DNA of 58,890 nucleotides. It comes from Oscillospiraceae bacterium. GTDB lineage: Bacteria > Bacillota > Clostridia > Oscillospirales > UBA929. The notes beneath the pieces are model-generated. The model searched no databases. It had not been told where the DNA came from and saw nothing but the letters and a program-made list of their open reading frames with translations. Both the position numbers and the translations under genes were made by a program. Location of the stretch: assembly GCA_009777255.1 (NCBI GenBank), contig WRMG01000003.1:1-58890 (forward strand), in the 5' to 3' direction. Positions 1-58,890 of this stretch are shown one piece after another (positions within the stretch are counted from its first letter, which is position 1; every line of letters starts with the position of its first letter).

Positions 1-212
1 CCGCCCCCGGCGCGCCGTGTTCCCTCCGCCGGCCCGTCGTAGGGGCGCGCATTGCGCGTCCGGTGTTATACGTTGCCGTTGTATGCGGCGCGTCAGGGAT
101 GCCGCGCCGTACAAAAACGGCGCATGTAGGGCGCGACGCCCCCGGCGCGCCGTGGGGTGACGACCACCCCGCCGCGCGGGGCGCGGCACCCCTCCAAGGA
201 GGGGAATTGGGA
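1..212. repeat. REP/BIME-like mosaic of GC-rich hairpin modules (truncated by window edge)
   Basis: GTAG+palindrome units at 39-61 (GTAGGGGCGCGCATTGCGCGTCC) and 126-151. Hairpins at 86-109, 154-170 and 171-187. CCCCTCCaaGGAGGGG at 189-204 followed by AATTGGG. 166-212 is nearly identical to 10281-10324. Confidence 0.8.
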
Positions 213-243
213 CGGGGCAAGTTCCATATGAAAGAGGTTTGTT

Positions 244-681
244 ATGGTTCATCCGAGTGAGGCGATTATGCGGGAATTGATCAGGGATCAATGGGACGGG
301 GATTCGATTACCGCGGCGGTCGCCGACGCGCAGGGCGTGATAATAGCGAAGGGCAAAACAACGGTCGGCGAGGATTGTGACCCGACCGCGCACGCGGAAA
401 TAAACGCGGTCAGGAGCGCGTGTAAAATACTTAAAACGCATAGACTGCCAAAGGGATATTGGCTTTATACCACGTTTGAGCCGTGCCCGTTATGCGCGGC
501 GGCGGTCATTTGGGCGGGATTTGAGGGCGTGGTATACGCGAACAACCCCGACTACAGGGGAAAAGAAGAGAATTGGTCATTCATAAAGTGCGGCGAGGTC
601 ATTAAGGCCGGAAATTATATCAGTGAGGTTAAGTTAGTGGAGGATTTTTTGATTGACGAAATCAAAGACTATTTTGTGTGA
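244..681 (+). CDS. CMP/dCMP-type zinc nucleoside deaminase (TadA/guanine deaminase-like)
   Basis: Zinc motifs HAE(INAV) and PCPLC in the translation. AAGAGG RBS about 8 nt upstream of the ATG. Confidence 0.85.
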   Translation: MVHPSEAIMRELIRDQWDGDSITAAVADAQGVIIAKGKTTVGEDCDPTAHAEINAVRSACKILKTHRLPKGYWLYTTFEPCPLCAAAVIWAGFEGVVYANNPDYRGKEENWSFIKCGEVIKAGNYISEVKLVEDFLIDEIKDYFV

Positions 682-1976
682 TGCTTATGATTAAGAAAAA
701 CGATATTTTTACCGCTGAGGTAGTGGATTATACCAGCGAGGGGCTGGGGGTCTGCCGTTATGACGGACAGGCCGTTTTTGTGCGCGGCGCGGCGCGGGGC
801 GACGTCTTGGAGGTGCGGGTCGTAAAGGCGACAGGCAGGGCGGTCTGGGGCAGGATTGAGAGGATAACAGAGCCATCGGAGCATAGGATTGATACGGACT
901 GCGCGGTGTTTCCGGCTTGCGGCGGCTGTGATTTGAGGCATGTGGGCTATGGCGAGGAGCTGAGGTTCAAGCGGGAAAAGGTCGAGCGGGCGCTTAGAAA
1001 AATCGGCGGGGTTGAGATCAGTGCGGCAGATGTTATCGGCGCGGAGGCTTTAGAGGGGTACCGCAACAAGGCGGTGATACCTGTCGGCAGGCTTGGGGAC
1101 AGCGTCGTCACGGGGTATTACAGGGCGCGGAGCCATGACATAGTGCCGCATGAGAACTGTAAAATAAACGCGCCGGAGATAAATATTTGCGCGGGGGTCA
1201 CGCGGGAGTTTTTGGAGCGTTACCGCGTAGATACGGCGCGGCATTTGATGGTGAGGGCGGTTGACGGCGGCGTTCAGGCGGCGCTTGTGGTTAAGGGCGG
1301 GCTGGAAAACGGGTGTGAATGGGTTGAGATGCTGCGGGAGAAATGCCCGAATATAAAGAGTGTTCTTGTTATTGAGAATCCGAATGACGATAATGTGCCG
1401 CTTCGCGGGGAGATAGAGTGCCTGTGGGGAGAGCTTACGCTTATCGGGCGGATGGGGGCGTTTGAGTTTGAGCTGCACCCGTTCGCGTTCGCGCAGGTGA
1501 ACACGCAACAGGCGGTGAGGCTGTATGATCTGGCGCGGGAGTACGCCGGGGAGTATGGCAGCGCCGCGGATTTATTCTGCGGGGCGGGGACGCTGACGCT
1601 GTGGATGGCGCGCGGCGCCGGCAGGGTCGCCGGCGTGGAGTCTGTGCCGGAGGCGGTGGAGTGCGCGAGACGTAACGCCGTGCGCAGCGGCGCGGGGAAT
1701 GTTGAGTTTATTTTGGGCGACGCGGGGGCGGTGAAGCTGCCGAGGACGGAGGTTGTGACGGTTGACCCGCCGAGGAGCGGGATGGATTTGGCGGCGGTTG
1801 AGGCCGTCGCCGCCGCGGAGCCGGAGAGGATAATATATGTGTCGTGCGATCCGGCGACGCTGGCGCGGGACGTGAAGCTGTTCGGTGAGCGGGGGTATAA
1901 GGCGGACAGGCTGGGGATTGTGGATATGTTTCCGAGGACGCGGCATACGGAGTGTGTTGTAAGGCTGAAAAAATAA
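681..1976 (+). CDS. rlmD: 23S rRNA (uracil-5-)-methyltransferase, RumA/RlmD family
   Basis: N-terminal TRAM-like region, Cys cluster (C..CGGC), SAM fold GAGT and DPPRSG motifs. ATG at 681 overlaps the upstream TGA by 1 nt. The ORF track starts at GTG 678. Confidence 0.85.
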   Translation: MLMIKKNDIFTAEVVDYTSEGLGVCRYDGQAVFVRGAARGDVLEVRVVKATGRAVWGRIERITEPSEHRIDTDCAVFPACGGCDLRHVGYGEELRFKREKVERALRKIGGVEISAADVIGAEALEGYRNKAVIPVGRLGDSVVTGYYRARSHDIVPHENCKINAPEINICAGVTREFLERYRVDTARHLMVRAVDGGVQAALVVKGGLENGCEWVEMLREKCPNIKSVLVIENPNDDNVPLRGEIECLWGELTLIGRMGAFEFELHPFAFAQVNTQQAVRLYDLAREYAGEYGSAADLFCGAGTLTLWMARGAGRVAGVESVPEAVECARRNAVRSGAGNVEFILGDAGAVKLPRTEVVTVDPPRSGMDLAAVEAVAAAEPERIIYVSCDPATLARDVKLFGERGYKADRLGIVDMFPRTRHTECVVRLKK

Positions 1977-2029
1977 TTTCAACACTTTGGGGTTCCCGTG
2001 CGTCTATAGGGCAGAGAGGGGTGAGCGGG

Positions 2030-2509
2030 GTGCTTGTGGAAGTGTTTTACGAGCTGCACAAGGATGAGCTTGTCGCCGTGATGACGCGGCATTCACGCGA
2101 CGGCGAGAAATCGAAGGACGCGGTTCAGGAGGCGTTTCTGAAAGCGCTTAACCATCGTGAGGCCCTTTCGGCAATGAAGCAGAAATCACTGTGGGCGTGG
2201 ATGTACACGGCGGCGAAAAACGCGCTGATCGACGAGAAACGCAGGACGGCGCGGGTTGTCGCTTATGAGGACACCGGCATGGCCGAGGCGGCGGATCCCG
2301 CGCCGGACCCGACGGACGCGATTATGGTAAGGGAGCTTATGCACAGGCTTCCGCCGGAGCTGATGCGTATTGTTTCGCTCAGGTACTTCGGGGGCATGAA
2401 CGCGACGGAGATAGGCGAGATGAAGGGCATACCGCCGTCAACGGTGAGGTCGCAGCTGCGGACAGCGCTCTCGATTTTGAGAAAGTACGCGGGCAACAGG
2501 GATTTTTAG
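2030..2509 (+). CDS. RNA polymerase sigma-70 factor, ECF subfamily
   Basis: Region 2 (AFLKAL...YTAAKNALID) and region 4 HTH (LRYFGGMNATEIGEMKGIPPSTVRSQL). GTG at 2030 lies 9 nt after GAGAGGGG. The start is uncertain (2021 or 2030). The 1952 start overlaps rlmD and is unlikely. Confidence 0.8.
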   Translation: MLVEVFYELHKDELVAVMTRHSRDGEKSKDAVQEAFLKALNHREALSAMKQKSLWAWMYTAAKNALIDEKRRTARVVAYEDTGMAEAADPAPDPTDAIMVRELMHRLPPELMRIVSLRYFGGMNATEIGEMKGIPPSTVRSQLRTALSILRKYAGNRDF

Positions 2510-2530
2510 CTAAAAGAGAGGAGCATTGAA

Positions 2531-3769
2531 ATGGAAAAGAAGGTATTCGGCATCAACGCGGGAAAGGTGCTGCTGCTGAGGGACGACCCCGAGGCGTTTG
2601 CCGGTTATGACGGCGTTGAGATCAACGCGGGGAAGGTCATAGCCTCAAGGAAAATGTACGAGCGGCTGCAAGGCATGGGCGCCGCAATAAACTGCGGCGT
2701 TGTGAAGGTGCTGGACATTAAGGGCGAGGTCGCGGAGCTGGACGGAAACACCGTCATCACCGGCGCGGAGGATTACAGCGGGCGTTTTGTCGTGTGCGAC
2801 GGGAATCTTGTCGTCGAGAGCGCGGAGGGGCTGAGGGGCGCCGAGGGGATTTACGCCGGCACGCTGTTTTATCCCGAGTCCGCGGACTTGAGCGGGGTGA
2901 GGAATATTTCGGCGGACAACAGGGTCGCGTATCCCGACGGGGCGAAGCTGAGGCTGGAGGGGCTGGAGCTGGGCGGTGACGCGCATATCGTCCTTGAGGG
3001 CGGCGCGCTTTATTGGGTACACGGGAGAATAAAGGCGCTGGACGGCGGCGCGCTGGAGAAGCTGGACGGCAAAGGGACGACGTTCAAGTGCGGGACGCTG
3101 ATAATTTACGCGGGGCTTTACGAGCGGTTCCGTGAAATGTTCAAAGCGGACAGGTATGAGTTCATACCCGACGGGTACGGCGTGGCTGACGGCGACCTCT
3201 CGCTGGACGCGGGCACGGCGGCGCTTTACGGCGACAGGCTGGTTATAAACGGCGACTTGACGGTCGCGCATGACCAGGCGGGGCATTTGAAAGCGTTTAA
3301 GGCGCTGAAGGTGAACGGCGCGGTCACGATGCCGGTTTCAGCCGCCGCGGACTTTAAGGCCGTGGGCAGCGCGGAGGAGTTTGAGCTGTACGAGGGCGTG
3401 CTGCTTAACGTGAACGGGTTCCAGACGATAGGGAGCGGGCAGCTGAGAACGGCCGCCGCCGCCGGAGGGAAGTATACGATAAAGGTGAACGGCGCGCTGT
3501 ATTTCGACTCCGCCGTGACGGCGGAGGACATGGAGGCCATCGCCGCCGTACACTGCAACGGGATCATCAGCGCGCCGGACGCCGCGCGGGGCGGGCTTGA
3601 CGGCAAGGTGAGGGAGCTTAACGGGATGATACTCGACGCGGACGCGATGCTGAAAAAGGCTTACGGCGAGGATTTTTCAGCCGACCCCATAGGCGCGATG
3701 AAAAAAATAAAGGAGATGGCCGGAGTCGTCGCCGGAAGCGGGGTTAACGCGGGGAAATATCGCAATTAA
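2531..3769 (+). CDS. hypothetical soluble protein with short recurring (I/V/L/C)N(A/G/C)G-type strand motifs
   Basis: 412-aa ORF with GAGAGGAG RBS. It starts 21 nt after the ECF sigma gene. No signal peptide or TM segment is visible. Motifs INAGKV x2, INCGVV, INGDL, VNGAV, VNGAL, CNGII, LNGMI recur. Confidence 0.7.
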   Translation: MEKKVFGINAGKVLLLRDDPEAFAGYDGVEINAGKVIASRKMYERLQGMGAAINCGVVKVLDIKGEVAELDGNTVITGAEDYSGRFVVCDGNLVVESAEGLRGAEGIYAGTLFYPESADLSGVRNISADNRVAYPDGAKLRLEGLELGGDAHIVLEGGALYWVHGRIKALDGGALEKLDGKGTTFKCGTLIIYAGLYERFREMFKADRYEFIPDGYGVADGDLSLDAGTAALYGDRLVINGDLTVAHDQAGHLKAFKALKVNGAVTMPVSAAADFKAVGSAEEFELYEGVLLNVNGFQTIGSGQLRTAAAAGGKYTIKVNGALYFDSAVTAEDMEAIAAVHCNGIISAPDAARGGLDGKVRELNGMILDADAMLKKAYGEDFSADPIGAMKKIKEMAGVVAGSGVNAGKYRN

Positions 3770-3782
3770 CGGTTAAGAAAAA

Positions 3783-3818
3783 AACCGCGCGGGGCGTTGA
3801 CAGGCCGCGCGGTTTTGT
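3783..3818 (+). terminator. rho-independent terminator after the 412-aa gene
   Basis: AACCGCGCGG / CCGCGCGGTT 10-bp stem, 12-nt loop, then a TTTTGTG tail. Confidence 0.75.
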
Positions 3819-3826
3819 GTTATCCT
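3797..3826 (+). promoter_or_regulatory. candidate pyr operon promoter embedded in the terminator hairpin
   Basis: TTGACA (3797-3802) lies in the terminator loop, then 17-18 nt to TTATCC/TATCCT (3820-3826), about 40 nt upstream of pyrB. Confidence 0.4.
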
Positions 3827-3863
3827 GTTATGGGACATTAAGGTATTAAAGGGGAGGGTCATT

Positions 3864-4787
3864 ATGGGGCTTGAGAGCAGGAATCTTATCAGCACCCTTG
3901 ATTTTTCAATTGAAGAACAGGATGAGGTATTGGCTTTGGCGGAGCGAATCATGGCGGCGCCGAAGGAATATGATCATTTGCTGGGAGGCCGGATAATGGC
4001 GTCCCTATTTTTTGAGCCCAGCACGCGCACAAGGCTGAGCTTCGAGGCCGCTATGCTGCGGCTGGGAGGACGGGTGATCGGGTTCTCGGAGGCGGGGTCG
4101 TCATCGGCGGCCAAGGGCGAGAGCCTGAGCGACACCATACGCACGGTGAGCCAATACGCGGATATTATCGTCGTGAGGCACCCCAAGGAGGGCGCGGCGA
4201 ACATCGCCGCGGGCGTTTCGGGGGTCCCCGTCGTCAACGCCGGCGACGGCGGGCACGAGCATCCGACGCAGACGCTGACGGACCTGTTGACGATACGCTC
4301 GGTGAAAAAACGCGTCGGCGGGCTTGCGGTCGGCTGCTGCGGGGACTTGAAGTTCGGGCGCACGGTACATTCGCTGGTGAAGAATATCAGCCGTTATGAG
4401 GGGGTGTCGTTTATCTTCGCGTCGCCGGACGAGCTGAGGATACCGAGATTTTTGCGGGCGTTTTTGGACGACAACGGCGTTGAATACGTCGAAACGGACA
4501 GAATGGACGGGAAAATAGCGGAGATGGATGTGCTGTATATGACGCGGGTGCAGAAGGAGCGGTTTTTTAACGAGGAGGAGTATATCAGGCTGAAGGATCT
4601 TTTTATACTCGACGCGGGCAAGCTGAGGAGCGCGAAAGAGGATCTGTGCATACTGCACCCGCTGCCGAGGGTGAACGAGATCGCGTATGAGGTGGACGCG
4701 GACAAACGCGCGGCGTATTTTCATCAGGCGGGCTGCGGCATGTACGCGCGCATGGCGCTGATGGCGTCGCTGCTGGGCGCGGTGTAA
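3864..4787 (+). CDS. pyrB: aspartate carbamoyltransferase catalytic subunit
   Basis: STRTR, HPTQ and HPLPR motifs. GGGGAGGG RBS. Confidence 0.95.
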
Positions 4788-4799
4788 AGGAGGGGTGAT

Positions 4800-5240
4800 A
4801 TGAAAGGGCAAAGGTTGGTTAACTCGATAGAAAAGGGCATTGTTATCGACCATATCCGCGCGGGGCTGGGGGTCAAGCTGTTCCACTTTTTGAAGCTGGA
4901 CAACGCGGATTTTACGGTGGTCATCATCTCCGGCGCGGAGAGCAAACGCATGGGACGCAAGGATATTATCAAAATTCAGAATATGATTGATATTGATTAT
5001 ACGGTCATCGGGCTGATAGACCACAACGCGACGATCTCAATAATCGAGGACGGGGAGATAACGGAGAAGAAAAAGCTGGAGCTGCCGCGCAGGGTCGAGA
5101 ACGTTATTGTTTGCAAAAACCCGCGCTGCATAACCTCGACGGAGAGGCAGATACCGCATGTTTTCAGCTTGCAGAACGCGGAGACGCGCACATACCGCTG
5201 CGATTACTGCGAGGACCATGTGCGCGGGATAGAGATATGA
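4800..5240 (+). CDS. pyrI: aspartate carbamoyltransferase regulatory subunit
   Basis: C-terminal zinc domain CxxxxC...CxxC (CKNPRC...CDYC). It immediately follows pyrB. Confidence 0.9.
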   Translation: MKGQRLVNSIEKGIVIDHIRAGLGVKLFHFLKLDNADFTVVIISGAESKRMGRKDIIKIQNMIDIDYTVIGLIDHNATISIIEDGEITEKKKLELPRRVENVIVCKNPRCITSTERQIPHVFSLQNAETRTYRCDYCEDHVRGIEI

Positions 5241-6436
5241 TAATCAAAAACGCGGTGCTGGTTGACTGGCGCGGGGTGCGCCGGGGCGAGCTGATTATCA
5301 AGGACGGCGTTATCGCGGAGCAGGGCGGAACAGGCGATATTATTGACGGGACGGGGCTTTATGTAATGCCGGCGTTTGTCGATTTGCACGCGCATCTGCG
5401 CACGCCGGGGCAGACGCATAAGGAGGATATAGCGAGCGGCACGCGCGCCGCCGTAAGGGGCGGGTATACCGCGCTGAACGCGATGGCGAACACTGTTCCC
5501 GTGTGTTCGGACGCGGAGATCGCGCGGGAGGTCTGTGAACAGGCGCGGGCGCTTGGGCGTTGCGATGTTTTTCAGAGCGTTAGCGTGACGCGGGATTTTG
5601 ACGGCGTGACGGTTTCGCATCTGGACGGGCTGGACGGCACGGAGGGGTTTATAAGGTGCATCTCGGAGGACGGGCGCGGCGTTAAGGACGGCGGCGTTTT
5701 TCTGGAAGCGCTGCGGCGGGCGGAGCGGTTTGGTAAAGCGCTGCTTGTCCACGCGGAGGACGCCGATTTCAGCGGGATAGATATGTATGCCGCCGAGGAT
5801 TTGGAAACGGCGCGGGATTTGTATATTGTTGAGATGTATTGCGGAAGGTATGGGAGAGAGAGGCTGAAGGTCCATTTCTGCCATGTTTCGACGGAGTATT
5901 CCGCGCGGGCGGTTATCGCCGCGAAGCGGCGGGGGCTGCCGGTGAGCCTTGAGGTGACGCCGCATCATATCGCGCTGAGTGACAGTGTTGACTTTCGCGT
6001 GAATCCGCCGCTGAGGCGCGAGGAGGACAGGGCATTTTTGGTGAAAGCCGTGCTGGACGGCGAGGTTGACGCTATCGCCACGGACCACGCGCCGCATACG
6101 GAGACGGAAAAGAAGAGCGGTGCGCCGGGACTGGTCGGGCTTGAAACGGCGTTTCAGGTGTGCTATACTACTCTTTGCCGCCTAAACGGGCTGCCGCTGT
6201 CAAGGCTGTCGGAGCTGATGAGCCTTAATCCCGCGCGGATACTGGGGATAAACAAGGGCTCGCTGGACGCCGGCGCCGACGGCGACGTCGTGTTGGTAGA
6301 CTTGGAGCGCGAGACGATTGTTGACAGCTCCGAGTTTTTCTCAAAAGGGAGAAACACGCCGTTTGACGGGAGAACGTATTTCGGCGGGGTTGTGATGACG
6401 ATAAAAAACGGGGAGGTTGTATATGATGAACGTTGA
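5237..6436 (+). CDS. pyrC: dihydroorotase
   Basis: DLHAHLR metal motif and DHAPH. ATG at 5237 gives an ATGA overlap with the pyrI stop. The track's 5111 start lies inside pyrI. Confidence 0.92.
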   Translation: MIIKNAVLVDWRGVRRGELIIKDGVIAEQGGTGDIIDGTGLYVMPAFVDLHAHLRTPGQTHKEDIASGTRAAVRGGYTALNAMANTVPVCSDAEIAREVCEQARALGRCDVFQSVSVTRDFDGVTVSHLDGLDGTEGFIRCISEDGRGVKDGGVFLEALRRAERFGKALLVHAEDADFSGIDMYAAEDLETARDLYIVEMYCGRYGRERLKVHFCHVSTEYSARAVIAAKRRGLPVSLEVTPHHIALSDSVDFRVNPPLRREEDRAFLVKAVLDGEVDAIATDHAPHTETEKKSGAPGLVGLETAFQVCYTTLCRLNGLPLSRLSELMSLNPARILGINKGSLDAGADGDVVLVDLERETIVDSSEFFSKGRNTPFDGRTYFGGVVMTIKNGEVVYDER

Positions 6437-7286
6437 TAAGCTGTATGACAACGCGGCGCGGAACGGCGTGGTGTGTCTGGGGCTGGACACCTCGGCGGCG
6501 TACATACCCGAGGGGTTTTTGGCGGGGTTTAATACCGTCGGCGAGGCGGTTTTCGAGTTCAACAGGAAAATAATCGACGCGACGTGTGACGCCGTGGCGT
6601 GCTACAAGGTCCAGATCGCCTATTACGAGGCCATGGGGCTGGAGGGGCTTGCGGCGTATTCAAAAACGCTGAAATACATAAAGAGCGCCGGGCAGCTGGC
6701 TATCGCCGACGTGAAGCGCGGGGACATCAAGGAGACGGCCGCGATGTACGCGAAAGCGCATTATTCGGGGGATTTTGAGGCGGATTTTGTCACGCTGAAC
6801 CCGTATATGGGCATGGATACGCTGGAGCCGTTCGAGCCGTATTTCGCGGAGGGCAAGGGGTGCTTCGCGCTGGTCAGGACCTCGAATGCCGGCGCGCGGG
6901 ACATACAATACTTGAGCGCGGACGGCGGCCGCAGGGTTTATGAAATTGTGGGAGAAAAGCTAAAAGCCTTGGGGGAGAAGCACATGGGCGCGCGCGGGTA
7001 CTCGGCGGTCGGCGCGGTTGTGGGCGCGACCAATGCTGAGGAGGGCGCAACCCTTAGAGAAAAACTTAGCACAACATTTTTTCTGATACCCGGGTTTGGG
7101 GCGCAGGGCGGGCGCGGCGCGGACGCGGCGGTGTACCTGCGGGACAATAACGGCGGGACGGTGAACTCGTCGCGTGCGGTGCTGACGCGCTGGAAAAAGC
7201 ATGAGGACGGCGCGGCGCGGTTTGACAGCTACGCGCGGGCGGAGGTCTTGGATATGAGAGAACAGATAGTAGTTACAAGTTACTAG
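6423..7286 (+). CDS. pyrF: orotidine 5'-phosphate decarboxylase (long/type 2 form)
   Basis: DVKRGDI motif and position in the pyr operon. ATG at 6423/6426 follows the GGGGAGG RBS. The track start 6417 is a TTG. Confidence 0.9.
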   Translation: MMNVDKLYDNAARNGVVCLGLDTSAAYIPEGFLAGFNTVGEAVFEFNRKIIDATCDAVACYKVQIAYYEAMGLEGLAAYSKTLKYIKSAGQLAIADVKRGDIKETAAMYAKAHYSGDFEADFVTLNPYMGMDTLEPFEPYFAEGKGCFALVRTSNAGARDIQYLSADGGRRVYEIVGEKLKALGEKHMGARGYSAVGAVVGATNAEEGATLREKLSTTFFLIPGFGAQGGRGADAAVYLRDNNGGTVNSSRAVLTRWKKHEDGAARFDSYARAEVLDMREQIVVTSY

Positions 7287-7298
7287 TTACTAGTTACA
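7271..7298 (+). repeat. four tandem heptamers AGTTAC(A/T) spanning the pyrF stop codon
   Basis: AGTTACA AGTTACT AGTTACT AGTTACA read directly. The pyrF TAG (7284-7286) lies inside units 2/3. Confidence 0.9.
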
Positions 7299-7385
7299 AG
7301 AGGAATACCCTGCCGCCTGCGGGCGGGGGGGGTGCGGGGCGCTTGGTGTGCGTTCCCTACCACAAAAAAGGGCAGGGTGAGGCGT

Positions 7386-8102
7386 ATGGGATATTTTAGC
7401 GCGAAAGTTTTGGCTAACGACAGGATTCATGACGGGGTTTACAGCATGAAAATCGCCGCCGGAACGGCGGGGGTCAGGCCGGGGCAGTTTTATATGCTGA
7501 TGCCGCGGGCGGCGCTGCTGGGGCGTCCGCTGAGTGTGTGCGAGCTTGGGGACGGGTGGATTGAGTTCTGTTACGCCGTCGTCGGGAAGGGCACGAGGGA
7601 GTTTTCTCAACTTCGAGAAAACGATGATATAGCCGCAAACGGGCCGGTTGGCAACGGCTTTGACGTTGATTTTATCAACACGCGTAAGCGCGTGGCGGTG
7701 GTGTCGGGCAGCGTGGGGATCGCGCCGTTTGTCGAGCTTGTGAAGCGGCTGACATGCGAGGTCAGTTGCTTTTGCGGGTTCCATGGTGGGAGTTATCTGA
7801 CGGAGCGGCTGCGTAACGTGAGCATCGCCACCGAGAGCGGCGCCGAGGGGCACAAGGGGCTTGTCACGGAGATATTTGACCCGCGCGGGTTTGAGCTGGT
7901 GCTGGCGTGCGGCTCGGAGGCGTTTTCAAAGGCGGTCACGCTGAAGTGCAAGGACGCCGGAACGTCGCTGCTCATCTCGCTTGACAGGCATATGGCGTGC
8001 GGCGTGGGCGCGTGTCTGTGCTGTACATGCGCGACGGCGGAGGGTAATAAACGATGCTGTGTAGACGGGCCGGTGTTTTGGGGAGAGGATTTAACATGCT
8101 AA
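7386..8102 (+). CDS. pyrK: dihydroorotate dehydrogenase electron-transfer subunit
   Basis: FAD/NAD-binding fold and C-terminal 2Fe-2S motif [14 protein letters not shown] at 7386 follows GGGTGAGG. Confidence 0.88.
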
Positions 8103-8995
8103 AGGTTTCGCTGTGCGGGGTGGAGCTTAAAAACCCTGTCATTATGGCGTCGGGGACGTTTGGATTCGGGCGGGAGTACGCGGGGTTCTATGATCTGTCG
8201 AGGCTGGGCGGCATTTGCACGAAAGGGCTGACGCTGGAGCCGCGCGAGGGCAACAGTGGGCGGCGCTCGCATGAGACGGCGATGGGGATGCTTAACAGCG
8301 TCGGTTTGCAAAACCCGGGTGTCGCGGCGTTTATTAAAGCTGAGCTGCCGTTTATGCTGGGACTGGGCACGGCGGTAATCGCCAATGTGGGCGGCAGCGA
8401 GCCGGAGGACTATATAAAATCCGTGGAGCTGCTGAACGGGACCGGCGTGAGCGTGATAGAGCTGAACATATCCTGCCCCAATGTGAAAAGGGGCGGCATG
8501 GCCTACGGGATCAAGGCGGCGACGGCTTACGCGTTCGTGCGGGAGATAAAGCGGGTGTGCAAGAAGCCGCTGATGGTAAAGCTGTCGCCGAACGCCGAGA
8601 ACATAATCGAGATGGCGGCGGCGTGTGAGGACGCGGGCGCGGACGCACTGTCGCTTATCAACACGCTGAAGGGCATGGCGGTGGATGTAAACACGCGGCG
8701 GCCGGTGTTTGACAATGTGTTCGCGGGGCTGTCGGGGCCGGCGGTGAAGCCCGTCGCGCTGAGGATGGTCTATGAGGTATGCAAATCTGTCAAGGCGCCC
8801 GTTGTGGGGATTGGCGGGATTGCCTGTGCCGCGGACGTGCTGGAGTTTATCATGGCCGGCGCGGCGGCGGTGCAGGTGGGCACCGCGAATTTCGTCAACC
8901 CCATGTGCGGTGCGGAGATTGTTGACGAGCTTCCGGCGCTGATGGAGCGTTTGGGGATAAAGACAATTGACGAGGTGAGAGGCGCGGCGCTGTAG
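8096..8995 (+). CDS. pyrD: dihydroorotate dehydrogenase B catalytic subunit
   Basis: Class 1B DHODase features (SGTFG, NxSCPN, GGI). ATG at 8096 overlaps the pyrK end. The TAG stop at 8993-8995 lies inside a GTAGGG repeat head. Confidence 0.92.
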
Positions 8996-9491
8996 GGGCG
9001 CGCATCGCGCGTCCGAGAGAAAAAACCTCCGGCCCTGCGGGGCCACCTCCTTTACAAAAGGAGGCAAGGAAGGCGCGGGGTTGCGGCGTTGTTGTAGGGG
9101 CGCGCATTGCGCGTCCGCCCGGGGACAATTGTTTCACGTGAAACAATTCCACCCCCCGTTTGTGTAGGGGCGACCGTCCCCGGTCGCCCGCCGTCCCCGG
9201 CGTACGGCGCGGCATCCCTGACGCGCCGTGGCAAATAACCCCATAACACCACACCCCGTTAACAACCGCGGGCGGTCGGGGGCGACCGCCCCTACACACG
9301 CCCGCCGTTCCATCCTGCCCCCTTTCGTAAAGGGGGTGCCGCCCCAACGGCGGGGGATTTACCACGGACGGCCAATGGCCGCCCCTACACACACGTCGCA
9401 CACCGCCCCAATTCCCCTCCATGGAGGGGTGGCCGGCGCAGCCGGACGGGGTGGTCGTCACCCACGGCGCGATAAGGACATCGCGCCCTAC
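8992..9491. repeat. BIME-like mosaic of at least 14 hairpin modules between pyrD and pyrE
   Basis: GTAG+hairpin units on + at 8992-9014, 9094-9116 and 9164-9189, and on - at 9270-9295, 9366-9388 and 9466-9491. Other hairpins at 9031-9044, 9046-9064, 9205-9228, 9318-9336, 9339-9353, 9414-9429, 9433-9445 and 9449-9463. Confidence 0.85.
9127..9148. promoter_or_regulatory. parS: parS (ParB/Spo0J binding site), perfect consensus
   Basis: TGTTTCACGTGAAACA at 9130-9145, a 16/16 match to the parS consensus. It extends to the 22-bp perfect palindrome AATTGTTTCACGTGAAACAATT. Confidence 0.85.
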
Positions 9492-9507
9492 GAAAGGAGA
9501 GATATAT

Positions 9508-10074
9508 ATGCGGGAGTTTGTTGTTGAGAGATTGATTGAGGCGGGCGCGTATTTGGAGGGGCATTTTTTATTGTCCTCGGGGCGGCACTCGGACAGGTAC
9601 TGCCAGTGCGCGAAGCTGTTTGAGGACCCGAAAACAGCCGCCGACGTCATTGCGGCGGCGGCGGAGAAGCTGAAGGGCGTTGACTTTGACCTTATCGCCG
9701 GGCCCGCGATGGGCGGGATTATCGCGGCGTATGAGCTGTCGCGTCAGACGGGGAGGCCGAACGTTTTCACCGAGCGCGAGAACGGCGTTATGTGTCTGCG
9801 CCGGGGGTTTTCAATAAAGCCGGGGGCGCGGGTGATCATTATGGAGGACGTTGTGACCACGGGGAAGTCCACCCTTGAAACTGCGGCGGCCATAAGGGCG
9901 CTGGGCGGCGTTGTGGCGGGTGCGGCGTGTATAGTTGACAGAGGCGCCGGTGACTTGGGGTTCCCGCTTTATGCGGCGGCGCGGATACGCGTTGAGAGCT
10001 ACAGCGCCGAGGATTGCCCGCTGTGCGCCGCAGGGGAAATTGAGCTTGTAAAGCCGGGGAGCCGTAAGTTTTAA
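9508..10074 (+). CDS. pyrE: orotate phosphoribosyltransferase
   Basis: PRPP-binding motif VIIMEDVVTTGKS. ATG at 9508 follows AAAGGAGAG. The track start 9421 lies inside the repeat mosaic. Confidence 0.92.
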   Translation: MREFVVERLIEAGAYLEGHFLLSSGRHSDRYCQCAKLFEDPKTAADVIAAAAEKLKGVDFDLIAGPAMGGIIAAYELSRQTGRPNVFTERENGVMCLRRGFSIKPGARVIIMEDVVTTGKSTLETAAAIRALGGVVAGAACIVDRGAGDLGFPLYAAARIRVESYSAEDCPLCAAGEIELVKPGSRKF

Positions 10075-10116
10075 TGAGAGCGGAAACCGCGCCGATGTCG
10101 TGAAATGTCGCACCCG

Positions 10117-10142
10117 CAAAATGTTTCACGTGAAACATTTTG
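10117..10142. promoter_or_regulatory. parS: parS, perfect consensus
   Basis: TGTTTCACGTGAAACA at 10122-10137 inside the 26-bp perfect palindrome CAAAATGTTTCACGTGAAACATTTTG. Confidence 0.85.
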
Positions 10143-10450
10143 GCGGCGGCAAAACAAACACGGGACGCGCGACAAAACAAATACGGGACGCCGAGGACGT
10201 CGTCCCCTACGGAACCCCCGTCTTTGCCCGGCAGGGCACCTGCCCGGCGCGATGAGGACATCGCGCCCTACGAAACCCCCCCGCCGCGCGGGGCGCGGCA
10301 CCCCTCCGAGGAGGGGAATTGGGGTGACGGGGCGTGTGTAGGGGCGACCGTCCCCGGTCGCCCGTGTGTGTTAGCGGTGTGTGGCGTTATGCGGTTATGT
10401 GCCACGGCGCGTCAGGGAAACCGCGCCGATGTCGTGAAATGTCGCACCCA

Positions 10451-10476
10451 CAAAATGTTTCACGTGAAACATTTTG
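10451..10476. promoter_or_regulatory. parS: parS, perfect consensus
   Basis: TGTTTCACGTGAAACA at 10456-10471 inside the same 26-bp palindrome as the 10117-10142 copy. Confidence 0.85.
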
Positions 10477-10541
10477 GCGTGCGGAAGAGCAAACGGGACG
10501 CGCGACAAAATAAACACGGGACGCCGAGGGGCAGGCGTCCC

Positions 10542-11276
10542 CTACGCGGAACCGCCCCTACGCGCCAGCACAAACGGCAGGTATAAAAACGTCCAGATGA
10601 CGGCCAGCAGCGGGATGACGCCCAGCAAATACCCGGGGTTCCCCAGAAAGGCCTCGAACGGTTCCAGCGGCGACCCGGGGGACGGCCAGTTGGCAAAGAA
10701 GAAGTTTGTGCCGAAGACCTTGTTGAATATATAAACCGGCGCGCCGAACGCGAGCAGCATTAAAACGCATTTGGGCAGGCGTTTTATCTCGGGGCGGACG
10801 TCGCCGCCTGCCACAGTCATGATTATGTACGCGCACAGGAGGATGTGTGTGATGAACGATTGCAGGCTTTGGATGTTAAGTATCGGGTAGCGCGTCCAGT
10901 CGGGAAAGGCCAGCGCGCTTAAAGCGCCGGGCAGCCCGAGGCAGTACAGGAACTCCCCCGTCAGCGTGCCGCCGCGTATTGCGTGGACCAGCACAAGCGC
11001 CTGAACGACGTCGCAGAGATGAAACGGCAGATAGTCCAGGCTGAAGATGCCGGCGTTTATCTGGAAGATTATCCGCCACAGCTGGAGCGCCGTTATAATT
11101 ACGGCGATAACGAGGCCCATGCGGCGCCTGCCGGACTGCGGCTTGCCGCGGTATATCAGGCTGAGCGCGGCGCAGACCGCGGCGCCGGCAGCCAGCCATA
11201 TAAGATGCTCCGGCCCGTACATTTGGATGCCGATTTCGGGCGGCAGGTTTTCGCCCAGCAGAAAAAAGTTTTCCAT
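10542..11276 (-). CDS. polytopic membrane protein (YwaF/TIGR02206-like, tentative)
   Basis: 244-aa ORF with about 7 hydrophobic segments. The C-terminal residues ...LARRGGSA and the TAG stop are encoded by GTAGGG-type repeat sequence. Confidence 0.7.
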   Translation of the reverse strand: MENFFLLGENLPPEIGIQMYGPEHLIWLAAGAAVCAALSLIYRGKPQSGRRRMGLVIAVIITALQLWRIIFQINAGIFSLDYLPFHLCDVVQALVLVHAIRGGTLTGEFLYCLGLPGALSALAFPDWTRYPILNIQSLQSFITHILLCAYIIMTVAGGDVRPEIKRLPKCVLMLLAFGAPVYIFNKVFGTNFFFANWPSPGSPLEPFEAFLGNPGYLLGVIPLLAVIWTFLYLPFVLARRGGSA

Positions 11277-11358
11277 TTTTGTTGCTCCCGTTATGTATTT
11301 TGTTCGGGTAATATTTTAGCATAGAATGCTGGGGTTGTAAATAGAAGCAAATTTGCGC

Positions 11359-11387
11359 TTGACAATTTGTTATAGATATGTTATCCT
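11359..11387 (+). promoter_or_regulatory. candidate promoter of the tRNA cluster
   Basis: TTGACA (11359-11364), 17 nt, TATCCT (11382-11387), about 38 nt upstream of tRNA-His. Confidence 0.45.
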
Positions 11388-11424
11388 TACAGGGCGCGTT
11401 AGGGCTGTCGGCTGATTATTACGC

Positions 11425-11502
11425 GGTGGGTATAGCTCAGTTGGTTAGAGTACCAGATTGTGGCTCTGGGGGTCGGCGGTTCAATTCCGCTTACCCACCC
11501 CA
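11425..11502 (+). tRNA. tRNA-His (anticodon GTG)
   Basis: Hand-folded cloverleaf. G-1 pairs with discriminator C, acceptor GTGGGTA/TACCCAC, anticodon loop TTGTGGC, T-loop GGTTCAATT, encoded CCA. Confidence 0.9.
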
Positions 11503-11574
11503 GTCGGGAGCGTCCCGATGATCGCCAGCCCGACCGTATCGGATGCCGAAAAGTCCGGCGTCAGTTACCCAAGT

Positions 11575-11651
11575 TGGGATGTAGCCAAGCCGGTAAGGCA
11601 CCAGACTTTGACTCTGGCATTCCGCAGGTTCGAGTCCTGCCATCCCAGCCA
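11575..11651 (+). tRNA. tRNA-Gln (anticodon TTG)
   Basis: Acceptor TGGGATG/CATCCCA, anticodon stem CCAGA/TCTGG with loop CTTTGAC, T-arm GGTTCGAGTCC, encoded CCA. Confidence 0.9.
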
Positions 11652-11703
11652 GCCGAGTGCCTCGGCGCGCAAACGGACGAACGGGCCGGGGCACGAACCG
11701 TAT

Positions 11704-11779
11704 GACCCGCTAGCTCAGTCGGCAGAGCACCTGCCTTTTAAGCAGGGTGTCCGCAGTTCGAATCTGCGGCGGGTCACCA
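11704..11779 (+). tRNA. tRNA-Lys (anticodon TTT)
   Basis: Acceptor GACCCGC/GCGGGTC, D-arm GCTCAGTCGGCAGAGC, anticodon loop CTTTTAA, T-arm AGTTCGAATCT, encoded CCA. Confidence 0.9.
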
Positions 11780-11787
11780 CAACATAA

Positions 11788-11823
11788 AATAATCCGAACC
11801 CTTATAATAGGGTTCGGATTATT
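11788..11823. terminator. bidirectional terminator between the tRNA cluster and the convergent ABC permease gene
   Basis: AATAATCCGAACCC / GGGTTCGGATTATT 14-bp stem with an 8-nt loop and A/T-rich flanks on both sides. Confidence 0.8.
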
Positions 11824-11835
11824 GCCGTGTTCAGG

Positions 11836-13455
11836 CTACTGCGAAAATACCATGTCCCTGTTTTTATGCCCGATGAAGCCCAGCACGGTCATTGCCGCGC
11901 CCAGCACGGGCATCAAGATAAGGGCCACGATCTGGCCGGTTTCTATCTCCGCGCCGACCGGCAGCGGCAGCACCGGAACGTGCCCGAAAGGAGATAGCTT
12001 TGCCAGCCATTCGGGCAGATCCATCAAGCCGCCGAGGTAGAGCGAGAAAAACGCGTATCCCAGATATATGTACGCGAGGTTTGTGCGTTTCGGGAAATAC
12101 CCAATAAGCAGCACGGTCATACCGAGCATAAACATCATAGCCGGCGAGTAGACCATGCACGCGTTGAAGATCTCGCTGAACGCGAACGGCGTGTCCATGA
12201 CGGCGAGGCTGGCCGCCCAAAAACCGAAGCAGTTGAGAAACGGCATAAGCACGCTGGCCAGCAGGGCGAACAGAAAGTAGCCGCGGAGCTGGCTGTGCCG
12301 CGACGCCGCCCGCGCCAGGACATGCTCGGCATAGCCTCTGCTCTCTTGGGCGCGCGCCTTGGTCATAAACATCAGGACGGGGATTGTGGAGCAAATCGAC
12401 ATCAGCACGATAAGAAAGCCGATCATCCGCAGAGGGTCGCCGCCGGTGAACTGTATCAGGAAGTCGGCGGATTGAATGAATTGGTCAATATCGCCCATGA
12501 TCGAGCCGTAGCTCATGCTTAGCACCGGCATCAGGATCACCCATACGATAAAGGATGTCTTGAGCATCCGCCATGCCAGTCCGCCGGGGCTTTTCAGATA
12601 GGGCTTGGCGTCGCGTCTGCCCGGGCGCGCGGCGATAAGGCCCTCGCCCATATCACGGGCGGCGCAAAGCCGGAACGCGGCGGCTGAGAAAACAACGGAA
12701 GCGCCCAGCAGGACAAATATCGGCCACCACTCGTTGTCAATATAGGTTTTTGTACGGCTGATCAGCCCGAAGGGGGAGAGACAGGCCAGCGCTTCGTTCC
12801 CCCGCATGTCGCCCGCGGCGCGCAGCATATAAACGGCGCCGAGGAACAGGAAGGAAAACGCCGACGCCGTGCGGGGATTTGCGGAGATCTGGCAGAAGAT
12901 CGCGGTCACGGCGGCAAACACAAGGCCCACCGCGCCCATTGCCGCGCCGAACAGCATTGCGCCGGAGAAGGTCATATCCTCCGCGCCCACCAGTCCTAAC
13001 CCGAGGCCCAGCAGCAGGGCGAACGCGGCGTTGACTATGACGGCGGCGGTAAGCGTCGCGGAGAGGTTGGCCAGCCGTCCGGTCGGAAGCGAGCGGACGA
13101 CTTCGATACGCCCAAGCTCCTCGTCCTGACGGGTGTGGCGCACTACCAGAAAGATGTTCATAAACGCCATGCCGATGGCGCTCCAGACCAGCATGAACAG
13201 CGAGTACATGGCGCCCAGTGAAAAGGCTCCGCCGGCCGAGAGGTATATCGGCCCCATCATGGCGATCATCGCCGGGTTCTCCATCATTATCAGTATGGTT
13301 TCACGGCCCTCGGGCGTGTCGAACATATTCGGCAGCGCCGCTCCGAACCCGATTATCAGAGACGCGATAACGGCGAACCAAACTGGCAGACGCAGACGGT
13401 CGCGCCGGAAAATCAGCTTGCACAGCGTGAGGTTGTTAGCGAACATTCTGCTCAC
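11836..13455 (-). CDS. ABC-2 type exporter permease
   Basis: 539-aa ORF with many hydrophobic helices. The GTG start overlaps the upstream ATPase stop (GTGA). Confidence 0.8.
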   Translation of the reverse strand: MSRMFANNLTLCKLIFRRDRLRLPVWFAVIASLIIGFGAALPNMFDTPEGRETILIMMENPAMIAMMGPIYLSAGGAFSLGAMYSLFMLVWSAIGMAFMNIFLVVRHTRQDEELGRIEVVRSLPTGRLANLSATLTAAVIVNAAFALLLGLGLGLVGAEDMTFSGAMLFGAAMGAVGLVFAAVTAIFCQISANPRTASAFSFLFLGAVYMLRAAGDMRGNEALACLSPFGLISRTKTYIDNEWWPIFVLLGASVVFSAAAFRLCAARDMGEGLIAARPGRRDAKPYLKSPGGLAWRMLKTSFIVWVILMPVLSMSYGSIMGDIDQFIQSADFLIQFTGGDPLRMIGFLIVLMSICSTIPVLMFMTKARAQESRGYAEHVLARAASRHSQLRGYFLFALLASVLMPFLNCFGFWAASLAVMDTPFAFSEIFNACMVYSPAMMFMLGMTVLLIGYFPKRTNLAYIYLGYAFFSLYLGGLMDLPEWLAKLSPFGHVPVLPLPVGAEIETGQIVALILMPVLGAAMTVLGFIGHKNRDMVFSQ

Positions 13456-14345
13456 CCCCTTATATTCTCATAGTGGCTCATGAACAGCTCCTCCAGCGTG
13501 GGCGGCGTACATTCGAGCTTGATTATGCCGAATTTCGTCAAATGCGCCATCACGCTGTTGATTTCCTTTGTATCGACGGCGAAAACTACGCCGTTGTTGG
13601 ATTTGCGGATGTCGTGTATGCCGGGTGCCTCCGCCAGATTTTCAATCGGGCGCTCGGTTTCGGCGCTCACGCTGGTGCGCGTGAGGTGGCGCAGCTCCGC
13701 CATGGTGCCGGTTTCGATGATGCGGCCCTCGCGGATAATGCTCACCTTGTCGCACAGGCGCTCGACCTCCTGTAAAATATGGCTGGACAGGAACACGGAT
13801 TTGCCGGCGTTCTTTACCTCCAGCACACATTCCTGAAAGACTTTTTCCATAAGCGGGTCAAGCCCGCTGGTCGGCTCGTCAAGTATGTACAGGTCGGCGT
13901 CGGAGGAAAACGCGGCTACAAGCGCCACTTTCTGCCGGTTGCCCTTTGAATAGGTGCGGCATTTCTTGGTGGGGTCAATGTCGAACTTTTGGATAAGCTC
14001 TTTTTTGCGGCTTTCGTTTTTGCCTTTGCGCAGCCGCACGAACAGGTCTATGACCTCGCCGCCGGTCAGGTTGGACCAGAGGTTGACGTCGCCGGGGACA
14101 TACGCGACGTTTTTGTGGATTTCCACGGCGTCTTTCCACACATCCCTGCCGAAAATCGACGCGCTGCCCTTAGTGGCCTTTAAGATGCCCAGCAGCACGC
14201 GGATAGTCGTCGTTTTGCCCGCGCCGTTGGGGCCGATAAAGCCGTAGACCTCGCCGGGCTGTACGCTGAGGTTAACGTCCTTCAGCGCGATGAACTGCCC
14301 GTAGTTCTTCGTCAGGTTTACCGTTTGCAGCATTGCCTGTGCCAT
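13452..14345 (-). CDS. ABC transporter ATP-binding protein
   Basis: Walker A GPNGAGKTT, signature YSKGNRQK, Walker B LYILDEPTSGLD. ATG at 14345 follows AGGAGG. The track start 14387 lies inside the tetR gene. Confidence 0.9.
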   Translation of the reverse strand: MAQAMLQTVNLTKNYGQFIALKDVNLSVQPGEVYGFIGPNGAGKTTTIRVLLGILKATKGSASIFGRDVWKDAVEIHKNVAYVPGDVNLWSNLTGGEVIDLFVRLRKGKNESRKKELIQKFDIDPTKKCRTYSKGNRQKVALVAAFSSDADLYILDEPTSGLDPLMEKVFQECVLEVKNAGKSVFLSSHILQEVERLCDKVSIIREGRIIETGTMAELRHLTRTSVSAETERPIENLAEAPGIHDIRKSNNGVVFAVDTKEINSVMAHLTKFGIIKLECTPPTLEELFMSHYENIRG

Positions 14346-14346
14346 G

Positions 14347-14994
14347 TTAACATTCCTCCTTATAAAATGTTTTTCTGAATATCTCAAAGTATGCCTTTAT
14401 CTCCTCGAGAAAACGGCTGTATTCTTTTTGGAAGTCCTTGAGGTTCGGCGAGTTTATCCGCTCCATCTGCGAGTTGGCGTAGCCTACGTGCGTCCAGTAG
14501 ATGATATTGACGGCCTTTTTGGGGTCTATGCCGTCCCTGAAAAGCGTTTCGTCGATGTTCGCGAAGATTTTCGGCGCCTGCTCCGCCAACAGATGTCTGT
14601 TTGCCGACTTGAACGCGTCGTAGCCCTTTTCGTTATACGCCGTGGTCATGAAGTCGAACACCACGGGGTATTTATATGACAGATCCGCTTTAAGCAGAAT
14701 TATCTGCCACATTCTATCCAGAAAATCCCGCTGCTCAAAGTTTATAAGCTCGAAATACTCTTTAAGCGTGACCTCGACGGCATACTGAAGAACAAACTCG
14801 TACAGGCTCTCCTTGCAGCCGAAGTAGTGGAACAAAAGCCCCTTTGATATGCCCGCCTCGTGGACAATCTCGTCGGTTGACGCTTTCTTATAGCCCTTGT
14901 TGAACTCCTTCATCGCGGCGTTTAAGATTCTGTCCCGCTTTTCCGGCTCCATGGACATGATTTTATGCGCGTATATGTCATCCAATTTAACCAC
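14347..14994 (-). CDS. TetR/AcrR family transcriptional regulator
   Basis: N-terminal HTH (ILNAAMKEFNKGYKKASTDEIVHEAGISKGLLFHYF). Start uncertain: GTG 14994, TTG 14985 or a downstream ATG. Confidence 0.85.
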   Translation of the reverse strand: MVKLDDIYAHKIMSMEPEKRDRILNAAMKEFNKGYKKASTDEIVHEAGISKGLLFHYFGCKESLYEFVLQYAVEVTLKEYFELINFEQRDFLDRMWQIILLKADLSYKYPVVFDFMTTAYNEKGYDAFKSANRHLLAEQAPKIFANIDETLFRDGIDPKKAVNIIYWTHVGYANSQMERINSPNLKDFQKEYSRFLEEIKAYFEIFRKTFYKEEC

Positions 14995-15024
14995 TCCCTT
15001 TCTTTTGACAGGCCCCGTATAATT

Positions 15025-15045
15025 AATTGACTGAATCGGTCAATT
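15025..15045. promoter_or_regulatory. candidate TetR operator 1
   Basis: AATTGAC-N7-GTCAATT perfect inverted repeat, just downstream of the -10 of the tetR promoter. Confidence 0.6.
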
Positions 15046-15047
15046 AC

Positions 15048-15076
15048 AATATAACATGATTGACCAAATAAGTCAA
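15048..15076 (-). promoter_or_regulatory. promoter of the tetR-ABC operon
   Basis: On the minus strand: TTGACT (15076-15071), 17 nt, TATATT (15053-15048). Confidence 0.6.
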
Positions 15077-15077
15077 T
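15059..15077. promoter_or_regulatory. candidate TetR operator 2
   Basis: ATTGAC-N7-GTCAAT, with the same arms and spacing as operator 1. It overlaps the -35 element. Confidence 0.6.
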
Positions 15078-15086
15078 AGGGTTTTT

Positions 15087-15110
15087 GAAAAAATTTCCTG
15101 AAATTTTTTC
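15087..15110. repeat. AT-rich 11-bp-arm palindrome
   Basis: GAAAAAATTTC ct GAAATTTTTTC, located upstream of the tetR -35 and downstream of the agcS terminator. Confidence 0.7.
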
Positions 15111-15118
15111 AGCGGCGC

Positions 15119-15150
15119 AAAAAGCCCCGTAACCATACGGTTACAGGGCT
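15119..15150 (-). terminator. rho-independent terminator of the symporter gene
   Basis: Minus strand AGCCCTGTAACC gtat GGTTACGGGGCT followed by TTTTT. Confidence 0.8.
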
Positions 15151-15169
15151 TGACGGGGGCTGCGCTCCC

Positions 15170-16546
15170 CTACTTCAGTTTATCGCGGGAGAGATATTCC
15201 TTTGTCATGCCCATTACGACCTTGCTCAGCAGTATCAGCGCGATAAGGTTCGGAATGGCCATCAGCCCGTTAAGCGTGTCGGCGATGTCCCAGACAAGCG
15301 TGAGGCCGCCGATTGCGCCCACGACTATCAAGCCGCAGAAAATCAACTTATAACCCAGCTCCAAGGATTTGCTCTTGTTCGTGAGGTAGCCGAGGCACTG
15401 CTGCCCGTAATACGACCAGCTTATAATCGTGGAACCGGCGAAGCACAGTATGGCAATCGAAACAAAGTACGCTCCGAAGGTGCCGAAGGTGCCCTCGAAT
15501 GACGCGATGGTCAGCGGCGCTCCCGAAAGCCCGCCCTCATACAAACCGGCGGTGAGAATGACGAGCGCGCTGATCGTGCAGATGATAAGCGTATCCACAA
15601 AGACCTCGAAAACGCCCCAAAGCCCTTGATTGACAGGGTCCTTGTTCCGTGAAGCGGCGTGCGCTATAGGAGCCGAGCCAAGACCGGCCTCGTTGGAAAA
15701 TACGCCGCGGGCGACGCCGTAACGCATGGCGCGCATTATAACATAACCCATTATGCCGCCGCCGACGGACTGGAACGAAAAAGCGTTTGAGAAGATTGCC
15801 CCGAACGCTCCCGCCAGCTTGTCCGCGTGAGCGATAATGATAGCCAATCCGCCGAGGAAATAAAAGATTGCCATGAAAGGCACCAGCTTCTCCGTCACGG
15901 ACGCGATACGCTTGATGCCGCCGATGATAACCAGCGCGGTGAGCGCCGCGATGACGATACCTGTGGCCAGCGGGGGGATGCTGAAGGTGCTTTCAAGCGA
16001 GCCGGCTATGGCGTTGGACTGCGTCATGTTGCCGATGCCGAAGGCCGCGAGCGCGCCGAATACGGAGAAAATGACCGCCATCACCTTGCCCAGACCTTTG
16101 GATTTAAGCCCGTTTCTCATATAGTACATGGGGCCGCCGTGGTAGACGCCGTTCGCGTCCGTTTCGCGGTACTTGACGGCAAGCACGACCTCGGCGTATT
16201 TGGTCATCATGCCGAAGAAGCCCGACATCCACATCCAGAACACCGCGCCGGGGCCGCCGAGGACGATAGCCGTCGCAACACCCGCGATGTTGCCGACGCC
16301 GACCGTCGCGGCCATCGCCGTTGTGACCGCCTGGAACGGCGTGATGTTGCCGTCGATGTTTTTCTCGCCCTTTTTGCCTGAGAACAGCGCTCCGAAAGTG
16401 GCCTTCCACCAGACGCCGATGCGGCTTACCTGAAACGCGCCCGACCAGACGGTGAAGAACACGCCCGTGCCGACCAGCAGTATCAGCATGGGCGGGCCCC
16501 ACACAATACCGTTCAGCCAGTCGTTGAAGTTTAGAATACCTTCCAT
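15170..16546 (-). CDS. alanine/glycine:cation symporter (AGCS family)
   Basis: 458 aa, about 11 TM helices. The N-terminus and the GGPGAVFWMW and FSNEAGLGS motifs are typical of sodium:alanine symporters. Confidence 0.88.
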   Translation of the reverse strand: MEGILNFNDWLNGIVWGPPMLILLVGTGVFFTVWSGAFQVSRIGVWWKATFGALFSGKKGEKNIDGNITPFQAVTTAMAATVGVGNIAGVATAIVLGGPGAVFWMWMSGFFGMMTKYAEVVLAVKYRETDANGVYHGGPMYYMRNGLKSKGLGKVMAVIFSVFGALAAFGIGNMTQSNAIAGSLESTFSIPPLATGIVIAALTALVIIGGIKRIASVTEKLVPFMAIFYFLGGLAIIIAHADKLAGAFGAIFSNAFSFQSVGGGIMGYVIMRAMRYGVARGVFSNEAGLGSAPIAHAASRNKDPVNQGLWGVFEVFVDTLIICTISALVILTAGLYEGGLSGAPLTIASFEGTFGTFGAYFVSIAILCFAGSTIISWSYYGQQCLGYLTNKSKSLELGYKLIFCGLIVVGAIGGLTLVWDIADTLNGLMAIPNLIALILLSKVVMGMTKEYLSRDKLK

Positions 16547-16584
16547 TTGCTTCTCTCCTTCGCTTTTTTGAATTTATGCCAGTC

Positions 16585-16613
16585 ATTATAACACATGCGG
16601 CGGCCCGTGACAA
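16585..16613 (-). promoter_or_regulatory. promoter of the symporter gene
   Basis: Minus strand TTGTCA, 17 nt, TATAAT. The leader is only about 30-35 nt. Confidence 0.6.
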
Positions 16614-16693
16614 CTTTTTTTCAAAAAAGATCGGTCTTTTGTTAACGTGGCCGGATTTTTGTCCGATATATGGTAATAAAACCAAAAATGCAC

Positions 16694-16722
16694 TTGACAT
16701 AATATCTGACAGGCACTACAAT
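16694..16722 (+). promoter_or_regulatory. promoter of the J-domain gene
   Basis: TTGACA (16694-16699), 17 nt, TACAAT (16717-16722). Confidence 0.6.
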
Positions 16723-16777
16723 ATATCGTGTGAGATAACGAGGATTCTACACAAGACGTATAAGAGGGTGGGTTTTT

Positions 16778-18013
16778 TTGGAACGCTGGCAGGATCATTA
16801 CAGTGTATTGCAGGTGCATCCCGATGCCGAAATCGAGGTTATTCAAAGCGCGTATAAACGTCTGTGCAGAAAGTATCATCCCGACGTAAACCATTCGGAC
16901 GCCGCGACGGAGAAGATAAAGCACATAAATCTCGCGTATGAGGCGCTGTCCGACCCCGTTCAGCGGCGCGCGTTTCACGTCGAGTGGACGCGGCGCTCAG
17001 TCACGCGTCTGCCGGCAACGACGCGTGTAGAGGTGCGCGAGCGCGTGGTTTACGTAAATCGGACACCGTCTAAGCCCGCTCCTCCCCCCCCGCCTGTAAA
17101 GGATATGGGTACGCCCGAGGCGGGCGCGGTTCTGCGGGATTATTTTAATAAAATCTCGTCGAAGAATTTCCGCGAGGCTTTCGCGCTGGTATCCGATCTG
17201 GACAAAAAACGCTTCAGCTACGGCAGCTATGTGGAATGGCAGGAATCCGTGGCGGCAATCTATCAGATCGGCAGCTTTGACATCGAGCTGTTCAGGCGGC
17301 ACAACGACCTGAAGGCGGACAAGGACATTAAATACCGCGCGGAGGAATTTAAGGTCAGCGTTTCTGAAAAGGACAAGCTGACAGGAAGGGTGAACGAATA
17401 TTCGTTTACCAAGTTCGCCGTGTGTGAAAACGGCAAATGGCACATATATCTGGGCTACCGCGACCTGACGCCGCTGCTTGTACAGTTTAAGACCATGGCT
17501 TCGACACAGGAGGAAACCATCCTCATAAACCAATGGGACAGCTACCGCGAAACACACGACCTGACGCTGGGGCTTTTGAATAAAAAAGGGCTGGAGCGTG
17601 CCGCCGAGCCGGAGATGTACCGCCAGCGGCGCTATGACCGCCCGTTCTCCGTAGCGATTTTCAAAATAATGCTGCCCGACAGGATAACCGACGACGGCCA
17701 CCGCCGCCATGTCATGAAATATATCGGCTATATCATCAGTAAAAACGTGAGGCTTATCGACCATGTCGCGTGGCTGGGCGACGACAGCTTCGGCCTGCTG
17801 TTCGGCGAGTCGGACAAGCGCTCCGCTATTCTGGCGGCGCGGCGCATATTGCAAACAGTGATGCACGACGTCGCCGCCTGCTTTGACTTTGAGATTGACA
17901 TGAAGATGGGCGTCGCGCCCTATACGGGCGAGAGTACGGACGATATGCTGTCGCTGTGCGCGCGCACAATCAGCGCGTCCGGCGATAAGGCGCGGGCACG
18001 CGTGCGGGCGTAG
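16778..18013 (+). CDS. J-domain protein with a central NTF2-like-looking region and a C-terminal degenerate GGDEF domain
   Basis: J domain with HPD (YSVLQV...KYHPDVN...AYEALSDP), then a Pro-rich linker. The C-terminus resembles GGDEF (HDLTLGLLNKKGLE..., FSVAIFKI..., LGDDSFGLLF), but the signature reads GDDSF. TTG start after GAGGGTGGG. Confidence 0.8.
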   Translation: MERWQDHYSVLQVHPDAEIEVIQSAYKRLCRKYHPDVNHSDAATEKIKHINLAYEALSDPVQRRAFHVEWTRRSVTRLPATTRVEVRERVVYVNRTPSKPAPPPPPVKDMGTPEAGAVLRDYFNKISSKNFREAFALVSDLDKKRFSYGSYVEWQESVAAIYQIGSFDIELFRRHNDLKADKDIKYRAEEFKVSVSEKDKLTGRVNEYSFTKFAVCENGKWHIYLGYRDLTPLLVQFKTMASTQEETILINQWDSYRETHDLTLGLLNKKGLERAAEPEMYRQRRYDRPFSVAIFKIMLPDRITDDGHRRHVMKYIGYIISKNVRLIDHVAWLGDDSFGLLFGESDKRSAILAARRILQTVMHDVAACFDFEIDMKMGVAPYTGESTDDMLSLCARTISASGDKARARVRA

Positions 18014-18272
18014 CGGCGCGGCCCTGACCTGCGCCCGTGTGCCTGACGGGATAGCCGTGCGGGCAGTGCTTTTCGGCCATGTGCGGGCATGGCGCGGCCG
18101 GGGCGCTCTCCGATAACACGGCGGGGACGTCCGGCGCGGCTATTCTTCGGATATAATAGTTACCGGGGCTGTAATACATCGGACATTCCGTGTTATAATG
18201 ATAAACGGTAACTCCCGGCTCGCGTTTCAGCCGCCGAACGGTAAAGGGGCTGTCAAAATAAAAGTTGCTCAT
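17970..18272 (-). CDS. small hypothetical protein
   Basis: ATG preceded by AGGAGG with a 9-nt spacer. The Tyr/Asn-rich N-terminal half looks protein-like. The 3' end overlaps the convergent J-domain gene by 44 nt. Confidence 0.45.
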   Translation of the reverse strand: MSNFYFDSPFTVRRLKREPGVTVYHYNTECPMYYSPGNYYIRRIAAPDVPAVLSESAPAAPCPHMAEKHCPHGYPVRHTGAGQGRAATPARVPAPYRRTR

Positions 18273-18379
18273 CGCGCGATACCTCCTCTTAACAGCTCAG
18301 CATATGCCTGTAGGCTACAAATTGTTCGCAAACTTGGAGCTTTTAAGCGGATTTTACTTTTCCGTAACTTGGAGGGTTT

Positions 18380-18970
18380 ATGCGGATTTTAGTGGTGTCG
18401 GACAAGGAAAGCCGTTATATCTGGGATCATTTTGATAAATCGGTGTTCTCCGATATTGGCATGATTCTGTCTTGCGGCGACCTCTCGGCGCCTTATCTGG
18501 AGTTTTTGGTGACCATGGTTAACGGTGCGCCTCTTTTTTATGTCCCCGGAAATCATGACAAGGGTTTTGCAACCGCGCCGCCCGAGGGCTGCGTGTGCGC
18601 CGACGGGAAGATTGTCAGCGCCGGAGGGCTGAGGGTGCTGGGGCTGGGCGGCTGCCGCAGCCCGCACAGAAATATATATCAGTATACCGAGAGGGATATG
18701 GCGCGGCGTGTTAGGAGAATGAGGCGCGCTATAAAAAAAGAGGGCGGCTTTGACATACTGCTCACGCACGCGCCCGCGTTCGGGCTGGGCGACGGCCGCG
18801 ATCTGTTCCACAGGGGCTTTGAGTGCTTTGTCGGGCTGCTTGACACATATCAGCCCAAATATCATTTTTACGGGCATCAGCATAAAAATTATTCACATGA
18901 AAAACCGCCCGAAAGTTATAAAAACACGCAGCTTGTCAACGCGTTTGGCTATAAAATAATCGAAACATAA
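18380..18970 (+). CDS. metallophosphoesterase (calcineurin-like)
   Basis: Motifs ILVVSD, GDL, GNHD, LLTHAP, GHQH. Confidence 0.85.
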   Translation: MRILVVSDKESRYIWDHFDKSVFSDIGMILSCGDLSAPYLEFLVTMVNGAPLFYVPGNHDKGFATAPPEGCVCADGKIVSAGGLRVLGLGGCRSPHRNIYQYTERDMARRVRRMRRAIKKEGGFDILLTHAPAFGLGDGRDLFHRGFECFVGLLDTYQPKYHFYGHQHKNYSHEKPPESYKNTQLVNAFGYKIIET

Positions 18971-19088
18971 CGCTTTTGTACAGCTTCGACAAAAACACTC
19001 CTTTTTTTATGGCTATCTTGACCATTGACATATCACGCATTGTGTGGTATCTTGTAGCAGTTCCACATGATGATCGGGGGCGCATAAT

Positions 19089-19487
19089 GTGATAGGTAAA
19101 AGAATACGCGAGCTGCGGCGGGGCGCGAAGCTGACTCAAAAGGAGCTGTCCGATCACCTCGGGGTATCGGCCAGCGCCGTGGGTATGTATGAGCAGGACC
19201 GGCGTATGCCGGACATCGAAACAATCTCGGTTCTGTGCGGCATGTTCAATATAACGGCGGATTATCTGCTGTTCGGCAAGGGCGCGCCGTCGTCCGAGGG
19301 CGTGCCGGCGGACAGGTTCCTTGACGGCATAAGGCAGCAGATCGACCGGCAGAAGGGGCTTTTATATGAACAATTGCCCGGAAACAGGCAGAGATTCTTT
19401 TCAAACGCGGAGATGGACAAGCTGAGCGACGCGATTTATATAGGCGCCGCCATGGCTCTGGGGATACAGACAAGAAAGGACGATTAA
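19089..19487 (+). CDS. XRE-family HTH transcriptional regulator
   Basis: HTH_3 pattern IRELRRGAKLTQKELSDHLGVSASAVGMYEQDRRMPD. GTG start. Confidence 0.8.
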   Translation: MIGKRIRELRRGAKLTQKELSDHLGVSASAVGMYEQDRRMPDIETISVLCGMFNITADYLLFGKGAPSSEGVPADRFLDGIRQQIDRQKGLLYEQLPGNRQRFFSNAEMDKLSDAIYIGAAMALGIQTRKDD

Positions 19488-19493
19488 AAAGAT

Positions 19494-21104
19494 ATGAGCG
19501 CTTCACGTGAAAAACAGAGGAGAAAACAACAGGCGGCCCAAGGCGGCGCGGAGAATAAAAGGGCGCGCGCCGATATAAGCGCGGTTCTTTTCCGCAATCT
19601 GCTGGCCGTACTGTGCGTTGTGCTGGTACTGGCGCTTGTCGCCGTCATTTTAGTTGGGCAGGGTGTGCCGCAGCAGTATATTACCGCCGTTACCGCCGAG
19701 GGGCAGAGCATCACGGCGGCGGAGTTCAACTTCTTTTACTATGCCAGCCTGAATGATTTCTATAATGAAATGGGTTCGTTTCTGGTGTCTTACGGTATGC
19801 TGGACCCCGCCGTGCCGCTGAACCGCCAGGATTCCTGGACAGAGGGGCAGACGTGGCACGACTATATCGTCGAGGCGACTGTGAGCAAGATACATTCCAC
19901 GGTGGTATGGAGCGAATACGCCAAGCGCGAGGGCGTTTCGATGAACGAGGAGGATCTGGCCTTTGTCGAGGATATGCTCCGGTCGGCAAGGGAGAGCGCC
20001 GCCGCGCAGGGCGTGAGCGTTAACAAGCTGCTCAGCACAAGCTACGGCCGCGGCGTAAACGAGAACAATTTCCGCAGGTTTGTCGAGCGGCAGGTGCTGG
20101 CGTCGCGCTATGAAGCGCATTTATACGAGAGCTTTACCTTCTCCGAACAGGAGATAACCGAGCATTACAACGCGAACAAGGAGCTGTTCGACAAGGTTGA
20201 TTACCGCGAGTTCAGAGTGAGCCAATATGTCGGCGAGGCTGAATACGCGCGGCTTATGGAGGAAAACGATGGGGAGGAGATCGACCTGAACGAGCTGGTG
20301 GACTCCCCTGTCGGCGAAATCACATTCGAGGCGAAGCTGGCATATGACAAGGTCGCGGCGCTGGCGGAAAACCCCGAGCTGACCGAGGAGAGCTTTAACG
20401 AGCTGGCCGCCGCGCTCGCGGACGAGGAGTCGCGTCAGGCGTTTGAGGAGGATCCCGACCATACGCTTATAAAGGGCGCGTCGTTCAGCGGCGACGGCCA
20501 CGACCACGACGACACCGGCCATGACCCCGGCGACAATCTAAGCGACTGGCTGTTCGACGCGGCGCGCTCGCGCGGCGATGTGACCGTGATGGCCGACGAC
20601 GCCGACTATGTCGCGGTGATGTTCCTTGAGCGGATTGTCGAGGACGACCAAACCGTTAATATGCGCCAGATCGTGTTTATCCCCTCCAGCGACAACGACG
20701 CCGGATGGAACGACGCCGAAAGACGCGCCAACGCCCTGCTTGAAACCTTCGGCGGCGGCGAACAGGAGTTCATCGCACTTGTAAGGGACAACACCGCGGA
20801 CGTCAACACACGGCACACAGGCGGGCTTTATAAAGAGATGCGCCGCGCCGGCTTTGAAAACGACGAAGCCTTTGCCCAGTGGCTGTTCGATCCGGCGCGC
20901 GAGCCCGGCGACTGCGAGGTTCTGAGAAGCTCTTCGGGTTATCATATTATTTACTTCTCATCGTGGGGGCGCCCGTTCTGGCAGGTCAACGTCGAAAGCA
21001 CGCTGCGTAACCATGAAAACAACGAGCTGCGCGAAGAAAAAGCCGCCAATCTCCCCGCGCCGGGCACGAACTGGCTGGGCATGAGGCTGATTACGAGGGC
21101 GTAA
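19494..21104 (+). CDS. membrane-anchored peptidyl-prolyl isomerase (PrsA/SurA-like, parvulin domain)
   Basis: N-terminal basic region plus a TM helix. C-terminal parvulin-like region (GGLYKEM...SSSGYHIIYF). Confidence 0.7.
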   Translation: MSASREKQRRKQQAAQGGAENKRARADISAVLFRNLLAVLCVVLVLALVAVILVGQGVPQQYITAVTAEGQSITAAEFNFFYYASLNDFYNEMGSFLVSYGMLDPAVPLNRQDSWTEGQTWHDYIVEATVSKIHSTVVWSEYAKREGVSMNEEDLAFVEDMLRSARESAAAQGVSVNKLLSTSYGRGVNENNFRRFVERQVLASRYEAHLYESFTFSEQEITEHYNANKELFDKVDYREFRVSQYVGEAEYARLMEENDGEEIDLNELVDSPVGEITFEAKLAYDKVAALAENPELTEESFNELAAALADEESRQAFEEDPDHTLIKGASFSGDGHDHDDTGHDPGDNLSDWLFDAARSRGDVTVMADDADYVAVMFLERIVEDDQTVNMRQIVFIPSSDNDAGWNDAERRANALLETFGGGEQEFIALVRDNTADVNTRHTGGLYKEMRRAGFENDEAFAQWLFDPAREPGDCEVLRSSSGYHIIYFSSWGRPFWQVNVESTLRNHENNELREEKAANLPAPGTNWLGMRLITRA

Positions 21105-21123
21105 ACGCGAGGAGAGGATTTGT

Positions 21124-22023
21124 ATGGCAAAGATTCTTTCTATCGGTGAGATTTTATGGGATGTGTTCCCAGACAAAGAGATAATCGGCGGCGCGCCGTT
21201 TAATCTGGCGGTTCACGCGCGCGCGCTGGGCTGCGACGCCTATATCCTGTCCCGCGCGGGCTGTGACCGCCGGGGGGAGACCGCCGCCGAACAGGTGAGG
21301 CTAAAGGGCATTAACGGCAGGTATCTGCAAAAGGACGCGGACAGGCCCCACGGCACCGCCGTCGTCAATTTTACAAGCCCGGGGATCGCGGTTTATCATA
21401 TACCGCCGGACGGAAGCCATAACTTTATCGCCGCCGATGATAATACCGTCGCGGATATAAACGCCGGAGGGTTTGACATGCTCTGCTTCGGCACGCTGGC
21501 GCAAAAGGGCGAGGTCAGCCGCAAATCCATCCAAGCCGTCCTTAACGGCGTGAAAACAAGGCACAGGTTCTTCGACGTAAACCTGCGCATGGAGTTTCAC
21601 GACAGGGATGTTATAGATTTCTCGCTCGGCAGGGCCACGATTTTCAAGATAAACGAAGAGGAGTGCGTTATCGTTTCGCGGGAGCTGTTCGGCAGGGAGA
21701 TGCCGCCTGACGATTTCGCCGCCGCCGTGATAAAAAAATATAACACCGAGCATATGCTGATAACGCTCGGCCCCAAGGGCTGCGCCGTATACAGCGGCGG
21801 CAGGCGCGAAACATTCGCGCCGCCCGATGTGCCCGTAGCTGATACTGTGGGCGCGGGCGACGCGTTTTCCGCCGGATTTATTTACAGCCTGCTGCGCGGA
21901 GGCGACGCTTTCGGCGCCGCCGTGTTCGGGAACGCCATGGGCTCGTTTGTCGCGTCGAAGGAGGGCGCGACGCCCGCGCTGAATGTGGCGGAGCTTGAAG
22001 CGCTGGGAGTTAGGGTCAATTAA
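21124..22023 (+). CDS. PfkB-family carbohydrate kinase (fructokinase-like)
   Basis: GEILWDVFP...GGAPFN N-terminus and DTVGAGDAF ATP-binding motif. Confidence 0.85.
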   Translation: MAKILSIGEILWDVFPDKEIIGGAPFNLAVHARALGCDAYILSRAGCDRRGETAAEQVRLKGINGRYLQKDADRPHGTAVVNFTSPGIAVYHIPPDGSHNFIAADDNTVADINAGGFDMLCFGTLAQKGEVSRKSIQAVLNGVKTRHRFFDVNLRMEFHDRDVIDFSLGRATIFKINEEECVIVSRELFGREMPPDDFAAAVIKKYNTEHMLITLGPKGCAVYSGGRRETFAPPDVPVADTVGAGDAFSAGFIYSLLRGGDAFGAAVFGNAMGSFVASKEGATPALNVAELEALGVRVN

Positions 22024-22060
22024 CAATTAACAATGAACAATTAACAATTGGGAACTGTTC

Positions 22061-22192
22061 GTAGGGCGCGATGTCTTCATCGCGCCGTTTTTATTGCGAT
22101 GTTTTTATTGCGATGTCTTCATCGCGCCGTTTTCATTGCATTGTTTTTATCGCGCCGTTTTTATTGCGCCGTTTTTATCGCGCCGTTTTTAT
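22061..22192 (+). repeat. degenerate tandem array of hairpin plus T-run units
   Basis: GTAGGGCGCGATGTCTTCATCGCGCC at 22061-22086, a partial second copy at 22110-22128, then repeated (A)TCGCGCCGTTTTTAT(T) units. Confidence 0.8.
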
Positions 22193-22194
22193 AA

Positions 22195-22219
22195 GGGCGG
22201 CGGGGTGCCGCCCTTTTTT
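22195..22219 (+). terminator. rho-independent terminator
   Basis: GGGCGGC ggggt GCCGCCC followed by TTTTTT. Confidence 0.8.
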
Positions 22220-22286
22220 GTCGCGCTATGTCGTGTTGCGCCGTGATATGTTGATTGCACACATATTTGCCGCACAACGCCGTCCG

Positions 22287-23600
22287 CTATTTATAGTCGC
22301 TCAGATAGTCCTTGTTCGCCGCGAACATCTCCTCGACCATGTCGTGTATCTCCTGCATACTGGCCACGGCGGAGGTCAGCGGGTCGAACAGAACGGCGTG
22401 GAACACCTTGCGCTTGTCGCGCTCGAAGTACGCCTGCACCGCCAGCTCCTCGATCTGCGCGCTGATAGAGGTGAGCAGCGCGAGCTGCGGCGGCAGCGCG
22501 CCGACGTGTATCGGGCGCAGTCCGGCAGGCGCCGCCAGCACGGGCACCTCGACACAGCAGCCGTAGGGGAGGTTGTCTATAAGCCCGAAGTTGCGGACGT
22601 TGCCGTTGAACTCGAACGGCGTCTTGTCGCCGAACACGGCGTTGAAGATATACGCGGCGTATTCATGCCCGCGCTCGATGTCAACATCGTCGTCGTCCAG
22701 CCACTCCAGAATCTCATCGCGCCACGTATCCTCGCGCTCAAGATACTCATTGAGGATAAAGGCATACGCCCCGGGGTTCCAGCCCGTGCCGTGCGTACAG
22801 AACTTTTCGATCAGGTCGAGGCGCTTTCTGAACCACGCGTTATACTCCGAGTGGTGGCCCGACGACTCCGTGGTGTAGTAATCGAGGTGCTTGAACATCT
22901 CGTTGCGCACCTGTTCCATGTTAAGTATCTCGGGGCGGTTCATCGACTCTCTTATCTGCGGGTACGCGTCAACGCCGTTGACCTTAAAGTCCAGATAAAA
23001 CGCCTGATGGTTTATCCCCGCGCAGAGATATGTCACGTCGGCGGGGTTAGCGCCGATAAAGAACGCCAGCATTTCGGCGGTGCCCTGAACGCTGTGGCAC
23101 AGGCCGCTGAGGGTGAGGGATGTCTGCTCCTGCATGGCGCGGCACAGCATGGCCATGGGGTTTGTGTAGTTAAGCACTATCGCCTCGGGGCAGTATTTCT
23201 CGATGTCGCGGCATATATCCAGTATGACCGGCGCCGTCCTTAAAAAGCGGAAGATGCCCGACGGGCCGCGTGTATCGCCCACGTTGGTGTCAATGCCGTA
23301 TTTCTTGGGGATCTCGATGTCGTTGCGGAATACATGCGGCCCTCCGGCGAGAATGGTTATCAGCACGCCGTCCGCGCCCTCAAGCGCTTTGGCGCGGTCG
23401 GTTGTGGCGGTGACCTTCGCCGGATAGTTGCCGGCCTTGACCAGCTTGTTGCACGCGCGCTCGATGTAGTCCAGCCGCTCCTGGTTAATGTCCATCAGGC
23501 AGATGTGGGAATCCTTGAGCGCCGGAAACGACAGGATGTCCCGTACCAGCGTGCGCGTAAACCCAAAGCTGCCCGCGCCGATGAAAGTGATCTTCTTCAT
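22287..23600 (-). CDS. glycoside hydrolase family 4 (alpha-galactosidase/alpha-glucosidase, NAD/Mn-dependent)
   Basis: N-terminal Rossmann motif [13 protein letters not shown] and overall GH4-like sequence (NYTNPM, CHS). Confidence 0.85.
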
Positions 23601-23617
23601 TGATAGTTACCTCCTTA

Positions 23618-24901
23618 TTATTTTTTCTTTCGCTTCAGTATGAGCCATACGCAAAGTCCGGCCGCCGCGGCGCAGACAAGTACGATCCACCATTGAAAGC
23701 CGTCGGATTCGTCGGACGGCGCGGGGGGTTCGGGCTCGGCGGGGGGCGCGGTTTCCTCAGGCTGAGGAGTGGGCTCAGGCGTGGGTTCGGGCAGAAGGAT
23801 TACAAGGCTCTCCTCCTCCGCCAGCGCCGGAGCTTCACCGTAGGCCGCGAAGAAAGCGCGGAGCAGCTCAGGCGCCGTCCATTCCATCGCGCGGCGGTCC
23901 AGCAGCTTGTCCTGCCTGCCGTCGTTATCGTTGTGGTTCCACCAGAACGAGGGTATGCCCATTGCCGCGAACTCGCCGAAGTAATACTCGGTCCAGCCCG
24001 TCATCACATCCACGCTGGGGGAGATTTCGCTGGGATCATAGCCGGGCGCGATCTCCTTTATAAACAGAGGGACGCCCGCGTCCGCCGCGTTTCTTATGTT
24101 GCGGAAGTTGTCGTCGGGATAGAAGAACACGCAGAGTACGGTATAGGGGTCGTCCTCGGGCAGCGTGTGGAACGGCAGTGAGTCGGCGTTTGCGCCCGCC
24201 GTGGTCAGCGCGACGACGCGCTGTGCGTTGTTGCCGCCAGACTCGCGTATGGTTTTCAGCGCGGCGGCGTTCATCCGCTCAACCTTTTCGCAGAGCTCCT
24301 CGTCAACGATCCCGACGCCGTCTATAAAGCTGTCCCATATCCAGCCGCCCTTTATGATACGGTGGGGCTCGTTCATCGGCTCGAAGACAAGTTTTTCGGA
24401 GTAGTCACCGAAGCGCTCGCTTATCTGCGCCCACACGGCGGTCAGCCACTCCTCGGCCTCGTCCAGCTGTCCGCTGTCCAGCATTCTGTAAAACTCGTTC
24501 TCGTGGTGGGTGTTCAGGATGACATACAGCCCCTCGCCAAGCGCCCAGTCAACGCATTGCTGCACCCTGTCCATCCATTCCTCATAGACGGTGTAATCAT
24601 CGTCCATATGCACGCCCCATGAAACGGGGATACGGACGCTGGCAAAGCCCATACGCGCGATCTCCTCGAAATGGCTCCGCTCGATTTTCGCCTCGCCCCA
24701 GCAGGTTTCATAGTCCATGTGGCCGCCGGTATAGCCGTCCCAGTTCGGGTACGCGTCCAGCGTGTTGCCGATGTTTATGCCCACGCCGAATTTGTCCAGC
24801 ATCTCGCGGCCGGTGATTGGGGTGAAATCCTCCGCGAGCGCCGCGCCCGGCGCAAGCGCGAGGAAGAGGGATAACGCGAGGGCTGTGAGTTTCTTTTTCA
24901 T
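23618..24901 (-). CDS. secreted glycoside hydrolase family 5 with a C-terminal transmembrane anchor
   Basis: Signal peptide MKKKLTALALSLFLALAPGAALA. GH5 motifs GINIGNTLD and FEPMNEP. Pro/Glu-rich linker, TM helix, KRKKK tail. Confidence 0.85.
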   Translation of the reverse strand: MKKKLTALALSLFLALAPGAALAEDFTPITGREMLDKFGVGINIGNTLDAYPNWDGYTGGHMDYETCWGEAKIERSHFEEIARMGFASVRIPVSWGVHMDDDYTVYEEWMDRVQQCVDWALGEGLYVILNTHHENEFYRMLDSGQLDEAEEWLTAVWAQISERFGDYSEKLVFEPMNEPHRIIKGGWIWDSFIDGVGIVDEELCEKVERMNAAALKTIRESGGNNAQRVVALTTAGANADSLPFHTLPEDDPYTVLCVFFYPDDNFRNIRNAADAGVPLFIKEIAPGYDPSEISPSVDVMTGWTEYYFGEFAAMGIPSFWWNHNDNDGRQDKLLDRRAMEWTAPELLRAFFAAYGEAPALAEEESLVILLPEPTPEPTPQPEETAPPAEPEPPAPSDESDGFQWWIVLVCAAAAGLCVWLILKRKKK

Positions 24902-24932
24902 GCGGGTTCCTCCTTATGTTGGGTATAGTCCC

Positions 24933-25388
24933 CTAAATGTATTCGTTTATCTCCCAGTCGCCGCCGCTCCACGTGCCGAACGCCTCGGAGTATTCGTCAT
25001 GCAGGAACATGTGCAGAATCTCGTGCAGCAGATTGTCCGACTTTGAAGCGAACAGCGCGTCGATGTCCATCCAGATGTTCGCGCCCTCGTCCGAGCGGTC
25101 CAGCAGCTCGCCGCCGTAGTCGGAGGTCTTGTACAGGAACACGAGATACCGGCCGCCGTTGTCCCTGTTTATCCAGTGCAGCACGCCGCAGCTTTTCAGA
25201 TTGCGTATGTCAAGCCCCGTCTCCTCCTTGATCTCGCGGACCGCGCCGGCGGCAAAGCTCTCGCCCTTTTCAGCGTGCCCGCCCGGGAACGAATAGCCGT
25301 GAAAACTTTTAACGCGGTCCTGAACCAGGACCTTGCCTGTGACGGCGTCCTGTATCATGACCATATTCGTAAGCTCGACCGCGCTCAT
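24933..25388 (-). CDS. NUDIX hydrolase
   Basis: Nudix box GGHAEKGESFAAGAVREIKEETGL. ATG at 25388 forms an ATGA overlap with the upstream SBP stop. The track start 25403 is a TTG. Confidence 0.85.
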   Translation of the reverse strand: MSAVELTNMVMIQDAVTGKVLVQDRVKSFHGYSFPGGHAEKGESFAAGAVREIKEETGLDIRNLKSCGVLHWINRDNGGRYLVFLYKTSDYGGELLDRSDEGANIWMDIDALFASKSDNLLHEILHMFLHDEYSEAFGTWSGGDWEINEYI

Positions 25389-26878
25389 TGCCTTACCGTC
25401 CAATCATATATATTTGCGTATGGGTCGCCGTATACCGGCGCTATGCCGCTGACCGCGCTCCTGTGCGTGAGCGCGTACCCGCGCTTGAACAGAAGCGGCG
25501 CGATAGGGGTTTCGTCATAGAACGCGGCGTAATCGGACAACGCCCGTGAGGCCGGCTCGGTTTCCAGCCACCGCCTGACGGAAAAATCCGCCGGGAGAGT
25601 TATTCTTTCGCAGTAAAGGCCGAAGCTTCCGCTCTCTTTGGCGTTTCTGTATGCCGAGGAGGTGAGCGCGCCGACCTCCGCGCCGACGCCCGATCTGACA
25701 AGCTCCGCGGCGATATATTCAGCCGAGGCAGTCGCGCGGGTGTCGCTTTCCTCCGTGATTATCTCCAGCGTGAACGGTATGTTTAAGCGCCCCTGACGGA
25801 ATTCCAGAATTCCGTCGTTGTCCGAGTCCCAGACGTCCAGCTCCTGCATGACCCGCGCGAATACCTTGAGGTCGAAATTGGCGCCGGAGCCGTAAACCGC
25901 CGGAGGAACCGGCAGCGAAGCCGCGTCGGCGGCCCCGCCGAAAACCTCCCTGACAATGCCGGCGCGGTCAAAGGCGGCGGATAACGCCTGTCTTACGGCG
26001 CTGTGGGCGAGCAGAGGGTGATCGGCGTTGAACCCGATGTAGTACATCGTGGGCGTGGGATATTCCCACATGTCATAGTCGCCGCTGTAGCGGACGCCGA
26101 AATCGTCGTTTATATCCTCGGTGACAACGCTTAAATCTCTGGCGCCCATTAGATGGGGCAGATCCTCCGGCTTGTCCGCCGCGATAAGCTCAATGCGCTC
26201 CAGCGGCGGCTTTGCCTCCGCCCAATGGCCGGCGAACGGCACCAGATAATCACGCTCGTTATCGGGATCCCATATGTGTTCATAGGGGCCTGTACCCGCT
26301 GGGAAAAGCCCCGCGCCCGCCGCTCCGGCGACGGGAAAGGTCAGGAGCGCGGAAAAGCGGGGGTTCGGCGCGTCCAGCACAATTTCTATATCATCGCCGG
26401 CGGCGCGGACGGATACGACTCCCGCAAGCCTTGCCGAATACGGGGAGGCGGGCGAACGCGCGGTCTGTATGGAGCTTATGACGTCGCCTGCCGTGAGCGG
26501 TTCGCCGTTGTTGAACATAACGTCCTGCCTGAGCCTCAGGATAAACGTTATATTGTCGGTTGTCGATATTTCGGCGCAAAGCCGCTCGCGCGCGGTGAAA
26601 TCCCGGTCCAGCGCGAACAGCCCGTCGTACATCAGATTGTACAGCTCTCTCATAACGCGGTTCGTCGTCAGCAGAGGGTGCCTTAGCTCCGCCGGATTCC
26701 ACGCGACGCCGAACATGCTGTTGCGCGGCGTCCGGTGTACGACGACCCACGGCGCGGGCGCGGGGGTCAGTTCCTCCGGTTCCGAAGCGCCGGAGGGTCT
26801 GTCCGCGTCGTCAGCGGGGGTACAGGCGGCAAGAAACAGCGCGGCGGCGACCGCAAGGGCCGACGTCCTCAGAGTCAC
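25385..26878 (-). CDS. family-5 (peptide/nickel type) ABC substrate-binding lipoprotein, orphan
   Basis: Lipobox LFLAAC, and size and sequence typical of SBP_bac_5. GTG at 26878 forms a GTGA overlap with the pgeF stop. Confidence 0.75.
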   Translation of the reverse strand: MTLRTSALAVAAALFLAACTPADDADRPSGASEPEELTPAPAPWVVVHRTPRNSMFGVAWNPAELRHPLLTTNRVMRELYNLMYDGLFALDRDFTARERLCAEISTTDNITFILRLRQDVMFNNGEPLTAGDVISSIQTARSPASPYSARLAGVVSVRAAGDDIEIVLDAPNPRFSALLTFPVAGAAGAGLFPAGTGPYEHIWDPDNERDYLVPFAGHWAEAKPPLERIELIAADKPEDLPHLMGARDLSVVTEDINDDFGVRYSGDYDMWEYPTPTMYYIGFNADHPLLAHSAVRQALSAAFDRAGIVREVFGGAADAASLPVPPAVYGSGANFDLKVFARVMQELDVWDSDNDGILEFRQGRLNIPFTLEIITEESDTRATASAEYIAAELVRSGVGAEVGALTSSAYRNAKESGSFGLYCERITLPADFSVRRWLETEPASRALSDYAAFYDETPIAPLLFKRGYALTHRSAVSGIAPVYGDPYANIYDWTVRQ

Positions 26879-27657
26879 AACACTATCACCGCCGCTTGGG
26901 TGCCGCGCTCCGAGCCGCTCCGCCTGTGGGAGAAAAACTCGTCGTCGAGACAGCATGTACAGAGAGGCGACACGTCCACGTCATGGATACCCGCGCGGTT
27001 CAGCAGCCATGTGTTTATGCCTCTTAAATCCACCTGATATTTTTCGCCGGATTTGGCGATATACGGCGACATATCCGCGCCGCCGAATCTCATGGCGCGC
27101 GGGACGTCGTCGTGGGTTTCAAAGCAGCACGCCCCTATCGACGGGCCTATCGCCGCGCGGATATTTTTGCAGCCGTAGCGCTGGACCATGGCGCCCGCCG
27201 TCTTTACGGCGAGGGCCGACGCCGTTCCGCGCCATCCGGCGTGGGCGGCGCCTATCGCCTTGGCGACGGGGTCGTAGAGCAGCAGCGGCACACAGTCCGC
27301 CCAGAAAATCGTGAGCGCGACGCCGGGGACGTCGGTTATCAGCGCGTCGCACTCCCACACGGACGGGCGCGAAAAGCCGTTGCCCCTGTGACGGCGTTCG
27401 GCTGTGCGCACCTTGTCGCCGTGCGTCTGCTTGGTGAACACAAGGTCCTCCGTGTCTATGCCGACGGCGGACGTGAAGAGGTTATAGTTCTGGAGTATGT
27501 CGTCCCTGTCGTCCAGCTCCGACGAGCCGAGGTTCAGGCTGTCGAACGGCGGGTGCGAAACGCCGCCGATACGCGTTGAAAACGCGTGCGTCACCCCGTC
27601 CAGCACAGGAGAGGTATAGAATCTTACGCCGTCTATGGTGTTTTGTGTGAAAGACAT
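26875..27657 (-). CDS. pgeF: YfiH/PgeF (laccase-domain, peptidoglycan editing factor) family protein
   Basis: DUF152 hallmarks (QTHGD, TADCVPLLL, HAGWRG, CTCC). Confidence 0.85.
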   Translation of the reverse strand: MSFTQNTIDGVRFYTSPVLDGVTHAFSTRIGGVSHPPFDSLNLGSSELDDRDDILQNYNLFTSAVGIDTEDLVFTKQTHGDKVRTAERRHRGNGFSRPSVWECDALITDVPGVALTIFWADCVPLLLYDPVAKAIGAAHAGWRGTASALAVKTAGAMVQRYGCKNIRAAIGPSIGACCFETHDDVPRAMRFGGADMSPYIAKSGEKYQVDLRGINTWLLNRAGIHDVDVSPLCTCCLDDEFFSHRRSGSERGTQAAVIVL

Positions 27658-27679
27658 AAAATATATCCCTCCCGGCAGA

Positions 27680-28807
27680 TTAATCGGTTGAGCGTTTCCA
27701 GTTGCCTGTCGCGGAGCAGGTTAAAAACGCGGAGATAAAGCCCGATATGTCGCCGTCCATAACGGCGGAAATGTTGCCCGACTCGTGTCCCGTGCGGTGG
27801 TCCTTGGCAAGCGTATACGGCATGAATACGTATGAGCGTATCTGGCTGCCCCACTCTATGGCCTTCTGCTCGCCCTTTATGTCCTCTATCCGGTCTAAAT
27901 GCTCGCGCTCCTTTATCTCGACCAGCTTCGAGCGGAGCATCCGCATCGCCATGTCGCGGTTTTGGTGCTGGCTGCGCTCGTTCTGGCAGGCGACGATTAT
28001 ACCGGAGGGGATGTGCGTTATCCTGATCGCCGACTCGGTTTTGTTCACATGCTGGCCGCCCGCTCCGCCCGAGCGGTAGGTGTCCACCTTTAAGTCCTCG
28101 TCGCGTATGTCTATCTTTATATCGTCCGGCAGCTCCGGCATGACCTCGACGGCCGCGAACGAGGTGTGCCTGCGCCCCGACGCGTCGAACGGCGATATGC
28201 GCACAAGGCGGTGGACGCCCATTTCGCCCTTCAAAAGCCCGAACGCATTTGTGCCCTCTATCAATATAACGGCGCGTTTTATGCCCGCCTCGTCGCCGTC
28301 CTGATAGTCCAGTATCTTATACGTGAGGTCGCTGCGCTCGGCCCAGCGCGTGTACATGCGGTAGAGCATGTCCGCCCAGTCCTGCGCCTCGGTGCCGCCG
28401 GAACCGGCGTGAAACGACATGATGGCGCCGCAGGCGTCGTATTCGCCCGAGAGCAGCGCCGCGAGCCGCGCGTTATCCATGTCCTTTTCCCATTTGGCGG
28501 CGCCTGTTTCCAGATCGGGCAGCAGGCTCTCGTCCTGCTCCTCTATCGCCAGCTGGCACAGTGTTTGTAAATCCTGCCATGTATTATACAGAGCGTTGAA
28601 CTTATCGACCGTGTTGCGCAGCTGCTTTATTTCGCGCATTATTTTCTGGCCGTTTTCCATGTCCTGCCAGAAATCCGCCTCCTGCGTCTGGGACTCGAGA
28701 GCGTCGATGCTTTTTGATTTTGCCGCGACATCCAGCGCGCGGCGCAGCTCCTCCAGCGCGGGGCGCGCGGCGCCGAGCCGCTGTTTATATTCCTCAAAGA
28801 CAATCAT
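27680..28807 (-). CDS. prfB: peptide chain release factor 2 (single uninterrupted ORF)
   Basis: SPF tripeptide (RISPFD) and GGQ motif (SGGAGGQHVNKTESA). The full-length N-terminus is in frame. Confidence 0.93.
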   Translation of the reverse strand: MIVFEEYKQRLGAARPALEELRRALDVAAKSKSIDALESQTQEADFWQDMENGQKIMREIKQLRNTVDKFNALYNTWQDLQTLCQLAIEEQDESLLPDLETGAAKWEKDMDNARLAALLSGEYDACGAIMSFHAGSGGTEAQDWADMLYRMYTRWAERSDLTYKILDYQDGDEAGIKRAVILIEGTNAFGLLKGEMGVHRLVRISPFDASGRRHTSFAAVEVMPELPDDIKIDIRDEDLKVDTYRSGGAGGQHVNKTESAIRITHIPSGIIVACQNERSQHQNRDMAMRMLRSKLVEIKEREHLDRIEDIKGEQKAIEWGSQIRSYVFMPYTLAKDHRTGHESGNISAVMDGDISGFISAFLTCSATGNWKRSTD

Positions 28808-28859
28808 ATAAATCTCCCGATATATTTTATTCCGAAACGCGGCTTATTAGACCGCCACT

Positions 28860-28888
28860 ATTCTATATCATAATTTTATGTGTGTCAA
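28860..28888 (-). promoter_or_regulatory. candidate prfB promoter
   Basis: Minus strand TTGACA (28888-28883), 17 nt, TAGAAT (28865-28860). The -35 directly abuts a CCCTAC repeat head. Confidence 0.55.
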
Positions 28889-28964
28889 GTAGGGTCAGGG
28901 TTCCATCCCTGACCGCCGTGGGTTCCATCCCTGACCGCCGTGTGCAGGGTTCCATCCCTGACCG
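28889..28964. repeat. three tandem copies of an 18-nt hairpin core GGGTTCCATCCCTGACCG
   Basis: Copies at 28898-28915, 28920-28937 and 28947-28964. The first is headed by GTAGGG (28889-28894). Each folds as GGTCAGGG/CCCTGACC-type stems (TCAGGG ttccat CCCTGA). Confidence 0.9.
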
Positions 28965-28991
28965 GAGACTTACCCCTGCGCGGCACAACAT

Positions 28992-29019
28992 AAAAAAGGC
29001 CGGGCATGGAAGCCCGACC
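28992..29019 (-). terminator. rho-independent terminator of the YtrA-type operon
   Basis: Minus strand GGTCGGGC ttccat GCCCGGCC followed by TTTTTT. Confidence 0.8.
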
Positions 29020-29038
29020 CCGCAAAGCCCTGTACGCG

Positions 29039-29833
29039 TTACCCGATAAATCTGTGTTTGTCCACGAGGTACACCGTGAGGAAGTACATGCCGATCGCCG
29101 CGATGAAATATGCCGCCGTGCTGTATATGCCGGCGCCTGTTATTGCACCGGAGAACTCGTCGAGAGAATACGTCTCTCTGAAGAAAGGGCTGCCTATCTT
29201 CACTATAAGCCAGGTTATGCCGATATTTGCCACGAAGAAGCTGACCACGCCGGTGACAGTCCCCAGCCCGCGCTCCTTCAGGAACGGCACGTTGCACAGC
29301 GAAACGCTGAAGCCCAGCAGGACGACCGTTAAAACGGAGATCGAGATTCCCGTCCCAAGCAGCAGGAACAAGGCGCTTCTTATTTCGGCGTCGGTAGCGC
29401 CGATGGATCTTAACATATTGCTCATATCTCTCCAAAAGTCGCCCAGCGTCGCGCCGCTGTTTGCCAGAGCTATCCCGCCGATCCCAACGGCCCAGAAGAA
29501 CGTGATCAGCGCGGCTGTGACGACGCCCCAAATGAGGATGCAGATCAGCTTAGACGCAACCAGCGTGTGCGGCGAAGCGGGCAGACTGTAGCCCAGATAG
29601 CTCTCGTTTGAGCAGAGCTGTGAGTGCAGGTGCCGCACGCTTATCACGATATACATTATCGAGTATATCGTCGTGGCGATGACGGCGAGGAACATTGCGA
29701 TACCCGTGACCAGCATGCTGTCAAGCCTTGCCGCCGCGGCGGCCACGATCAGCAGCGCGCCCGTCAGCGCCGCCATAACGGCGTATTTTCTCGCGCCGAA
29801 CATGATGTCGTACTTTATCATTTTCCCTAACAT
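29039..29833 (-). CDS. polytopic membrane protein (putative permease partner of the ABC ATPase)
   Basis: 264 aa with about 6 hydrophobic helices. The start overlaps the ATPase stop by 7 nt. GGGAGGA RBS. Confidence 0.75.
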   Translation of the reverse strand: MLGKMIKYDIMFGARKYAVMAALTGALLIVAAAAARLDSMLVTGIAMFLAVIATTIYSIMYIVISVRHLHSQLCSNESYLGYSLPASPHTLVASKLICILIWGVVTAALITFFWAVGIGGIALANSGATLGDFWRDMSNMLRSIGATDAEIRSALFLLLGTGISISVLTVVLLGFSVSLCNVPFLKERGLGTVTGVVSFFVANIGITWLIVKIGSPFFRETYSLDEFSGAITGAGIYSTAAYFIAAIGMYFLTVYLVDKHRFIG

Positions 29834-30525
29834 TTGAATTCCTCCCTAAACAGTTGGTCTATAGACATGCCGCGCTCCGCGCGTATCGCGTCGGCTTCGC
29901 CGTCGAGGACGACGCGCCCCTCTTTTAAGAATATCGCCCGTGTGATTATCCCCTCCACGTCCGTTATCAGATGTGTTGAGAACAGTATCGCGCCGTTTTC
30001 GTTGTAGTTGCGGATGATGGTGTCCAGTATGAACTGGCGCGCCGCCGGATCGACTCCCGCGATAGGCTCGTCGAAGATGTACAGCATTGCCTTGCGCGAC
30101 ATGGTCAGCACCAGCTGGAGCTTTTCCTTCATGCCCTTTGACAGCGTGCGCACGACGGAGCGTTCGTTCAGCCGCACCAGCGTCAGCATTTCGCGGGCCT
30201 TTGTGATGTCGAAGTCCGAAAAGAAATCGGCGTACATATTCAGCGCGGTTGAGATGCGGATGTCTTTCCTTATAAAGTCCACGTCGGGGAGATATGAGAT
30301 ATAGCCCTTGGAAGCCGCGCCCGGCACGTGACCGCAGATGTTGATTGTGCCGCTGTGGTTGGTTATCAGTGTGTTGATAATTTTTATCAGCGTGGTCTTG
30401 CCGCTGCCGTTCGGGCCGAGCAGACCCACTATCTGGCCGCTCTGCACGTCGAAGCTGACGTTTTCGAGCGCTGTGTGCTGATTGTATTTTTTGCCTACGT
30501 TTTGGATGCTTAGAATTGTTGACAT
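29827..30525 (-). CDS. ABC transporter ATP-binding protein
   Basis: Walker A GPNGSGKTT, signature LSKGMKEK, Walker B LYIFDEP. Confidence 0.9.
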   Translation of the reverse strand: MSTILSIQNVGKKYNQHTALENVSFDVQSGQIVGLLGPNGSGKTTLIKIINTLITNHSGTINICGHVPGAASKGYISYLPDVDFIRKDIRISTALNMYADFFSDFDITKAREMLTLVRLNERSVVRTLSKGMKEKLQLVLTMSRKAMLYIFDEPIAGVDPAARQFILDTIIRNYNENGAILFSTHLITDVEGIITRAIFLKEGRVVLDGEADAIRAERGMSIDQLFREEFKC

Positions 30526-30541
30526 ACTCTTTTTCCTCCTT

Positions 30542-31315
30542 TTATCTTTTTCTGACGGTTCCGAGAATACCGGCGCCCGTGTTGACTGTTTTGGGGCTGC
30601 CGTCGTAAACGACGGAGCCGACGCCGCTCATACTGATGTCCAGTGTTTCCGAGGCGTATACGTTGCAGCTTCCCGCGCCGTTCATGGTCACGCTGCTGTC
30701 GGCCGCGCGGAAGTCAAACGCCTCGATATTCCCCGCGCCGTTTATCAGTATCGCCGACCGCTCCGCCTCGCCCGTCAGGCTTATGGAACACGCGCCGTTT
30801 ACGTTGAGCGAGAAGCTGTCAAGACTGCCGAACGCCATTCTCGCGTCCACCGCTCCGTTCACAAGCCCGTTGAAATTGGTAACGGACGGGGCGTCCATGT
30901 CAAGCTCAAAGCCGCCGTTTATTGTAAAGCCGCTGATTTTCGCGCCGATACGAAGCTCGAACTGTGTGTGGTCATATCTTGCCGCCCGGTCGCCCTTTAC
31001 CGTGATTCTGCCGTCCGACACCGAAATGTCGATCGTGTCGAGGATGTTCCCGTCCGTCTCCAGCGCCGCAGTATTATCAAGGCTTTCGCCGATAATAATT
31101 CTGCCGGTGGAATTGTTTCCGGTAAACACGATGTCCTCTATGACAAGCTCGTACTCCGAGTCCGTCAGGGGCGCCGCCCTGCCCATTATGTTTTTGTCGC
31201 CTTTCAGCGTTTTTCTGATTACCCCGTCGTTGCCGCCGACCGTTATCGTGCACGCGGACAGTCCCGCGATAAAAACGGCCAGAACAAGCATTATAGATAC
31301 TCTTTTTGCTGACAT
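30542..31315 (-). CDS. lipoprotein with GIN/DUF2807-like beta-repeat domain
   Basis: Signal plus lipobox (IAGLSAC). Repeats INGGFEL, VNGAVDA, VNGACSI, INGAGNI, MNGAGSC, SGVGSVVY. Confidence 0.75.
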   Translation of the reverse strand: MSAKRVSIMLVLAVFIAGLSACTITVGGNDGVIRKTLKGDKNIMGRAAPLTDSEYELVIEDIVFTGNNSTGRIIIGESLDNTAALETDGNILDTIDISVSDGRITVKGDRAARYDHTQFELRIGAKISGFTINGGFELDMDAPSVTNFNGLVNGAVDARMAFGSLDSFSLNVNGACSISLTGEAERSAILINGAGNIEAFDFRAADSSVTMNGAGSCNVYASETLDISMSGVGSVVYDGSPKTVNTGAGILGTVRKR

Positions 31316-31692
31316 GATTCTTTTTCCTCCCCTTTTAATCTGTTGAAATTTCTATCCAGCGCCGTTCGCGCGTCTTCTCTCGAGCATCCCAGCTCGTTTA
31401 CCGTTGTAACGTATCTAAAGGTTTCTTTTTCAAGCATATCCAATTTTAACTTTTCGATAAGCTCAATATCGGATGTCACAAATCTGCCGCTGGTGCGCTC
31501 GGTATAAAGCAGCCGGTCATGCTCCAGCGCCGCCAACGCCTTTTGCATTGTGTTCGGATTAACGCCCATCTCCACCGCAAGCTCTCTAACCGCCATGACC
31601 TTGTCCCCGGGATGCAGCTCGCCCGAAGCGATACGCCGTTTTATATACTCGGAAATCTGACTGTAAATCGGCGCCCCGCTGTTAAAGTCCAT
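31291..31692 (-). CDS. GntR-family (YtrA-subfamily) transcriptional regulator
   Basis: Winged HTH PIYSQISEYIKRRIASGELHPGDKVMAVRELAVEMGVNPNTMQKA and short length (133 aa). Confidence 0.88.
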   Translation of the reverse strand: MDFNSGAPIYSQISEYIKRRIASGELHPGDKVMAVRELAVEMGVNPNTMQKALAALEHDRLLYTERTSGRFVTSDIELIEKLKLDMLEKETFRYVTTVNELGCSREDARTALDRNFNRLKGEEKESCQQKEYL

Positions 31693-31712
31693 GTTTTCAC
31701 CTCCTTAAAATC

Positions 31713-31740
31713 TGTACCGCTGTGTTAACACCATAGTACA
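31713..31740. promoter_or_regulatory. candidate YtrA-type operator
   Basis: TGTAC-N4-GTGTTAACAC-N4-GTACA symmetric 28-bp element over the predicted transcription start. Further GTAC-containing direct repeats ATTGTACT x2 overlap the promoter. Confidence 0.5.
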
Positions 31741-31769
31741 ATAATACAGCAGTACAATTTGCTTGTCAA
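31741..31769 (-). promoter_or_regulatory. promoter of the gntR-GIN-ABC operon
   Basis: Minus strand TTGACA (31769-31764), 17 nt, TATTAT (31746-31741). Confidence 0.6.
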
Positions 31770-31915
31770 GTGTTTTTTGGAAAAAATTATTCGTCAACTT
31801 GCACAAAAGTGGCCTGCCATATCTAGTCAATTTGTCTATTGTAAAAATTATACAAAGCAACTACAATATTATTGTGGGAGTTTTGTTCTCACAGACAAAA
31901 TAAGGAGGAATAAAT

Positions 31916-33142
31916 ATGAAAAAACTTTTCGCTCTTGCGCTTGCCGCCCTCATGCTCACAGCGCTGCTCGCGGCGTGCGCCACCGGTGGCGGAGGCTCCG
32001 GTTCAGGTGGCATCACCAAAGAAAACATCACCCTCAAATTCTGGGAATCCGAGACCGAAGGCAGCGTATTTATGAACTACGCGGCCGAAGAGTTCACCAA
32101 GCTGTACCCCAACATCACCTTTGAGTTCGAGCCTGTAGCTCACGTTGACGCCACGCAGAAAATAGTGCTGGACGGCCCTGCCGGCGTCGGCCCTGATCTG
32201 TACGCCATCCCGCATGACATGCTGGGTGCCAATGCCAACGGCGGCGTCGCGCTGCCCAACCCCAACCCCGACTACATAAAGAACAACTTTGTGGATGCCG
32301 CGGTTACGGGCGCCACTTTCGGCGGGACTGTTTACGGGTATCCGCTGGCCATTGAAACCTATGCGCTGTTCTACAACAAAGACCTTCTGCCCGAGCCGCC
32401 CAAGACATGGGACGAGGTCATATCGTTCGCGCAGGGTTACAACGATCCCTCGCAGAACAAATACGCCATTGTCTGGGAACCCAGCAACGCGTATTTCAGC
32501 TATATCTTCTTCAGCGGCTTCGGCTCGTCGCTGTTCGGACCCAACGGCGACGACAAGACCCAGCATAGCATCAACGCGCCCAATACCATCAGAGGTGTTG
32601 AATTCTTCAAGAGCATCAGGAACATACTGGACGTTCCTTCCGGCGACCTGAGCGGCGACTTCTGCAACAGCGCGTTTGAGTCGGGTCTTGCCGCGATGTA
32701 TCTTGTCGGCCCGTGGCGTATCCCCGACTGTAAGGAGTCCGGCATTAACTTCGGCATAACGACCATTCCCGTTTTCCCCGGCGAGTCCTCACCGCCGGCC
32801 TCTTTCTCCGGCGTGCGCCTGATGGTTATTTCGGCGTATTCCAAGTATCCCGAGGAGACGGCGCTGTTCGCCGAATTTGTAACCTCTAATGAAATGGCAC
32901 TAAAACGCTTTGAGATGCTCGACCAGATTCCGGCCCGCAACGACGTCACGATCGACGACGAGTATTCCGCCGGTATTCTGGCCCAGGCCGAATACGCGTT
33001 CCCGATGCCCTCCATCGACGAGATGGGCCAGTACTGGCAGACCATGGGCGCCGCTTACGCCAATGTCTGGGACGGCAGCGATCCCAAGACTGAGCTTGAC
33101 GCGGCGGCGGCCGTAATGGAGGCCACAATAGCGGGAGGCTAA
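31916..33142 (+). CDS. sugar (maltodextrin-type) ABC substrate-binding lipoprotein
   Basis: Lipobox LLAAC plus Gly/Ser linker. MalE-like SBP_bac_1 sequence. AAGGAGGA RBS. Confidence 0.85.
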   Translation: MKKLFALALAALMLTALLAACATGGGGSGSGGITKENITLKFWESETEGSVFMNYAAEEFTKLYPNITFEFEPVAHVDATQKIVLDGPAGVGPDLYAIPHDMLGANANGGVALPNPNPDYIKNNFVDAAVTGATFGGTVYGYPLAIETYALFYNKDLLPEPPKTWDEVISFAQGYNDPSQNKYAIVWEPSNAYFSYIFFSGFGSSLFGPNGDDKTQHSINAPNTIRGVEFFKSIRNILDVPSGDLSGDFCNSAFESGLAAMYLVGPWRIPDCKESGINFGITTIPVFPGESSPPASFSGVRLMVISAYSKYPEETALFAEFVTSNEMALKRFEMLDQIPARNDVTIDDEYSAGILAQAEYAFPMPSIDEMGQYWQTMGAAYANVWDGSDPKTELDAAAAVMEATIAGG

Positions 33143-33161
33143 ACTGTAAACTGAATCGCGG

Positions 33162-33185
33162 GGGGACGCCATAAGCGGCGTTCCC
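33162..33185 (+). other. intercistronic stem-loop after the SBP gene
   Basis: GGGGACGCC ataagc GGCGTTCCC (9 bp including one G-T). The minus-strand reading GTGAGGGAACGCC... resembles the GTAGGG repeat heads. Confidence 0.6.
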
Positions 33186-33215
33186 TCACGACATTTAATT
33201 AGGAGGTCTGTTTTT

Positions 33216-34610
33216 ATGGATGTCCCCCTGAAAAAAACGGATGTTTCGCTGCGTAAAAAAGCGCTGATAACCGGCATACTGTTCATGGGGCTGGGGCATA
33301 TACTTTTTCTGAAACAGCAGGTCAAGGGCGCGGTTTATATGGTGACCGAGCTTGCGGCGCTATTTTTTATCGCGTTTGAAACGACTGCCGCGGGGCTTAG
33401 CCTCAACTTCAACGGGATTCTCATCAGGGGCATACGGGGGTTCATTACGTTAGGCGTTTTCGACCCGAGCCTTCCCGTTACGGAACGCGATCATTCTATT
33501 TTCATTATGATCGACGGGCTTATCTGCATCGTGGTGCTGGTGCTGCTGATCGCTATTTACGCGCTGTCCATCCGCGATACACTGAAAATCACTGCGGATT
33601 ACGAAAATACCGGCAAGCTCTCCGGCAACAAAGAGTTTTTGCACACGGTTTCGGACAGGGCGTTCCCGTCAATCGGGCTGTCGCCGGTGATAATACTTTT
33701 GACGTTCTTTGTCATCCTGCCGATACTGTTCTCGTTCTTCATCGCGTTTACGAACTACTCTTATCCCGACAATATCCCGCCCGCGAACAAGGTGGACTGG
33801 GTGGGAATCAAGAACTTTGTCGATTTGTTCGGAGGCAGCTCGGCAATGTCGATGTGGTCAACCGCGCTGGGCCGCGTTTTGGCATGGACGCTCATATGGG
33901 GCGTGACGAGTACGGCGTGCGTTTATTTCTGCGGTATGTTCATGGCGATCTCGCTTCTTAACAGGGATATAAAGATCGCGCCGTTTTTCCGCGGGATTTT
34001 TATCCTGCCGTATGCCGTTCCCGCAACGCTGAGCCTTATGGTGTGGTCGAACCTGTTAAACGGCACCTTCGGGCCGCTTAACCAGATGCTTATGGCGGTG
34101 GGGATAATAGACAGAAACATACCGTGGCTCACCGACCCGAACATCGCCAAGGTTTCCATGATACTCGCCAACACATGGACGGGGTTCCCGTATCACATGC
34201 TGATGGTGACCAGCATAATGACGTCGATCTCGCCGGATATATACGAGGCCGCGAGCATCGACGGCGCTTCGCAGTGGCAGAAGACCGCCAAGATAACCAT
34301 GCCGCTGGTTCTGACCCAGACGCTGCCGCTGATAATAATGTCGTTTACTTACAACATAAACAATTTCGGCGCGGCGTTCTTCCTGTTCATGGGCGCCGGC
34401 GCGACGGTCGGCCCGCCGGCCGCCGATACGGTCTCCACAAACGCCAACTCGGTGGACATCGTCGTCTCATGGATATACAAGCTGACCCTGAACAATCCGC
34501 AGAAGTTCCAATACGCCGCGGTGCTGGCGGTGCTGGTGTTCGTTATACTTACGCCGTTCGCCATATGGAACTATACGCGCACAAAATCATATAAGGAGAG
34601 TGATTTATAA
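33216..34610 (+). CDS. sugar ABC transporter permease (MalF-like)
   Basis: 464 aa polytopic protein with an EAA-type loop (YEAASIDGASQWQKTAKITMP). Confidence 0.88.
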   Translation: MDVPLKKTDVSLRKKALITGILFMGLGHILFLKQQVKGAVYMVTELAALFFIAFETTAAGLSLNFNGILIRGIRGFITLGVFDPSLPVTERDHSIFIMIDGLICIVVLVLLIAIYALSIRDTLKITADYENTGKLSGNKEFLHTVSDRAFPSIGLSPVIILLTFFVILPILFSFFIAFTNYSYPDNIPPANKVDWVGIKNFVDLFGGSSAMSMWSTALGRVLAWTLIWGVTSTACVYFCGMFMAISLLNRDIKIAPFFRGIFILPYAVPATLSLMVWSNLLNGTFGPLNQMLMAVGIIDRNIPWLTDPNIAKVSMILANTWTGFPYHMLMVTSIMTSISPDIYEAASIDGASQWQKTAKITMPLVLTQTLPLIIMSFTYNINNFGAAFFLFMGAGATVGPPAADTVSTNANSVDIVVSWIYKLTLNNPQKFQYAAVLAVLVFVILTPFAIWNYTRTKSYKESDL

Positions 34611-35458
34611 TGGTCAGGAGTTTATCTTGGCGCCGCATCCTCAATGTGGCTATGATCCATATCATACTTCTGGCGGTCGTGGTCGTCATTATCTATCCTC
34701 TGCTGTATGTTGTGGGCAGCGCGTTCTCGCCGGTATCAAGCCTTCAGGGCATCGGCATAAACCCGTTTTCACAGGCGCCCACGCTCTTGCAGTTCAGAAA
34801 GCTGTTTAACGAAACCAATTACCTGACATGGTACAGGAACACCCTCACAATCGCCGTAATGGTAAGCATCGCCACTCTGATTATCACCAGCACGGCCGCG
34901 TATATCTTCTCGCGCTTCAAGTTCCTGATGCGCAAGCAGCTTATGGTTTCGTTCCTGGTGTTTCAGATATTCCCGAGCTTTGTCGGGATGGTGGCTATCT
35001 ATATCCTGCTGCTGCGTATCGGCGGACTGGACACTAAATGGGGGCTGGCGCTGGTTTACATCGCGGGCAACATCCCGTATAACACATGGCTTGTCAAGAG
35101 CTATATGGACAGCATCCCCAAGAGCTTTGACGAAGCGGCCCGTATTGACGGCGCGTCGAACTTTGTGGCTTACACCCGTATCATACTGCCCATAGCAAAG
35201 CCGATACTGACATTCCTGCTCATCACCAGCTTTACCGGCCCGTGGATGGACTTTATCATCCCGCGCCTTGTGCTGCGCAGCGACAAACAGTTCACGCTGG
35301 CGCTGGGGCTGTTTAACCTGATCAACGGCAGAGCCGCAAACAACTATACCATGTTCGCGGCGGGCGCGCTGCTTGTCGCCGTCCCGTTTGTGGCGCTGTT
35401 CCTTATAGGGCAGAAATCGCTGCTGACCGCGCTGGGCGCCGCCGGAGTTAAAGAATAA
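34610..35458 (+). CDS. sugar ABC transporter permease (MalG-like)
   Basis: EAA loop FDEAARIDGASNFVAYTRIILP. The start overlaps the upstream stop. Confidence 0.88.
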   Translation: MVRSLSWRRILNVAMIHIILLAVVVVIIYPLLYVVGSAFSPVSSLQGIGINPFSQAPTLLQFRKLFNETNYLTWYRNTLTIAVMVSIATLIITSTAAYIFSRFKFLMRKQLMVSFLVFQIFPSFVGMVAIYILLLRIGGLDTKWGLALVYIAGNIPYNTWLVKSYMDSIPKSFDEAARIDGASNFVAYTRIILPIAKPILTFLLITSFTGPWMDFIIPRLVLRSDKQFTLALGLFNLINGRAANNYTMFAAGALLVAVPFVALFLIGQKSLLTALGAAGVKE

Positions 35459-36999
35459 TGTTAAAACCAAAGAAAAGCATTGCGTTAATTGTTGTCCTGC
35501 TTATGGTGCTGTCGGCGTGTTCGCCGGCAGCACCTGCGGCTGGGGAGCGTTTGGCCCGGGGCGCGAAGCAGGGCACATACTACGAGGTGTTCGTGCGCGC
35601 GTTCGCCGACAGCGACGGCGACGGGATCGGCGACTTTGCCGGGCTTGCCGGAAAGATGGATTATTTTTCCGATATGGGCATAACGGGGCTGTGGCTTATG
35701 CCGGTGTTCGAGTCGCCGTCATACCACGGCTATGACACCACCGACTACTACAAAATAAACTCAGACTACGGCACGATGGAGGACTTCGAGGCGTTTATCG
35801 CGGCGGCGGACGAGCGCGGCATCGCCGTTATACTTGATCTGGTGGTAAACCATTCCTCAACGCGAAACGAGTGGTTTATTCAGTCGCGCGGCCCTGACAG
35901 CCCGTACCGCGATTGGTATTACTGGTCCGATGACGGCGAGGATGTAAACCTGAGCGCCTCGTTTTACGGCAACAGGGTGTGGAACCAAACCTCCTCAGGC
36001 TACTACGCGGGCCTGTTTTGGGGCGAAATGCCCGACCTTAACCTTGATAACCCCGAGGTTCGCGCCGAGATAAAGCGGATAGCCGAGTTCTGGCTGGGAA
36101 AGGGCGTGTCCGGTTTTCGGCTCGACGCCGCAATGCACGTGTTCAACAGCGGCAAGCTGCCGATGGGCTCCGGCCTGAATCAGGAGGAAAAAAGCCTCGA
36201 GTGGTGGACGGAGTTCGCCGAGTTCTGCCGAGGGATAGATCCCGACTGCTATATAGTGGGCGAGATTTGGGCGGCGTCCGCCACCCGCGCGGCGTATACC
36301 GCCGCGCTGGACAGCGCGTTTCATTTCGACATGGGCGAAACGCTGGCGCGTACGGTTGTGCGCGGCAGCGACGCGGGCAACGCGTTTGCAAAATATATGA
36401 AATCGGAGTATAATAGACTCAGCGGCGTTAACCCCAACGCTATCGACGCGCCGTTCCTGTCCAACCACGACCAGAACCGTATCAGCACCATGCTGAGAAA
36501 CGACCCCGAAAACCTTAAAATGGCGGCCAATATCTATCTGACCTTGCAGGGCTTGCCGTTTGTCTATTACGGCGAGGAGCTGGGCATGATCGGCGGCAAG
36601 CCCGACGAGAATATCAGGACGCCGTTTTTGTGGGGCGCGGACGACCCCGCGCTGACCTCATGGCACAGCACCGTCTACAACGACAATGTCGCTTCGTATG
36701 CCGAGCAGTCGAAGGATTCAAATTCGCTGCTCAACCGCTATAAGGCGCTTATACGGCTCAGGGCGGCGACGCCCGCGCTGTTCGCCGGAACGCTTGAGCC
36801 CGTGGATTCGGGCAGCGACGCGGTTATGGCATATACGATGACCGCGCCGGAACAGACCGTTCTGGTGCTGCACAACCTGTCAAAGGAGCGGCAGACGCTG
36901 GAGCTTGACGGCTCGGGCACGGTGATTTTCGGCGAGGGAAGGGCGGGCGCTAACGGCATAACGCTGGAGCCGCAGAGTTCACTGATCATTGAGAGGTGA
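35458..36999 (+). CDS. secreted GH13 alpha-amylase-family lipoprotein
   Basis: Lipobox VLSAC. GH13 regions DLVVNH, GFRLDAAMH, GEIW, FLSNHD. Confidence 0.88.
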   Translation: MLKPKKSIALIVVLLMVLSACSPAAPAAGERLARGAKQGTYYEVFVRAFADSDGDGIGDFAGLAGKMDYFSDMGITGLWLMPVFESPSYHGYDTTDYYKINSDYGTMEDFEAFIAAADERGIAVILDLVVNHSSTRNEWFIQSRGPDSPYRDWYYWSDDGEDVNLSASFYGNRVWNQTSSGYYAGLFWGEMPDLNLDNPEVRAEIKRIAEFWLGKGVSGFRLDAAMHVFNSGKLPMGSGLNQEEKSLEWWTEFAEFCRGIDPDCYIVGEIWAASATRAAYTAALDSAFHFDMGETLARTVVRGSDAGNAFAKYMKSEYNRLSGVNPNAIDAPFLSNHDQNRISTMLRNDPENLKMAANIYLTLQGLPFVYYGEELGMIGGKPDENIRTPFLWGADDPALTSWHSTVYNDNVASYAEQSKDSNSLLNRYKALIRLRAATPALFAGTLEPVDSGSDAVMAYTMTAPEQTVLVLHNLSKERQTLELDGSGTVIFGEGRAGANGITLEPQSSLIIER

Positions 37000-37004
37000 T
37001 TGTG

Positions 37005-40000
37005 ATGAAAAAACATGTGTTGTCATTATTGCTGGCGGCGCTGATTGTCGCCGCGTTTGTGCCGCTCGCGCAGTCGTCGCCGGTGACGGTGACGATCCAC
37101 TACCACCGCGACGACGGCGACTATGAAAAATGGAATATATGGTCATGGGTGACGGACGGCTCGGCTTACCCCTTTACAGATGAGGATAAATTTGGTATGA
37201 TAGCCGAGATAACCCTCGACAACCCGAATAACGCGCCGGTCGGGTTTATAGTGCGCACGGACTCATGGGAAAAGGACGTTCAGGAGGACAGGTTTATCGA
37301 CCTTGCCAAAGGGAGTGAGATTTGGGTGTTTTCAGGAGAATCCGAGTTTTATTACGAGGCGCCGCCGGGCTATGAGCCGGACGCCCGCGACTTTGAGAAC
37401 TTCACGCTGGATTTCAGCTATTTCCGCTATGACGGCGATTACTCCGACGTCAGCCTGCACTTCAGGCGCGACGAGGGCGCGTCGGCACAGGAATATCTGC
37501 TGCCGCTGGCGCCCAACGAAAACGGCGCGGGCGTCGTCTATGAGTTCGGCGCGATGAGAGAGGCGCTTAACGCGACGGTATGGATAATGCGCGGCGACGA
37601 GGCCGTGGACTATAACGACACGGTGATCAACCTCACCCGCGCGGATGAGAACGAACGCCTTACGCTTTACGCCATGCAGGACACCGGCCTTATCTCCGCG
37701 GCCCCGTTCGATACTGAGCCCGCGATAACCTCGGCCACGATCGAGGGCAAAAATTCAATCAAGGTCACGACAAAATTCCCCATCAGCGCGGACAGGGAAT
37801 TTGTTATCATGTATTACGATACGCTTATGGCCGCGCGCTCCAATATCACATCGGGATATACCGACACATTTTGGCTGACATCGGAATGGGATTTGGATTT
37901 CGCGTCGGAATACAGCCTGTACACCAATGAGTTCGAGGCTGTTCCGATAACGCTTGGAAACGTGTTCGACAGCGAGGAGTTTGAACGCATGTTCACCTAT
38001 AACGGCGAGCTTGGCGTGGTCTACACCGACGACAAGGTGACGTTTACGCTCTGGGCGCCCACGGCGGCAAAAGCCAACGTGCTGCTGTATGACACGGGGC
38101 GGGTGACGCCGAACAGCGAGGACCCGCGGCGAGGCATTGAGATGACGCGCGGTGATAACGGCACATGGTACGCCGAGGCGGCGCCCGGGGAGTACGGCCT
38201 GCTGAAGGGCAAGTTTTATACCTATCAGGTGCTGATCGGCGGCGAGTGGCGCGAAGCCGTTGACCCGTATGCCAACGCCGTCGGCGTGAACGGTATGCGC
38301 GGGCAAATCATCGACCTGAAGGACACCGACCCCTCTGGCTGGGACGCCGACAAGCGGTTCGCGCTGAGCAATCCGGTGGACGCGGTCATCTATGAGCTGC
38401 ATGTGCGCGACCTGTCCACGCACGAGTCGTCGGGTATTGTCAACAGGGGCAAATTCCTCGGCATCGCCGAAACAGGCACCGTTTCCCCCGCCGGCGAGAA
38501 AACCGGGCTTGACCATATCATCGACTTGGGCGTAACGCATGTGCATTTGCTGCCCTCTTATGACTACAGGACAGTAAACGAGCTGTACCCCGAGGACGAG
38601 GAGTTCAACTGGGGCTATGACCCGCAGAACTACAACGCGCCAGAGGGCTCCTATTCCACCGACGCCCACGACGGCGCGGTGCGCGTGGCGGAGTTTAAGC
38701 AGATGGTAAAGACGCTGCACGACAACGGTATAGGCGTTGTTATGGATGTTGTGTATAACCATGTGTACGACGCCGAATCCAGCAGCTTTAACCAGCTTGT
38801 GCCGGGCTATTATTTCCGCGTGAGGCCGGACGGGACCTATTCCAACGGCTCGGGCTGCGGAAACGAAACGGCGTCGGAGCGCGCGATGATGCGTAAATTT
38901 ATGGTTGACTCCGTTGTTTACTGGGCGAGCGAATACCATATCGACGGGTTCAGGTTCGACCTGATGGGCCTGCACGACATCGAAACGATGAACCTTATCC
39001 GCGCCGAGCTGGATAAAATCGACCCCTCCATCATGGTCTACGGAGAGGGCTGGACCGGCGGCGGCACGCCGCTGCCCGACCCGCAGCAGGCGCTGAAGAA
39101 AAATGTGCCGTTCCTGCACGACCGCGTCGCGGCGTTCAGCGACGATATACGCGACGGCATAAAGGGCAGCGTGTTCAACCATGAGGAGCCGGGCTTTGTC
39201 AACGGAAACCCGCGCCGCTCGGAGGATATACGGTTCGGCGTTGCGGCGTCGGTACAGCATCCGCAGGTGAATATAACAAACGTCAGCTACTCCGACAGCT
39301 TCTGGGCAAACCAGCCGTCGCAGACAATAAGCTACGCGTCGGCGCATGACAACCTCACGCTCTGGGACAAGCTGCAAGCGACGAATCCCAACGCGGACGA
39401 CAGGGAGCTTGCGGCCATGAACAGGCTTTCGGCCGCCATTGTTCTTACTTCGCAGGGGATACCGTTCTTTCAGGCGGGCGAGGAGATGGCCAGAACGAAG
39501 CGCGGCGACGAAAATAGCTACAAATCCCCCGACAGAGTCAATCAGCTCGATTGGGACAGGAAAAGCGAGTTTACAGACTTGTATAACTACTATAAAGGAC
39601 TAATAGAACTGCGTAAGGTGACATCAGAATTTCGCATGAGATCCGCCGATGAGATACGCGAAAAAATAAAGTTTTTCGACGTCGCGGAGGGCGTCGTTGC
39701 GTATACGATCGGCGACAATATCTGCGTGGTTTTCAACGGCGGAAATGAAACCGCGGCGGTCGGTCTGCCGGCGAGCGGCTGGGATATACTTGTAAACGAG
39801 GTGAAGGCCGGCACGGAACCGCTAGATTCGGTCGGAGTGACGCTGAACGCGGCGCCAAAAGGCGCGTATGTACTGACGAGAAACGCCGAAGTCCCCTCCG
39901 GCGCAACAAATCAGCCCGCCGTTATAGGGCCGGACGGGGAGTCTGACAACACCGTTATTCCGCCGCTGGGCTGGCTTGCGGTGGGCGCGGCGATACTCTT

Positions 40001-40052
40001 GGGCGCGGCGAGTATTGTATATTATCTGTTCAGAAAAAGGCGCAAGAAATAA
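37005..40052 (+). CDS. pulA: type I pullulanase (GH13) with N-terminal carbohydrate-binding modules and a C-terminal TM anchor
   Basis: Signal peptide. YNWGYDP, DVVYNH, GFRFDLMG, YGEGW and SAHDN motifs. C-terminus ...GWLAVGAAILLGAASIVYYLFRKRRKK. Confidence 0.9.
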   Translation: MKKHVLSLLLAALIVAAFVPLAQSSPVTVTIHYHRDDGDYEKWNIWSWVTDGSAYPFTDEDKFGMIAEITLDNPNNAPVGFIVRTDSWEKDVQEDRFIDLAKGSEIWVFSGESEFYYEAPPGYEPDARDFENFTLDFSYFRYDGDYSDVSLHFRRDEGASAQEYLLPLAPNENGAGVVYEFGAMREALNATVWIMRGDEAVDYNDTVINLTRADENERLTLYAMQDTGLISAAPFDTEPAITSATIEGKNSIKVTTKFPISADREFVIMYYDTLMAARSNITSGYTDTFWLTSEWDLDFASEYSLYTNEFEAVPITLGNVFDSEEFERMFTYNGELGVVYTDDKVTFTLWAPTAAKANVLLYDTGRVTPNSEDPRRGIEMTRGDNGTWYAEAAPGEYGLLKGKFYTYQVLIGGEWREAVDPYANAVGVNGMRGQIIDLKDTDPSGWDADKRFALSNPVDAVIYELHVRDLSTHESSGIVNRGKFLGIAETGTVSPAGEKTGLDHIIDLGVTHVHLLPSYDYRTVNELYPEDEEFNWGYDPQNYNAPEGSYSTDAHDGAVRVAEFKQMVKTLHDNGIGVVMDVVYNHVYDAESSSFNQLVPGYYFRVRPDGTYSNGSGCGNETASERAMMRKFMVDSVVYWASEYHIDGFRFDLMGLHDIETMNLIRAELDKIDPSIMVYGEGWTGGGTPLPDPQQALKKNVPFLHDRVAAFSDDIRDGIKGSVFNHEEPGFVNGNPRRSEDIRFGVAASVQHPQVNITNVSYSDSFWANQPSQTISYASAHDNLTLWDKLQATNPNADDRELAAMNRLSAAIVLTSQGIPFFQAGEEMARTKRGDENSYKSPDRVNQLDWDRKSEFTDLYNYYKGLIELRKVTSEFRMRSADEIREKIKFFDVAEGVVAYTIGDNICVVFNGGNETAAVGLPASGWDILVNEVKAGTEPLDSVGVTLNAAPKGAYVLTRNAEVPSGATNQPAVIGPDGESDNTVIPPLGWLAVGAAILLGAASIVYYLFRKRRKK

Positions 40053-40064
40053 GGGGAGAAGGAA

Positions 40065-40931
40065 ATGAAAAAAACGCTGGTTGTCATGGCCGCCGGATTG
40101 GGGAGCCGGTACGGCGGCCTTAAGCAAATCGAACCTGTCGGCGCAAACGGCGAGATACTCGCCGATTACGCCATATTCGACGCGAAACGCGCGGGGTTCA
40201 GCCGCGCCGTATGCGTGATTAAGCCTGAGCATGAGGCGGATTTCCGCGAGCTGTTCGAGAGGGTGGATTTCCCGATCGACTACGCGTATCAGGTCAATGA
40301 CCATGATCCGCCGCCCGAGCGGACGAAGCCTTGGGGTACGGGGCACGCGATTTTGTGCTGCCGGGGAGTTGTCAACGAGCCGTTTTGCGTTATTAACGCC
40401 GACGATTTTTATGGGCTGGAGGCGTATGAGGCCATATCGGGGTTCCTCTCGCGCGGCGGCGGGGATTATGTACTCGCGGGATACCGCGTGGAAACGACGC
40501 TGTCCGAGAGCGGAACCGTTACGCGCGGGGTCTGTCAGGTTGACGGCGGCAATAACCTGACCGATATACATGAGCGCCTGAAGCTGATAAGGGGCGCCGA
40601 CGGCGTTATACGTGATTTGGATTCAGGCGTGACCGTGCCGGACGGGTCGTTCGCGTCGATGAATATGTGGGGCTTTCATGTGTCGCTGTTTGACGGGCTG
40701 GACGGGCTGTTCGGGGAGTTTTTGAGTGAGAAACACGGGGATATTAAGGCCGAGTTTCTGCTTCCCACGGCGATAAATGATTTGATGACCGGCGGGCGCG
40801 TGAGCGTAAAAGTCCTGCCGGTGGACTGCAAGTGGTATGGGCTGACCTATAAAGAGGACCGCGCGCCGCTGATGGAGGCGATTAAGGGCATGACCGAGGC
40901 GGGGCGGTATCCCGCCAAGCTGTGGAAATAA
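40065..40931 (+). CDS. sugar-phosphate nucleotidyltransferase family protein
   Basis: N-terminal MAAGLGSRYGGLKQ nucleotide-binding loop. Substrate unknown. Confidence 0.7.
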   Translation: MKKTLVVMAAGLGSRYGGLKQIEPVGANGEILADYAIFDAKRAGFSRAVCVIKPEHEADFRELFERVDFPIDYAYQVNDHDPPPERTKPWGTGHAILCCRGVVNEPFCVINADDFYGLEAYEAISGFLSRGGGDYVLAGYRVETTLSESGTVTRGVCQVDGGNNLTDIHERLKLIRGADGVIRDLDSGVTVPDGSFASMNMWGFHVSLFDGLDGLFGEFLSEKHGDIKAEFLLPTAINDLMTGGRVSVKVLPVDCKWYGLTYKEDRAPLMEAIKGMTEAGRYPAKLWK

Positions 40932-41746
40932 TGCTGTATATCGTCGGGACGCCGATAGGGAATCTGGGAGATATGTCGCCGCGCGGTATCGAGACTTTGA
41001 AAAAGGCGGACTTTATTGCTGCGGAGGACACGCGCGTCACGCGGAAGCTGCTGAGCCGCTTTGATATTCATACGCCGATGATCAGCTATCACGAGCATAA
41101 CAGGCGCGAGAGCGGCGAGAAGATCGTCGCGCGGCTTTTGGGCGGAGAGGTGTGCGCGCTGGTTACAGACGCGGGGATGCCCGCGGTTAGTGACCCGGGC
41201 CGCGACTTGGTCGCCCTGTGCGCCGAAAGAAATATTCCGGTAACCGTCGTCCCCGGGCCTTGCGCCGTCACCGCCGCCGTGGCGCTGTCGGAGCTGGCCG
41301 GGGGGCGTTTTTGTTTCGAGGGGTTTTTAAGCACGGCGAAGAGGAACCGGCGCGAGCATCTGAAATCGCTGGAGCGCGAAGAACGTGTAATGGTATTCTA
41401 TGAGGCGCCGCATAAGCTGCTGAATACGCTGAGGGATATGCTCGCGCAGTTCGGCGAACGCAAAATAACGGTTGCGCGCGAGATGACAAAGCTGCATGAG
41501 GAGGTATACCGCGCCACGCTGTCCGCCGCGATAGAGCGGTATGAGCAAAGCCCGCCGAAAGGCGAGCTTGTTTTGGTTGTGCAGGGCGCGGCGCCGCCGG
41601 CCGGGGTTTCGGAGCCGCCGGTAGATCTGGCGCGGGAATATATTGATCAGGGGATGTCGCTGCGCGACGCCGTAAGGCGGGCGGCGGAGGAGACGGGGTT
41701 TTCGCGCTCGGAGCTGTATAGGCTGACGGTGGGGGGTTATCTGTAG
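40931..41746 (+). CDS. rsmI: 16S rRNA (cytidine1402-2'-O)-methyltransferase
   Basis: LYIVGTPIGNLGD...AEDTR N-terminus and tetrapyrrole-methylase fold. The ATG overlaps the upstream TAA by 1 nt. Confidence 0.9.
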   Translation: MLYIVGTPIGNLGDMSPRGIETLKKADFIAAEDTRVTRKLLSRFDIHTPMISYHEHNRRESGEKIVARLLGGEVCALVTDAGMPAVSDPGRDLVALCAERNIPVTVVPGPCAVTAAVALSELAGGRFCFEGFLSTAKRNRREHLKSLEREERVMVFYEAPHKLLNTLRDMLAQFGERKITVAREMTKLHEEVYRATLSAAIERYEQSPPKGELVLVVQGAAPPAGVSEPPVDLAREYIDQGMSLRDAVRRAAEETGFSRSELYRLTVGGYL

Positions 41747-41994
41747 TGCTTGCGGCATTTCGCAATTAGAATAGACCCGTTTTCTATGCTGTACACCAGG
41801 CGGTGTTCTTCGGTGATCCGACGGCTCCAGAAGCCCTCCAGGTCATGCTTCAGCGGTTCGGGCTTGCCGGTTCCCGAATGACCGTTGCGCTCGATGTCAC
41901 GGAGCAGCCCGTTTATCTTGCGCAGGATTTTACGGTCGGTTTCAACCCAGTGTTGATAATCCTCCCAAGCCATGTCGGAAAAAATCTTATTCAT
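41737..41994 (-). CDS. yoeB: YoeB/Txe-family toxin
   Basis: 85 aa. WEDYQHW...GKPEPLKHDL.GFWSRRI..EHRLVY is typical of YoeB. Confidence 0.9.
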   Translation of the reverse strand: MNKIFSDMAWEDYQHWVETDRKILRKINGLLRDIERNGHSGTGKPEPLKHDLEGFWSRRITEEHRLVYSIENGSILIAKCRKHYR

Positions 41995-42244
41995 CGCTGA
42001 CCAGTGTCCTTATTTTGCCGTTCCCCTGTTTGAGCTGTTCAACGGATTCAAGTAATCTCCGGTAGTCTTCCCTGTCGCTTCGGATATAAAGATTTTCCAT
42101 GAGGTTGTTGTATTCGGACTCCGACATCATAACAATATTTTCGTTCTGCTTGCGGGTTACGATTATGGTTTCAAAATCATGTACCGCCGCGTCGCAGAAT
42201 TTCTTAAAATTATCCCTTGCGTTTGAATAGTTCACCGCTATCAT
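41987..42244 (-). CDS. yefM: YefM/Phd-family antitoxin
   Basis: MIAVNYSNARDNFKKFCD...IIVTRK. It overlaps yoeB by 8 nt. The track's 42292 start adds an implausible extension. Confidence 0.88.
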   Translation of the reverse strand: MIAVNYSNARDNFKKFCDAAVHDFETIIVTRKQNENIVMMSESEYNNLMENLYIRSDREDYRRLLESVEQLKQGNGKIRTLVSDE

Positions 42245-42300
42245 TACATCGCCTCCCGAATATATTGTACAATATATTGAGCAATATGTCAAGGGGTATC

Positions 42301-43686
42301 TTATGCCATCTCCCTTGTGACGTTTTTAATCCATTTGCGGGACCTGAACCGCCAGATACACGCGGCGCATTTGATAATCTCCTCGATGAATATCGCGCCG
42401 AAAACCATATAGACGCCCATATTCAGCAGAAGCCCGAAAATAAACGCCAGCGGCAGCCCTATCAGGTACAGCATACCCACGTCGATAGCGGCGGCCGCTC
42501 TCACGTCGCCGCCGCCGCGCAGCACGCCGCAGATGATGGTGTAGTTCAGCGCGCGGGAGATCATGTTCGCCGAGCCTATCAGTATCAGCAGCCACGCGGT
42601 GGTGATTGTCCCCTCGGAGATATTCCTGAACAGCGGGAATATAAACGGCCTGAACACAAACGTAGCGAGCGCCGCCATAAGCACGGCCATAAATGTGGCG
42701 ACCATGCCGACGACCTTTAGCATATCCTTTGCGTAGTAATAGGCGTCGTCGCCGGTTTGGCCCTCGCCGAGCCGTTTGCCTATCAGAACGGCGGCGGCGG
42801 ACCCCGAGCCGAAGAAGCCGGCGCTTAGTATCCTGTCAACGGACATGGCGATGCTGTACGCCGCGACCGCCGCGGCGGCGGCGCGCATATTCCCGACGAT
42901 GATCGGGTAGAGCATGAAGCCGAAGCCCCACAGCGCCTCGTTTACGATGACGGGGACGGAGTATTTGATAAAATCACGGAATATTATTCGGCCGGGCTTG
43001 AGGATATATTTTGGTCTTAGCTTGAAGTCGGCTTTAAGCGACGCGTAGGCAATGATTATCACCAGCTCTAAAATCCGCGCCAGCACCGTCGCCGTCGCCG
43101 CGCCGCGCACGCCCATATGGGGGAAGCCCAGCTTGCCGTATATCAGCAGGTAGTTCATAAAGGTGTTCGCGGCGGTTGAGATAAGCAGGACGGTCAGCCC
43201 TATGCGGGCGTTTTCCATGCTGCGCTGTACGCTGAGGTATACCATCGACAGCGAGTTTAGTATAAACGCCGGAGCCACCACGGTTATGTACTGGACGCCA
43301 GTGTCGATAAGCGCCGTGTCGGGCGTCATCAGCGACATTACAACACGCGGCGCGGCCAGCACGAAGGTGACGAATACGGCTGAAATCAGGCCCGAAGTCA
43401 TAAGCCCCAGACCCATAACGCGGTTTATGGTGTTTGTGTCCTTGCGGCCCCAGTACTGGCTGATAAGTATGCTGGTGCCGCTCTGTATGCCGAAGGTTAT
43501 CAGCATAAGCAGGAAAAACACGTTGTTGCCCAGCGTGACGGCCGCCAGCTCGACCTCGCCCAGCCCGCCCACCATAAACGTGTCGATAAGGCTTAGGGAG
43601 CTGTTGATCATATTTTGCAGCACAAGCGGTAAAGCCAGTGAGATAAGCGGCTTATAAAACTCGCGCCCGCGGTTTATTCTTAACAA
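42301..43686 (-). CDS. MATE-family efflux transporter
   Basis: 12-TM protein with the N-terminal LALPLVLQNMINSSLSLIDTFMVG motif. TTG start directly abuts the upstream TAA, with a GGGAGG RBS inside the AKR 3' end. Confidence 0.88.
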   Translation of the reverse strand: MLRINRGREFYKPLISLALPLVLQNMINSSLSLIDTFMVGGLGEVELAAVTLGNNVFFLLMLITFGIQSGTSILISQYWGRKDTNTINRVMGLGLMTSGLISAVFVTFVLAAPRVVMSLMTPDTALIDTGVQYITVVAPAFILNSLSMVYLSVQRSMENARIGLTVLLISTAANTFMNYLLIYGKLGFPHMGVRGAATATVLARILELVIIIAYASLKADFKLRPKYILKPGRIIFRDFIKYSVPVIVNEALWGFGFMLYPIIVGNMRAAAAAVAAYSIAMSVDRILSAGFFGSGSAAAVLIGKRLGEGQTGDDAYYYAKDMLKVVGMVATFMAVLMAALATFVFRPFIFPLFRNISEGTITTAWLLILIGSANMISRALNYTIICGVLRGGGDVRAAAAIDVGMLYLIGLPLAFIFGLLLNMGVYMVFGAIFIEEIIKCAACIWRFRSRKWIKNVTREMA

Positions 43687-44880
43687 TTATTTATTCCTCC
43701 CGCGGCCCATAAACATACGCGCCGTTTTCATGCCGAAATTAAACCACCACGGCTCCAGCGTTTTCGCGGCGTTTGCCAGCTCTTTTCTTATTTGGATGCT
43801 CTGCGGGCAGTGCGTTTCGCATTTGCCGCAGTTTACGCATTTGCCGGCGTAGTGAGCGTCGGTGTTCAGCGCGTCTATGTTCTGCATATACCGCCTGATC
43901 GCGCCGCCTCTGCCGGAGGAATACACCATATTATATGACGCGAAGCATGTGGGAATATCCACGCCCTTGGGACACGGCATACAGTACCCGCAGGCCGTGC
44001 AGGGCACCTTCAGCGTTTCGCCCAGTATGTTTATAACGCTCTGATACGCGTTAAGCTCGGCTTCGGAGAGAGAGTTCGGCTCGCAGAGCCCGGCCAGCCG
44101 GATGTTTTCGTCGGCTTCGCTCTCGGCGCTCATGCCGGACAGCACGCATTTGACCCCCGTGTGGTTCCATACCCAGCGCAGGCCCCATTCGGCGAGGGAG
44201 CGCTCCGGCTCGACAGCCCTGAACGCTTCGACGGCGCTTTTGGGCAGCTCTTTGACCAGGCTTCCGCCGCGCAGGGGTTCCATAACGATAACGGGGATGC
44301 CCATGGACTCGGCAAGCTCCAGTCCCGAGCGTCCGGCCTGATTATACTCGTCGAGATAGTTGTACTGGATCATGCAGAAATCCCACGGGTACGCGGTTAA
44401 TATTTTGGGGAACTCCAGCCGCCCGCCGTGGTAGGAAAATCCGATCGCGCCGATGCGCCCACGCTTCTTCTGCTCCTCGATCCAGCGCTCGATGTCCATG
44501 GCGCAGAGGCTTTGCCAGAGATCGAGGCTGGTCAGCATGTGCATAAGGTAATAGTCGGCGCGGTCGGTTTTTAATCTGTCCAGCGAACGGTCGAAATATT
44601 TATCAAAGTCCGCCTCGCTCTTCACCATGAAGAGCGGCAGCTTTGTGGCTATGTTGACTTTGTTCCGCCATTCCGGCGTGAGCGCCTGACCCAGGAACGC
44701 CTCGCTCCCGCCGTATATATACGCGGTGTCGAGATAGTTTACGCCTCTGTCTATGGCGTCGTACAGCATTTTCGACGAGCGCCCGAAGTCGATGCCGCCG
44801 CCCTTGCGCGGGAGGCGCATACACCCGAAGCCCAGCGCGGATAAATCTCTGCTTGATTTTTCGTCACGGCGGTACAGCAT
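43687..44880 (-). CDS. aldo/keto reductase with C-terminal 4Fe-4S ferredoxin-type domain
   Basis: AKR N-terminus (LGFGCMRLP...YLDTAYIYG) plus CxxCxxCxxxCP and CVNCGKCETHCP clusters. Confidence 0.85.
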   Translation of the reverse strand: MLYRRDEKSSRDLSALGFGCMRLPRKGGGIDFGRSSKMLYDAIDRGVNYLDTAYIYGGSEAFLGQALTPEWRNKVNIATKLPLFMVKSEADFDKYFDRSLDRLKTDRADYYLMHMLTSLDLWQSLCAMDIERWIEEQKKRGRIGAIGFSYHGGRLEFPKILTAYPWDFCMIQYNYLDEYNQAGRSGLELAESMGIPVIVMEPLRGGSLVKELPKSAVEAFRAVEPERSLAEWGLRWVWNHTGVKCVLSGMSAESEADENIRLAGLCEPNSLSEAELNAYQSVINILGETLKVPCTACGYCMPCPKGVDIPTCFASYNMVYSSGRGGAIRRYMQNIDALNTDAHYAGKCVNCGKCETHCPQSIQIRKELANAAKTLEPWWFNFGMKTARMFMGRGRNK

Positions 44881-44927
44881 AATTAACAGCTCCTTAACAT
44901 TTCCTCGGTTGACAACGGCACGGGAGT

Positions 44928-44957
44928 ATTATACACTTTGTTTTGGATGATTGTCAA
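44928..44957 (-). promoter_or_regulatory. candidate promoter of the AKR-MATE operon
   Basis: Minus strand TTGACA (44957-44952), 18 nt, TATAAT (44933-44928). Confidence 0.55.
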
Positions 44958-44991
44958 GGCGGGCCAACCCATTAAAGCTCCGTCCTTTCGT

Positions 44992-45034
44992 GTAGGGGAC
45001 GATGCATACGGCGCGCCGGGGCGTCGCGCCCTAC
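44992..45034. repeat. 43-nt element bounded by inverted GTAGGG ... CCCTAC termini
   Basis: GTAGGGGACGATGCATACGGCGCGCCGGGGCGTCGCGCCCTAC. The 3' part (45010-45034) is the reverse complement of the unit at 126-151, apart from one C. Confidence 0.8.
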
Positions 45035-45105
45035 AGTTAAATAGATGTTGCAGCGGACGGCGGGCCGTTCCGACGGGATGAGAATAACGGCAAGGGGATT
45101 TTATT

Positions 45106-46089
45106 GTGAAAAAAACAGCGGTTGCAGGGATATCCGGCGGGGTTGACTCGGCGGTATGCGCGGCGCTGCTGAAAGAGCGGGGGTATGAGGTTACCGGCGT
45201 TTTTCTGAATATCGGCGGCTCGCCGGACCGCGCGGCGGGGGTCTGTGACGCGCTGGGTATCCCGCTTGAGGTTATTGACATACGCGAGCGGCTGGAGCGG
45301 TGTGTGGTCACGCCGTTTATAAACGGGTATTTAGGCTGTGAGACGCCGAATCCTTGCGTTATATGCAACCATATGGTAAAATATCCCATATTGGCCGAGG
45401 CGGCGGACAGGCTGGGCGCGGAACACATAGCCACCGGACATTACGCGGGGATTGTTGAGATAGAGGGCGTTTGTTATCTGAGAAAGGGCCATTTTGAGCG
45501 CGACCAGTCGTATATGCTCTACCGGCTGCCGCGGAGCATACTCTCGCGCTGTCTGTTCCCCGTCGGCGATACGCCCAAGAGTGAAGTGAGGGCTAAGGCC
45601 GCCGGACTGGGGCTTGCCGCCGCGGACGCGCCGGACAGCATGGAGATATGCTTTGTCCCCGGCAATGATTACGCGTCGTTTATCCGTTCGCGCGGCGGCG
45701 GTATGCCGGAGGGCGATATAGTGGATGTAAACGGGAATGTTCTCGGGCGGCACAGGGGACTTTTGAACTATACCGTCGGGCAGCGGCGCGGGCTGGGGGT
45801 GTCAAGCGGCGGGCGGCTGTTTGTCACGGCGCTGGACGCGGGGAAAAATCAGGTGGTGCTGGGCGGGGAAGAGCATCTGTATAAAACCGAGATAGAGCTG
45901 CGCGACATGGTTTGGCACGGAAGCGGTTCAGGGATGTTCGACGTTAAGGTCCGCCACAGCCCGAAAACTTACAGAGCGAGGGTTGAGGGGGATACCGTTT
46001 ATTTTGACGGGGGCGTTAAGGTGACGCCCGGGCAGTCGGCGGTATTTTATAAGGACAATATAGTTATGGGGGGCGGCGTGATTTGCTGA
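45106..46089 (+). CDS. mnmA: tRNA 2-thiouridine(34) synthase
   Basis: PP-loop GISGGVDSAV, catalytic Cys context NPCVICN, ATGHYA. GTG start. Confidence 0.88.
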   Translation: MKKTAVAGISGGVDSAVCAALLKERGYEVTGVFLNIGGSPDRAAGVCDALGIPLEVIDIRERLERCVVTPFINGYLGCETPNPCVICNHMVKYPILAEAADRLGAEHIATGHYAGIVEIEGVCYLRKGHFERDQSYMLYRLPRSILSRCLFPVGDTPKSEVRAKAAGLGLAAADAPDSMEICFVPGNDYASFIRSRGGGMPEGDIVDVNGNVLGRHRGLLNYTVGQRRGLGVSSGGRLFVTALDAGKNQVVLGGEEHLYKTEIELRDMVWHGSGSGMFDVKVRHSPKTYRARVEGDTVYFDGGVKVTPGQSAVFYKDNIVMGGGVIC

Positions 46090-46165
46090 AAGGGCAGGTG
46101 CCCTGCCGGGCAATCAGGGGACAGGCGTGGAATTTGATCATCCGCGTGTAAGGAGGAATTCACCT

Positions 46166-46882
46166 TTGCTGAAAGCAGAAGGGTTGACGAAAAAATACGG
46201 CGAGCATTTAGCCGCCGATAATCTGTGCTTTGAGGTCAGGGCCGGTGAGCTTGTGGGGCTTTTGGGGCTTAACGGCGCGGGCAAGACGACCACGCTGAAT
46301 ATGCTTACGGGGTTTCTCGCGCCCACAGCCGGCAAGGTTTTTATCGACGGCGCGGATTTGGCCAAGGAGCCGTTGAGGGCGGCGCGGCACATCGGGTTTT
46401 TGCCCGATACGCCGCCGCTTTATAACGAGATGACGGTGCGGGCGTATCTGGAGTTTGTGTATGAGATAAAGGGCGCGGCGGCGCGCGACAAAAAGGAGCA
46501 TATCGACGGGGTTTGCGAACAGGCGGATATACTGGATGTGAAGGGGCGCGTGACGGGGCGGCTCTCGCGCGGGTACAGGCAGCGCGTCGGGCTTGCCGCC
46601 GCGCTGATCGGCGACCCCGATATACTTATACTTGACGAGCCGACGGTGGGGCTGGACCCCAAGCAGATAATCGACATAAGGCGGCTGATAAAGGAGCTGT
46701 CGCGGTCGCGCGCGGTGATACTCTCCACGCATATACTGACGGAGGTTGAGGCGATATGCGACCGTGTGCTGGTGCTTGACGGCGGCAGGCTGGCGGCGGA
46801 GGTAAAGCTGCCGCTGGAGGGCAGGGAGACGCTGGAGGATATGTTCATGTCGCTGATACTTTACGGGGAGAAGAAGAGATGA
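46166..46882 (+). CDS. ABC transporter ATP-binding protein (GldA-like)
   Basis: Walker A GLNGAGKTT, LSRGYRQR, ILILDEP. TTG at 46166 lies 9 nt after AGGAGG. The track start 46127 is a GTG. Confidence 0.88.
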   Translation: MLKAEGLTKKYGEHLAADNLCFEVRAGELVGLLGLNGAGKTTTLNMLTGFLAPTAGKVFIDGADLAKEPLRAARHIGFLPDTPPLYNEMTVRAYLEFVYEIKGAAARDKKEHIDGVCEQADILDVKGRVTGRLSRGYRQRVGLAAALIGDPDILILDEPTVGLDPKQIIDIRRLIKELSRSRAVILSTHILTEVEAICDRVLVLDGGRLAAEVKLPLEGRETLEDMFMSLILYGEKKR

Positions 46883-49032
46883 GGGCTGTGTTTAAGCGCG
46901 AGCTGCGCTCGCTTTACACCACGCCGCAGGGGTATGTGTTCAGCGGCGCGTTTGCGCTGGTGATGAATATATATTTCCACTTTGTCAATATCGCAGGGCG
47001 GGATTCGGACTTAGGCTCGGTGTTTACCTTTATGCTGGTGGTTTTGATGTTCACCGTGCCGGTGCTTACGATGCGCGGATTTTCGGAGGAATACCGGCGC
47101 GGCACGGACAGGCTGATTTTCACGGCGCCGGTGAAGCTGGGCGGGATTGTCGCCGGAAAATTTTGGGCGATAATGGCCGCGTTTGGCGGCACGCTGTTTA
47201 TTATGACTTTTATATACGCCGAGATAATAATACTGTTCGGCGCGCTGAATTTCGCCGAGTACTTGGGGCATATGACGGCGATTTTAACGTTCGCGGCGGT
47301 TTATATTTCGATCGGGCTGTTAATCTCCGCGCTCACGTCGAGCCAGACGGTGGCTATGCTGGCGACGCTGGGCGCGTTTACCGTGCTGCTGCTTTTGGAC
47401 GTCGCCGCCGGAGTGATGAGCGAATCATGGGCGAAGAGCCTGCTCGGGCCGCTTTCACTGTTCAAGCGCTACGATACGTTCACGCGAGGGATTTTTTCGC
47501 TGGCGGATTTGGTTTTTGTCGCCAGCTGCTGTGTGTTTTTCCTGATGCTGACGGCGCTCCTTTTGCACCGGAGGCGGCACGGCATGAAAGGACAGAGATT
47601 GCGGCTGCTGGCGTTCGCCGCGCCCGCGCTGGCCGTGTTGGTGCTGGTAAATCTCTTGTGCGGGGCGCTTGGCGAGCGGTTTTATTTTAAGTATGATATG
47701 ACGCGCGCGAGGGTTTTCGCGCTGTCAAGCCAGACGACGGCTATCCTGAAAGAGCTGCCCGAGGCCGTGACCATCACGCTTTTAAGCGACCGCGCGGATA
47801 TGTCAATGGTGGTGACGGACGACGATACCGGCGTTTGGTATCAGCTGGCGGATGTGCGCGATTTTCTTGAGAAGTGTGTTGCGACCGCAAATGATAATCT
47901 CAGGCTGCAATATATCGACCCCGACCTGAACCCCGGGTGGGTGCGCGAACGCGATCTTACGGAACAGGCGGGGTATTACAGCATAATCGTTGAGAGCGGC
48001 AGGAGAACGAAAATTTTGTCCGTCCGCGATCTGTTTGAGACGCAGATGTTATACGACGTTGACGGCGCGTTTGTCACCGAAGCTGTCGTCGGGCTGGCCG
48101 CGGAACAGGCGGTCACCTCCGCGATACTCAACGTGATAACCGAGGTGCTGCCCAAGGCGGCCATACTGACCGGACACGGCGAATACCCGACGGAGTATCT
48201 CAGTTGGATGCTGTCGGCGTTTAGCTACGATGTTTCGGAGGTGAATATCACCGCTCAGGAAATACCCGTGGGAACGGAGCTTTTGGTGCTGGCCGCGCCC
48301 ATGTATGATTTCAGCGAGAGGGAGCTTAACGCGCTTGACAAATATCTCTCCGGCGGCGGCAGCGCGATTATCGCGTTTGACCCCGCCATGCCGGAGTTGC
48401 GCGCGCTGGAGCTGTATCTTACCGAGTGGGGCGCGAGGTTTGAGCCGGCGTTTGTGTTTGACGCGGCGCTGAACTACGGGCGGCAGGATTTTATTCTGCC
48501 GATACTGCGGACGGATTTTATCGAGGGGCTGTCAGTTTCCGGCGGGCGCTATCTGCTGACCATGGGCTCCAGGCCGCTGACGGCGCTGTGGGAGACGGAC
48601 GGCAACCGCGTAATCACCCCGTTTATTTTGACCTATGACACCGCCTATGCCAAAGAGTTTTCCGCCGATACTTTAATCACCGGCCTTGACGAGAGCGAGG
48701 GCGACCTGCCCGGCCCGTTTATACTGGGCGCGGTCAGCGCGCAGGTGCGCGCCGACGGCTCCGGCAACATGGTGGTGTTCCTGCCGATGTCGGTTATAGC
48801 GGACGAGGCGCTGAGTATGCCGAATTTCCAAAATTATCATCTTGTAGTAAGCCTGCTGAATAAAATGCAGTCTGAGCTGACGCTTGATATTCCGCCGAGG
48901 GACATTACGCCCGTGCCGCTGGCGGTGAACTCACGCGAGGCGCTTTGGCTGTCGGTTATATTACTTATAGTTATACCGCTGATACCGGCGGCGGCGGGGA
49001 TTGGCATGTGGTTCGGGCGGAGGAAGCTGTGA
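46879..49032 (+). CDS. fusion of an ABC-2 permease (GldF-like) with a GldG-like extracytoplasmic domain and a C-terminal TM
   Basis: N-terminal ~240 aa has 6 TM helices. A large soluble domain follows, then a terminal TM (WLSVILLIVIPLIPAAAGIGMWF). ATGA overlap with the ATPase stop. Confidence 0.75.
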   Translation: MRAVFKRELRSLYTTPQGYVFSGAFALVMNIYFHFVNIAGRDSDLGSVFTFMLVVLMFTVPVLTMRGFSEEYRRGTDRLIFTAPVKLGGIVAGKFWAIMAAFGGTLFIMTFIYAEIIILFGALNFAEYLGHMTAILTFAAVYISIGLLISALTSSQTVAMLATLGAFTVLLLLDVAAGVMSESWAKSLLGPLSLFKRYDTFTRGIFSLADLVFVASCCVFFLMLTALLLHRRRHGMKGQRLRLLAFAAPALAVLVLVNLLCGALGERFYFKYDMTRARVFALSSQTTAILKELPEAVTITLLSDRADMSMVVTDDDTGVWYQLADVRDFLEKCVATANDNLRLQYIDPDLNPGWVRERDLTEQAGYYSIIVESGRRTKILSVRDLFETQMLYDVDGAFVTEAVVGLAAEQAVTSAILNVITEVLPKAAILTGHGEYPTEYLSWMLSAFSYDVSEVNITAQEIPVGTELLVLAAPMYDFSERELNALDKYLSGGGSAIIAFDPAMPELRALELYLTEWGARFEPAFVFDAALNYGRQDFILPILRTDFIEGLSVSGGRYLLTMGSRPLTALWETDGNRVITPFILTYDTAYAKEFSADTLITGLDESEGDLPGPFILGAVSAQVRADGSGNMVVFLPMSVIADEALSMPNFQNYHLVVSLLNKMQSELTLDIPPRDITPVPLAVNSREALWLSVILLIVIPLIPAAAGIGMWFGRRKL

Positions 49033-50336
49033 AAAGGCCGGTGCTGTTGGCGGCGCTGGCGCTTGTGCTGCTCGCCGCGCTTGTTATTGTCAGGGTTTGG
49101 CCCGAGAGAGACGGCGGCCGCGACGGGTATGACCACGTTCAAAACCACGGCGGATATATGGTGTATATGGATACAAGCCTTGTGGAAACGGTTGCGTTTG
49201 TCCCGAGAGACGGCGCGGCGTTTACCATCACGGCTAAGGACGGCGGGTTTTGGGTCGGGGAGGATTGCGATTCGGAGGAGGCCGCGGTTACGGCGCTGTA
49301 TGCCTCCGCGCTGCCGTATTACAGGATGCTGGACGGCGGCGAAGCGCCGCTGGGCGATTACGGGCTTGACCCGCCGGAGCTGACGGTTACGGTAAACGGG
49401 GAGATAACATTTCACATCGGCGGCGCGACCTTGGACGGCAACGCGTATTATATGCTGATGAACGGCAATGTTTTTACTGTGGACTGGGAGCTTGCCGAAC
49501 AGCTGCTGCTGCCGCTGAACGCCTATCGCATACGGGAGCTGTGGCCCGGCGGGCCGGGAGAGCGCCCGCTGCTGACCGAGGTTTCTCTGTCCACCCCTCA
49601 ATTGTGGTCTGTTTACGGGGGCTATACGATTATCCGCAACGAGCTTGACGACGACGCGCCGCCGGGATTGAGCCGCTATGAGCTGACACGGCCCGTTTCT
49701 TTCGTGTGCAATGACGACGCCGTGCGCACGAAGATATTAAACGGGATAACCGCCATTGATTATGACGAGATAGCAGATGGGATGGAGCCGTTGTCGCCGG
49801 CTTTTTGCCATACGCTCAGGCTGAAAGCCGAGGGGTTTGAGCTTGCGCTTTATATCGGCGGCGAGGCGCCGGACGGCGGGCGCTATATAATGCCGGAGGG
49901 CGGCGATACGGTTTATATAGATAAACTGGGCGATTACGGGTTTTTAGACGTTACGCCGCTGGATTTGACATATGGGCTGGCGTTCTGGCTTTACAGAATG
50001 GATGATGTCGAGAGTATAACCGTCACGGACGGCGGGAGGGTCCGCGCGGCGCCGGAGGGGACGTCGGAGATAAACATGCGGCGCTTTTTCGCGCATGTGC
50101 TGAATTTTTCGGTGGCGGGCATGATTGATGGGGACTACGGTGATTTCGACCGGAGGATCACGCTGCACATGACCGACGGCAGCGCGCGCGAATTGAGCTT
50201 CGCGCGGTTAAACGAGCGCCGGCTTGCCGTGTCGGTAGACGGCGCGGAGCCGGTGTTCGCGTGCAATATCAGGGACTGGCAGCAGATAATTGAGGATTTG
50301 GACGCGCTTGAGGCGGGGAGAGGGATCAGGGAGTAG
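49029..50336 (+). CDS. DUF4340-like membrane-anchored protein
   Basis: GTG at 49029 forms a GTGA overlap with the upstream stop. N-terminal TM (VLLAALALVLLAALVIV). Its position downstream of GldG-like genes is typical of DUF4340. Confidence 0.65.
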   Translation: MKRPVLLAALALVLLAALVIVRVWPERDGGRDGYDHVQNHGGYMVYMDTSLVETVAFVPRDGAAFTITAKDGGFWVGEDCDSEEAAVTALYASALPYYRMLDGGEAPLGDYGLDPPELTVTVNGEITFHIGGATLDGNAYYMLMNGNVFTVDWELAEQLLLPLNAYRIRELWPGGPGERPLLTEVSLSTPQLWSVYGGYTIIRNELDDDAPPGLSRYELTRPVSFVCNDDAVRTKILNGITAIDYDEIADGMEPLSPAFCHTLRLKAEGFELALYIGGEAPDGGRYIMPEGGDTVYIDKLGDYGFLDVTPLDLTYGLAFWLYRMDDVESITVTDGGRVRAAPEGTSEINMRRFFAHVLNFSVAGMIDGDYGDFDRRITLHMTDGSARELSFARLNERRLAVSVDGAEPVFACNIRDWQQIIEDLDALEAGRGIRE

Positions 50337-50400
50337 GCCGCTGTGGCCGTTGGCGGGCAGATGCTTATAGTATATATTTTTTATAATTGGGAGGCTGTTT

Positions 50401-51159
50401 ATGAGTGACATGGAGTTAATGAAAAAATGGAAAGAGGAAGAAACGGGGTTCAGTCTGAAGGGGTGGGATTTTTCTCAGATTGACGGGAGATGGGAATGCC
50501 CCAATCCGCCGTGGGATTATAAAACGCTGATAAAGGCATATCTGAGGGACGGCGATATTCTGCTTGATATGGGCACGGGCGGCGGAGAGTTTTTGCTTAC
50601 AATCAACCACCCGTATAAAAACACATACGCGACGGAAGCGTATCCGCCGAATTTTGAGTTGTGCAAAAGAGAGTTGTCGCCGCTTGGGATTACAGTGGCG
50701 CGGACTTTTTCCGATGACAGGCTACCGTTTGACAATGACAGCTTTGATTTTATTACCAACAGGCATGAGTCGTTTGATTTATCGGAGGTTGACCGGACGC
50801 TGAAGCATGGCGGGTATTTTTTCACACAGCAGGTGGGCGGCAAAAATTCTTATGAGCTTAGGCTGGCCCTGAACGACGGAGTGATTATGAGCGGCCCCGA
50901 TCACGAGCTTGAAAGCTATGCGAACCGGTTAGCGCGGATGGGGTTTCAAATCCTTATAAAGGATGAGGCAAAATATACCGTTAAATTTTTTGATATGGGC
51001 GCTGTGATTTTTTACGCAAAGGCGTGTGTATGGGAAATACCGGATTTTTCCGTGGAAACCCATTTTGACAGGCTGTGCAAGCTGCAAAACGAAATTGATA
51101 AAAATGGGTTTGTACAAGTGACGGGACACCGGTTTATACTTGCGGCGCGCAAGCTGTAA
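50401..51159 (+). CDS. class I SAM-dependent methyltransferase
   Basis: SAM motif I ILLDMGTGGGEF and post-I acidic residue. Visibly lower GC than its neighbours. Confidence 0.8.
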   Translation: MSDMELMKKWKEEETGFSLKGWDFSQIDGRWECPNPPWDYKTLIKAYLRDGDILLDMGTGGGEFLLTINHPYKNTYATEAYPPNFELCKRELSPLGITVARTFSDDRLPFDNDSFDFITNRHESFDLSEVDRTLKHGGYFFTQQVGGKNSYELRLALNDGVIMSGPDHELESYANRLARMGFQILIKDEAKYTVKFFDMGAVIFYAKACVWEIPDFSVETHFDRLCKLQNEIDKNGFVQVTGHRFILAARKL

Positions 51160-51293
51160 TATATATTTTGCGGGAATGGCCGTAAACTTAACGCCGGGTT
51201 TAAGTTTATGTGTGAAAGATATATCTCCGCTGTATGGGAAAGCGGTTTTATTTCCGGTAATATTGATTTAACATTTAACCGTAGGAGGCAATT

Positions 51294-51977
51294 ATGTTAG
51301 ATAATATTCAGATAGGCAATCATATCACTTCTTTACGAAAACAGAAAAAATTGACGCAGGAGGAGTTAGCGGAGAAATTAGGAATCTCCGTGCAGTCAAT
51401 AAGCAAATGGGAAAACGGTCACGCTCTGCCCGAAACGGCGACGCTTCCGTTGTTATCGCAATTTTTGGGCTGTTCCATTGATTCAATATTATTACCGATT
51501 GCCACACGGGATAAAGACTTTCAAAACTTTGCAAACGCGGTGGGCGGGGAGCAAGGCGGGCTTGCGCTGCGGTTATACGGCAAGCTGAAAGAAAAATTTA
51601 GCTTTACCGTGAGCTACAGCAATGAGTATTACATATTTGAGCAGTTGTCCAAAGGCGCCTCCGCTACGTTTAATCTATCGACGCAGGACGACTTTCTCAT
51701 AAGGCTGGACGTATGCGATAATCATATTGTTCCGAGGATAACGCTGCGAAACTGCTCGAAATACATGGGCTTGATTGACGCTATGCCGGAGAATGTTAAG
51801 CAATGCTTCCGGCTGAACGATTGCAGATGCTGCAACAGTAACGACTGCCCGTATACCATGGCGTATACCTTTGAGGGGGTTGATTACCGGCAATGCCATT
51901 TCATTGGAGCAGAGCTTAACTCGGCTGAGGATGTGGAGAACCTTTTCGCGCTGGTGTGCGCGGAGCATGGCGTGTAA
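51294..51977 (+). CDS. XRE-family HTH protein with a Cys-rich C-terminal domain
   Basis: HTH_3 (ITSLRKQKKLTQEELAEKLGISVQSISKWENG). The C-terminus has CFRLNDCRCCNSNDCPY...C. Confidence 0.75.
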   Translation: MLDNIQIGNHITSLRKQKKLTQEELAEKLGISVQSISKWENGHALPETATLPLLSQFLGCSIDSILLPIATRDKDFQNFANAVGGEQGGLALRLYGKLKEKFSFTVSYSNEYYIFEQLSKGASATFNLSTQDDFLIRLDVCDNHIVPRITLRNCSKYMGLIDAMPENVKQCFRLNDCRCCNSNDCPYTMAYTFEGVDYRQCHFIGAELNSAEDVENLFALVCAEHGV

Positions 51978-52003
51978 ATAAACAGCGGGGCGCCCGTTAC
52001 AAA

Positions 52004-52038
52004 AACCCCCTGCGGCGGTGGCCGCAAGGGGGTTTGTT
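52004..52038. terminator. bidirectional terminator (serves pnp on the minus strand)
   Basis: CCCCCTGCGGC ggtg GCCGCAAGGGGG, flanked by AAAAA (a T-run on the minus strand) and TTTGTT. Confidence 0.8.
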
Positions 52039-52052
52039 CATGTTGTTTAGTA

Positions 52053-52075
52053 GCGTGCGCAATGCGCGTCCCTAC
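52053..52075 (-). repeat. GTAG+hairpin REP-like unit containing the pnp stop codon
   Basis: Minus strand GTAGGGACGCGCATTGCGCACGC. The TAG at 52074-52072 is the pnp stop. Confidence 0.8.
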
Positions 52076-54177
52076 GCGAAATTCTGTTCGCAATCTCTGC
52101 GGGACATGTTTATGCGGCCCTTGTCGTCGATCTCAACGATTTTTACCCATGTCATGTCGCCGATATTTACGACGTCCTCGCATTTCGCCACGCGCTCCTT
52201 GGCCAGCTTGGAGATATGCACCATGCCTTCCTTGCCCGGCGCGAACTCGACGAACGCGCCGAAGGTCATTATGCGTGTGACCTTGCCGAAAAATACCTCG
52301 CCGATTTGCGGGTCAAGCACGATAGACTCGATGATTTTAAGCGCCTTGGCGCAGTTGTCGCGGTTCGACGACGAGATGAAAACCCGCCCGTCGTCCTCGA
52401 TGTCGATTTTCGCGCCCGTGTCGGCGACGATTTTTTGGATAACGCTGCCGCCCTTGCCGATAACGTCGCGGATCTTATCGACGTCGATCTGGGTCTGTAT
52501 CATCTTGGGCGCGTATGGAGAGACCTCGTCGCGCGGAGTGGCTATGCACGGGAGCATTATCTTGTCGAGGATTTCATAACGCGCGTCGCGTGTGACCTCC
52601 AGCGCGGACTTGATTATCTCCGGCGTAAGGCCGTCTATTTTCAAGTCCATCTGTATTGCCGTTATGCCGGCTTTGGTGCCGCCGACCTTGAAGTCCATGT
52701 CGCCGTAAAAGTCCTCGACGCCCTGAATATCCACAAAGGTCATCCAGCGGTCGTCTTCGGTGATAAGGCCGCAGGATATGCCCGCAACGGGCGCCTTGAT
52801 CGGCACGCCGGCGTCCATGAGCGCGAGCGTTGAAGCGCATACCGCGCCCTGAGAGGTCGAGCCGTTGCTGGAGACGACCTCGCTTACAAGCCTGATGCAG
52901 TACGGGAAATCTTCCTCGGTGGGGATGACCGGCTCGAGCGCGCGCTCGGCCAGCGCGCCGTGCCCGATCTCGCGCCGTCCGGGGCCGCGTGACGGCCTTG
53001 CCTCGCCGACGGAATACGGCGGGAAGTTATAGTGGTGCATATAGCGCTTGCTCTCGTCGTCGTAAATGGTGTCCAGCTTTTGGTTGTCCGAGATCATGCC
53101 CAGCGTCGCGGCGGTTAAAACCTGTGTCTGGCCGCGGGTGAACAGGCCCGAGCCGTGAACTCTGGGCAGTATGCCGACTTCCGCCGCGAGCGGGCGGACA
53201 TCTAAGAGACCTCTGCCGTCCACGCGCTTGTTGTCGTCGAGCAGCCAGCGGCGCACGACAAATTTCTGGAGCTTGTAAACGACCTCGCTCCAGTCCTGCT
53301 CCGCCGTGGGGAATTTTTCGAGCAGCGCGGGCATAAGCCCGTCGCGCAGCTGAGCCATGCGGGCTTCGCGCACGTTTTTGTCGTCGGTGTCAAGGGCGTT
53401 GCGTATTTTGTCAAGAACAGAGTCTTTAAGCTCGTCGTACATAGCCTGATTGAACGAACCCTTAGCGTATTCAAACTTGGGTTTGCCGACCTCGGCGACT
53501 ATGCCGCCGATAAACGCGCAGAGATTTTTTATCTCCTCGTGCGCGGCCGTGATGGCGTTGAGCATCGTATCCTCGGGGACTTCCCTGGCGCCCGCCTCGA
53601 TCATAACGACTTTCTTCTCAGAGCCCGCGACCGTCAGGTTTAAGTCGGAGGCTTCGCGCTCGGCGGCGCTTGGGTTGACGATCAGCTTGCCGTCTACCAG
53701 ACCCATGTGGACGCCCGCGATCGGGCCATTCCACGGAATGTCGGATATTGCCACGGCGATCGACGCGCCTATCATCGCCACGATCTCGGGCGAGTTGTCG
53801 CTCTCGACGGACAGTATCGTCGCCATGACGGAGACGTCGTTGCGCATGTCGCTGGGGAACAGCGGGCGCATGGGGCGGTCGATAAGCCTTGAGGCCAGAA
53901 CGGCGCGCTCGGAGGGGCGGCCTTCGCGCCGCATAAAGGAGCCGGGTATGCGCCCCACGGCGTAAAGGCGTTCTTCAAAGTCCACGGACAGGGGGAAATA
54001 GTCTATACCTTCGCGCACCTTGCCCGACGCGGTCGCGGTGACAAGGACTACCGTATCGCCGTATTTGAGCAGGCACGAACCGTTGGCCAGCTCCGCCAGC
54101 TTGCCGATTTCGACCGACAGCTCGCGGCCGCCAAGCTGCACGGTGTAAATCTTACTGTTAAATTTTCTTTCGTTCAA
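52072..54177 (-). CDS. pnp: polyribonucleotide nucleotidyltransferase (PNPase)
   Basis: Two RNase PH domains plus KH (GKGGSVIQKI) and S1 (GKVTRIMTFGAFVEF) domains. The probable TTG start at 54177 removes an unlikely 16-aa extension. Confidence 0.93.
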   Translation of the reverse strand: MNERKFNSKIYTVQLGGRELSVEIGKLAELANGSCLLKYGDTVVLVTATASGKVREGIDYFPLSVDFEERLYAVGRIPGSFMRREGRPSERAVLASRLIDRPMRPLFPSDMRNDVSVMATILSVESDNSPEIVAMIGASIAVAISDIPWNGPIAGVHMGLVDGKLIVNPSAAEREASDLNLTVAGSEKKVVMIEAGAREVPEDTMLNAITAAHEEIKNLCAFIGGIVAEVGKPKFEYAKGSFNQAMYDELKDSVLDKIRNALDTDDKNVREARMAQLRDGLMPALLEKFPTAEQDWSEVVYKLQKFVVRRWLLDDNKRVDGRGLLDVRPLAAEVGILPRVHGSGLFTRGQTQVLTAATLGMISDNQKLDTIYDDESKRYMHHYNFPPYSVGEARPSRGPGRREIGHGALAERALEPVIPTEEDFPYCIRLVSEVVSSNGSTSQGAVCASTLALMDAGVPIKAPVAGISCGLITEDDRWMTFVDIQGVEDFYGDMDFKVGGTKAGITAIQMDLKIDGLTPEIIKSALEVTRDARYEILDKIMLPCIATPRDEVSPYAPKMIQTQIDVDKIRDVIGKGGSVIQKIVADTGAKIDIEDDGRVFISSSNRDNCAKALKIIESIVLDPQIGEVFFGKVTRIMTFGAFVEFAPGKEGMVHISKLAKERVAKCEDVVNIGDMTWVKIVEIDDKGRINMSRRDCEQNFA

Positions 54178-54217
54178 GTTGTTTTCCTTCTTTCTACATA
54201 TAGGCTTCCCGGGGTTC

Positions 54218-54259
54218 GGGGGCAAAGCCCCCGCGTTGCCCGCAGGGCGCCTGCCCTAC
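54218..54259 (-). other. rpsO-pnp intercistronic hairpins (one is a GTAGGG-headed unit)
   Basis: Minus strand GTAGGGCAGGCGCCCTGC (GCAGG cgc CCTGC), then GGGGGC ttt GCCCCC. The rpsO TAG stop (54258-54256) lies inside GTAG. Confidence 0.7.
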
Positions 54260-54522
54260 TTTCTGATGCCCAGCTTGGCGATAATGGCGCGGTAGCGCTC
54301 GATGTCATTTTTAATGAGGTAGTCCAGAAGAGAACGGCGCGCGCCGACCATCTTCAAAAGCCCTCTCCGTGAATGGTTGTCCTTTTTGTGGATCTTCAGG
54401 TGTTCAGTAAGCTGGTTTATGCGCTCGGTCAGTATTGCGATCTGGACCTCGGGGGAGCCTGTGTCCGTGTCGTGGAGCCGGTTGTCGCTGATGATGCCGG
54501 TTTTTTGCTCTTTCAGTAACAT
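54256..54522 (-). CDS. rpsO: 30S ribosomal protein S15
   Basis: 89 aa. [41 protein letters not shown] at 54522 after AAGAAAGGTGAAG. Confidence 0.95.
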
Positions 54523-54605
54523 GATCTTCACCTTTCTTAATTTTATCCTCGCAGCGACGTAAGGGAGCGGTGATGTCCCAAACCTGGCCGCGGGTATCGT
54601 AGAGC

Positions 54606-54634
54606 AGTATAACATACTTTGATTATAATAACAA
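54606..54634 (-). promoter_or_regulatory. candidate rpsO promoter
   Basis: Minus strand TTGTTA, 17 nt, TATACT, leaving a leader of about 75-80 nt. Confidence 0.4.
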
Positions 54635-54656
54635 TATGTAAAAGCGAAAAAAACAT

Positions 54657-54683
54657 TAAAGTTTTGCGGGCATCATTCGATAT
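54657..54683 (+). promoter_or_regulatory. candidate sigma-D/sigma-28 type promoter upstream of flagellin
   Basis: TAAA (54657-54660), 15 nt, TTCGATAT (54676-54683), compared with the consensus TAAA-N15-GCCGATAT. Confidence 0.5.
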
Positions 54684-54914
54684 GTGCAGTGTAAGGCAAA
54701 AACCGCACGACAGAATCAGCAAAAAGTTCTCACACTCAAGGAAGTGCGAAATCACACTGAGCGCACATGATGTGCAGGATGCTCATAGGTAACCAACTGC
54801 TCAAAACAAGGACGTTTTAGCGGGTACCAAGTCGCAGCAAACGTTTAAGGCAAGCATGAGGACAGTGTCCGCATGACGCGAACGCCGCTTGAAAAATTTG
54901 AGGAGGAATTTATC

Positions 54915-56009
54915 ATGCGTATCCAAAACAACATTATGGCAATGAACACCCACCGTCAGCTCAGCATCAACCAGGTAAACCAGTCCAAATCGACCGAAAA
55001 ACTCAGCTCGGGCTACCGTATCAACAGAGCGGCCGACGACGCCGCGGGACTTTCTATCTCTGAAAAAATGCGTGCCCAGATCAGGGGCTTGAACCGTGCC
55101 TCGTCAAACGCGCAGGACGCTATCTCGCTTATACAGGCGGCTGAGGGCGCGCTGCAGGAATCCCACAGCATACTCCAGCGTATCCGCGAGCTGGCCGTTC
55201 AAGGCGCGAACGATGTTAACCAGAAGGAAGACCGCGATTCCATAATCGGCGAAATCAACCAGCTCGGCGTTGAGCTTGACCGTATCGCCACAACTACCAA
55301 CTTCAACGGCAAATACATACTGTCAGGTATATATGATGAAATAGAAGGCGACGACTCTCAGGCATGGCAGGACGGCGAAGCCGCCTGGCGTGATGAAATT
55401 GAAGCCGCAACCGGTATAACGGCCGGTGAACAATACGGCCCGCTGAACATTCAGGTCGGCGCGAACACTCTCGCCAGCGACGTTATCCAAATCGCCGTCA
55501 AGGGCGTGGGCGCGAGAGACTTGCTTGGTGTTGTGTGGGAGGATATAGATGATTACTCCGCCCGCATTAACCCCGGCGCTGATCCCGACGACCTTAAAGG
55601 CTTTGATCCCAGCGAAGTTAGCCCTGAAAACGAAGAGTTAAATGACGGAGAAACTGTCGGAGAAACCGGCGAAGTGTTTACATTAGGCTTTCAGGCGCTT
55701 ATCAATGTAATTGACGGCTTGAGCGCGGAGGGAGGCCAAATCGAAGACGGCGAACCGAAAACCGGTATCGCGCTTGTCAACGAACTGCGCTCCAACCTCG
55801 GCGCCGTGCAGAACCGCCTTGAGCATACAATCTCGAACGTTGACACGATCGCCGAGAACATGCAGGCCGCCGAAAGCCGCATCCGCGACGTGGACATGGC
55901 GAAAGAGATGATGGCGTTCACAAAGAACAACATTCTGAACCAGGCCGCCACCGCGATGCTGGCGCAAGCCAATCAGGTTCCGCAGACTGTTCTGTCCCTC
56001 ATTCGGTAA
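54915..56009 (+). CDS. fliC: flagellin
   Basis: Conserved N-terminus (MRIQNNIMAMN...SSGYRINRAADDAAGLSISEKM) and C-terminus (LGAVQNRLEHTI...AQANQVPQTVLSLIR). GAGGAGG RBS. The track start 54873 is upstream of the RBS. Confidence 0.93.
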   Translation: MRIQNNIMAMNTHRQLSINQVNQSKSTEKLSSGYRINRAADDAAGLSISEKMRAQIRGLNRASSNAQDAISLIQAAEGALQESHSILQRIRELAVQGANDVNQKEDRDSIIGEINQLGVELDRIATTTNFNGKYILSGIYDEIEGDDSQAWQDGEAAWRDEIEAATGITAGEQYGPLNIQVGANTLASDVIQIAVKGVGARDLLGVVWEDIDDYSARINPGADPDDLKGFDPSEVSPENEELNDGETVGETGEVFTLGFQALINVIDGLSAEGGQIEDGEPKTGIALVNELRSNLGAVQNRLEHTISNVDTIAENMQAAESRIRDVDMAKEMMAFTKNNILNQAATAMLAQANQVPQTVLSLIR

Positions 56010-56053
56010 GCTGAGTAAAAGAGCCTGACAGACAAAATTAATGCCATGAAATG

Positions 56054-56074
56054 GGGGTGGGTCACACCCGCCCC
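56054..56074 (+). terminator. weak stem-loop after flagellin
   Basis: GGGGTGGGT cac ACCCGCCCC 9-bp stem, followed by only TT. Confidence 0.35.
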
Positions 56075-56229
56075 TTGACGCAAAAGGGTCTTGCGGCCCT
56101 TAATGTACGCAGTCGCAATGAAAATCCGCGTTTTGGGCGGGATGCCCGCGGGCGACGGTCGCCCCGCCTGAAACAAGGCGCACGTAAGGAAACGTGACGC
56201 TGGGAAAAAATTAAAGGAGTGAGTTCCCC

Positions 56230-57387
56230 ATGAAAAGAAGACTATTCGCGTTAACCATTGCGCTGACATTCGCGTTGGCGCTCGTACCCGTCTTCGCAAG
56301 CGGCGCTGGCCCGGTTGGCGTTGGAGTCGTTACTGATTTGAGCGTGTTGCTTGTTGAAGAAGCCGACTTTAATACGTCAGACGATGTAGACGTCCAAACG
56401 CTGATGATTAAAGCTGATGACTATAAGGCTTATGCTTTGGTCACAGGGACTATCACCGCAACCACGAAAGTGTCGTGGACGGACATTAAAGCGGCCGACA
56501 GGCTTAAAGACGGCAATTTGGACATTTCCAAGCTGCTGAAAAACGACGGGTACTTAGTATTCACCCCCGACACAAAGGCCGATGCCGCCAACGGAGCAAA
56601 AACGGTCGCCTCTCTGAGCAGCTACGCGAAATCGTTGACACCGATTAAGCTGTATGCGTTCGGCGTCAAGAAATTGGCTTCCAAGCCGACCGTGGGCAAG
56701 CCCTCATATTCCGGCTTATCGGCTGCGATAACCGTACCCGAAGGCGCGGAGTGGACATATGCCGAGGATTACAACGGTTGGGCAGAAGTCGGCGGCACGA
56801 CGCTGACAATGCCTGTAGCGAGCTACAAGTACGACATTTGGGTCCGCGTAGCCGCCACCGCCACCACGGCGCCGTCCGTGTATGTCAAGGTTAGCATAGC
56901 CGCCGCCGCCAACGCTCCGTCCGTTAAAATGGACATAGCGAAGGGCACGGTCAAGGCGAAAGCGACATGGCTGGCGAGTATAGACGACGGTACAACATGG
57001 GCTACGCTCTCATCTCTCACGGATATTCAGACGAACGGCGTTGTCAATGTGGCCAGCCTGACCAGTGTGGGCAAATGGTACATTCAGTTCCAAATCCCGT
57101 CAACCGGCAGCAAGCCCGCTTCGAGCGTAACTGAATTGAGTTTGGCCGCTCCGAAAGCCAGCGCGGTTTCAGCTGCTGACCTCGTGCTCACGGCGAAAGA
57201 TGTTAAAGTCATAGGCGCCAAGCCGGTTCAGGCGTTCATAAATGGCAAGTGGAAAACCGTGAAAGCCATCAAGTTTGCGGATATCGAAGATAAAGCTCTC
57301 AAAATCCGTATGGCTGGAAACAAAACCACGCTGCCCGGAGATGAAATTACCGTAACGCTTAATAAAGCCACCGGTATACTGTCATAA
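56230..57387 (+). CDS. secreted hypothetical protein (Ala/Thr/Lys/Val-rich)
   Basis: Signal peptide MKRRLFALTIALTFALALVPVFASGA. AAAGGAG RBS. No recognisable motif and no anchor. Confidence 0.7.
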   Translation: MKRRLFALTIALTFALALVPVFASGAGPVGVGVVTDLSVLLVEEADFNTSDDVDVQTLMIKADDYKAYALVTGTITATTKVSWTDIKAADRLKDGNLDISKLLKNDGYLVFTPDTKADAANGAKTVASLSSYAKSLTPIKLYAFGVKKLASKPTVGKPSYSGLSAAITVPEGAEWTYAEDYNGWAEVGGTTLTMPVASYKYDIWVRVAATATTAPSVYVKVSIAAAANAPSVKMDIAKGTVKAKATWLASIDDGTTWATLSSLTDIQTNGVVNVASLTSVGKWYIQFQIPSTGSKPASSVTELSLAAPKASAVSAADLVLTAKDVKVIGAKPVQAFINGKWKTVKAIKFADIEDKALKIRMAGNKTTLPGDEITVTLNKATGILS

Positions 57388-57436
57388 CTCATTAAAACCG
57401 GCTGCTGAAAAAAGCAACTGAAAAACAACAAAAGAA

Positions 57437-57468
57437 CGGCGGACGCGTCAAGCGACCGCCGGTTTTTT
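57437..57468 (+). terminator. rho-independent terminator
   Basis: CGGCGG (13-nt loop) CCGCCG followed by G and TTTTTT. Confidence 0.75.
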
Positions 57469-57527
57469 GCGCCCCCAACGTGCCCCCGCCCCACGCCCCG
57501 CCGTGCCCCCCGCGCGCGCCGTACCCT

Positions 57528-57739
57528 GTAGGGACGGTCGCCCCGCCCCCCCGTCGCGCCCTCAGCCATCTTTAGAAAAGAGGGTGGCGCGAAGCGCCGG
57601 GTGTTTTGCGTCCCCCGTCCGTTTCCCCAATTCCCCTCCTTGGAGGGGTGGCGCGAAGCGCCGGGGTGGTTTCCCCCACAGGGCCAAAAAATCAAATCAC
57701 CCGCCGGCCACGGGCCGGCACCCTCTTTGCGAAAGAGGG
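57528..57739. repeat. REP/BIME-like hairpin mosaic
   Basis: GTAGGGACGGTCGCCCC head at 57528. Hairpins at 57567-57583, 57586-57598, 57633-57648 (CCCCTCCttGGAGGGG preceded by CCCCAATT), 57650-57662, 57703-57719 and 57721-57739. Confidence 0.8.
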
Positions 57740-57997
57740 CAAGGGTCACGCGGGCGGCGGCCGATTTTCCCTCGCGGGGCCGTTTTATTTTTTCATTTGT
57801 CCGCCGCTGACGCGCGGCGAATACCCCTTGTAATATGCCGCGAGGCCCCTCCGTATGACCCCAAAATGCAGTTCGCTCCGCTAAAAGTGCTTTTCGCTCC
57901 ACGAAATGACCTCAAAACGGAAAATCCATGTTATTATATTTCATAGCGGTTTTATTTCCCGGCGGCTGCCGCAAAACACTATGTGAGGTATAATATT

Positions 57998-58228
57998 ATG
58001 GACACTTTCAATTCAGAGGTCGGGGGCCGGGTTAGGGAAAAAAGGCTCGCTTTGAAATTGTCAAGGCACAAGCTCGCGCAGACGGTGAACATAAGCGATA
58101 AATTCCTCTACGACATAGAAATGGGTAAAAAAGGAATGTCCGCCAGAACGCTGCTGAGATTAGCGGAGGCATTAAACGTTTCCGCCGGCTGGCTGCTGGC
58201 CGAAAAGCGGTCGCGGCGGCGCAAGTAA
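57998..58228 (+). CDS. small XRE-family HTH regulator
   Basis: VREKRLALKLSRHKLAQTVNISDKFLYDIEMGKKGMS. ATG at 57998 after GAGG. GTG at 57983 is also possible. Confidence 0.75.
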   Translation: MDTFNSEVGGRVREKRLALKLSRHKLAQTVNISDKFLYDIEMGKKGMSARTLLRLAEALNVSAGWLLAEKRSRRRK

Positions 58229-58323
58229 CCGCGTGCGGAAACGCGCTTTCGGCTTGTTTGGCTATACGGTTGAAACGGGCGCCGCCGCGCGTGGCGCGAA
58301 CGGCGCGAAAGGGGGACGAGCGC

Positions 58324-58803
58324 ATGTATCACGCTTTTCCGCCGCTCATAAGCGGGCGGCCGAAAATCCTGATACTCGGAACATTCCCAAGCCCGCTCTC
58401 CCGTGAGAGGGGCGAATATTATGGAAACCCGCGGAATATGTTCTGGAGGATAATCTTCGGCGTTTTCGGAGCGGAATTCGGCAGCCCGGATTACGGCGAA
58501 AAGAAACGGCTGCTTTTCGATAACGGTATCGCGCTGTGGGACGTTATTGAAAGCTGCGAAATCGACGGAGCGCTTGACAGCGCGATAAAAAATCCCGTTT
58601 ACAACACGGCGCTGCCGGGATTTATAGAGGCGAACGGTATCCGGGCCGTCGCGTTCAACGGCGGGAACGCCTATAAATTTTACCGGCGCGGCATAGGGCC
58701 GGCGGAAAAAACGGTTCTGCCGTCGACAAGCCCCGCCAACGCGAGGTTGGATTATGGCGGCAAATTGGCCGCGTGGTCGGCGGCAATCCTGAAGAACGGC
58801 TGA
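58324..58803 (+). CDS. DNA-deoxyinosine (hypoxanthine) glycosylase, UDG superfamily
   Basis: ILILGTFPS...YYGNPRNMFW N-terminal motif and SPAN near the C-terminus. The ATG at 58324 is preferred over the track start 58258. Confidence 0.75.
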   Translation: MYHAFPPLISGRPKILILGTFPSPLSRERGEYYGNPRNMFWRIIFGVFGAEFGSPDYGEKKRLLFDNGIALWDVIESCEIDGALDSAIKNPVYNTALPGFIEANGIRAVAFNGGNAYKFYRRGIGPAEKTVLPSTSPANARLDYGGKLAAWSAAILKNG

Positions 58804-58890
58804 TACGGCTTTTCAGAGAATCCCGTTAATACGGCCGGCATAAGCGCCGCGGTTTTCGTGCGCGATTCCATGTGAATCGCGCGTGTTTTC

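Follow-up and report, generated by a model that had tools for sequence, protein, structure and literature searches.

The 512-bp spacer between pyrD and pyrE in an Oscillospiraceae bacterium is most likely (a probability of roughly 80%) a BIME-like cluster of GTAG-tagged REP elements, drawn from at least five subfamilies, that grew by RAYT-type insertion in trans. Here, we show the architecture of the cluster, the family-wide recurrence of its members, and, in other genomes, their link to RAYT genes. The core of this reading, that the units are GTAG-tagged and RAYT-associated REPs, was already contained in the original prediction and survived every test that was run. All positions refer to the window, by which we mean the whole stretch of DNA analyzed (58,890 nt, or 58.9 kb).

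Results

The spacer interrupts a pyr locus. By Pfam, the genes are ordered pyrB-pyrC-pyrF-pyrK-pyrD and are followed by a phosphoribosyltransferase gene, pyrE.

8054-8995, plus strand: pyrD (dihydroorotate dehydrogenase; Pfam DHO_dh, 2.5e-74)
9508-10074, plus strand: pyrE (orotate phosphoribosyltransferase-like; Pfam Pribosyltran)

The pyrD stop codon is the TAG at 8993-8995 and the pyrE ATG is at 9508, and thus the spacer extends from 8996 to 9507, which bears out the predicted length of 512 bp. A ribosome-binding site for pyrE, AAAGGAGAG, is located at 9493-9501, and alignment of the product starting at 9508 with its closest homologue begins at residue 1. The TAG that terminates pyrD is also the TAG of the GTAG head of the first REP, the unit at 8992.

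The spacer contains six hairpins with a GTAG(GG) head, one more in which the head has degenerated to GTAC, and roughly eight hairpins with no head. The headed units are as follows.

8992-9015, plus strand: REP, A-type variant, GTAGGGGCGCGCATCGCGCGTCCG; stem of 8 bp that includes a single G.T pair, loop of 3
9094-9117, plus strand: REP, A-type, GTAGGGGCGCGCATTGCGCGTCCG; same sequence as 39-62
9164-9190, plus strand: REP, B-type, GTAGGGGCGACCGTCCCCGGTCGCCCG; perfect 9-bp stem, 30/30 identity to 10335-10364
9202-9228, plus strand: REP, E-type, head degenerate, GTACGGCGCGGCATCCCTGACGCGCCG; complementary to 86-112 at 27/27 positions
9270-9295, minus strand: REP, B'-type, GTAGGGGCGGTCGCCCCCGACCGCCC; inverted partner of the 9164 unit
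9365-9388, minus strand: REP, D-type, GTAGGGGCGGCCATTGGCCGTCCG; forms the outer inverted pair with the 9094 A unit
9466-9491, minus strand: REP, F-type, GTAGGGCGCGATGTCCTTATCGCGCC; also present at 10246-10271 and 22061-22086

The six GTAG(GG) units, with stems of 8 to 9 bp, were found exactly where they had been predicted, three on the plus strand (8992-9014, 9094-9116, and 9164-9189) and three on the minus strand (9270-9295, 9366-9388, and 9466-9491), and the coordinates confirm that the last of them ends 16 nt 5' of the pyrE ATG. GTAG is at offset 0 from the 8- to 9-bp stem in all six, as it is in 13 strict units in the window. REP units of the window measure 23 to 28 nt, with stems of 8 to 9 bp and loops of 3 to 8 nt, and a G.T pair is conserved in the stems of the A and D types. 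An E-type unit with an intact GTAG head is present in other genomes (locus L093). The idea that a single head is attached to several stem families holds, the spacer containing subfamilies A, B/B', D, E, and F, as does the proposed resemblance to the inverted pairs of REPINs and BIMEs. The arms of B and B' (9161-9194 and 9265-9298; 34 nt) are 82% complementary and 70 nt apart, and A and D are nested around them, giving part of the cluster an arrangement of heads-outward inverted doublets of the form A(9094)...[B(9164)...B'(9295)]...D(9388). When the spacer was folded as RNA, the predicted structure had a z score of -7.9 and included the nested A/D and B/B' pairings.

The remaining hairpins, interleaved with the REPs, are headless, and some of them belong to larger modules that are repeated.

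9030-9064: two headless hairpins, GGCCCTGCGGGGCC and CCTCCTTTACAAAAGGAGG (hairpin and terminator scans)
9127-9148: perfect 22-nt palindrome, AATTGTTTCACGTGAAACAATT, with a core, TGTTTCACGTGAAACA, found again at 10122 and 10456
9205-9303: composite doublet of 99 nt, consisting of an E hairpin, a spacer, and a B' REP (repeat comparison)
9318-9357: two headless hairpins, CCCCCTTTCGTAAAGGGGG and CCGCCCCAACGGCGGGGG (hairpin scan)
9403-9463, minus strand: composite module M1, made of three small hairpins; matches 155-215 in reverse complement (84%)

On the minus strand, GGCCCTGCGGGGCC is a terminator-like hairpin followed by T6. The 99-nt E+B doublet has an inverted second copy at 10330-10428 (85%), such that the two copies flank pyrE, and M1 has a further copy at 10275-10324 and a partial one at 57619-57655. 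Hairpins with a stem of at least 6 bp number 11 on the plus strand of the spacer, compared with 3.2 +/- 1.5 in shuffles, and the total rises to about 15 once the D unit, on the minus strand, and three hairpins of 5 bp are counted. The original prediction spoke of at least 14 hairpin modules with REP architecture. The count was fair, but only seven have a GTAG-type head. We conclude that REP architecture holds for about half of the roughly 15 hairpins.

Units of the same kind recur across the window. Approximately 19 to 22 REP units are spread over eight intergenic regions, and none lies inside a gene. Two regions besides the spacer are rich in REPs.

1-243: second REP-rich intergenic region, with A, E, C, and M1
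39-62, plus strand: A unit, second copy of the A-type at 9094
86-112, minus strand: E unit, second copy of the E-type at 9202
126-151, plus strand: C unit
155-215, plus strand: M1 module
10075-10541: third REP-rich intergenic region, 3' of pyrE, with G, F, M1, B, E-like, and G-like units
10185-10210, minus strand: G unit
10246-10271, minus strand: F unit
10338-10363, plus strand: B unit
10405-10430: E-like unit
10518-10545, minus strand: G-like unit

The third region also contains a block of about 130 nt that is present twice, 334 nt apart. The recurrences originally proposed at 39-61, 126-151, 10246-10271, 10338-10363, 22061-22086, 44992-45034, and 52053-75 are all real, and an additional REP-like stretch, absent from that list, was found at about 57500-57690. 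Copies within the window are identical for A (24/24), B (30/30), and E (27/27); heads are degenerate or stems mismatched in the unit with GTAC at 9202 and in the units at 52053-75, 44992, and 57528. REP-bearing gaps for which both neighbors are known separate unidirectional or convergent genes, with the exception of the divergent gap at 44881-45105. In three cases in the window, a REP supplies the TAG stop of the upstream gene.

The units are enriched as units. The extended sequence GTAGGGGCG occurs eight times in the window (0.58 expected), and 13 GTAG-plus-hairpin units were found where shuffles gave about one. A bias in position relative to genes had been named as a test, and all 13 strict units fall within the approximately 10% of the window that is intergenic. 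The bare hexamer GTAGGG, however, was not enriched in the window (23 versus 18.3 expected), and enrichment was confined to the extended head and to head-plus-stem units.

Other types of element were considered for the spacer. Rfam returned no match to it at the gathering threshold and none at an E value of 1 or less across 3700-10700, and no plus-strand terminator-like site was predicted within it. An intrinsic terminator or PyrR-type attenuator was rejected on these grounds. No internal promoter was predicted in the spacer either. A CRISPR array was rejected as well, as the units occur in both orientations with irregular spacing and no regular direct repeats; in 8900-10700, the only tandem or regular array was a 23-nt repeat present twice at 10146. 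Finally, a full-sensitivity HMM search of six-frame translations ruled against the spacer being a decayed RAYT pseudogene.

Orthologous spacers are short. Other Clostridia have a pyrD-pyrE gap of about 20 to 130 nt. In the nearest relative, the gap is 143 nt, the spacer carries one REP doublet of another subfamily, and the pyrD TAG again falls within GTAG. When collections of genomes and metagenomes were searched for the locus by means of PyrD, no match exceeded 80% identity.

The REPs of the spacer are not confined to the window, a possibility that the original prediction had left for testing. The exact 25-mer of the A type was found at at least 120 loci of other genomes and the exact 28-mer of the B type at at least 102, and among the matches listed, many contigs per MAG carried the exact A and B sequences. 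No module of the mosaic was found in 887 kb of control pyr loci. Among the matches listed, the other-genome loci held 25 B+B- pairs versus two B-B+ pairs and 38 convergent A/D pairs (A+D- or D+A-), such that A regularly pairs with D in those genomes and inverted pairs are mostly heads-outward. Identical REP sequences appeared, again among the matches listed, in different phyla with GC contents of 38 to 61%. Carriers include the isolate genomes of Petroclostridium sp. X23, Lawsonibacter faecis, and Pseudoflavonifractor capillosus. We note that many of the related matches come from MAGs. Phages or plasmids as the main vehicle were rejected, as matches amounted to only 2 + 2 viral contigs and five distant plasmid matches. 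Of the headless modules, M1a, M1b, Hb, and He appeared infrequently alongside A and B REPs elsewhere and were missing from the control loci, and the REP-selected loci elsewhere contained no copy of M1c or Hx and one of P1.

The REPs are linked to RAYT genes in other genomes. The window itself contains no RAYT homologue by tblastn or by full-sensitivity HMM search of six-frame translations, in which only REP-encoded peptides matched, and clustering of the ORFs that neighbor A-type REPs at 120 loci revealed no flanking RAYT family. RAYT-like genes instead came to light by inspection of ORFs that contain REP-encoded peptides. Their products combine an HUH motif (MPNHIHMI) with a Y motif, match NCBIfam REP_Tyr_transpos (NF047646) at 7.8e-17 (61.5 bits, below the cutoff of 80), and match Pfam Y1_Tnp weakly (14.4 bits against a cutoff of 23). 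A profile built on them aligned with E. coli TnpA_REP (PDB 4ER8) at an E value of 6.1e-13, with PnHvH and YI..NP in register, and JGI annotates the genes as "REP element-mobilizing transposase RayT." The A sequence is inside RAYT-like genes at loci L007, L001, and L079, the B sequence at L125, L150, L159, L176, and L199, and the C sequence at L180. Each complete gene contains the REP in frame twice, once forward and once reversed; the L079 gene is cut by the edge of the locus, and its forward copy alone is visible. Peptides of the D type are found in two further RAYT homologues, P0068 and P0106, and similarity among RAYTs tracks REP type. Thus, the expectation of a RAYT-like gene carrying these REPs was borne out for A, B, and C in other genomes but not in the 58.9-kb window.

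Discussion

How the cluster was assembled can be proposed in outline. The ancestral pyrD-pyrE gap would have been short, as in other Clostridia, and repeated insertion of REP singlets and doublets most likely enlarged it. The insertions were probably the work of RAYT-type (TnpA_REP) HUH/Y1 single-strand DNA endonucleases that act in trans and would be encoded at another place in the genome. Enzymes of this type recognize a folded hairpin together with a 5' GTAG on one strand. Presumably, this organism's own genome encodes such a RAYT. The order of the insertions, like any effect on expression, we infer. Because neither a promoter nor a plus-strand terminator is predicted, the mosaic is probably transcribed within the pyr operon, and the product would be a highly structured 512-nt intercistronic RNA. 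Any present-day effect would be a by-product. Perhaps the upstream mRNA is shielded from 3' exonucleases, perhaps pyrE expression is lowered or uncoupled, or perhaps termination is disturbed at the pyrD stop codon, located inside the first REP. For the pyr operon, the consequence could be that structured RNA combined with a stop codon embedded in a hairpin.

Whether all of the mosaic arose in this way is a separate matter. It is possible that the origin was mixed, with the GTAG units being REPs and the headless hairpins and modules (M1, the TGTTTCACGTGAAACA palindrome, the CCTCCTTT/CCCCCTTT hairpins, and the block of about 130 nt) being other small elements or REPIN spacer segments. They might be palindromes that are MITE-like or bind protein, and recombination or some different mechanism might have spread them; such an origin would complement the main explanation and is compatible with the REP reading. 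Such modules do appear repeatedly in the window with no GTAG head, blocks of 61 to 130 nt are repeated as units, and M1c, Hx, and P1 are scarce or missing among the REP-selected loci elsewhere. The keeping of M1a, M1b, Hb, and He to the company of A and B REPs points the other way, however, as does the fact that modules always adjoin GTAG units, as the spacer or linker segments of BIMEs do. Alternatively, the REPs themselves may be relics, immobile inherited remnants that decay as neutral DNA after loss of the RAYTs from the genome. We consider this unlikely, as dispersed copies are 100% identical over 24 to 30 nt while their flanks differ, and as the master sequences are those embedded in intact RAYT genes elsewhere. 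Several units are degenerate in head or stem (9202, with its GTAC, as well as 52053-75, 44992, and 57528), and gain followed by loss has been proposed for class 2 genes (Quentin 2018, PMC6006769), both of which would suit relics. So would the lack of a RAYT in the window, but 58.9 kb is only a few percent of a genome, and absence there therefore says little.

Firmicutes pyr operons are known to use RNA attenuation. A dedicated cis-regulatory leader of pyrE that evolved in place, such as a PyrR-type attenuator, a riboswitch, or a terminator/antiterminator, would fit that precedent, the location directly 5' of pyrE, and the strong predicted structure (z = -7.9). The absence of any Rfam match at an E value of 1 or less across 3700-10700 and of a plus-strand terminator-like site in the spacer argues against it, and orthologous spacers are short and different. 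Moreover, intergenic regions that are unrelated to this one, both in the window and in other genomes, contain the same modules, and because the modules are dispersed, a dedicated regulator is largely refuted and in our estimation very improbable. Chance GC-rich palindromes, or an artifact of assembly or binning, deserve hardly any credence. Although the window is 57% GC, bare GTAGGG is not enriched, and many related matches are in MAGs, longer words and head-plus-stem units far exceed shuffles, exact 25- to 28-mers occur at hundreds of loci that include isolate genomes, and the repeats are shorter than assembler k-mers. We favor growth of a REP cluster by RAYT-type insertion.

The hairpin mosaic itself is a known kind of bacterial repeat, found here in a little-studied, Clostridia-type gut bacterium. 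To our knowledge, nearly all of what is understood about REP/REPIN-RAYT systems comes from Proteobacteria. The same REP architecture, dense and with many co-resident subfamilies, is present in this uncultured bacterium, and each subfamily is linked, through other genomes, to a RAYT lineage that has the REP in its own coding sequence. A more notable by-product of the work is the identity of REP sequences over phyla and over 38 to 61% GC. Tentatively, we speculate that the at least seven GTAG-REP subfamilies of this gut Oscillospiraceae-type genome form a REP "ecosystem," in which REP-RAYT modules spread horizontally and are self-seeding. In this reading, master sequences are identical across phyla and base compositions, each in frame as an inverted pair in its own RAYT, and because the REP lies inside the gene, a transferred RAYT could carry seed copies of its own REP family. 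If so, nested mosaics inside operons would be the footprint of spreading modules, and identity across phyla, if due to transfer, would qualify the view of REPs as species specific and vertically inherited. The A, B, and C hairpins and their RAYTs offer clear substrates for the biochemistry of REP recognition outside Proteobacteria. For annotation, REP mosaics explain spurious GC-rich ORFs and long gaps within operons.

Comparison with known systems

To say that such systems are barely described outside Proteobacteria would be too strong, as Group 1 RAYTs have been reported in Clostridia (Bertels 2017, PMC5581495) and TnpA_Y1 subclass 2.4 is scattered across phyla (Quentin 2018, PMC6006769). 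The spacer shares with the GTAG-tagged REP superfamily the GTAG tag, dimers 20 to 100 bp apart, location between unidirectional and convergent ORFs, and a GTAG end that gives the upstream ORF, here pyrD, its TAG stop (Di Nocera et al. 2013, PMC3733652). The text of that survey makes no mention of Firmicutes or Clostridia, and thus the subfamilies described here appear to be additional.

Like the REP/BIME elements of E. coli, the units consist of a GC-rich imperfect palindrome whose stem has a G.T or mismatched position and whose foot bears GTAG, and they form intergenic clusters of alternating orientation downstream of genes and within operons. The associated protein, in other genomes, is homologous to TnpA_REP, with the HUH and Tyr motifs aligned, and processing of REP by TnpA_REP has been reported in vitro (PMC8266576, PMC3333891). 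Unlike in E. coli, the stems are shorter and nearly perfect (8 to 9 bp, with loops of 3 to 4), at least seven subfamilies are co-resident where E. coli has Y, Z1, and Z2, related RAYTs hold REPs inside the gene and not only in the flanks, and the host is Clostridia-type.

The cognate enzymes resemble TnpA_Y1 subclass 2.4, a likeness drawn from the described features. The RAYT-like genes elsewhere share with that subclass canonical GT[AG]G REPs with stems that open with three G-C pairs, the lack of an extra C-terminal domain, a patchy spread over phyla, and a REP in frame within the tnpA_REP gene, an arrangement already published for subclass 2.4 (Quentin 2018, PMC6006769). They differ in that a second REP copy, in forward orientation, precedes HuH and separates beta1 from the first helix. 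Moreover, subclass 2.4 was reported to be abundant in Cyanobacteria and Bacteroidetes (PMC6006769), whereas the genes here are in Oscillospiraceae and other gut taxa.

There are also parallels with the Pseudomonas REPIN-RAYT systems (Bertels and Rainey 2011; PMC3116915), in which, as here, inverted doublets predominate with a heads-outward bias, dispersed copies are near identical, and every REP type goes with a RAYT lineage of its own. Pseudomonas REPINs, however, are lineage specific and have been described as vertically inherited (PMC3116915), whereas identical REPs here cross phyla and GC contents of 0.38 to 0.61. The doublets here, unlike those of Pseudomonas, are often heterologous, pairing A with D and B with E.

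Results

A plus-strand pyr operon with a spacer full of REP units. The pyr genes of the window (GC content, 0.57) were assigned by Pfam.

3864-4787, plus strand, pyrB
5111-6436, plus strand, pyrC
6417-7286, plus strand, pyrF
7332-8102, plus strand, pyrK
8054-8995, plus strand, pyrD
9508-10074, plus strand, pyrE

The pyrE start at 9508, just downstream of AAAGGAGAG, aligns with residue 1 of the nearest homologue, and thus the pyrD-pyrE spacer runs from 8996 to 9507, the 512 bp originally predicted. The same gap is ~20 to 130 nt in ~50 Clostridia. In the nearest available relative, a termite-gut Oscillospiraceae MAG with an 80% identical PyrD, the gap is 143 nt and holds one doublet of repetitive extragenic palindromes (REPs) of another subfamily. 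Elsewhere near the operon, a 412-aa ORF without a Pfam match (2531-3769) lies immediately 5' of pyrB, and three consecutive tRNA genes occupy 11426-11776 on the plus strand.

Six hairpins with GTAG(GG) heads had been proposed for the spacer, and all were found where the original prediction put them, with stems of 8 to 9 bp and loops of 3 to 4 nt (6 nt when a G.T pair is disallowed). A seventh unit of the same build has a GTAC head, and its GTAG-headed version is present in other genomes.

8992-9014, plus strand, REP unit, A variant
9094-9116, plus strand, REP unit A
9164-9189, plus strand, REP unit B
9202-9228, seventh REP unit, E type, GTAC head
9270-9295, minus strand, REP unit B'
9366-9388, minus strand, REP unit D
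9466-9491, minus strand, REP unit F

With a minimum stem of 6 bp, a scan of the spacer returned 11 hairpins versus 3.2 +/- 1.5 in shuffles, and the total reaches ~15 once the D unit on the minus strand and three hairpins with 5-bp stems are added. GTAGGGGCG occurs 8 times versus 0.58 expected. GTAG-plus-hairpin units number 13 in the window versus ~1 in shuffles, and intergenic DNA, ~10% of the window, contains every one of them. The spacer RNA folds with a z score of -7.9; in its minimum-energy structure, A (9094) pairs with D (9388) and, nested within, B (9164) pairs with B' (9295). Separately, a minus-strand terminator-like hairpin with a T6 tail lies just 3' of pyrD (9030-9045), with no minus-strand gene upstream of it.

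REP heads also supply stop codons, as described for GTAG REPs by Di Nocera et al. 2013 (PMC3733652). Five genes of the window have a TAG stop within GTAGGG (8993-8995, 10542-10544, 15170-15172, 52072-52074, and 54256-54258). The stops at 8993 (pyrD), 10542, and 52072 lie in clear REP heads oriented as the gene, and the pyrD stop of the nearest relative likewise falls within a GTAG head. Only weak hairpins follow GTAGGG at 15170 and 54256, where REPs may have decayed.

Larger modules and dispersed copies. The window carries ~19 to 22 REP units of at least seven subfamilies, and REPs are borne by seven further gaps.

1-243, REP-bearing gap
10075-10541, REP-bearing gap
22024-22286, REP-bearing gap
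28808-29038, REP-bearing gap
44881-45105, REP-bearing gap
51978-52071, REP-bearing gap
~57500-57690, REP-bearing gap

Dispersed copies are identical while their flanks diverge: for A, 39-62 equals 9094-9117; for B, 9161-9190 equals 10335-10364 (30/30); and for E, 86-112 is complementary to 9202-9228 (27/27). The spacer is also a mosaic of bigger repeated pieces. An E+B doublet at 9205-9303 (E hairpin, 40-nt linker, and B' REP) recurs in reverse complement at 10330-10428 (85% over 99 nt), so that 99-nt inverted repeats, 1026 nt apart, lie on either side of pyrE, and recombination between them could invert or excise the gene. The three-hairpin composite M1 (9403-9463) matches 155-215 on the opposite strand (84%), with a further copy at 10275-10324 and a partial one at 57619-57655. 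Downstream of pyrE, a ~130-nt composite block (hairpin tail, ATGTCGTGAAATGTCGCACCC, a 26-nt perfect palindrome, a 23-nt repeat in two copies, and a G-type REP) forms a direct repeat 334 nt apart (10082-10212 and 10416-10547), its first copy truncated at the pyrE end.

Other repeats were noted in the gaps. At 22058-22206, between convergent genes, an F-type REP leads into a tandem array of ~8 copies of a 14-nt unit (CGCGCCGTTTTTAT-like) whose sequence comes from the 3' arm of the REP plus a T-run. At 28889-28968, ~3 copies of a 22-nt tandem repeat come after a GTAG unit from a different family (GTAGGGTCAGGGTTCCATCCCTGACC). The longest local ORF at 57467-57946 (159 aa) crosses the REP-like, C-rich stretch 57500-57690, with the M1 copy inside, and is probably not a real gene.

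The same REPs in other genomes. In a species-representative genome collection, an exact A-type 25-mer was found at at least 120 loci and an exact B-type 28-mer at at least 102. Among the matches listed, hosts are mainly MAGs of Oscillospiraceae and other Clostridia, many from termite gut, along with Synergistaceae, Chitinispirillia, Desulfuromonadales, Betaproteobacteria, a Bulleidia genome, and the complete genome of Petroclostridium sp. X23. Exact REPs span Bacillota, Synergistota, Fibrobacterota/Chitinispirillia, Desulfuromonadales, and Betaproteobacteria, some hosts are isolates, and host-locus GC content ranges from 0.38 to 0.61. A degenerate C/E/F pattern added 120 loci, with hosts including Verrucomicrobiota and the isolates Lawsonibacter faecis and Pseudoflavonifractor capillosus. 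In the REP-selected loci, units form heads-outward inverted pairs (25 B+B- versus 2 B-B+), and A is habitually paired with D (38 convergent pairs; median gap, 27 to 29 nt), which are also the partners on either side of the spacer's inner portion in the window.

A RAYT family carries the REPs. REP-encoded peptides were found within ORFs of other genomes. These ORFs encode 160- to 185-aa proteins with a conserved N-terminal strand (YFVTIC), the HUH motif MPNHIHMI, WQxSYHDHIIR, and a C-terminal YIxxNP. A profile of the family hits E. coli TnpA_REP (4ER8; E = 6.1e-13) with HUH and tyrosine regions aligned, and one member matches the NCBIfam model "REP-associated tyrosine transposase" (RAYT) at 7.8e-17, under the model cutoff, and Pfam Y1_Tnp weakly. 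The matches at E <= 1e-10 comprise at least 7,940 database proteins, many named "REP element-mobilizing transposase RayT" by JGI. Within complete genes, REPs lie in frame at two places, forward just past the first beta strand and reverse just past the HUH strand, with sequences exactly equal to those of window subfamilies.

A REP in gene: loci L007 (6504-6983), L001, and L079 (cut at the locus edge, so that the forward copy alone is visible)
B REP in gene: loci L125, L150 (three tandem forward copies), L159 (compensatory stem changes in the reverse copy), L176 (6614-7108), and L199
C REP in gene: locus L180 (5831-6364)

Further homologues carry D-type peptides. Outside the REP-encoded columns, RAYTs with the same REP type are more alike (mean identity, 0.69 for A-A and 0.58 for B-B) than those of different types (0.51 for A-B), and the partner types A and D share 0.64.

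Discussion

How the spacer came to be filled is best approached through its units. We conclude that these have REP architecture, are dispersed and paired, and are tied to a RAYT family with the same sequences. TnpA_REP processes folded single-stranded REPs and requires the hairpin and a conserved 5' motif (PMC8266576, PMC3333891), and thus, by the biochemistry of the family, RAYTs acting in trans probably inserted the spacer units. Insertion was probably stepwise and partly nested, into an intercistronic gap that was probably short at the start.

Other origins were considered. The hexamer GTAGGG on its own is not enriched in the window, as chance or artefact would have it, but headed hairpins exceed shuffles and recur exactly in other genomes, and none of 15 modules was present, with two mismatches allowed, in 887 kb of pyr loci taken as controls from other bacteria; such an explanation is scarcely credible. 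A dedicated pyrE leader would suit the strong fold and the position of the spacer. The spacer matches no known RNA family, its units recur in other gaps, and the nearest relative has another subfamily there, and we consider a leader very unlikely. Neither tblastn nor a full-sensitivity HMM search of six-frame translations detected a RAYT in the window, as expected of relic REPs with no resident RAYT; copies remain identical amid divergent flanks, and a relic state seems unlikely. A mixed origin of the modules without GTAG heads, complementary to insertion by RAYTs, is tentative as a whole and likely in part. The perfect palindrome TGTTTCACGTGAAACA (CACGTG core; 9130-9145, 10122-10137, and 10456-10471) has flanks that vary symmetrically, preserving a 22- to 26-nt palindrome, and is almost absent from REP loci of other genomes (1 match). 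A protein might bind there, or the palindrome might be a small element in its own right.

A possible effect of the cluster on pyrE may be considered from its RNA. Because a scan of the spacer predicted no promoter-like site and no plus-strand terminator-like site, and no RNA family matched, pyrE is probably cotranscribed, with the 512 nt of the spacer forming a strongly structured RNA in between. If E. coli REPs are a guide, the spacer might plausibly affect mRNA stability, the pyrE:pyrD ratio, or termination at the pyrD stop.

REPs are usually called species specific. The least expected result was identical REPs across phyla and base compositions, borne inside RAYT genes, a pattern that may reflect self-seeding horizontal spread. 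Exact-match ascertainment and selective constraint are alternative reasons for the identity. Among 2.9 million viral contigs, the A and B REPs are almost never present (2 loci each), and RAYT homologues are scarce on plasmids (5 large non-mobilizable replicons; ~30% identity), and thus phages and plasmids do not seem to be the chief vehicles.

The cognate enzymes look like TnpA_Y1 subclass 2.4, whose hallmark is in-frame REPs within tnpA_REP genes and whose distribution across phyla is patchy (Quentin et al. 2018, PMC6006769); the upstream, pre-HUH REP copy seen here, however, is not emphasized in that paper. The spacer is a REP/BIME-type cluster (BIME, inverted REP clusters) and as such of a known kind. 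Newly documented here are such a cluster in an Oscillospiraceae-like genome and the unusually many subfamilies that reside in it together.

Follow-up and report, generated by a model that had tools for sequence, protein, structure and literature searches.

Three parS palindromes bracket pyrE

The window analysed here is a stretch of 58,890 bp from an uncultured bacterium, probably of termite-gut source, whose closest named relatives are Oscillospiraceae. A run of pyr genes ending in pyrD is followed by pyrE, by a convergent gene for a membrane protein and by three tRNA genes, and the spacers on both sides of pyrE are filled with short palindromes and hairpin repeats, as follows.

8054–8995, plus strand: pyrD, last gene of a pyrB-pyrI-pyrC-pyrF-pyrK-pyrD run
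8991–9499: left mosaic, filling the pyrD-pyrE spacer, with five GTAG-REP hairpins and other hairpin modules
9127–9148: parS1, 16-mer at 9130–9145 within the 22-bp perfect palindrome AATTGTTTCACGTGAAACAATT
9508–10074, plus strand: pyrE, orotate phosphoribosyltransferase, bracketed by the parS sites
10075–10565: right mosaic, between pyrE and the TMEM164 gene
10117–10142: parS2, 16-mer at 10122–10137 within the 26-bp perfect palindrome CAAAATGTTTCACGTGAAACATTTTG
10451–10476: parS3, 16-mer at 10456–10471 within CAAAATGTTTCACGTGAAACATTTTG, identical to the palindrome of parS2
10542–11276, minus strand: gene for a TMEM164-family membrane protein, convergent with pyrE
11426–11779, plus strand: tRNA-His, tRNA-Gln and tRNA-Lys cluster (context only)

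A preliminary description of this DNA had claimed three perfect parS 16-mers within 1.35 kb, all intergenic and bracketing pyrE, and a scan of the window found TGTTTCACGTGAAACA with 16 of 16 positions matched at each of the three sites. The gene coordinates place parS1 363 nt before the start codon (ATG) of pyrE, while parS2 and parS3 follow its stop codon at 48 and 382 nt, ahead of the convergent TMEM164-family gene. The described extension of each site into a longer palindrome was likewise reproduced (22, 26 and 26 bp). When the proposed search with zero to two mismatches was run on all 58,890 bases, only the three perfect sites were returned, and the single match with three mismatches lies at 19499. 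Dinucleotide-preserving shuffles gave a mean of 0.01 matches and none of 100 reached three, in agreement with the claim that a chance triple match is negligible. Outside these sites the half-site GTTTCAC shows no enrichment, with 10 occurrences against an expected 6.6.

The 16-mer equals the B. subtilis ParB/Spo0J parS consensus TGTTNCACGTGAAACA (PMC7022226 Table 1) at all 16 positions, which upholds the proposed identity. Each site is predicted to fold as a single strand into a hairpin of 9 to 11 bp. The stems of these hairpins are A/T-rich and were not picked up by a promoter and terminator scan, which gave no information on the parS sites.

The sites lie in a mosaic of REP-like hairpins

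REP elements are defined as G+C-rich imperfect hairpins of 20 to 40 nt with an unpaired 5' GTAG tag (PMC3733652, PMC3333891). The mosaic around parS consists of G+C-rich hairpins with a GTAG tag, for example GTAGGGGCG-N12-CGCCC and its variants, and predicted folds agree with this assignment. We found hairpins with GTAGGGGCG at seven positions near pyrE, which substantiates the REP-like mosaic of the preliminary description, together with two sets of duplicated segments.

8991–9015, plus strand: REP hairpin, GTAGGGGCG at 8992
9093–9117, plus strand: REP hairpin, GTAGGGGCG at 9094
9163–9190, plus strand: REP hairpin, GTAGGGGCG at 9164
9270–9296, minus strand: REP hairpin, GTAGGGGCG at 9288
9365–9390, minus strand: REP hairpin, GTAGGGGCG at 9381
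10337–10364, plus strand: REP hairpin of the right mosaic, GTAGGGGCG at 10338
10553–10562, minus strand: REP hairpin of the right mosaic, GTAGGGGCG at 10554
9205–9303: left arm of an inverted module pair, 99 nt, 85% complementary to 10330–10428
10330–10428: right arm of that pair, 99 nt; the pair brackets pyrE
10082–10196, plus strand: first copy of a duplicated segment of about 115 nt, with the left flank GGAAACCGCGCCGATGTCGTGAAATGTCGCACCC, parS2 and the 23-nt unit GCGRCAAAAYAAAYACGGGACGC twice
10416–10529, plus strand: second copy of that segment, carrying parS3

The hairpin orientations thus read + + + - - for the left mosaic and + - for the right one. In the BIME architecture, REP and inverted REP alternate with linkers between them. 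The TAG stop codon of pyrD doubles as the TAG of the first REP tag, and parS1 is flanked by two GTAG-REP hairpins of equal orientation, a region that folds as single-stranded DNA into three hairpins in the order REP-parS-REP (z = -4.4). The left mosaic also holds hairpin modules of the forms CCCCTCC...GGAGGGG and CGGCGCG...CGCGCC. The two copies of the 115-nt segment (families D1, D5 and D7) are 95–98% identical at a spacing of 333–334 nt, and the hairpin that ends the second copy probably terminates the convergent TMEM164 gene.

These repeats occur in multiple dispersed intergenic copies (at least six loci in the window) that are clustered and vary between strains. Intergenic loci of the window that have matching repeat modules away from pyrE number at least five, all of them without parS, and some modules of the right mosaic recur at 146–211, 22058–22130 and 46092–46113. 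It follows that parS is no routine REP passenger, and it does not belong to the standard make-up of the repeats. Pfam and NCBIfam scans detected no RAYT/TnpA-REP or other transposase family among the ORFs of the window. The neighbors of the parS sites are housekeeping genes, which speaks for a chromosomal and not a mobile locus. An integrated mobile partition site was considered and rejected because nothing in the mosaics resembles plasmids or phages.

No origin marker is detected in the window

The window had been described as lacking parA/parB, dnaA or any other origin marker, and profile scans, tblastn and a DnaA-box scan were all negative. None of the 59 large ORFs belongs to the ParA, ParB, Noc or DnaA families by Pfam/NCBIfam (9 ORFs match nothing), with DnaA being searched through the Pfam scans only, and the ParA, ParB, Noc, MnmG, MnmE and RsmG proteins of relatives, used as tblastn queries, found no match in the window. 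There is no perfect DnaA box and no cluster of boxes. The Rfam matches in the window are confined to the three tRNAs, and neither a PyrR element nor any other is reported. The GC skew is positive or near zero throughout and shows no lasting reversal, so the window probably lies within one replichore.

The cluster is present in a strain variant and absent from a sister clade

Two independent ENA contigs from sample ERZ27257348 contain window parS sites together with their flanks. One, the strain variant L023, carries parS1 unchanged (439–454) and parS2 (at 1193); the other, L022, carries parS3 (6958–6973). Their agreement with the window indicates that the parS sites are no artefact of one assembly, and none of the independent contigs spans the stretch from parS2 to parS3. 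Exact-protein look-ups with PyrE (both possible starts) and PyrD returned no record, and the contigs were reached only by way of the TMEM164-family protein and of P0001, a truncated PyrE. The exact 43-nt parS2/3 unit had no match in 185,579 GTDB genomes, among which its own species is absent, and that species was not found in one JGI metagenome scan either.

The pyrD-pyrE spacer measures 512 bp in the window versus 193 bp in L023, with the breakpoints between the two lying directly after GTAGGG(G). L023 retains parS1 and parS2 although its REP hairpins have been swapped. In a sister clade whose PyrE is 74–77% identical to that of the window, the pyrD-pyrE region holds neither parS nor REPs; the spacer there ranges from 3 to about 145 bp (3 bp in L024, L025 and L026, about 143 bp in L001), and in L027 an acetyltransferase gene lies between pyrD and pyrE. 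Downstream of pyrE the gene order differs between the two clades, which makes a 109-kb contig of the sister clade weak evidence on the location of oriC. Among the nearest relatives by PyrE, no parS occurs within up to 20 kb of pyrE. This absence indicates that the cluster is young and not conserved, and a neutral passenger would look alike.

Related termite-gut Oscillospiraceae carry parS-plus-REP units

The identical 16-mer recurs in related termite-gut Oscillospiraceae, where it has matching A/T flanks and neighboring GTAG hairpins and lies directly beside parA-parB or mnmG-rsmG-noc, which further supports its identity as parS. The arrangement in L161 is mnmG-rsmG-[3 parS + REPs]-parA-parB; L116 has six parS upstream of parA-parB, L064 has seven among mnmE-mnmG-rsmG-noc, and L157 has parS upstream of parB with serS adjoining. 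The ParB proteins of L161, L116 and L157 have R173 and G201, the residues for ParB specificity to parS (PMC7383237), and a ParB paralogue in L064 has the Noc signature QKKR by the rule of the same study (PMC7383237).

Other parS-plus-REP units in these relatives are found at unrelated loci, on several contigs and in tandem, with periods of 163 nt in L087 and of 104 and 168 nt in L116. In the MAG Th196P3bin36 the flanks of such units are 64–77% identical within and between contigs while parS matches at 16 of 16 positions in seven of eight units, and the module family of the window also occurs in this MAG at 96–98% identity over 44–48 nt. Across the related units the flanks have diverged by about 30% while the parS core is perfect, and the window and related loci together contain 41 perfect and 3 degenerate sites (one or two mismatches). 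Because these loci were collected by a pattern in which parS had to adjoin GTAGGGG(CG), the frequency of the association is biased. The total of pattern matches (11 genome loci and 13 metagenome contigs) does not clearly exceed chance expectation, and the search is informative only in that the matches are concentrated in a single MAG and in samples from termite guts. An initial genome scan for parS plus GTAGGGG had given at least 119 loci, where most single matches are at chance expectation, and it served as a lead only.

These data divide the earlier suggestion that a repeat element spreads parS. The local part stands, with parS2 and parS3 duplicated together with their flanks and a related MAG holding tandem and multi-contig REP-linker-parS units. 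The strong form, in which the 16-mer would occur at many REP loci, fails on the window loci that have the repeats and no parS.

The pyrE cluster as a probable accessory ParB-loading site

We consider it probable that all three 16-mers are true parS sites of the chromosome, that they form an accessory ParB-loading cluster around pyrE and that they were copied with REP/BIME-like repeats. From established ParABS biology, ParB dimers would recognize each palindrome, bind CTP and close into clamps that slide over a few kb, covering pyrD, pyrE, the TMEM164 gene and the tRNA cluster, and the resulting partition complex could contact ParA and load SMC. Having three sites in 1.35 kb would raise the local loading rate, and spreading of ParB over pyrE, as the preliminary description had it, is a reasonable expectation. 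We infer the cognate ParB and the distance to oriC from relatives only. As for how the sites arose, a GTAG-tagged intergenic mosaic of REP/BIME-like repeats would have formed in this lineage, with parS acting as its linker or flanking DNA and being copied with it. The 115-nt duplication in the window, the tandem units of 104 to 168 nt in relatives and the composite REP-linker-parS units on several of their contigs may be traces of this copying. REP arrays that carry linker or flanking DNA and a protein-binding site provide precedent and a mechanism (PMC3333891, PMC3733652). Retention of an exact 16-mer while the surrounding repeats turn over points, at the level of sequence, to selection for ParB binding. 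The duplication that produced parS2 and parS3 is so recent that their identity says little on selection.

The same copying could have been neutral, with a REP/BIME-like mosaic capturing one parS and duplicating it as junk, such that any ParB present would bind the sites although they were never selected for segregation or SMC loading. The absence of cluster and mosaic from the sister clade, the variation of REP content between strains, the recent duplication of parS2 and parS3 with their non-parS flanks included, and the known reiteration of REP clusters with flanking DNA (PMC3733652) would all fit such hitch-hiking. We nevertheless regard it as unlikely, as 41 of 44 sites have a perfect 16-mer against the flank divergence of the related repeat family, parS1 and parS2 survive the REP turnover between strains, the other mosaic loci of the window have no parS, and extra perfect parS sites are not silent since they nucleate ParB at any location (PMC7333895). 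Even less probable is that pyrE marks the primary origin-proximal centromere and SMC-loading hub. The density of perfect sites, the usual origin-proximal placement of parS (PMC7333895, PMC7022226) and the GC skew would agree with a hub, but dnaA, dnaN, parA, parB, noc, mnmG, mnmE and rsmG are all missing within 9 kb to the left and 48 kb to the right, DnaA boxes do not cluster, and relatives have their densest arrays at parAB or mnmG-rsmG-noc with further clusters at unrelated loci. The missing origin markers and this layout in relatives make a secondary cluster the more likely status of the pyrE locus.

The palindromes might instead be operators for another regulator with a CACGTG core, or RNA hairpins that control pyrE, and this we hold to be highly improbable. 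It would account for sites that bracket pyrE and fold as hairpins, one of them shortly past its stop codon. It would not account for the exact parS consensus or for its recurrence beside parAB and at non-pyrimidine loci in relatives, and the sites match no Rfam family and have A/T-rich stems that the terminator scan missed.

Comparison with known systems

Chromosomal parS sites number 10 in B. subtilis (8 of them in the ori domain), four in P. aeruginosa (parS1-4) and 22 in M. xanthus (PMC7022226). The pyrE cluster resembles such clusters in its 16-bp palindrome, identical to the consensus, in having several sites within a few kb, in its intergenic position, as for parS3 and parS4 of P. aeruginosa, and in the ParB-CTP loading, sliding and SMC recruitment that would be expected there. 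It differs in having no parAB or origin marker in 59 kb, in not being conserved in nearest relatives, and in lying within GTAG-REP mosaics, together with which some of its sites were duplicated. In Bacillota, Noc-binding sites (NBS) are also parS-related palindromes that are scattered over the chromosome, where a ParB paralogue binds them, and a related MAG has a gene for a paralogue of the Noc type (QKKR). The NBS half-site has adenine at position 1, where parS has guanine, and cytosine at position 6 (PMC7383237). We rejected this identity because the window sites do not depart from the parS consensus at any of the 16 positions.

Plasmid F sopC is a tandem-repeat centromere of twelve 43-bp repeats, each with a SopB site. 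The pyrE locus and sopC share repeated units with one palindromic site each for a ParB-family protein, and the 104-, 163- and 168-nt units of L116 and L087 are alike in this respect. Unlike sopC, the pyrE locus is chromosomal, has the chromosomal parS consensus and longer units with REP hairpins, and shows a dispersed 334-nt duplication rather than a regular array. E. coli BIME-1 (RIP/RIB) elements are REP pairs joined by a conserved L linker with an IHF-binding site (PMC3333891). In both systems the site of a chromosome-organizing protein lies between REP hairpins that bear the GTAG tag and has been amplified along with them, strains differ in copy number and composition, and breakpoints fall at the GTAG end. 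At pyrE, however, parS takes the place of the IHF site, the REPs that flank it are co-oriented rather than the canonical inverted pair, most mosaic loci of the window have no such site, and no RAYT/TnpA-REP gene was seen in the window.

Implications

As entry points for ParB and SMC, parS sites set the segregation and folding of the bacterial chromosome, and how new sites emerge and multiply is largely undescribed. Our literature searches turned up no account of repeat elements that carry parS; parS is an ordinary kind of site, and its REP-mosaic setting is undescribed in the papers searched. Because short-read assemblies break within these mosaics, right where parS sites cluster, parS counts in MAGs will be too low.

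Going further, we tentatively raise the possibility, which we think is less likely than not, that a GTAG-REP/RAYT-type machinery in this termite-gut Oscillospiraceae clade actively copies parS as a BIME linker. The resulting tandem and dispersed REP-linker-parS modules would seed ParB/SMC-loading sites at arbitrary intergenic loci such as pyrE, to be retained afterwards by selection, and would in effect be a mobile centromere module able to rewire chromosome folding. The pyrE locus and its relatives offer a testable route, with parS as a REP/BIME linker whose core stays perfect while its flanks decay. If this is not the case, the pyrE locus would be an ordinary secondary parS cluster in a repeat-rich spacer; if it is, short palindromic repeats would give rise to new centromere-like sites, in a way comparable to the spread of IHF sites by BIMEs in E. 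coli.

Three perfect parS sites bracket pyrE

The exact 16-mer TGTTTCACGTGAAACA occurs three times in the 58,890-base window, at 9130, 10122 and 10456 (parS1 to parS3), with no further site at ≤2 mismatches; the sole 3-mismatch site lies at 19499. Dinucleotide-preserving shuffles gave a mean of 0.01 matches, and none of 100 reached three. The preliminary description is thus borne out in that the matches are 16/16, that each extends into a perfect palindrome of 22 to 26 bp, and that all three are intergenic, inside REP-like hairpin mosaics in the two spacers bracketing pyrE.

Features of the pyrE region of the window
3864-8995: pyrB-pyrI-pyrC-pyrF-pyrK-pyrD
pyrD-pyrE spacer, 512 bp: contains parS1
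9127-9148: parS1 perfect palindrome, 22 bp
9508-10074: pyrE
Spacer 3' of pyrE, 467 bp: contains parS2 and parS3
10117-10142: parS2 perfect palindrome, 26 bp
10451-10476: parS3 perfect palindrome, 26 bp
10542-11276, minus strand: TMEM164-family gene, convergent with pyrE
Beyond the TMEM164-family gene: tRNA-His/Gln/Lys
8992, 9094, 9164, 9288 (minus), 9381 (minus), 10338, 10554 (minus): GTAG-tagged hairpins
9205-9303 and 10330-10428: inverted 99-nt module pair bracketing pyrE, 85% complementary
10082-10196 and 10416-10529: duplicated ~115-nt segment with parS2 and parS3, 95-98% identical, 333-334 nt apart

The sites recur with their flanks in two independent ENA contigs of sample ERZ27257348, parS1 and parS2 in L023 and parS3 in L022. 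Both contigs break off inside the mosaic, at window ~10267 and ~10311 on either side of the parS2-parS3 stretch, as expected of repeats breaking short-read assemblies. Clusters of this type would often be lost or split in MAGs.

The sites are embedded in GTAG-tagged hairpin mosaics

Each spacer is a mosaic built from short hairpin modules. The easiest of these to recognize is a GTAG-tagged, G+C-rich hairpin (e.g. TGTAGGGGCGACCGTCCCCGGTCGCCC) that agrees with GTAG REPs as defined in the literature (PMC3733652, PMC3333891). GTAG REPs flank parS1 on both sides and face the same way, unlike the inverted pair of E. coli BIME-1. Folded as single-stranded DNA, this stretch forms three hairpins in succession (z = -4.4). 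The parS2/parS3 segment is a dispersed duplication and not a regular tandem array. At 8990-8995 pyrD and the first REP share a TAG, which is both the stop codon and part of the GTAG tag (gcg ctg TAG ggg), so this REP abuts the coding sequence and supplies the stop.

Modules of the pyrE mosaics recur at no fewer than five other intergenic loci of the window (1-215, ~22058-22130, 46092-46113, 52057-52075 and 57527-57672), none of which holds a parS or near-parS. Hence parS is not a component of the repeats, and at the scale of the window it is not scattered at REP loci, as it would be under the refuting outcome named in the preliminary description. The earlier suggestion that a repeat element spread parS finds support in the parS2/parS3 duplication but not at these other loci. 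The family found there resembles GTAG-tagged REPs in a Bacillota lineage; in a 2013 survey, the groups given with GTAG repeats were limited to Proteobacteria, Cyanobacteria, Chloroflexi and the PVC group (PMC3733652).

REPs turn over between strains while parS is kept

L023 comes from a strain variant, with pyrD 95.6% and pyrE 98.8% identical to those of the window. Its pyrD-pyrE spacer is 193 bp as against 512 bp: ~85 nt following the first GTAGGG are missing, as are another ~250 nt of modules, and a different hairpin replaces the REP downstream of parS1. Both differences start directly after GTAGGG(G), one of them at the pyrD stop. No change is seen in parS2, or in parS1 and the bases directly flanking it.

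The nearest other relatives, a sister clade with 74-77% identical PyrE, include the MAG Oscillospiraceae bacterium Nt197P3bin72 and contigs from JGI 3300010167, ENA ERZ27257304 and Logan runs. Here the pyrD-pyrE gap is 3 to ~145 bp or holds one small acetyltransferase gene, and up to 20 kb contained neither a parS with ≤3 mismatches nor GTAGGGGCG; mosaic and cluster are therefore a recent acquisition of the window lineage.

Relatives carry parS with REPs beside par genes

We scanned genomes for parS followed by GTAGGGG within 35 nt. Most single matches listed are at chance level, but the listed matches also include four contigs of the termite-gut MAG Oscillospiraceae bacterium Th196P3bin36, with 7, 5, 2 and 2 perfect parS. 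A stricter pattern (parS, 1-20 nt, TGTAGGGGCG) returned 11 loci in 185,579 genomes, three from Th196P3bin36 and four from other Oscillospirales MAGs, and 13 contigs in JGI metagenomes. Ten of these 13 belong to the Ga0082212, Ga0099364, Ga0123353/5/6 and JGI20163J15578 series, cited in termite-gut MAG record titles, which going by those titles we take to be termite-gut samples. The totals do not clearly exceed chance; what is informative is that the matches concentrate in a single MAG and a single habitat. The window's own species was absent from the GTDB representatives and the JGI set searched.

Loci of relatives with parS and GTAG hairpins
L161: mnmG-rsmG-(3 parS with REPs)-parA-parB
L116 (JAZQLY010000011.1, Eubacteriales MAG), 4457-4962: directly upstream of parA-parB
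L064 (WRLS01000033.1, MAG Th196P3bin36), 130-2659: 7 perfect parS in short spacers of mnmE-mnmG-rsmG-noc
L157: parS upstream of parB, adjoining serS
L094/L158, L087, L151, L159: clusters at unrelated genes (alaS, amidase, spoIIP and a GGDEF gene, respectively)

L116 packs six perfect parS and one with 1 mismatch into ~500 bp, as tandem units of 104 and 168 nt that include GTAGGGG hairpins; in L064 two parS (204 and 229) lie just 9 nt apart. The ParBs of L161, L116 and L157 have R173 and G201, invariant in parS-binding ParBs, and the rsmG-adjacent paralogue of L064 carries the exact Noc specificity signature QKKR (PMC7383237). No long coding similarity between the window and Th196P3bin36 was found in the compared loci. 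At window 57625-57672, however, lies a hairpin module of 44 to 48 nt (CCCCAATTCCCCTCC...GGAGGGGTGGC...) that is 96-98% identical to 987-1034 and 3686-3729 of this MAG's contig L153, which indicates a repeat repertoire shared by both organisms.

In Th196P3bin36 a composite REP-linker-parS-REP unit forms a tandem array with a 163-nt period and 85% matches, and it aligns across three different contigs. Identity among the units outside parS is 64-77%, between contigs as within an array, and parS is 16/16 in seven of eight. By rough calculation, an unconstrained 16-mer at ~30% flank divergence would be identical in two copies with a probability of ~0.003 (0.7^16). The window and all related loci together hold 41 perfect sites, roughly a dozen of them demanded by the search pattern itself, versus 3 with 1-2 mismatches. 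Across 33 sites of the window and the termite-gut loci (L064, L150, L151, L153-L159 and L161), position -2 is A in 31 and position +2 is T in 31; position -3 is R, and position +3 is T or C in 31. This amounts to a clade-wide extended site of 20 to 22 bp, which might be an extended ParB footprint or reflect common descent of the copies.

Nature of the pyrE cluster

We consider it probable that the 16-mers are real parS forming a secondary, putative ParB-loading cluster whose origin lies in a REP/BIME-like mosaic that has multiplied part of it. The recency of the cluster would also suit neutral passengers of the mosaic, an unlikely reading given the preserved 16-mer core and its retention across strains. 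A primary origin-proximal hub is more doubtful still, as the main arrays of relatives lie at parAB and, in line with the preliminary description, no parA/parB, dnaA or other origin marker occurs within 59 kb: the 58,890-base window has no dnaA, dnaN, parAB, noc, mnmG, mnmE or rsmG and no DnaA-box cluster. The GC skew of the window is positive or near zero with no lasting reversal, which probably places it within one replichore. DnaA-box-like 9-mers (TTATCCACA, 1 mismatch) occur 25 times versus 7.5 expected from shuffles, a count that none of 100 shuffles attains; all are imperfect and scattered, and the excess is possibly a composition or codon effect.

That the palindromes serve another regulator as operators, or act on pyrE as RNA hairpins, seems very improbable: relatives have the identical 16-mer next to parAB and also at loci that have nothing to do with pyrimidine genes, and no Rfam family matches the sites. 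We also rejected a partition site integrated from a plasmid or phage, the neighbors being housekeeping genes and BLAST giving no similarity. Elsewhere, 31916-40052 encodes the binding protein and two permeases of a sugar ABC transporter, then an alpha-amylase and a pullulanase-like enzyme of 1018 aa, a starch or pullulan utilization cluster unrelated to parS.

Under the secondary-cluster reading, the genome would encode a ParB of the relatives' R173/G201 kind, whose CTP clamps would load at the pyrE cluster, slide across the tRNA region as well as pyrD and pyrE, and bring in SMC (PMC7333895). The parS units may have been copied by REP-associated recombination, plausible from the published behavior of REP arrays: TnpA-REP carries out cleavage and recombination at sites in the iREP and linker, which can amplify BIMEs, and the E. 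coli BIME-1 linker contains an IHF site (PMC3333891), whereas in the window and its relatives it is parS that lies within the REP mosaic. Our literature search for parS carried by or co-amplified with repeats found no report. While a parS cluster is of a known kind, its embedding in GTAG-REP mosaics across a termite-gut Oscillospiraceae clade is new, as is the apparent co-amplification of parS with these mosaics.
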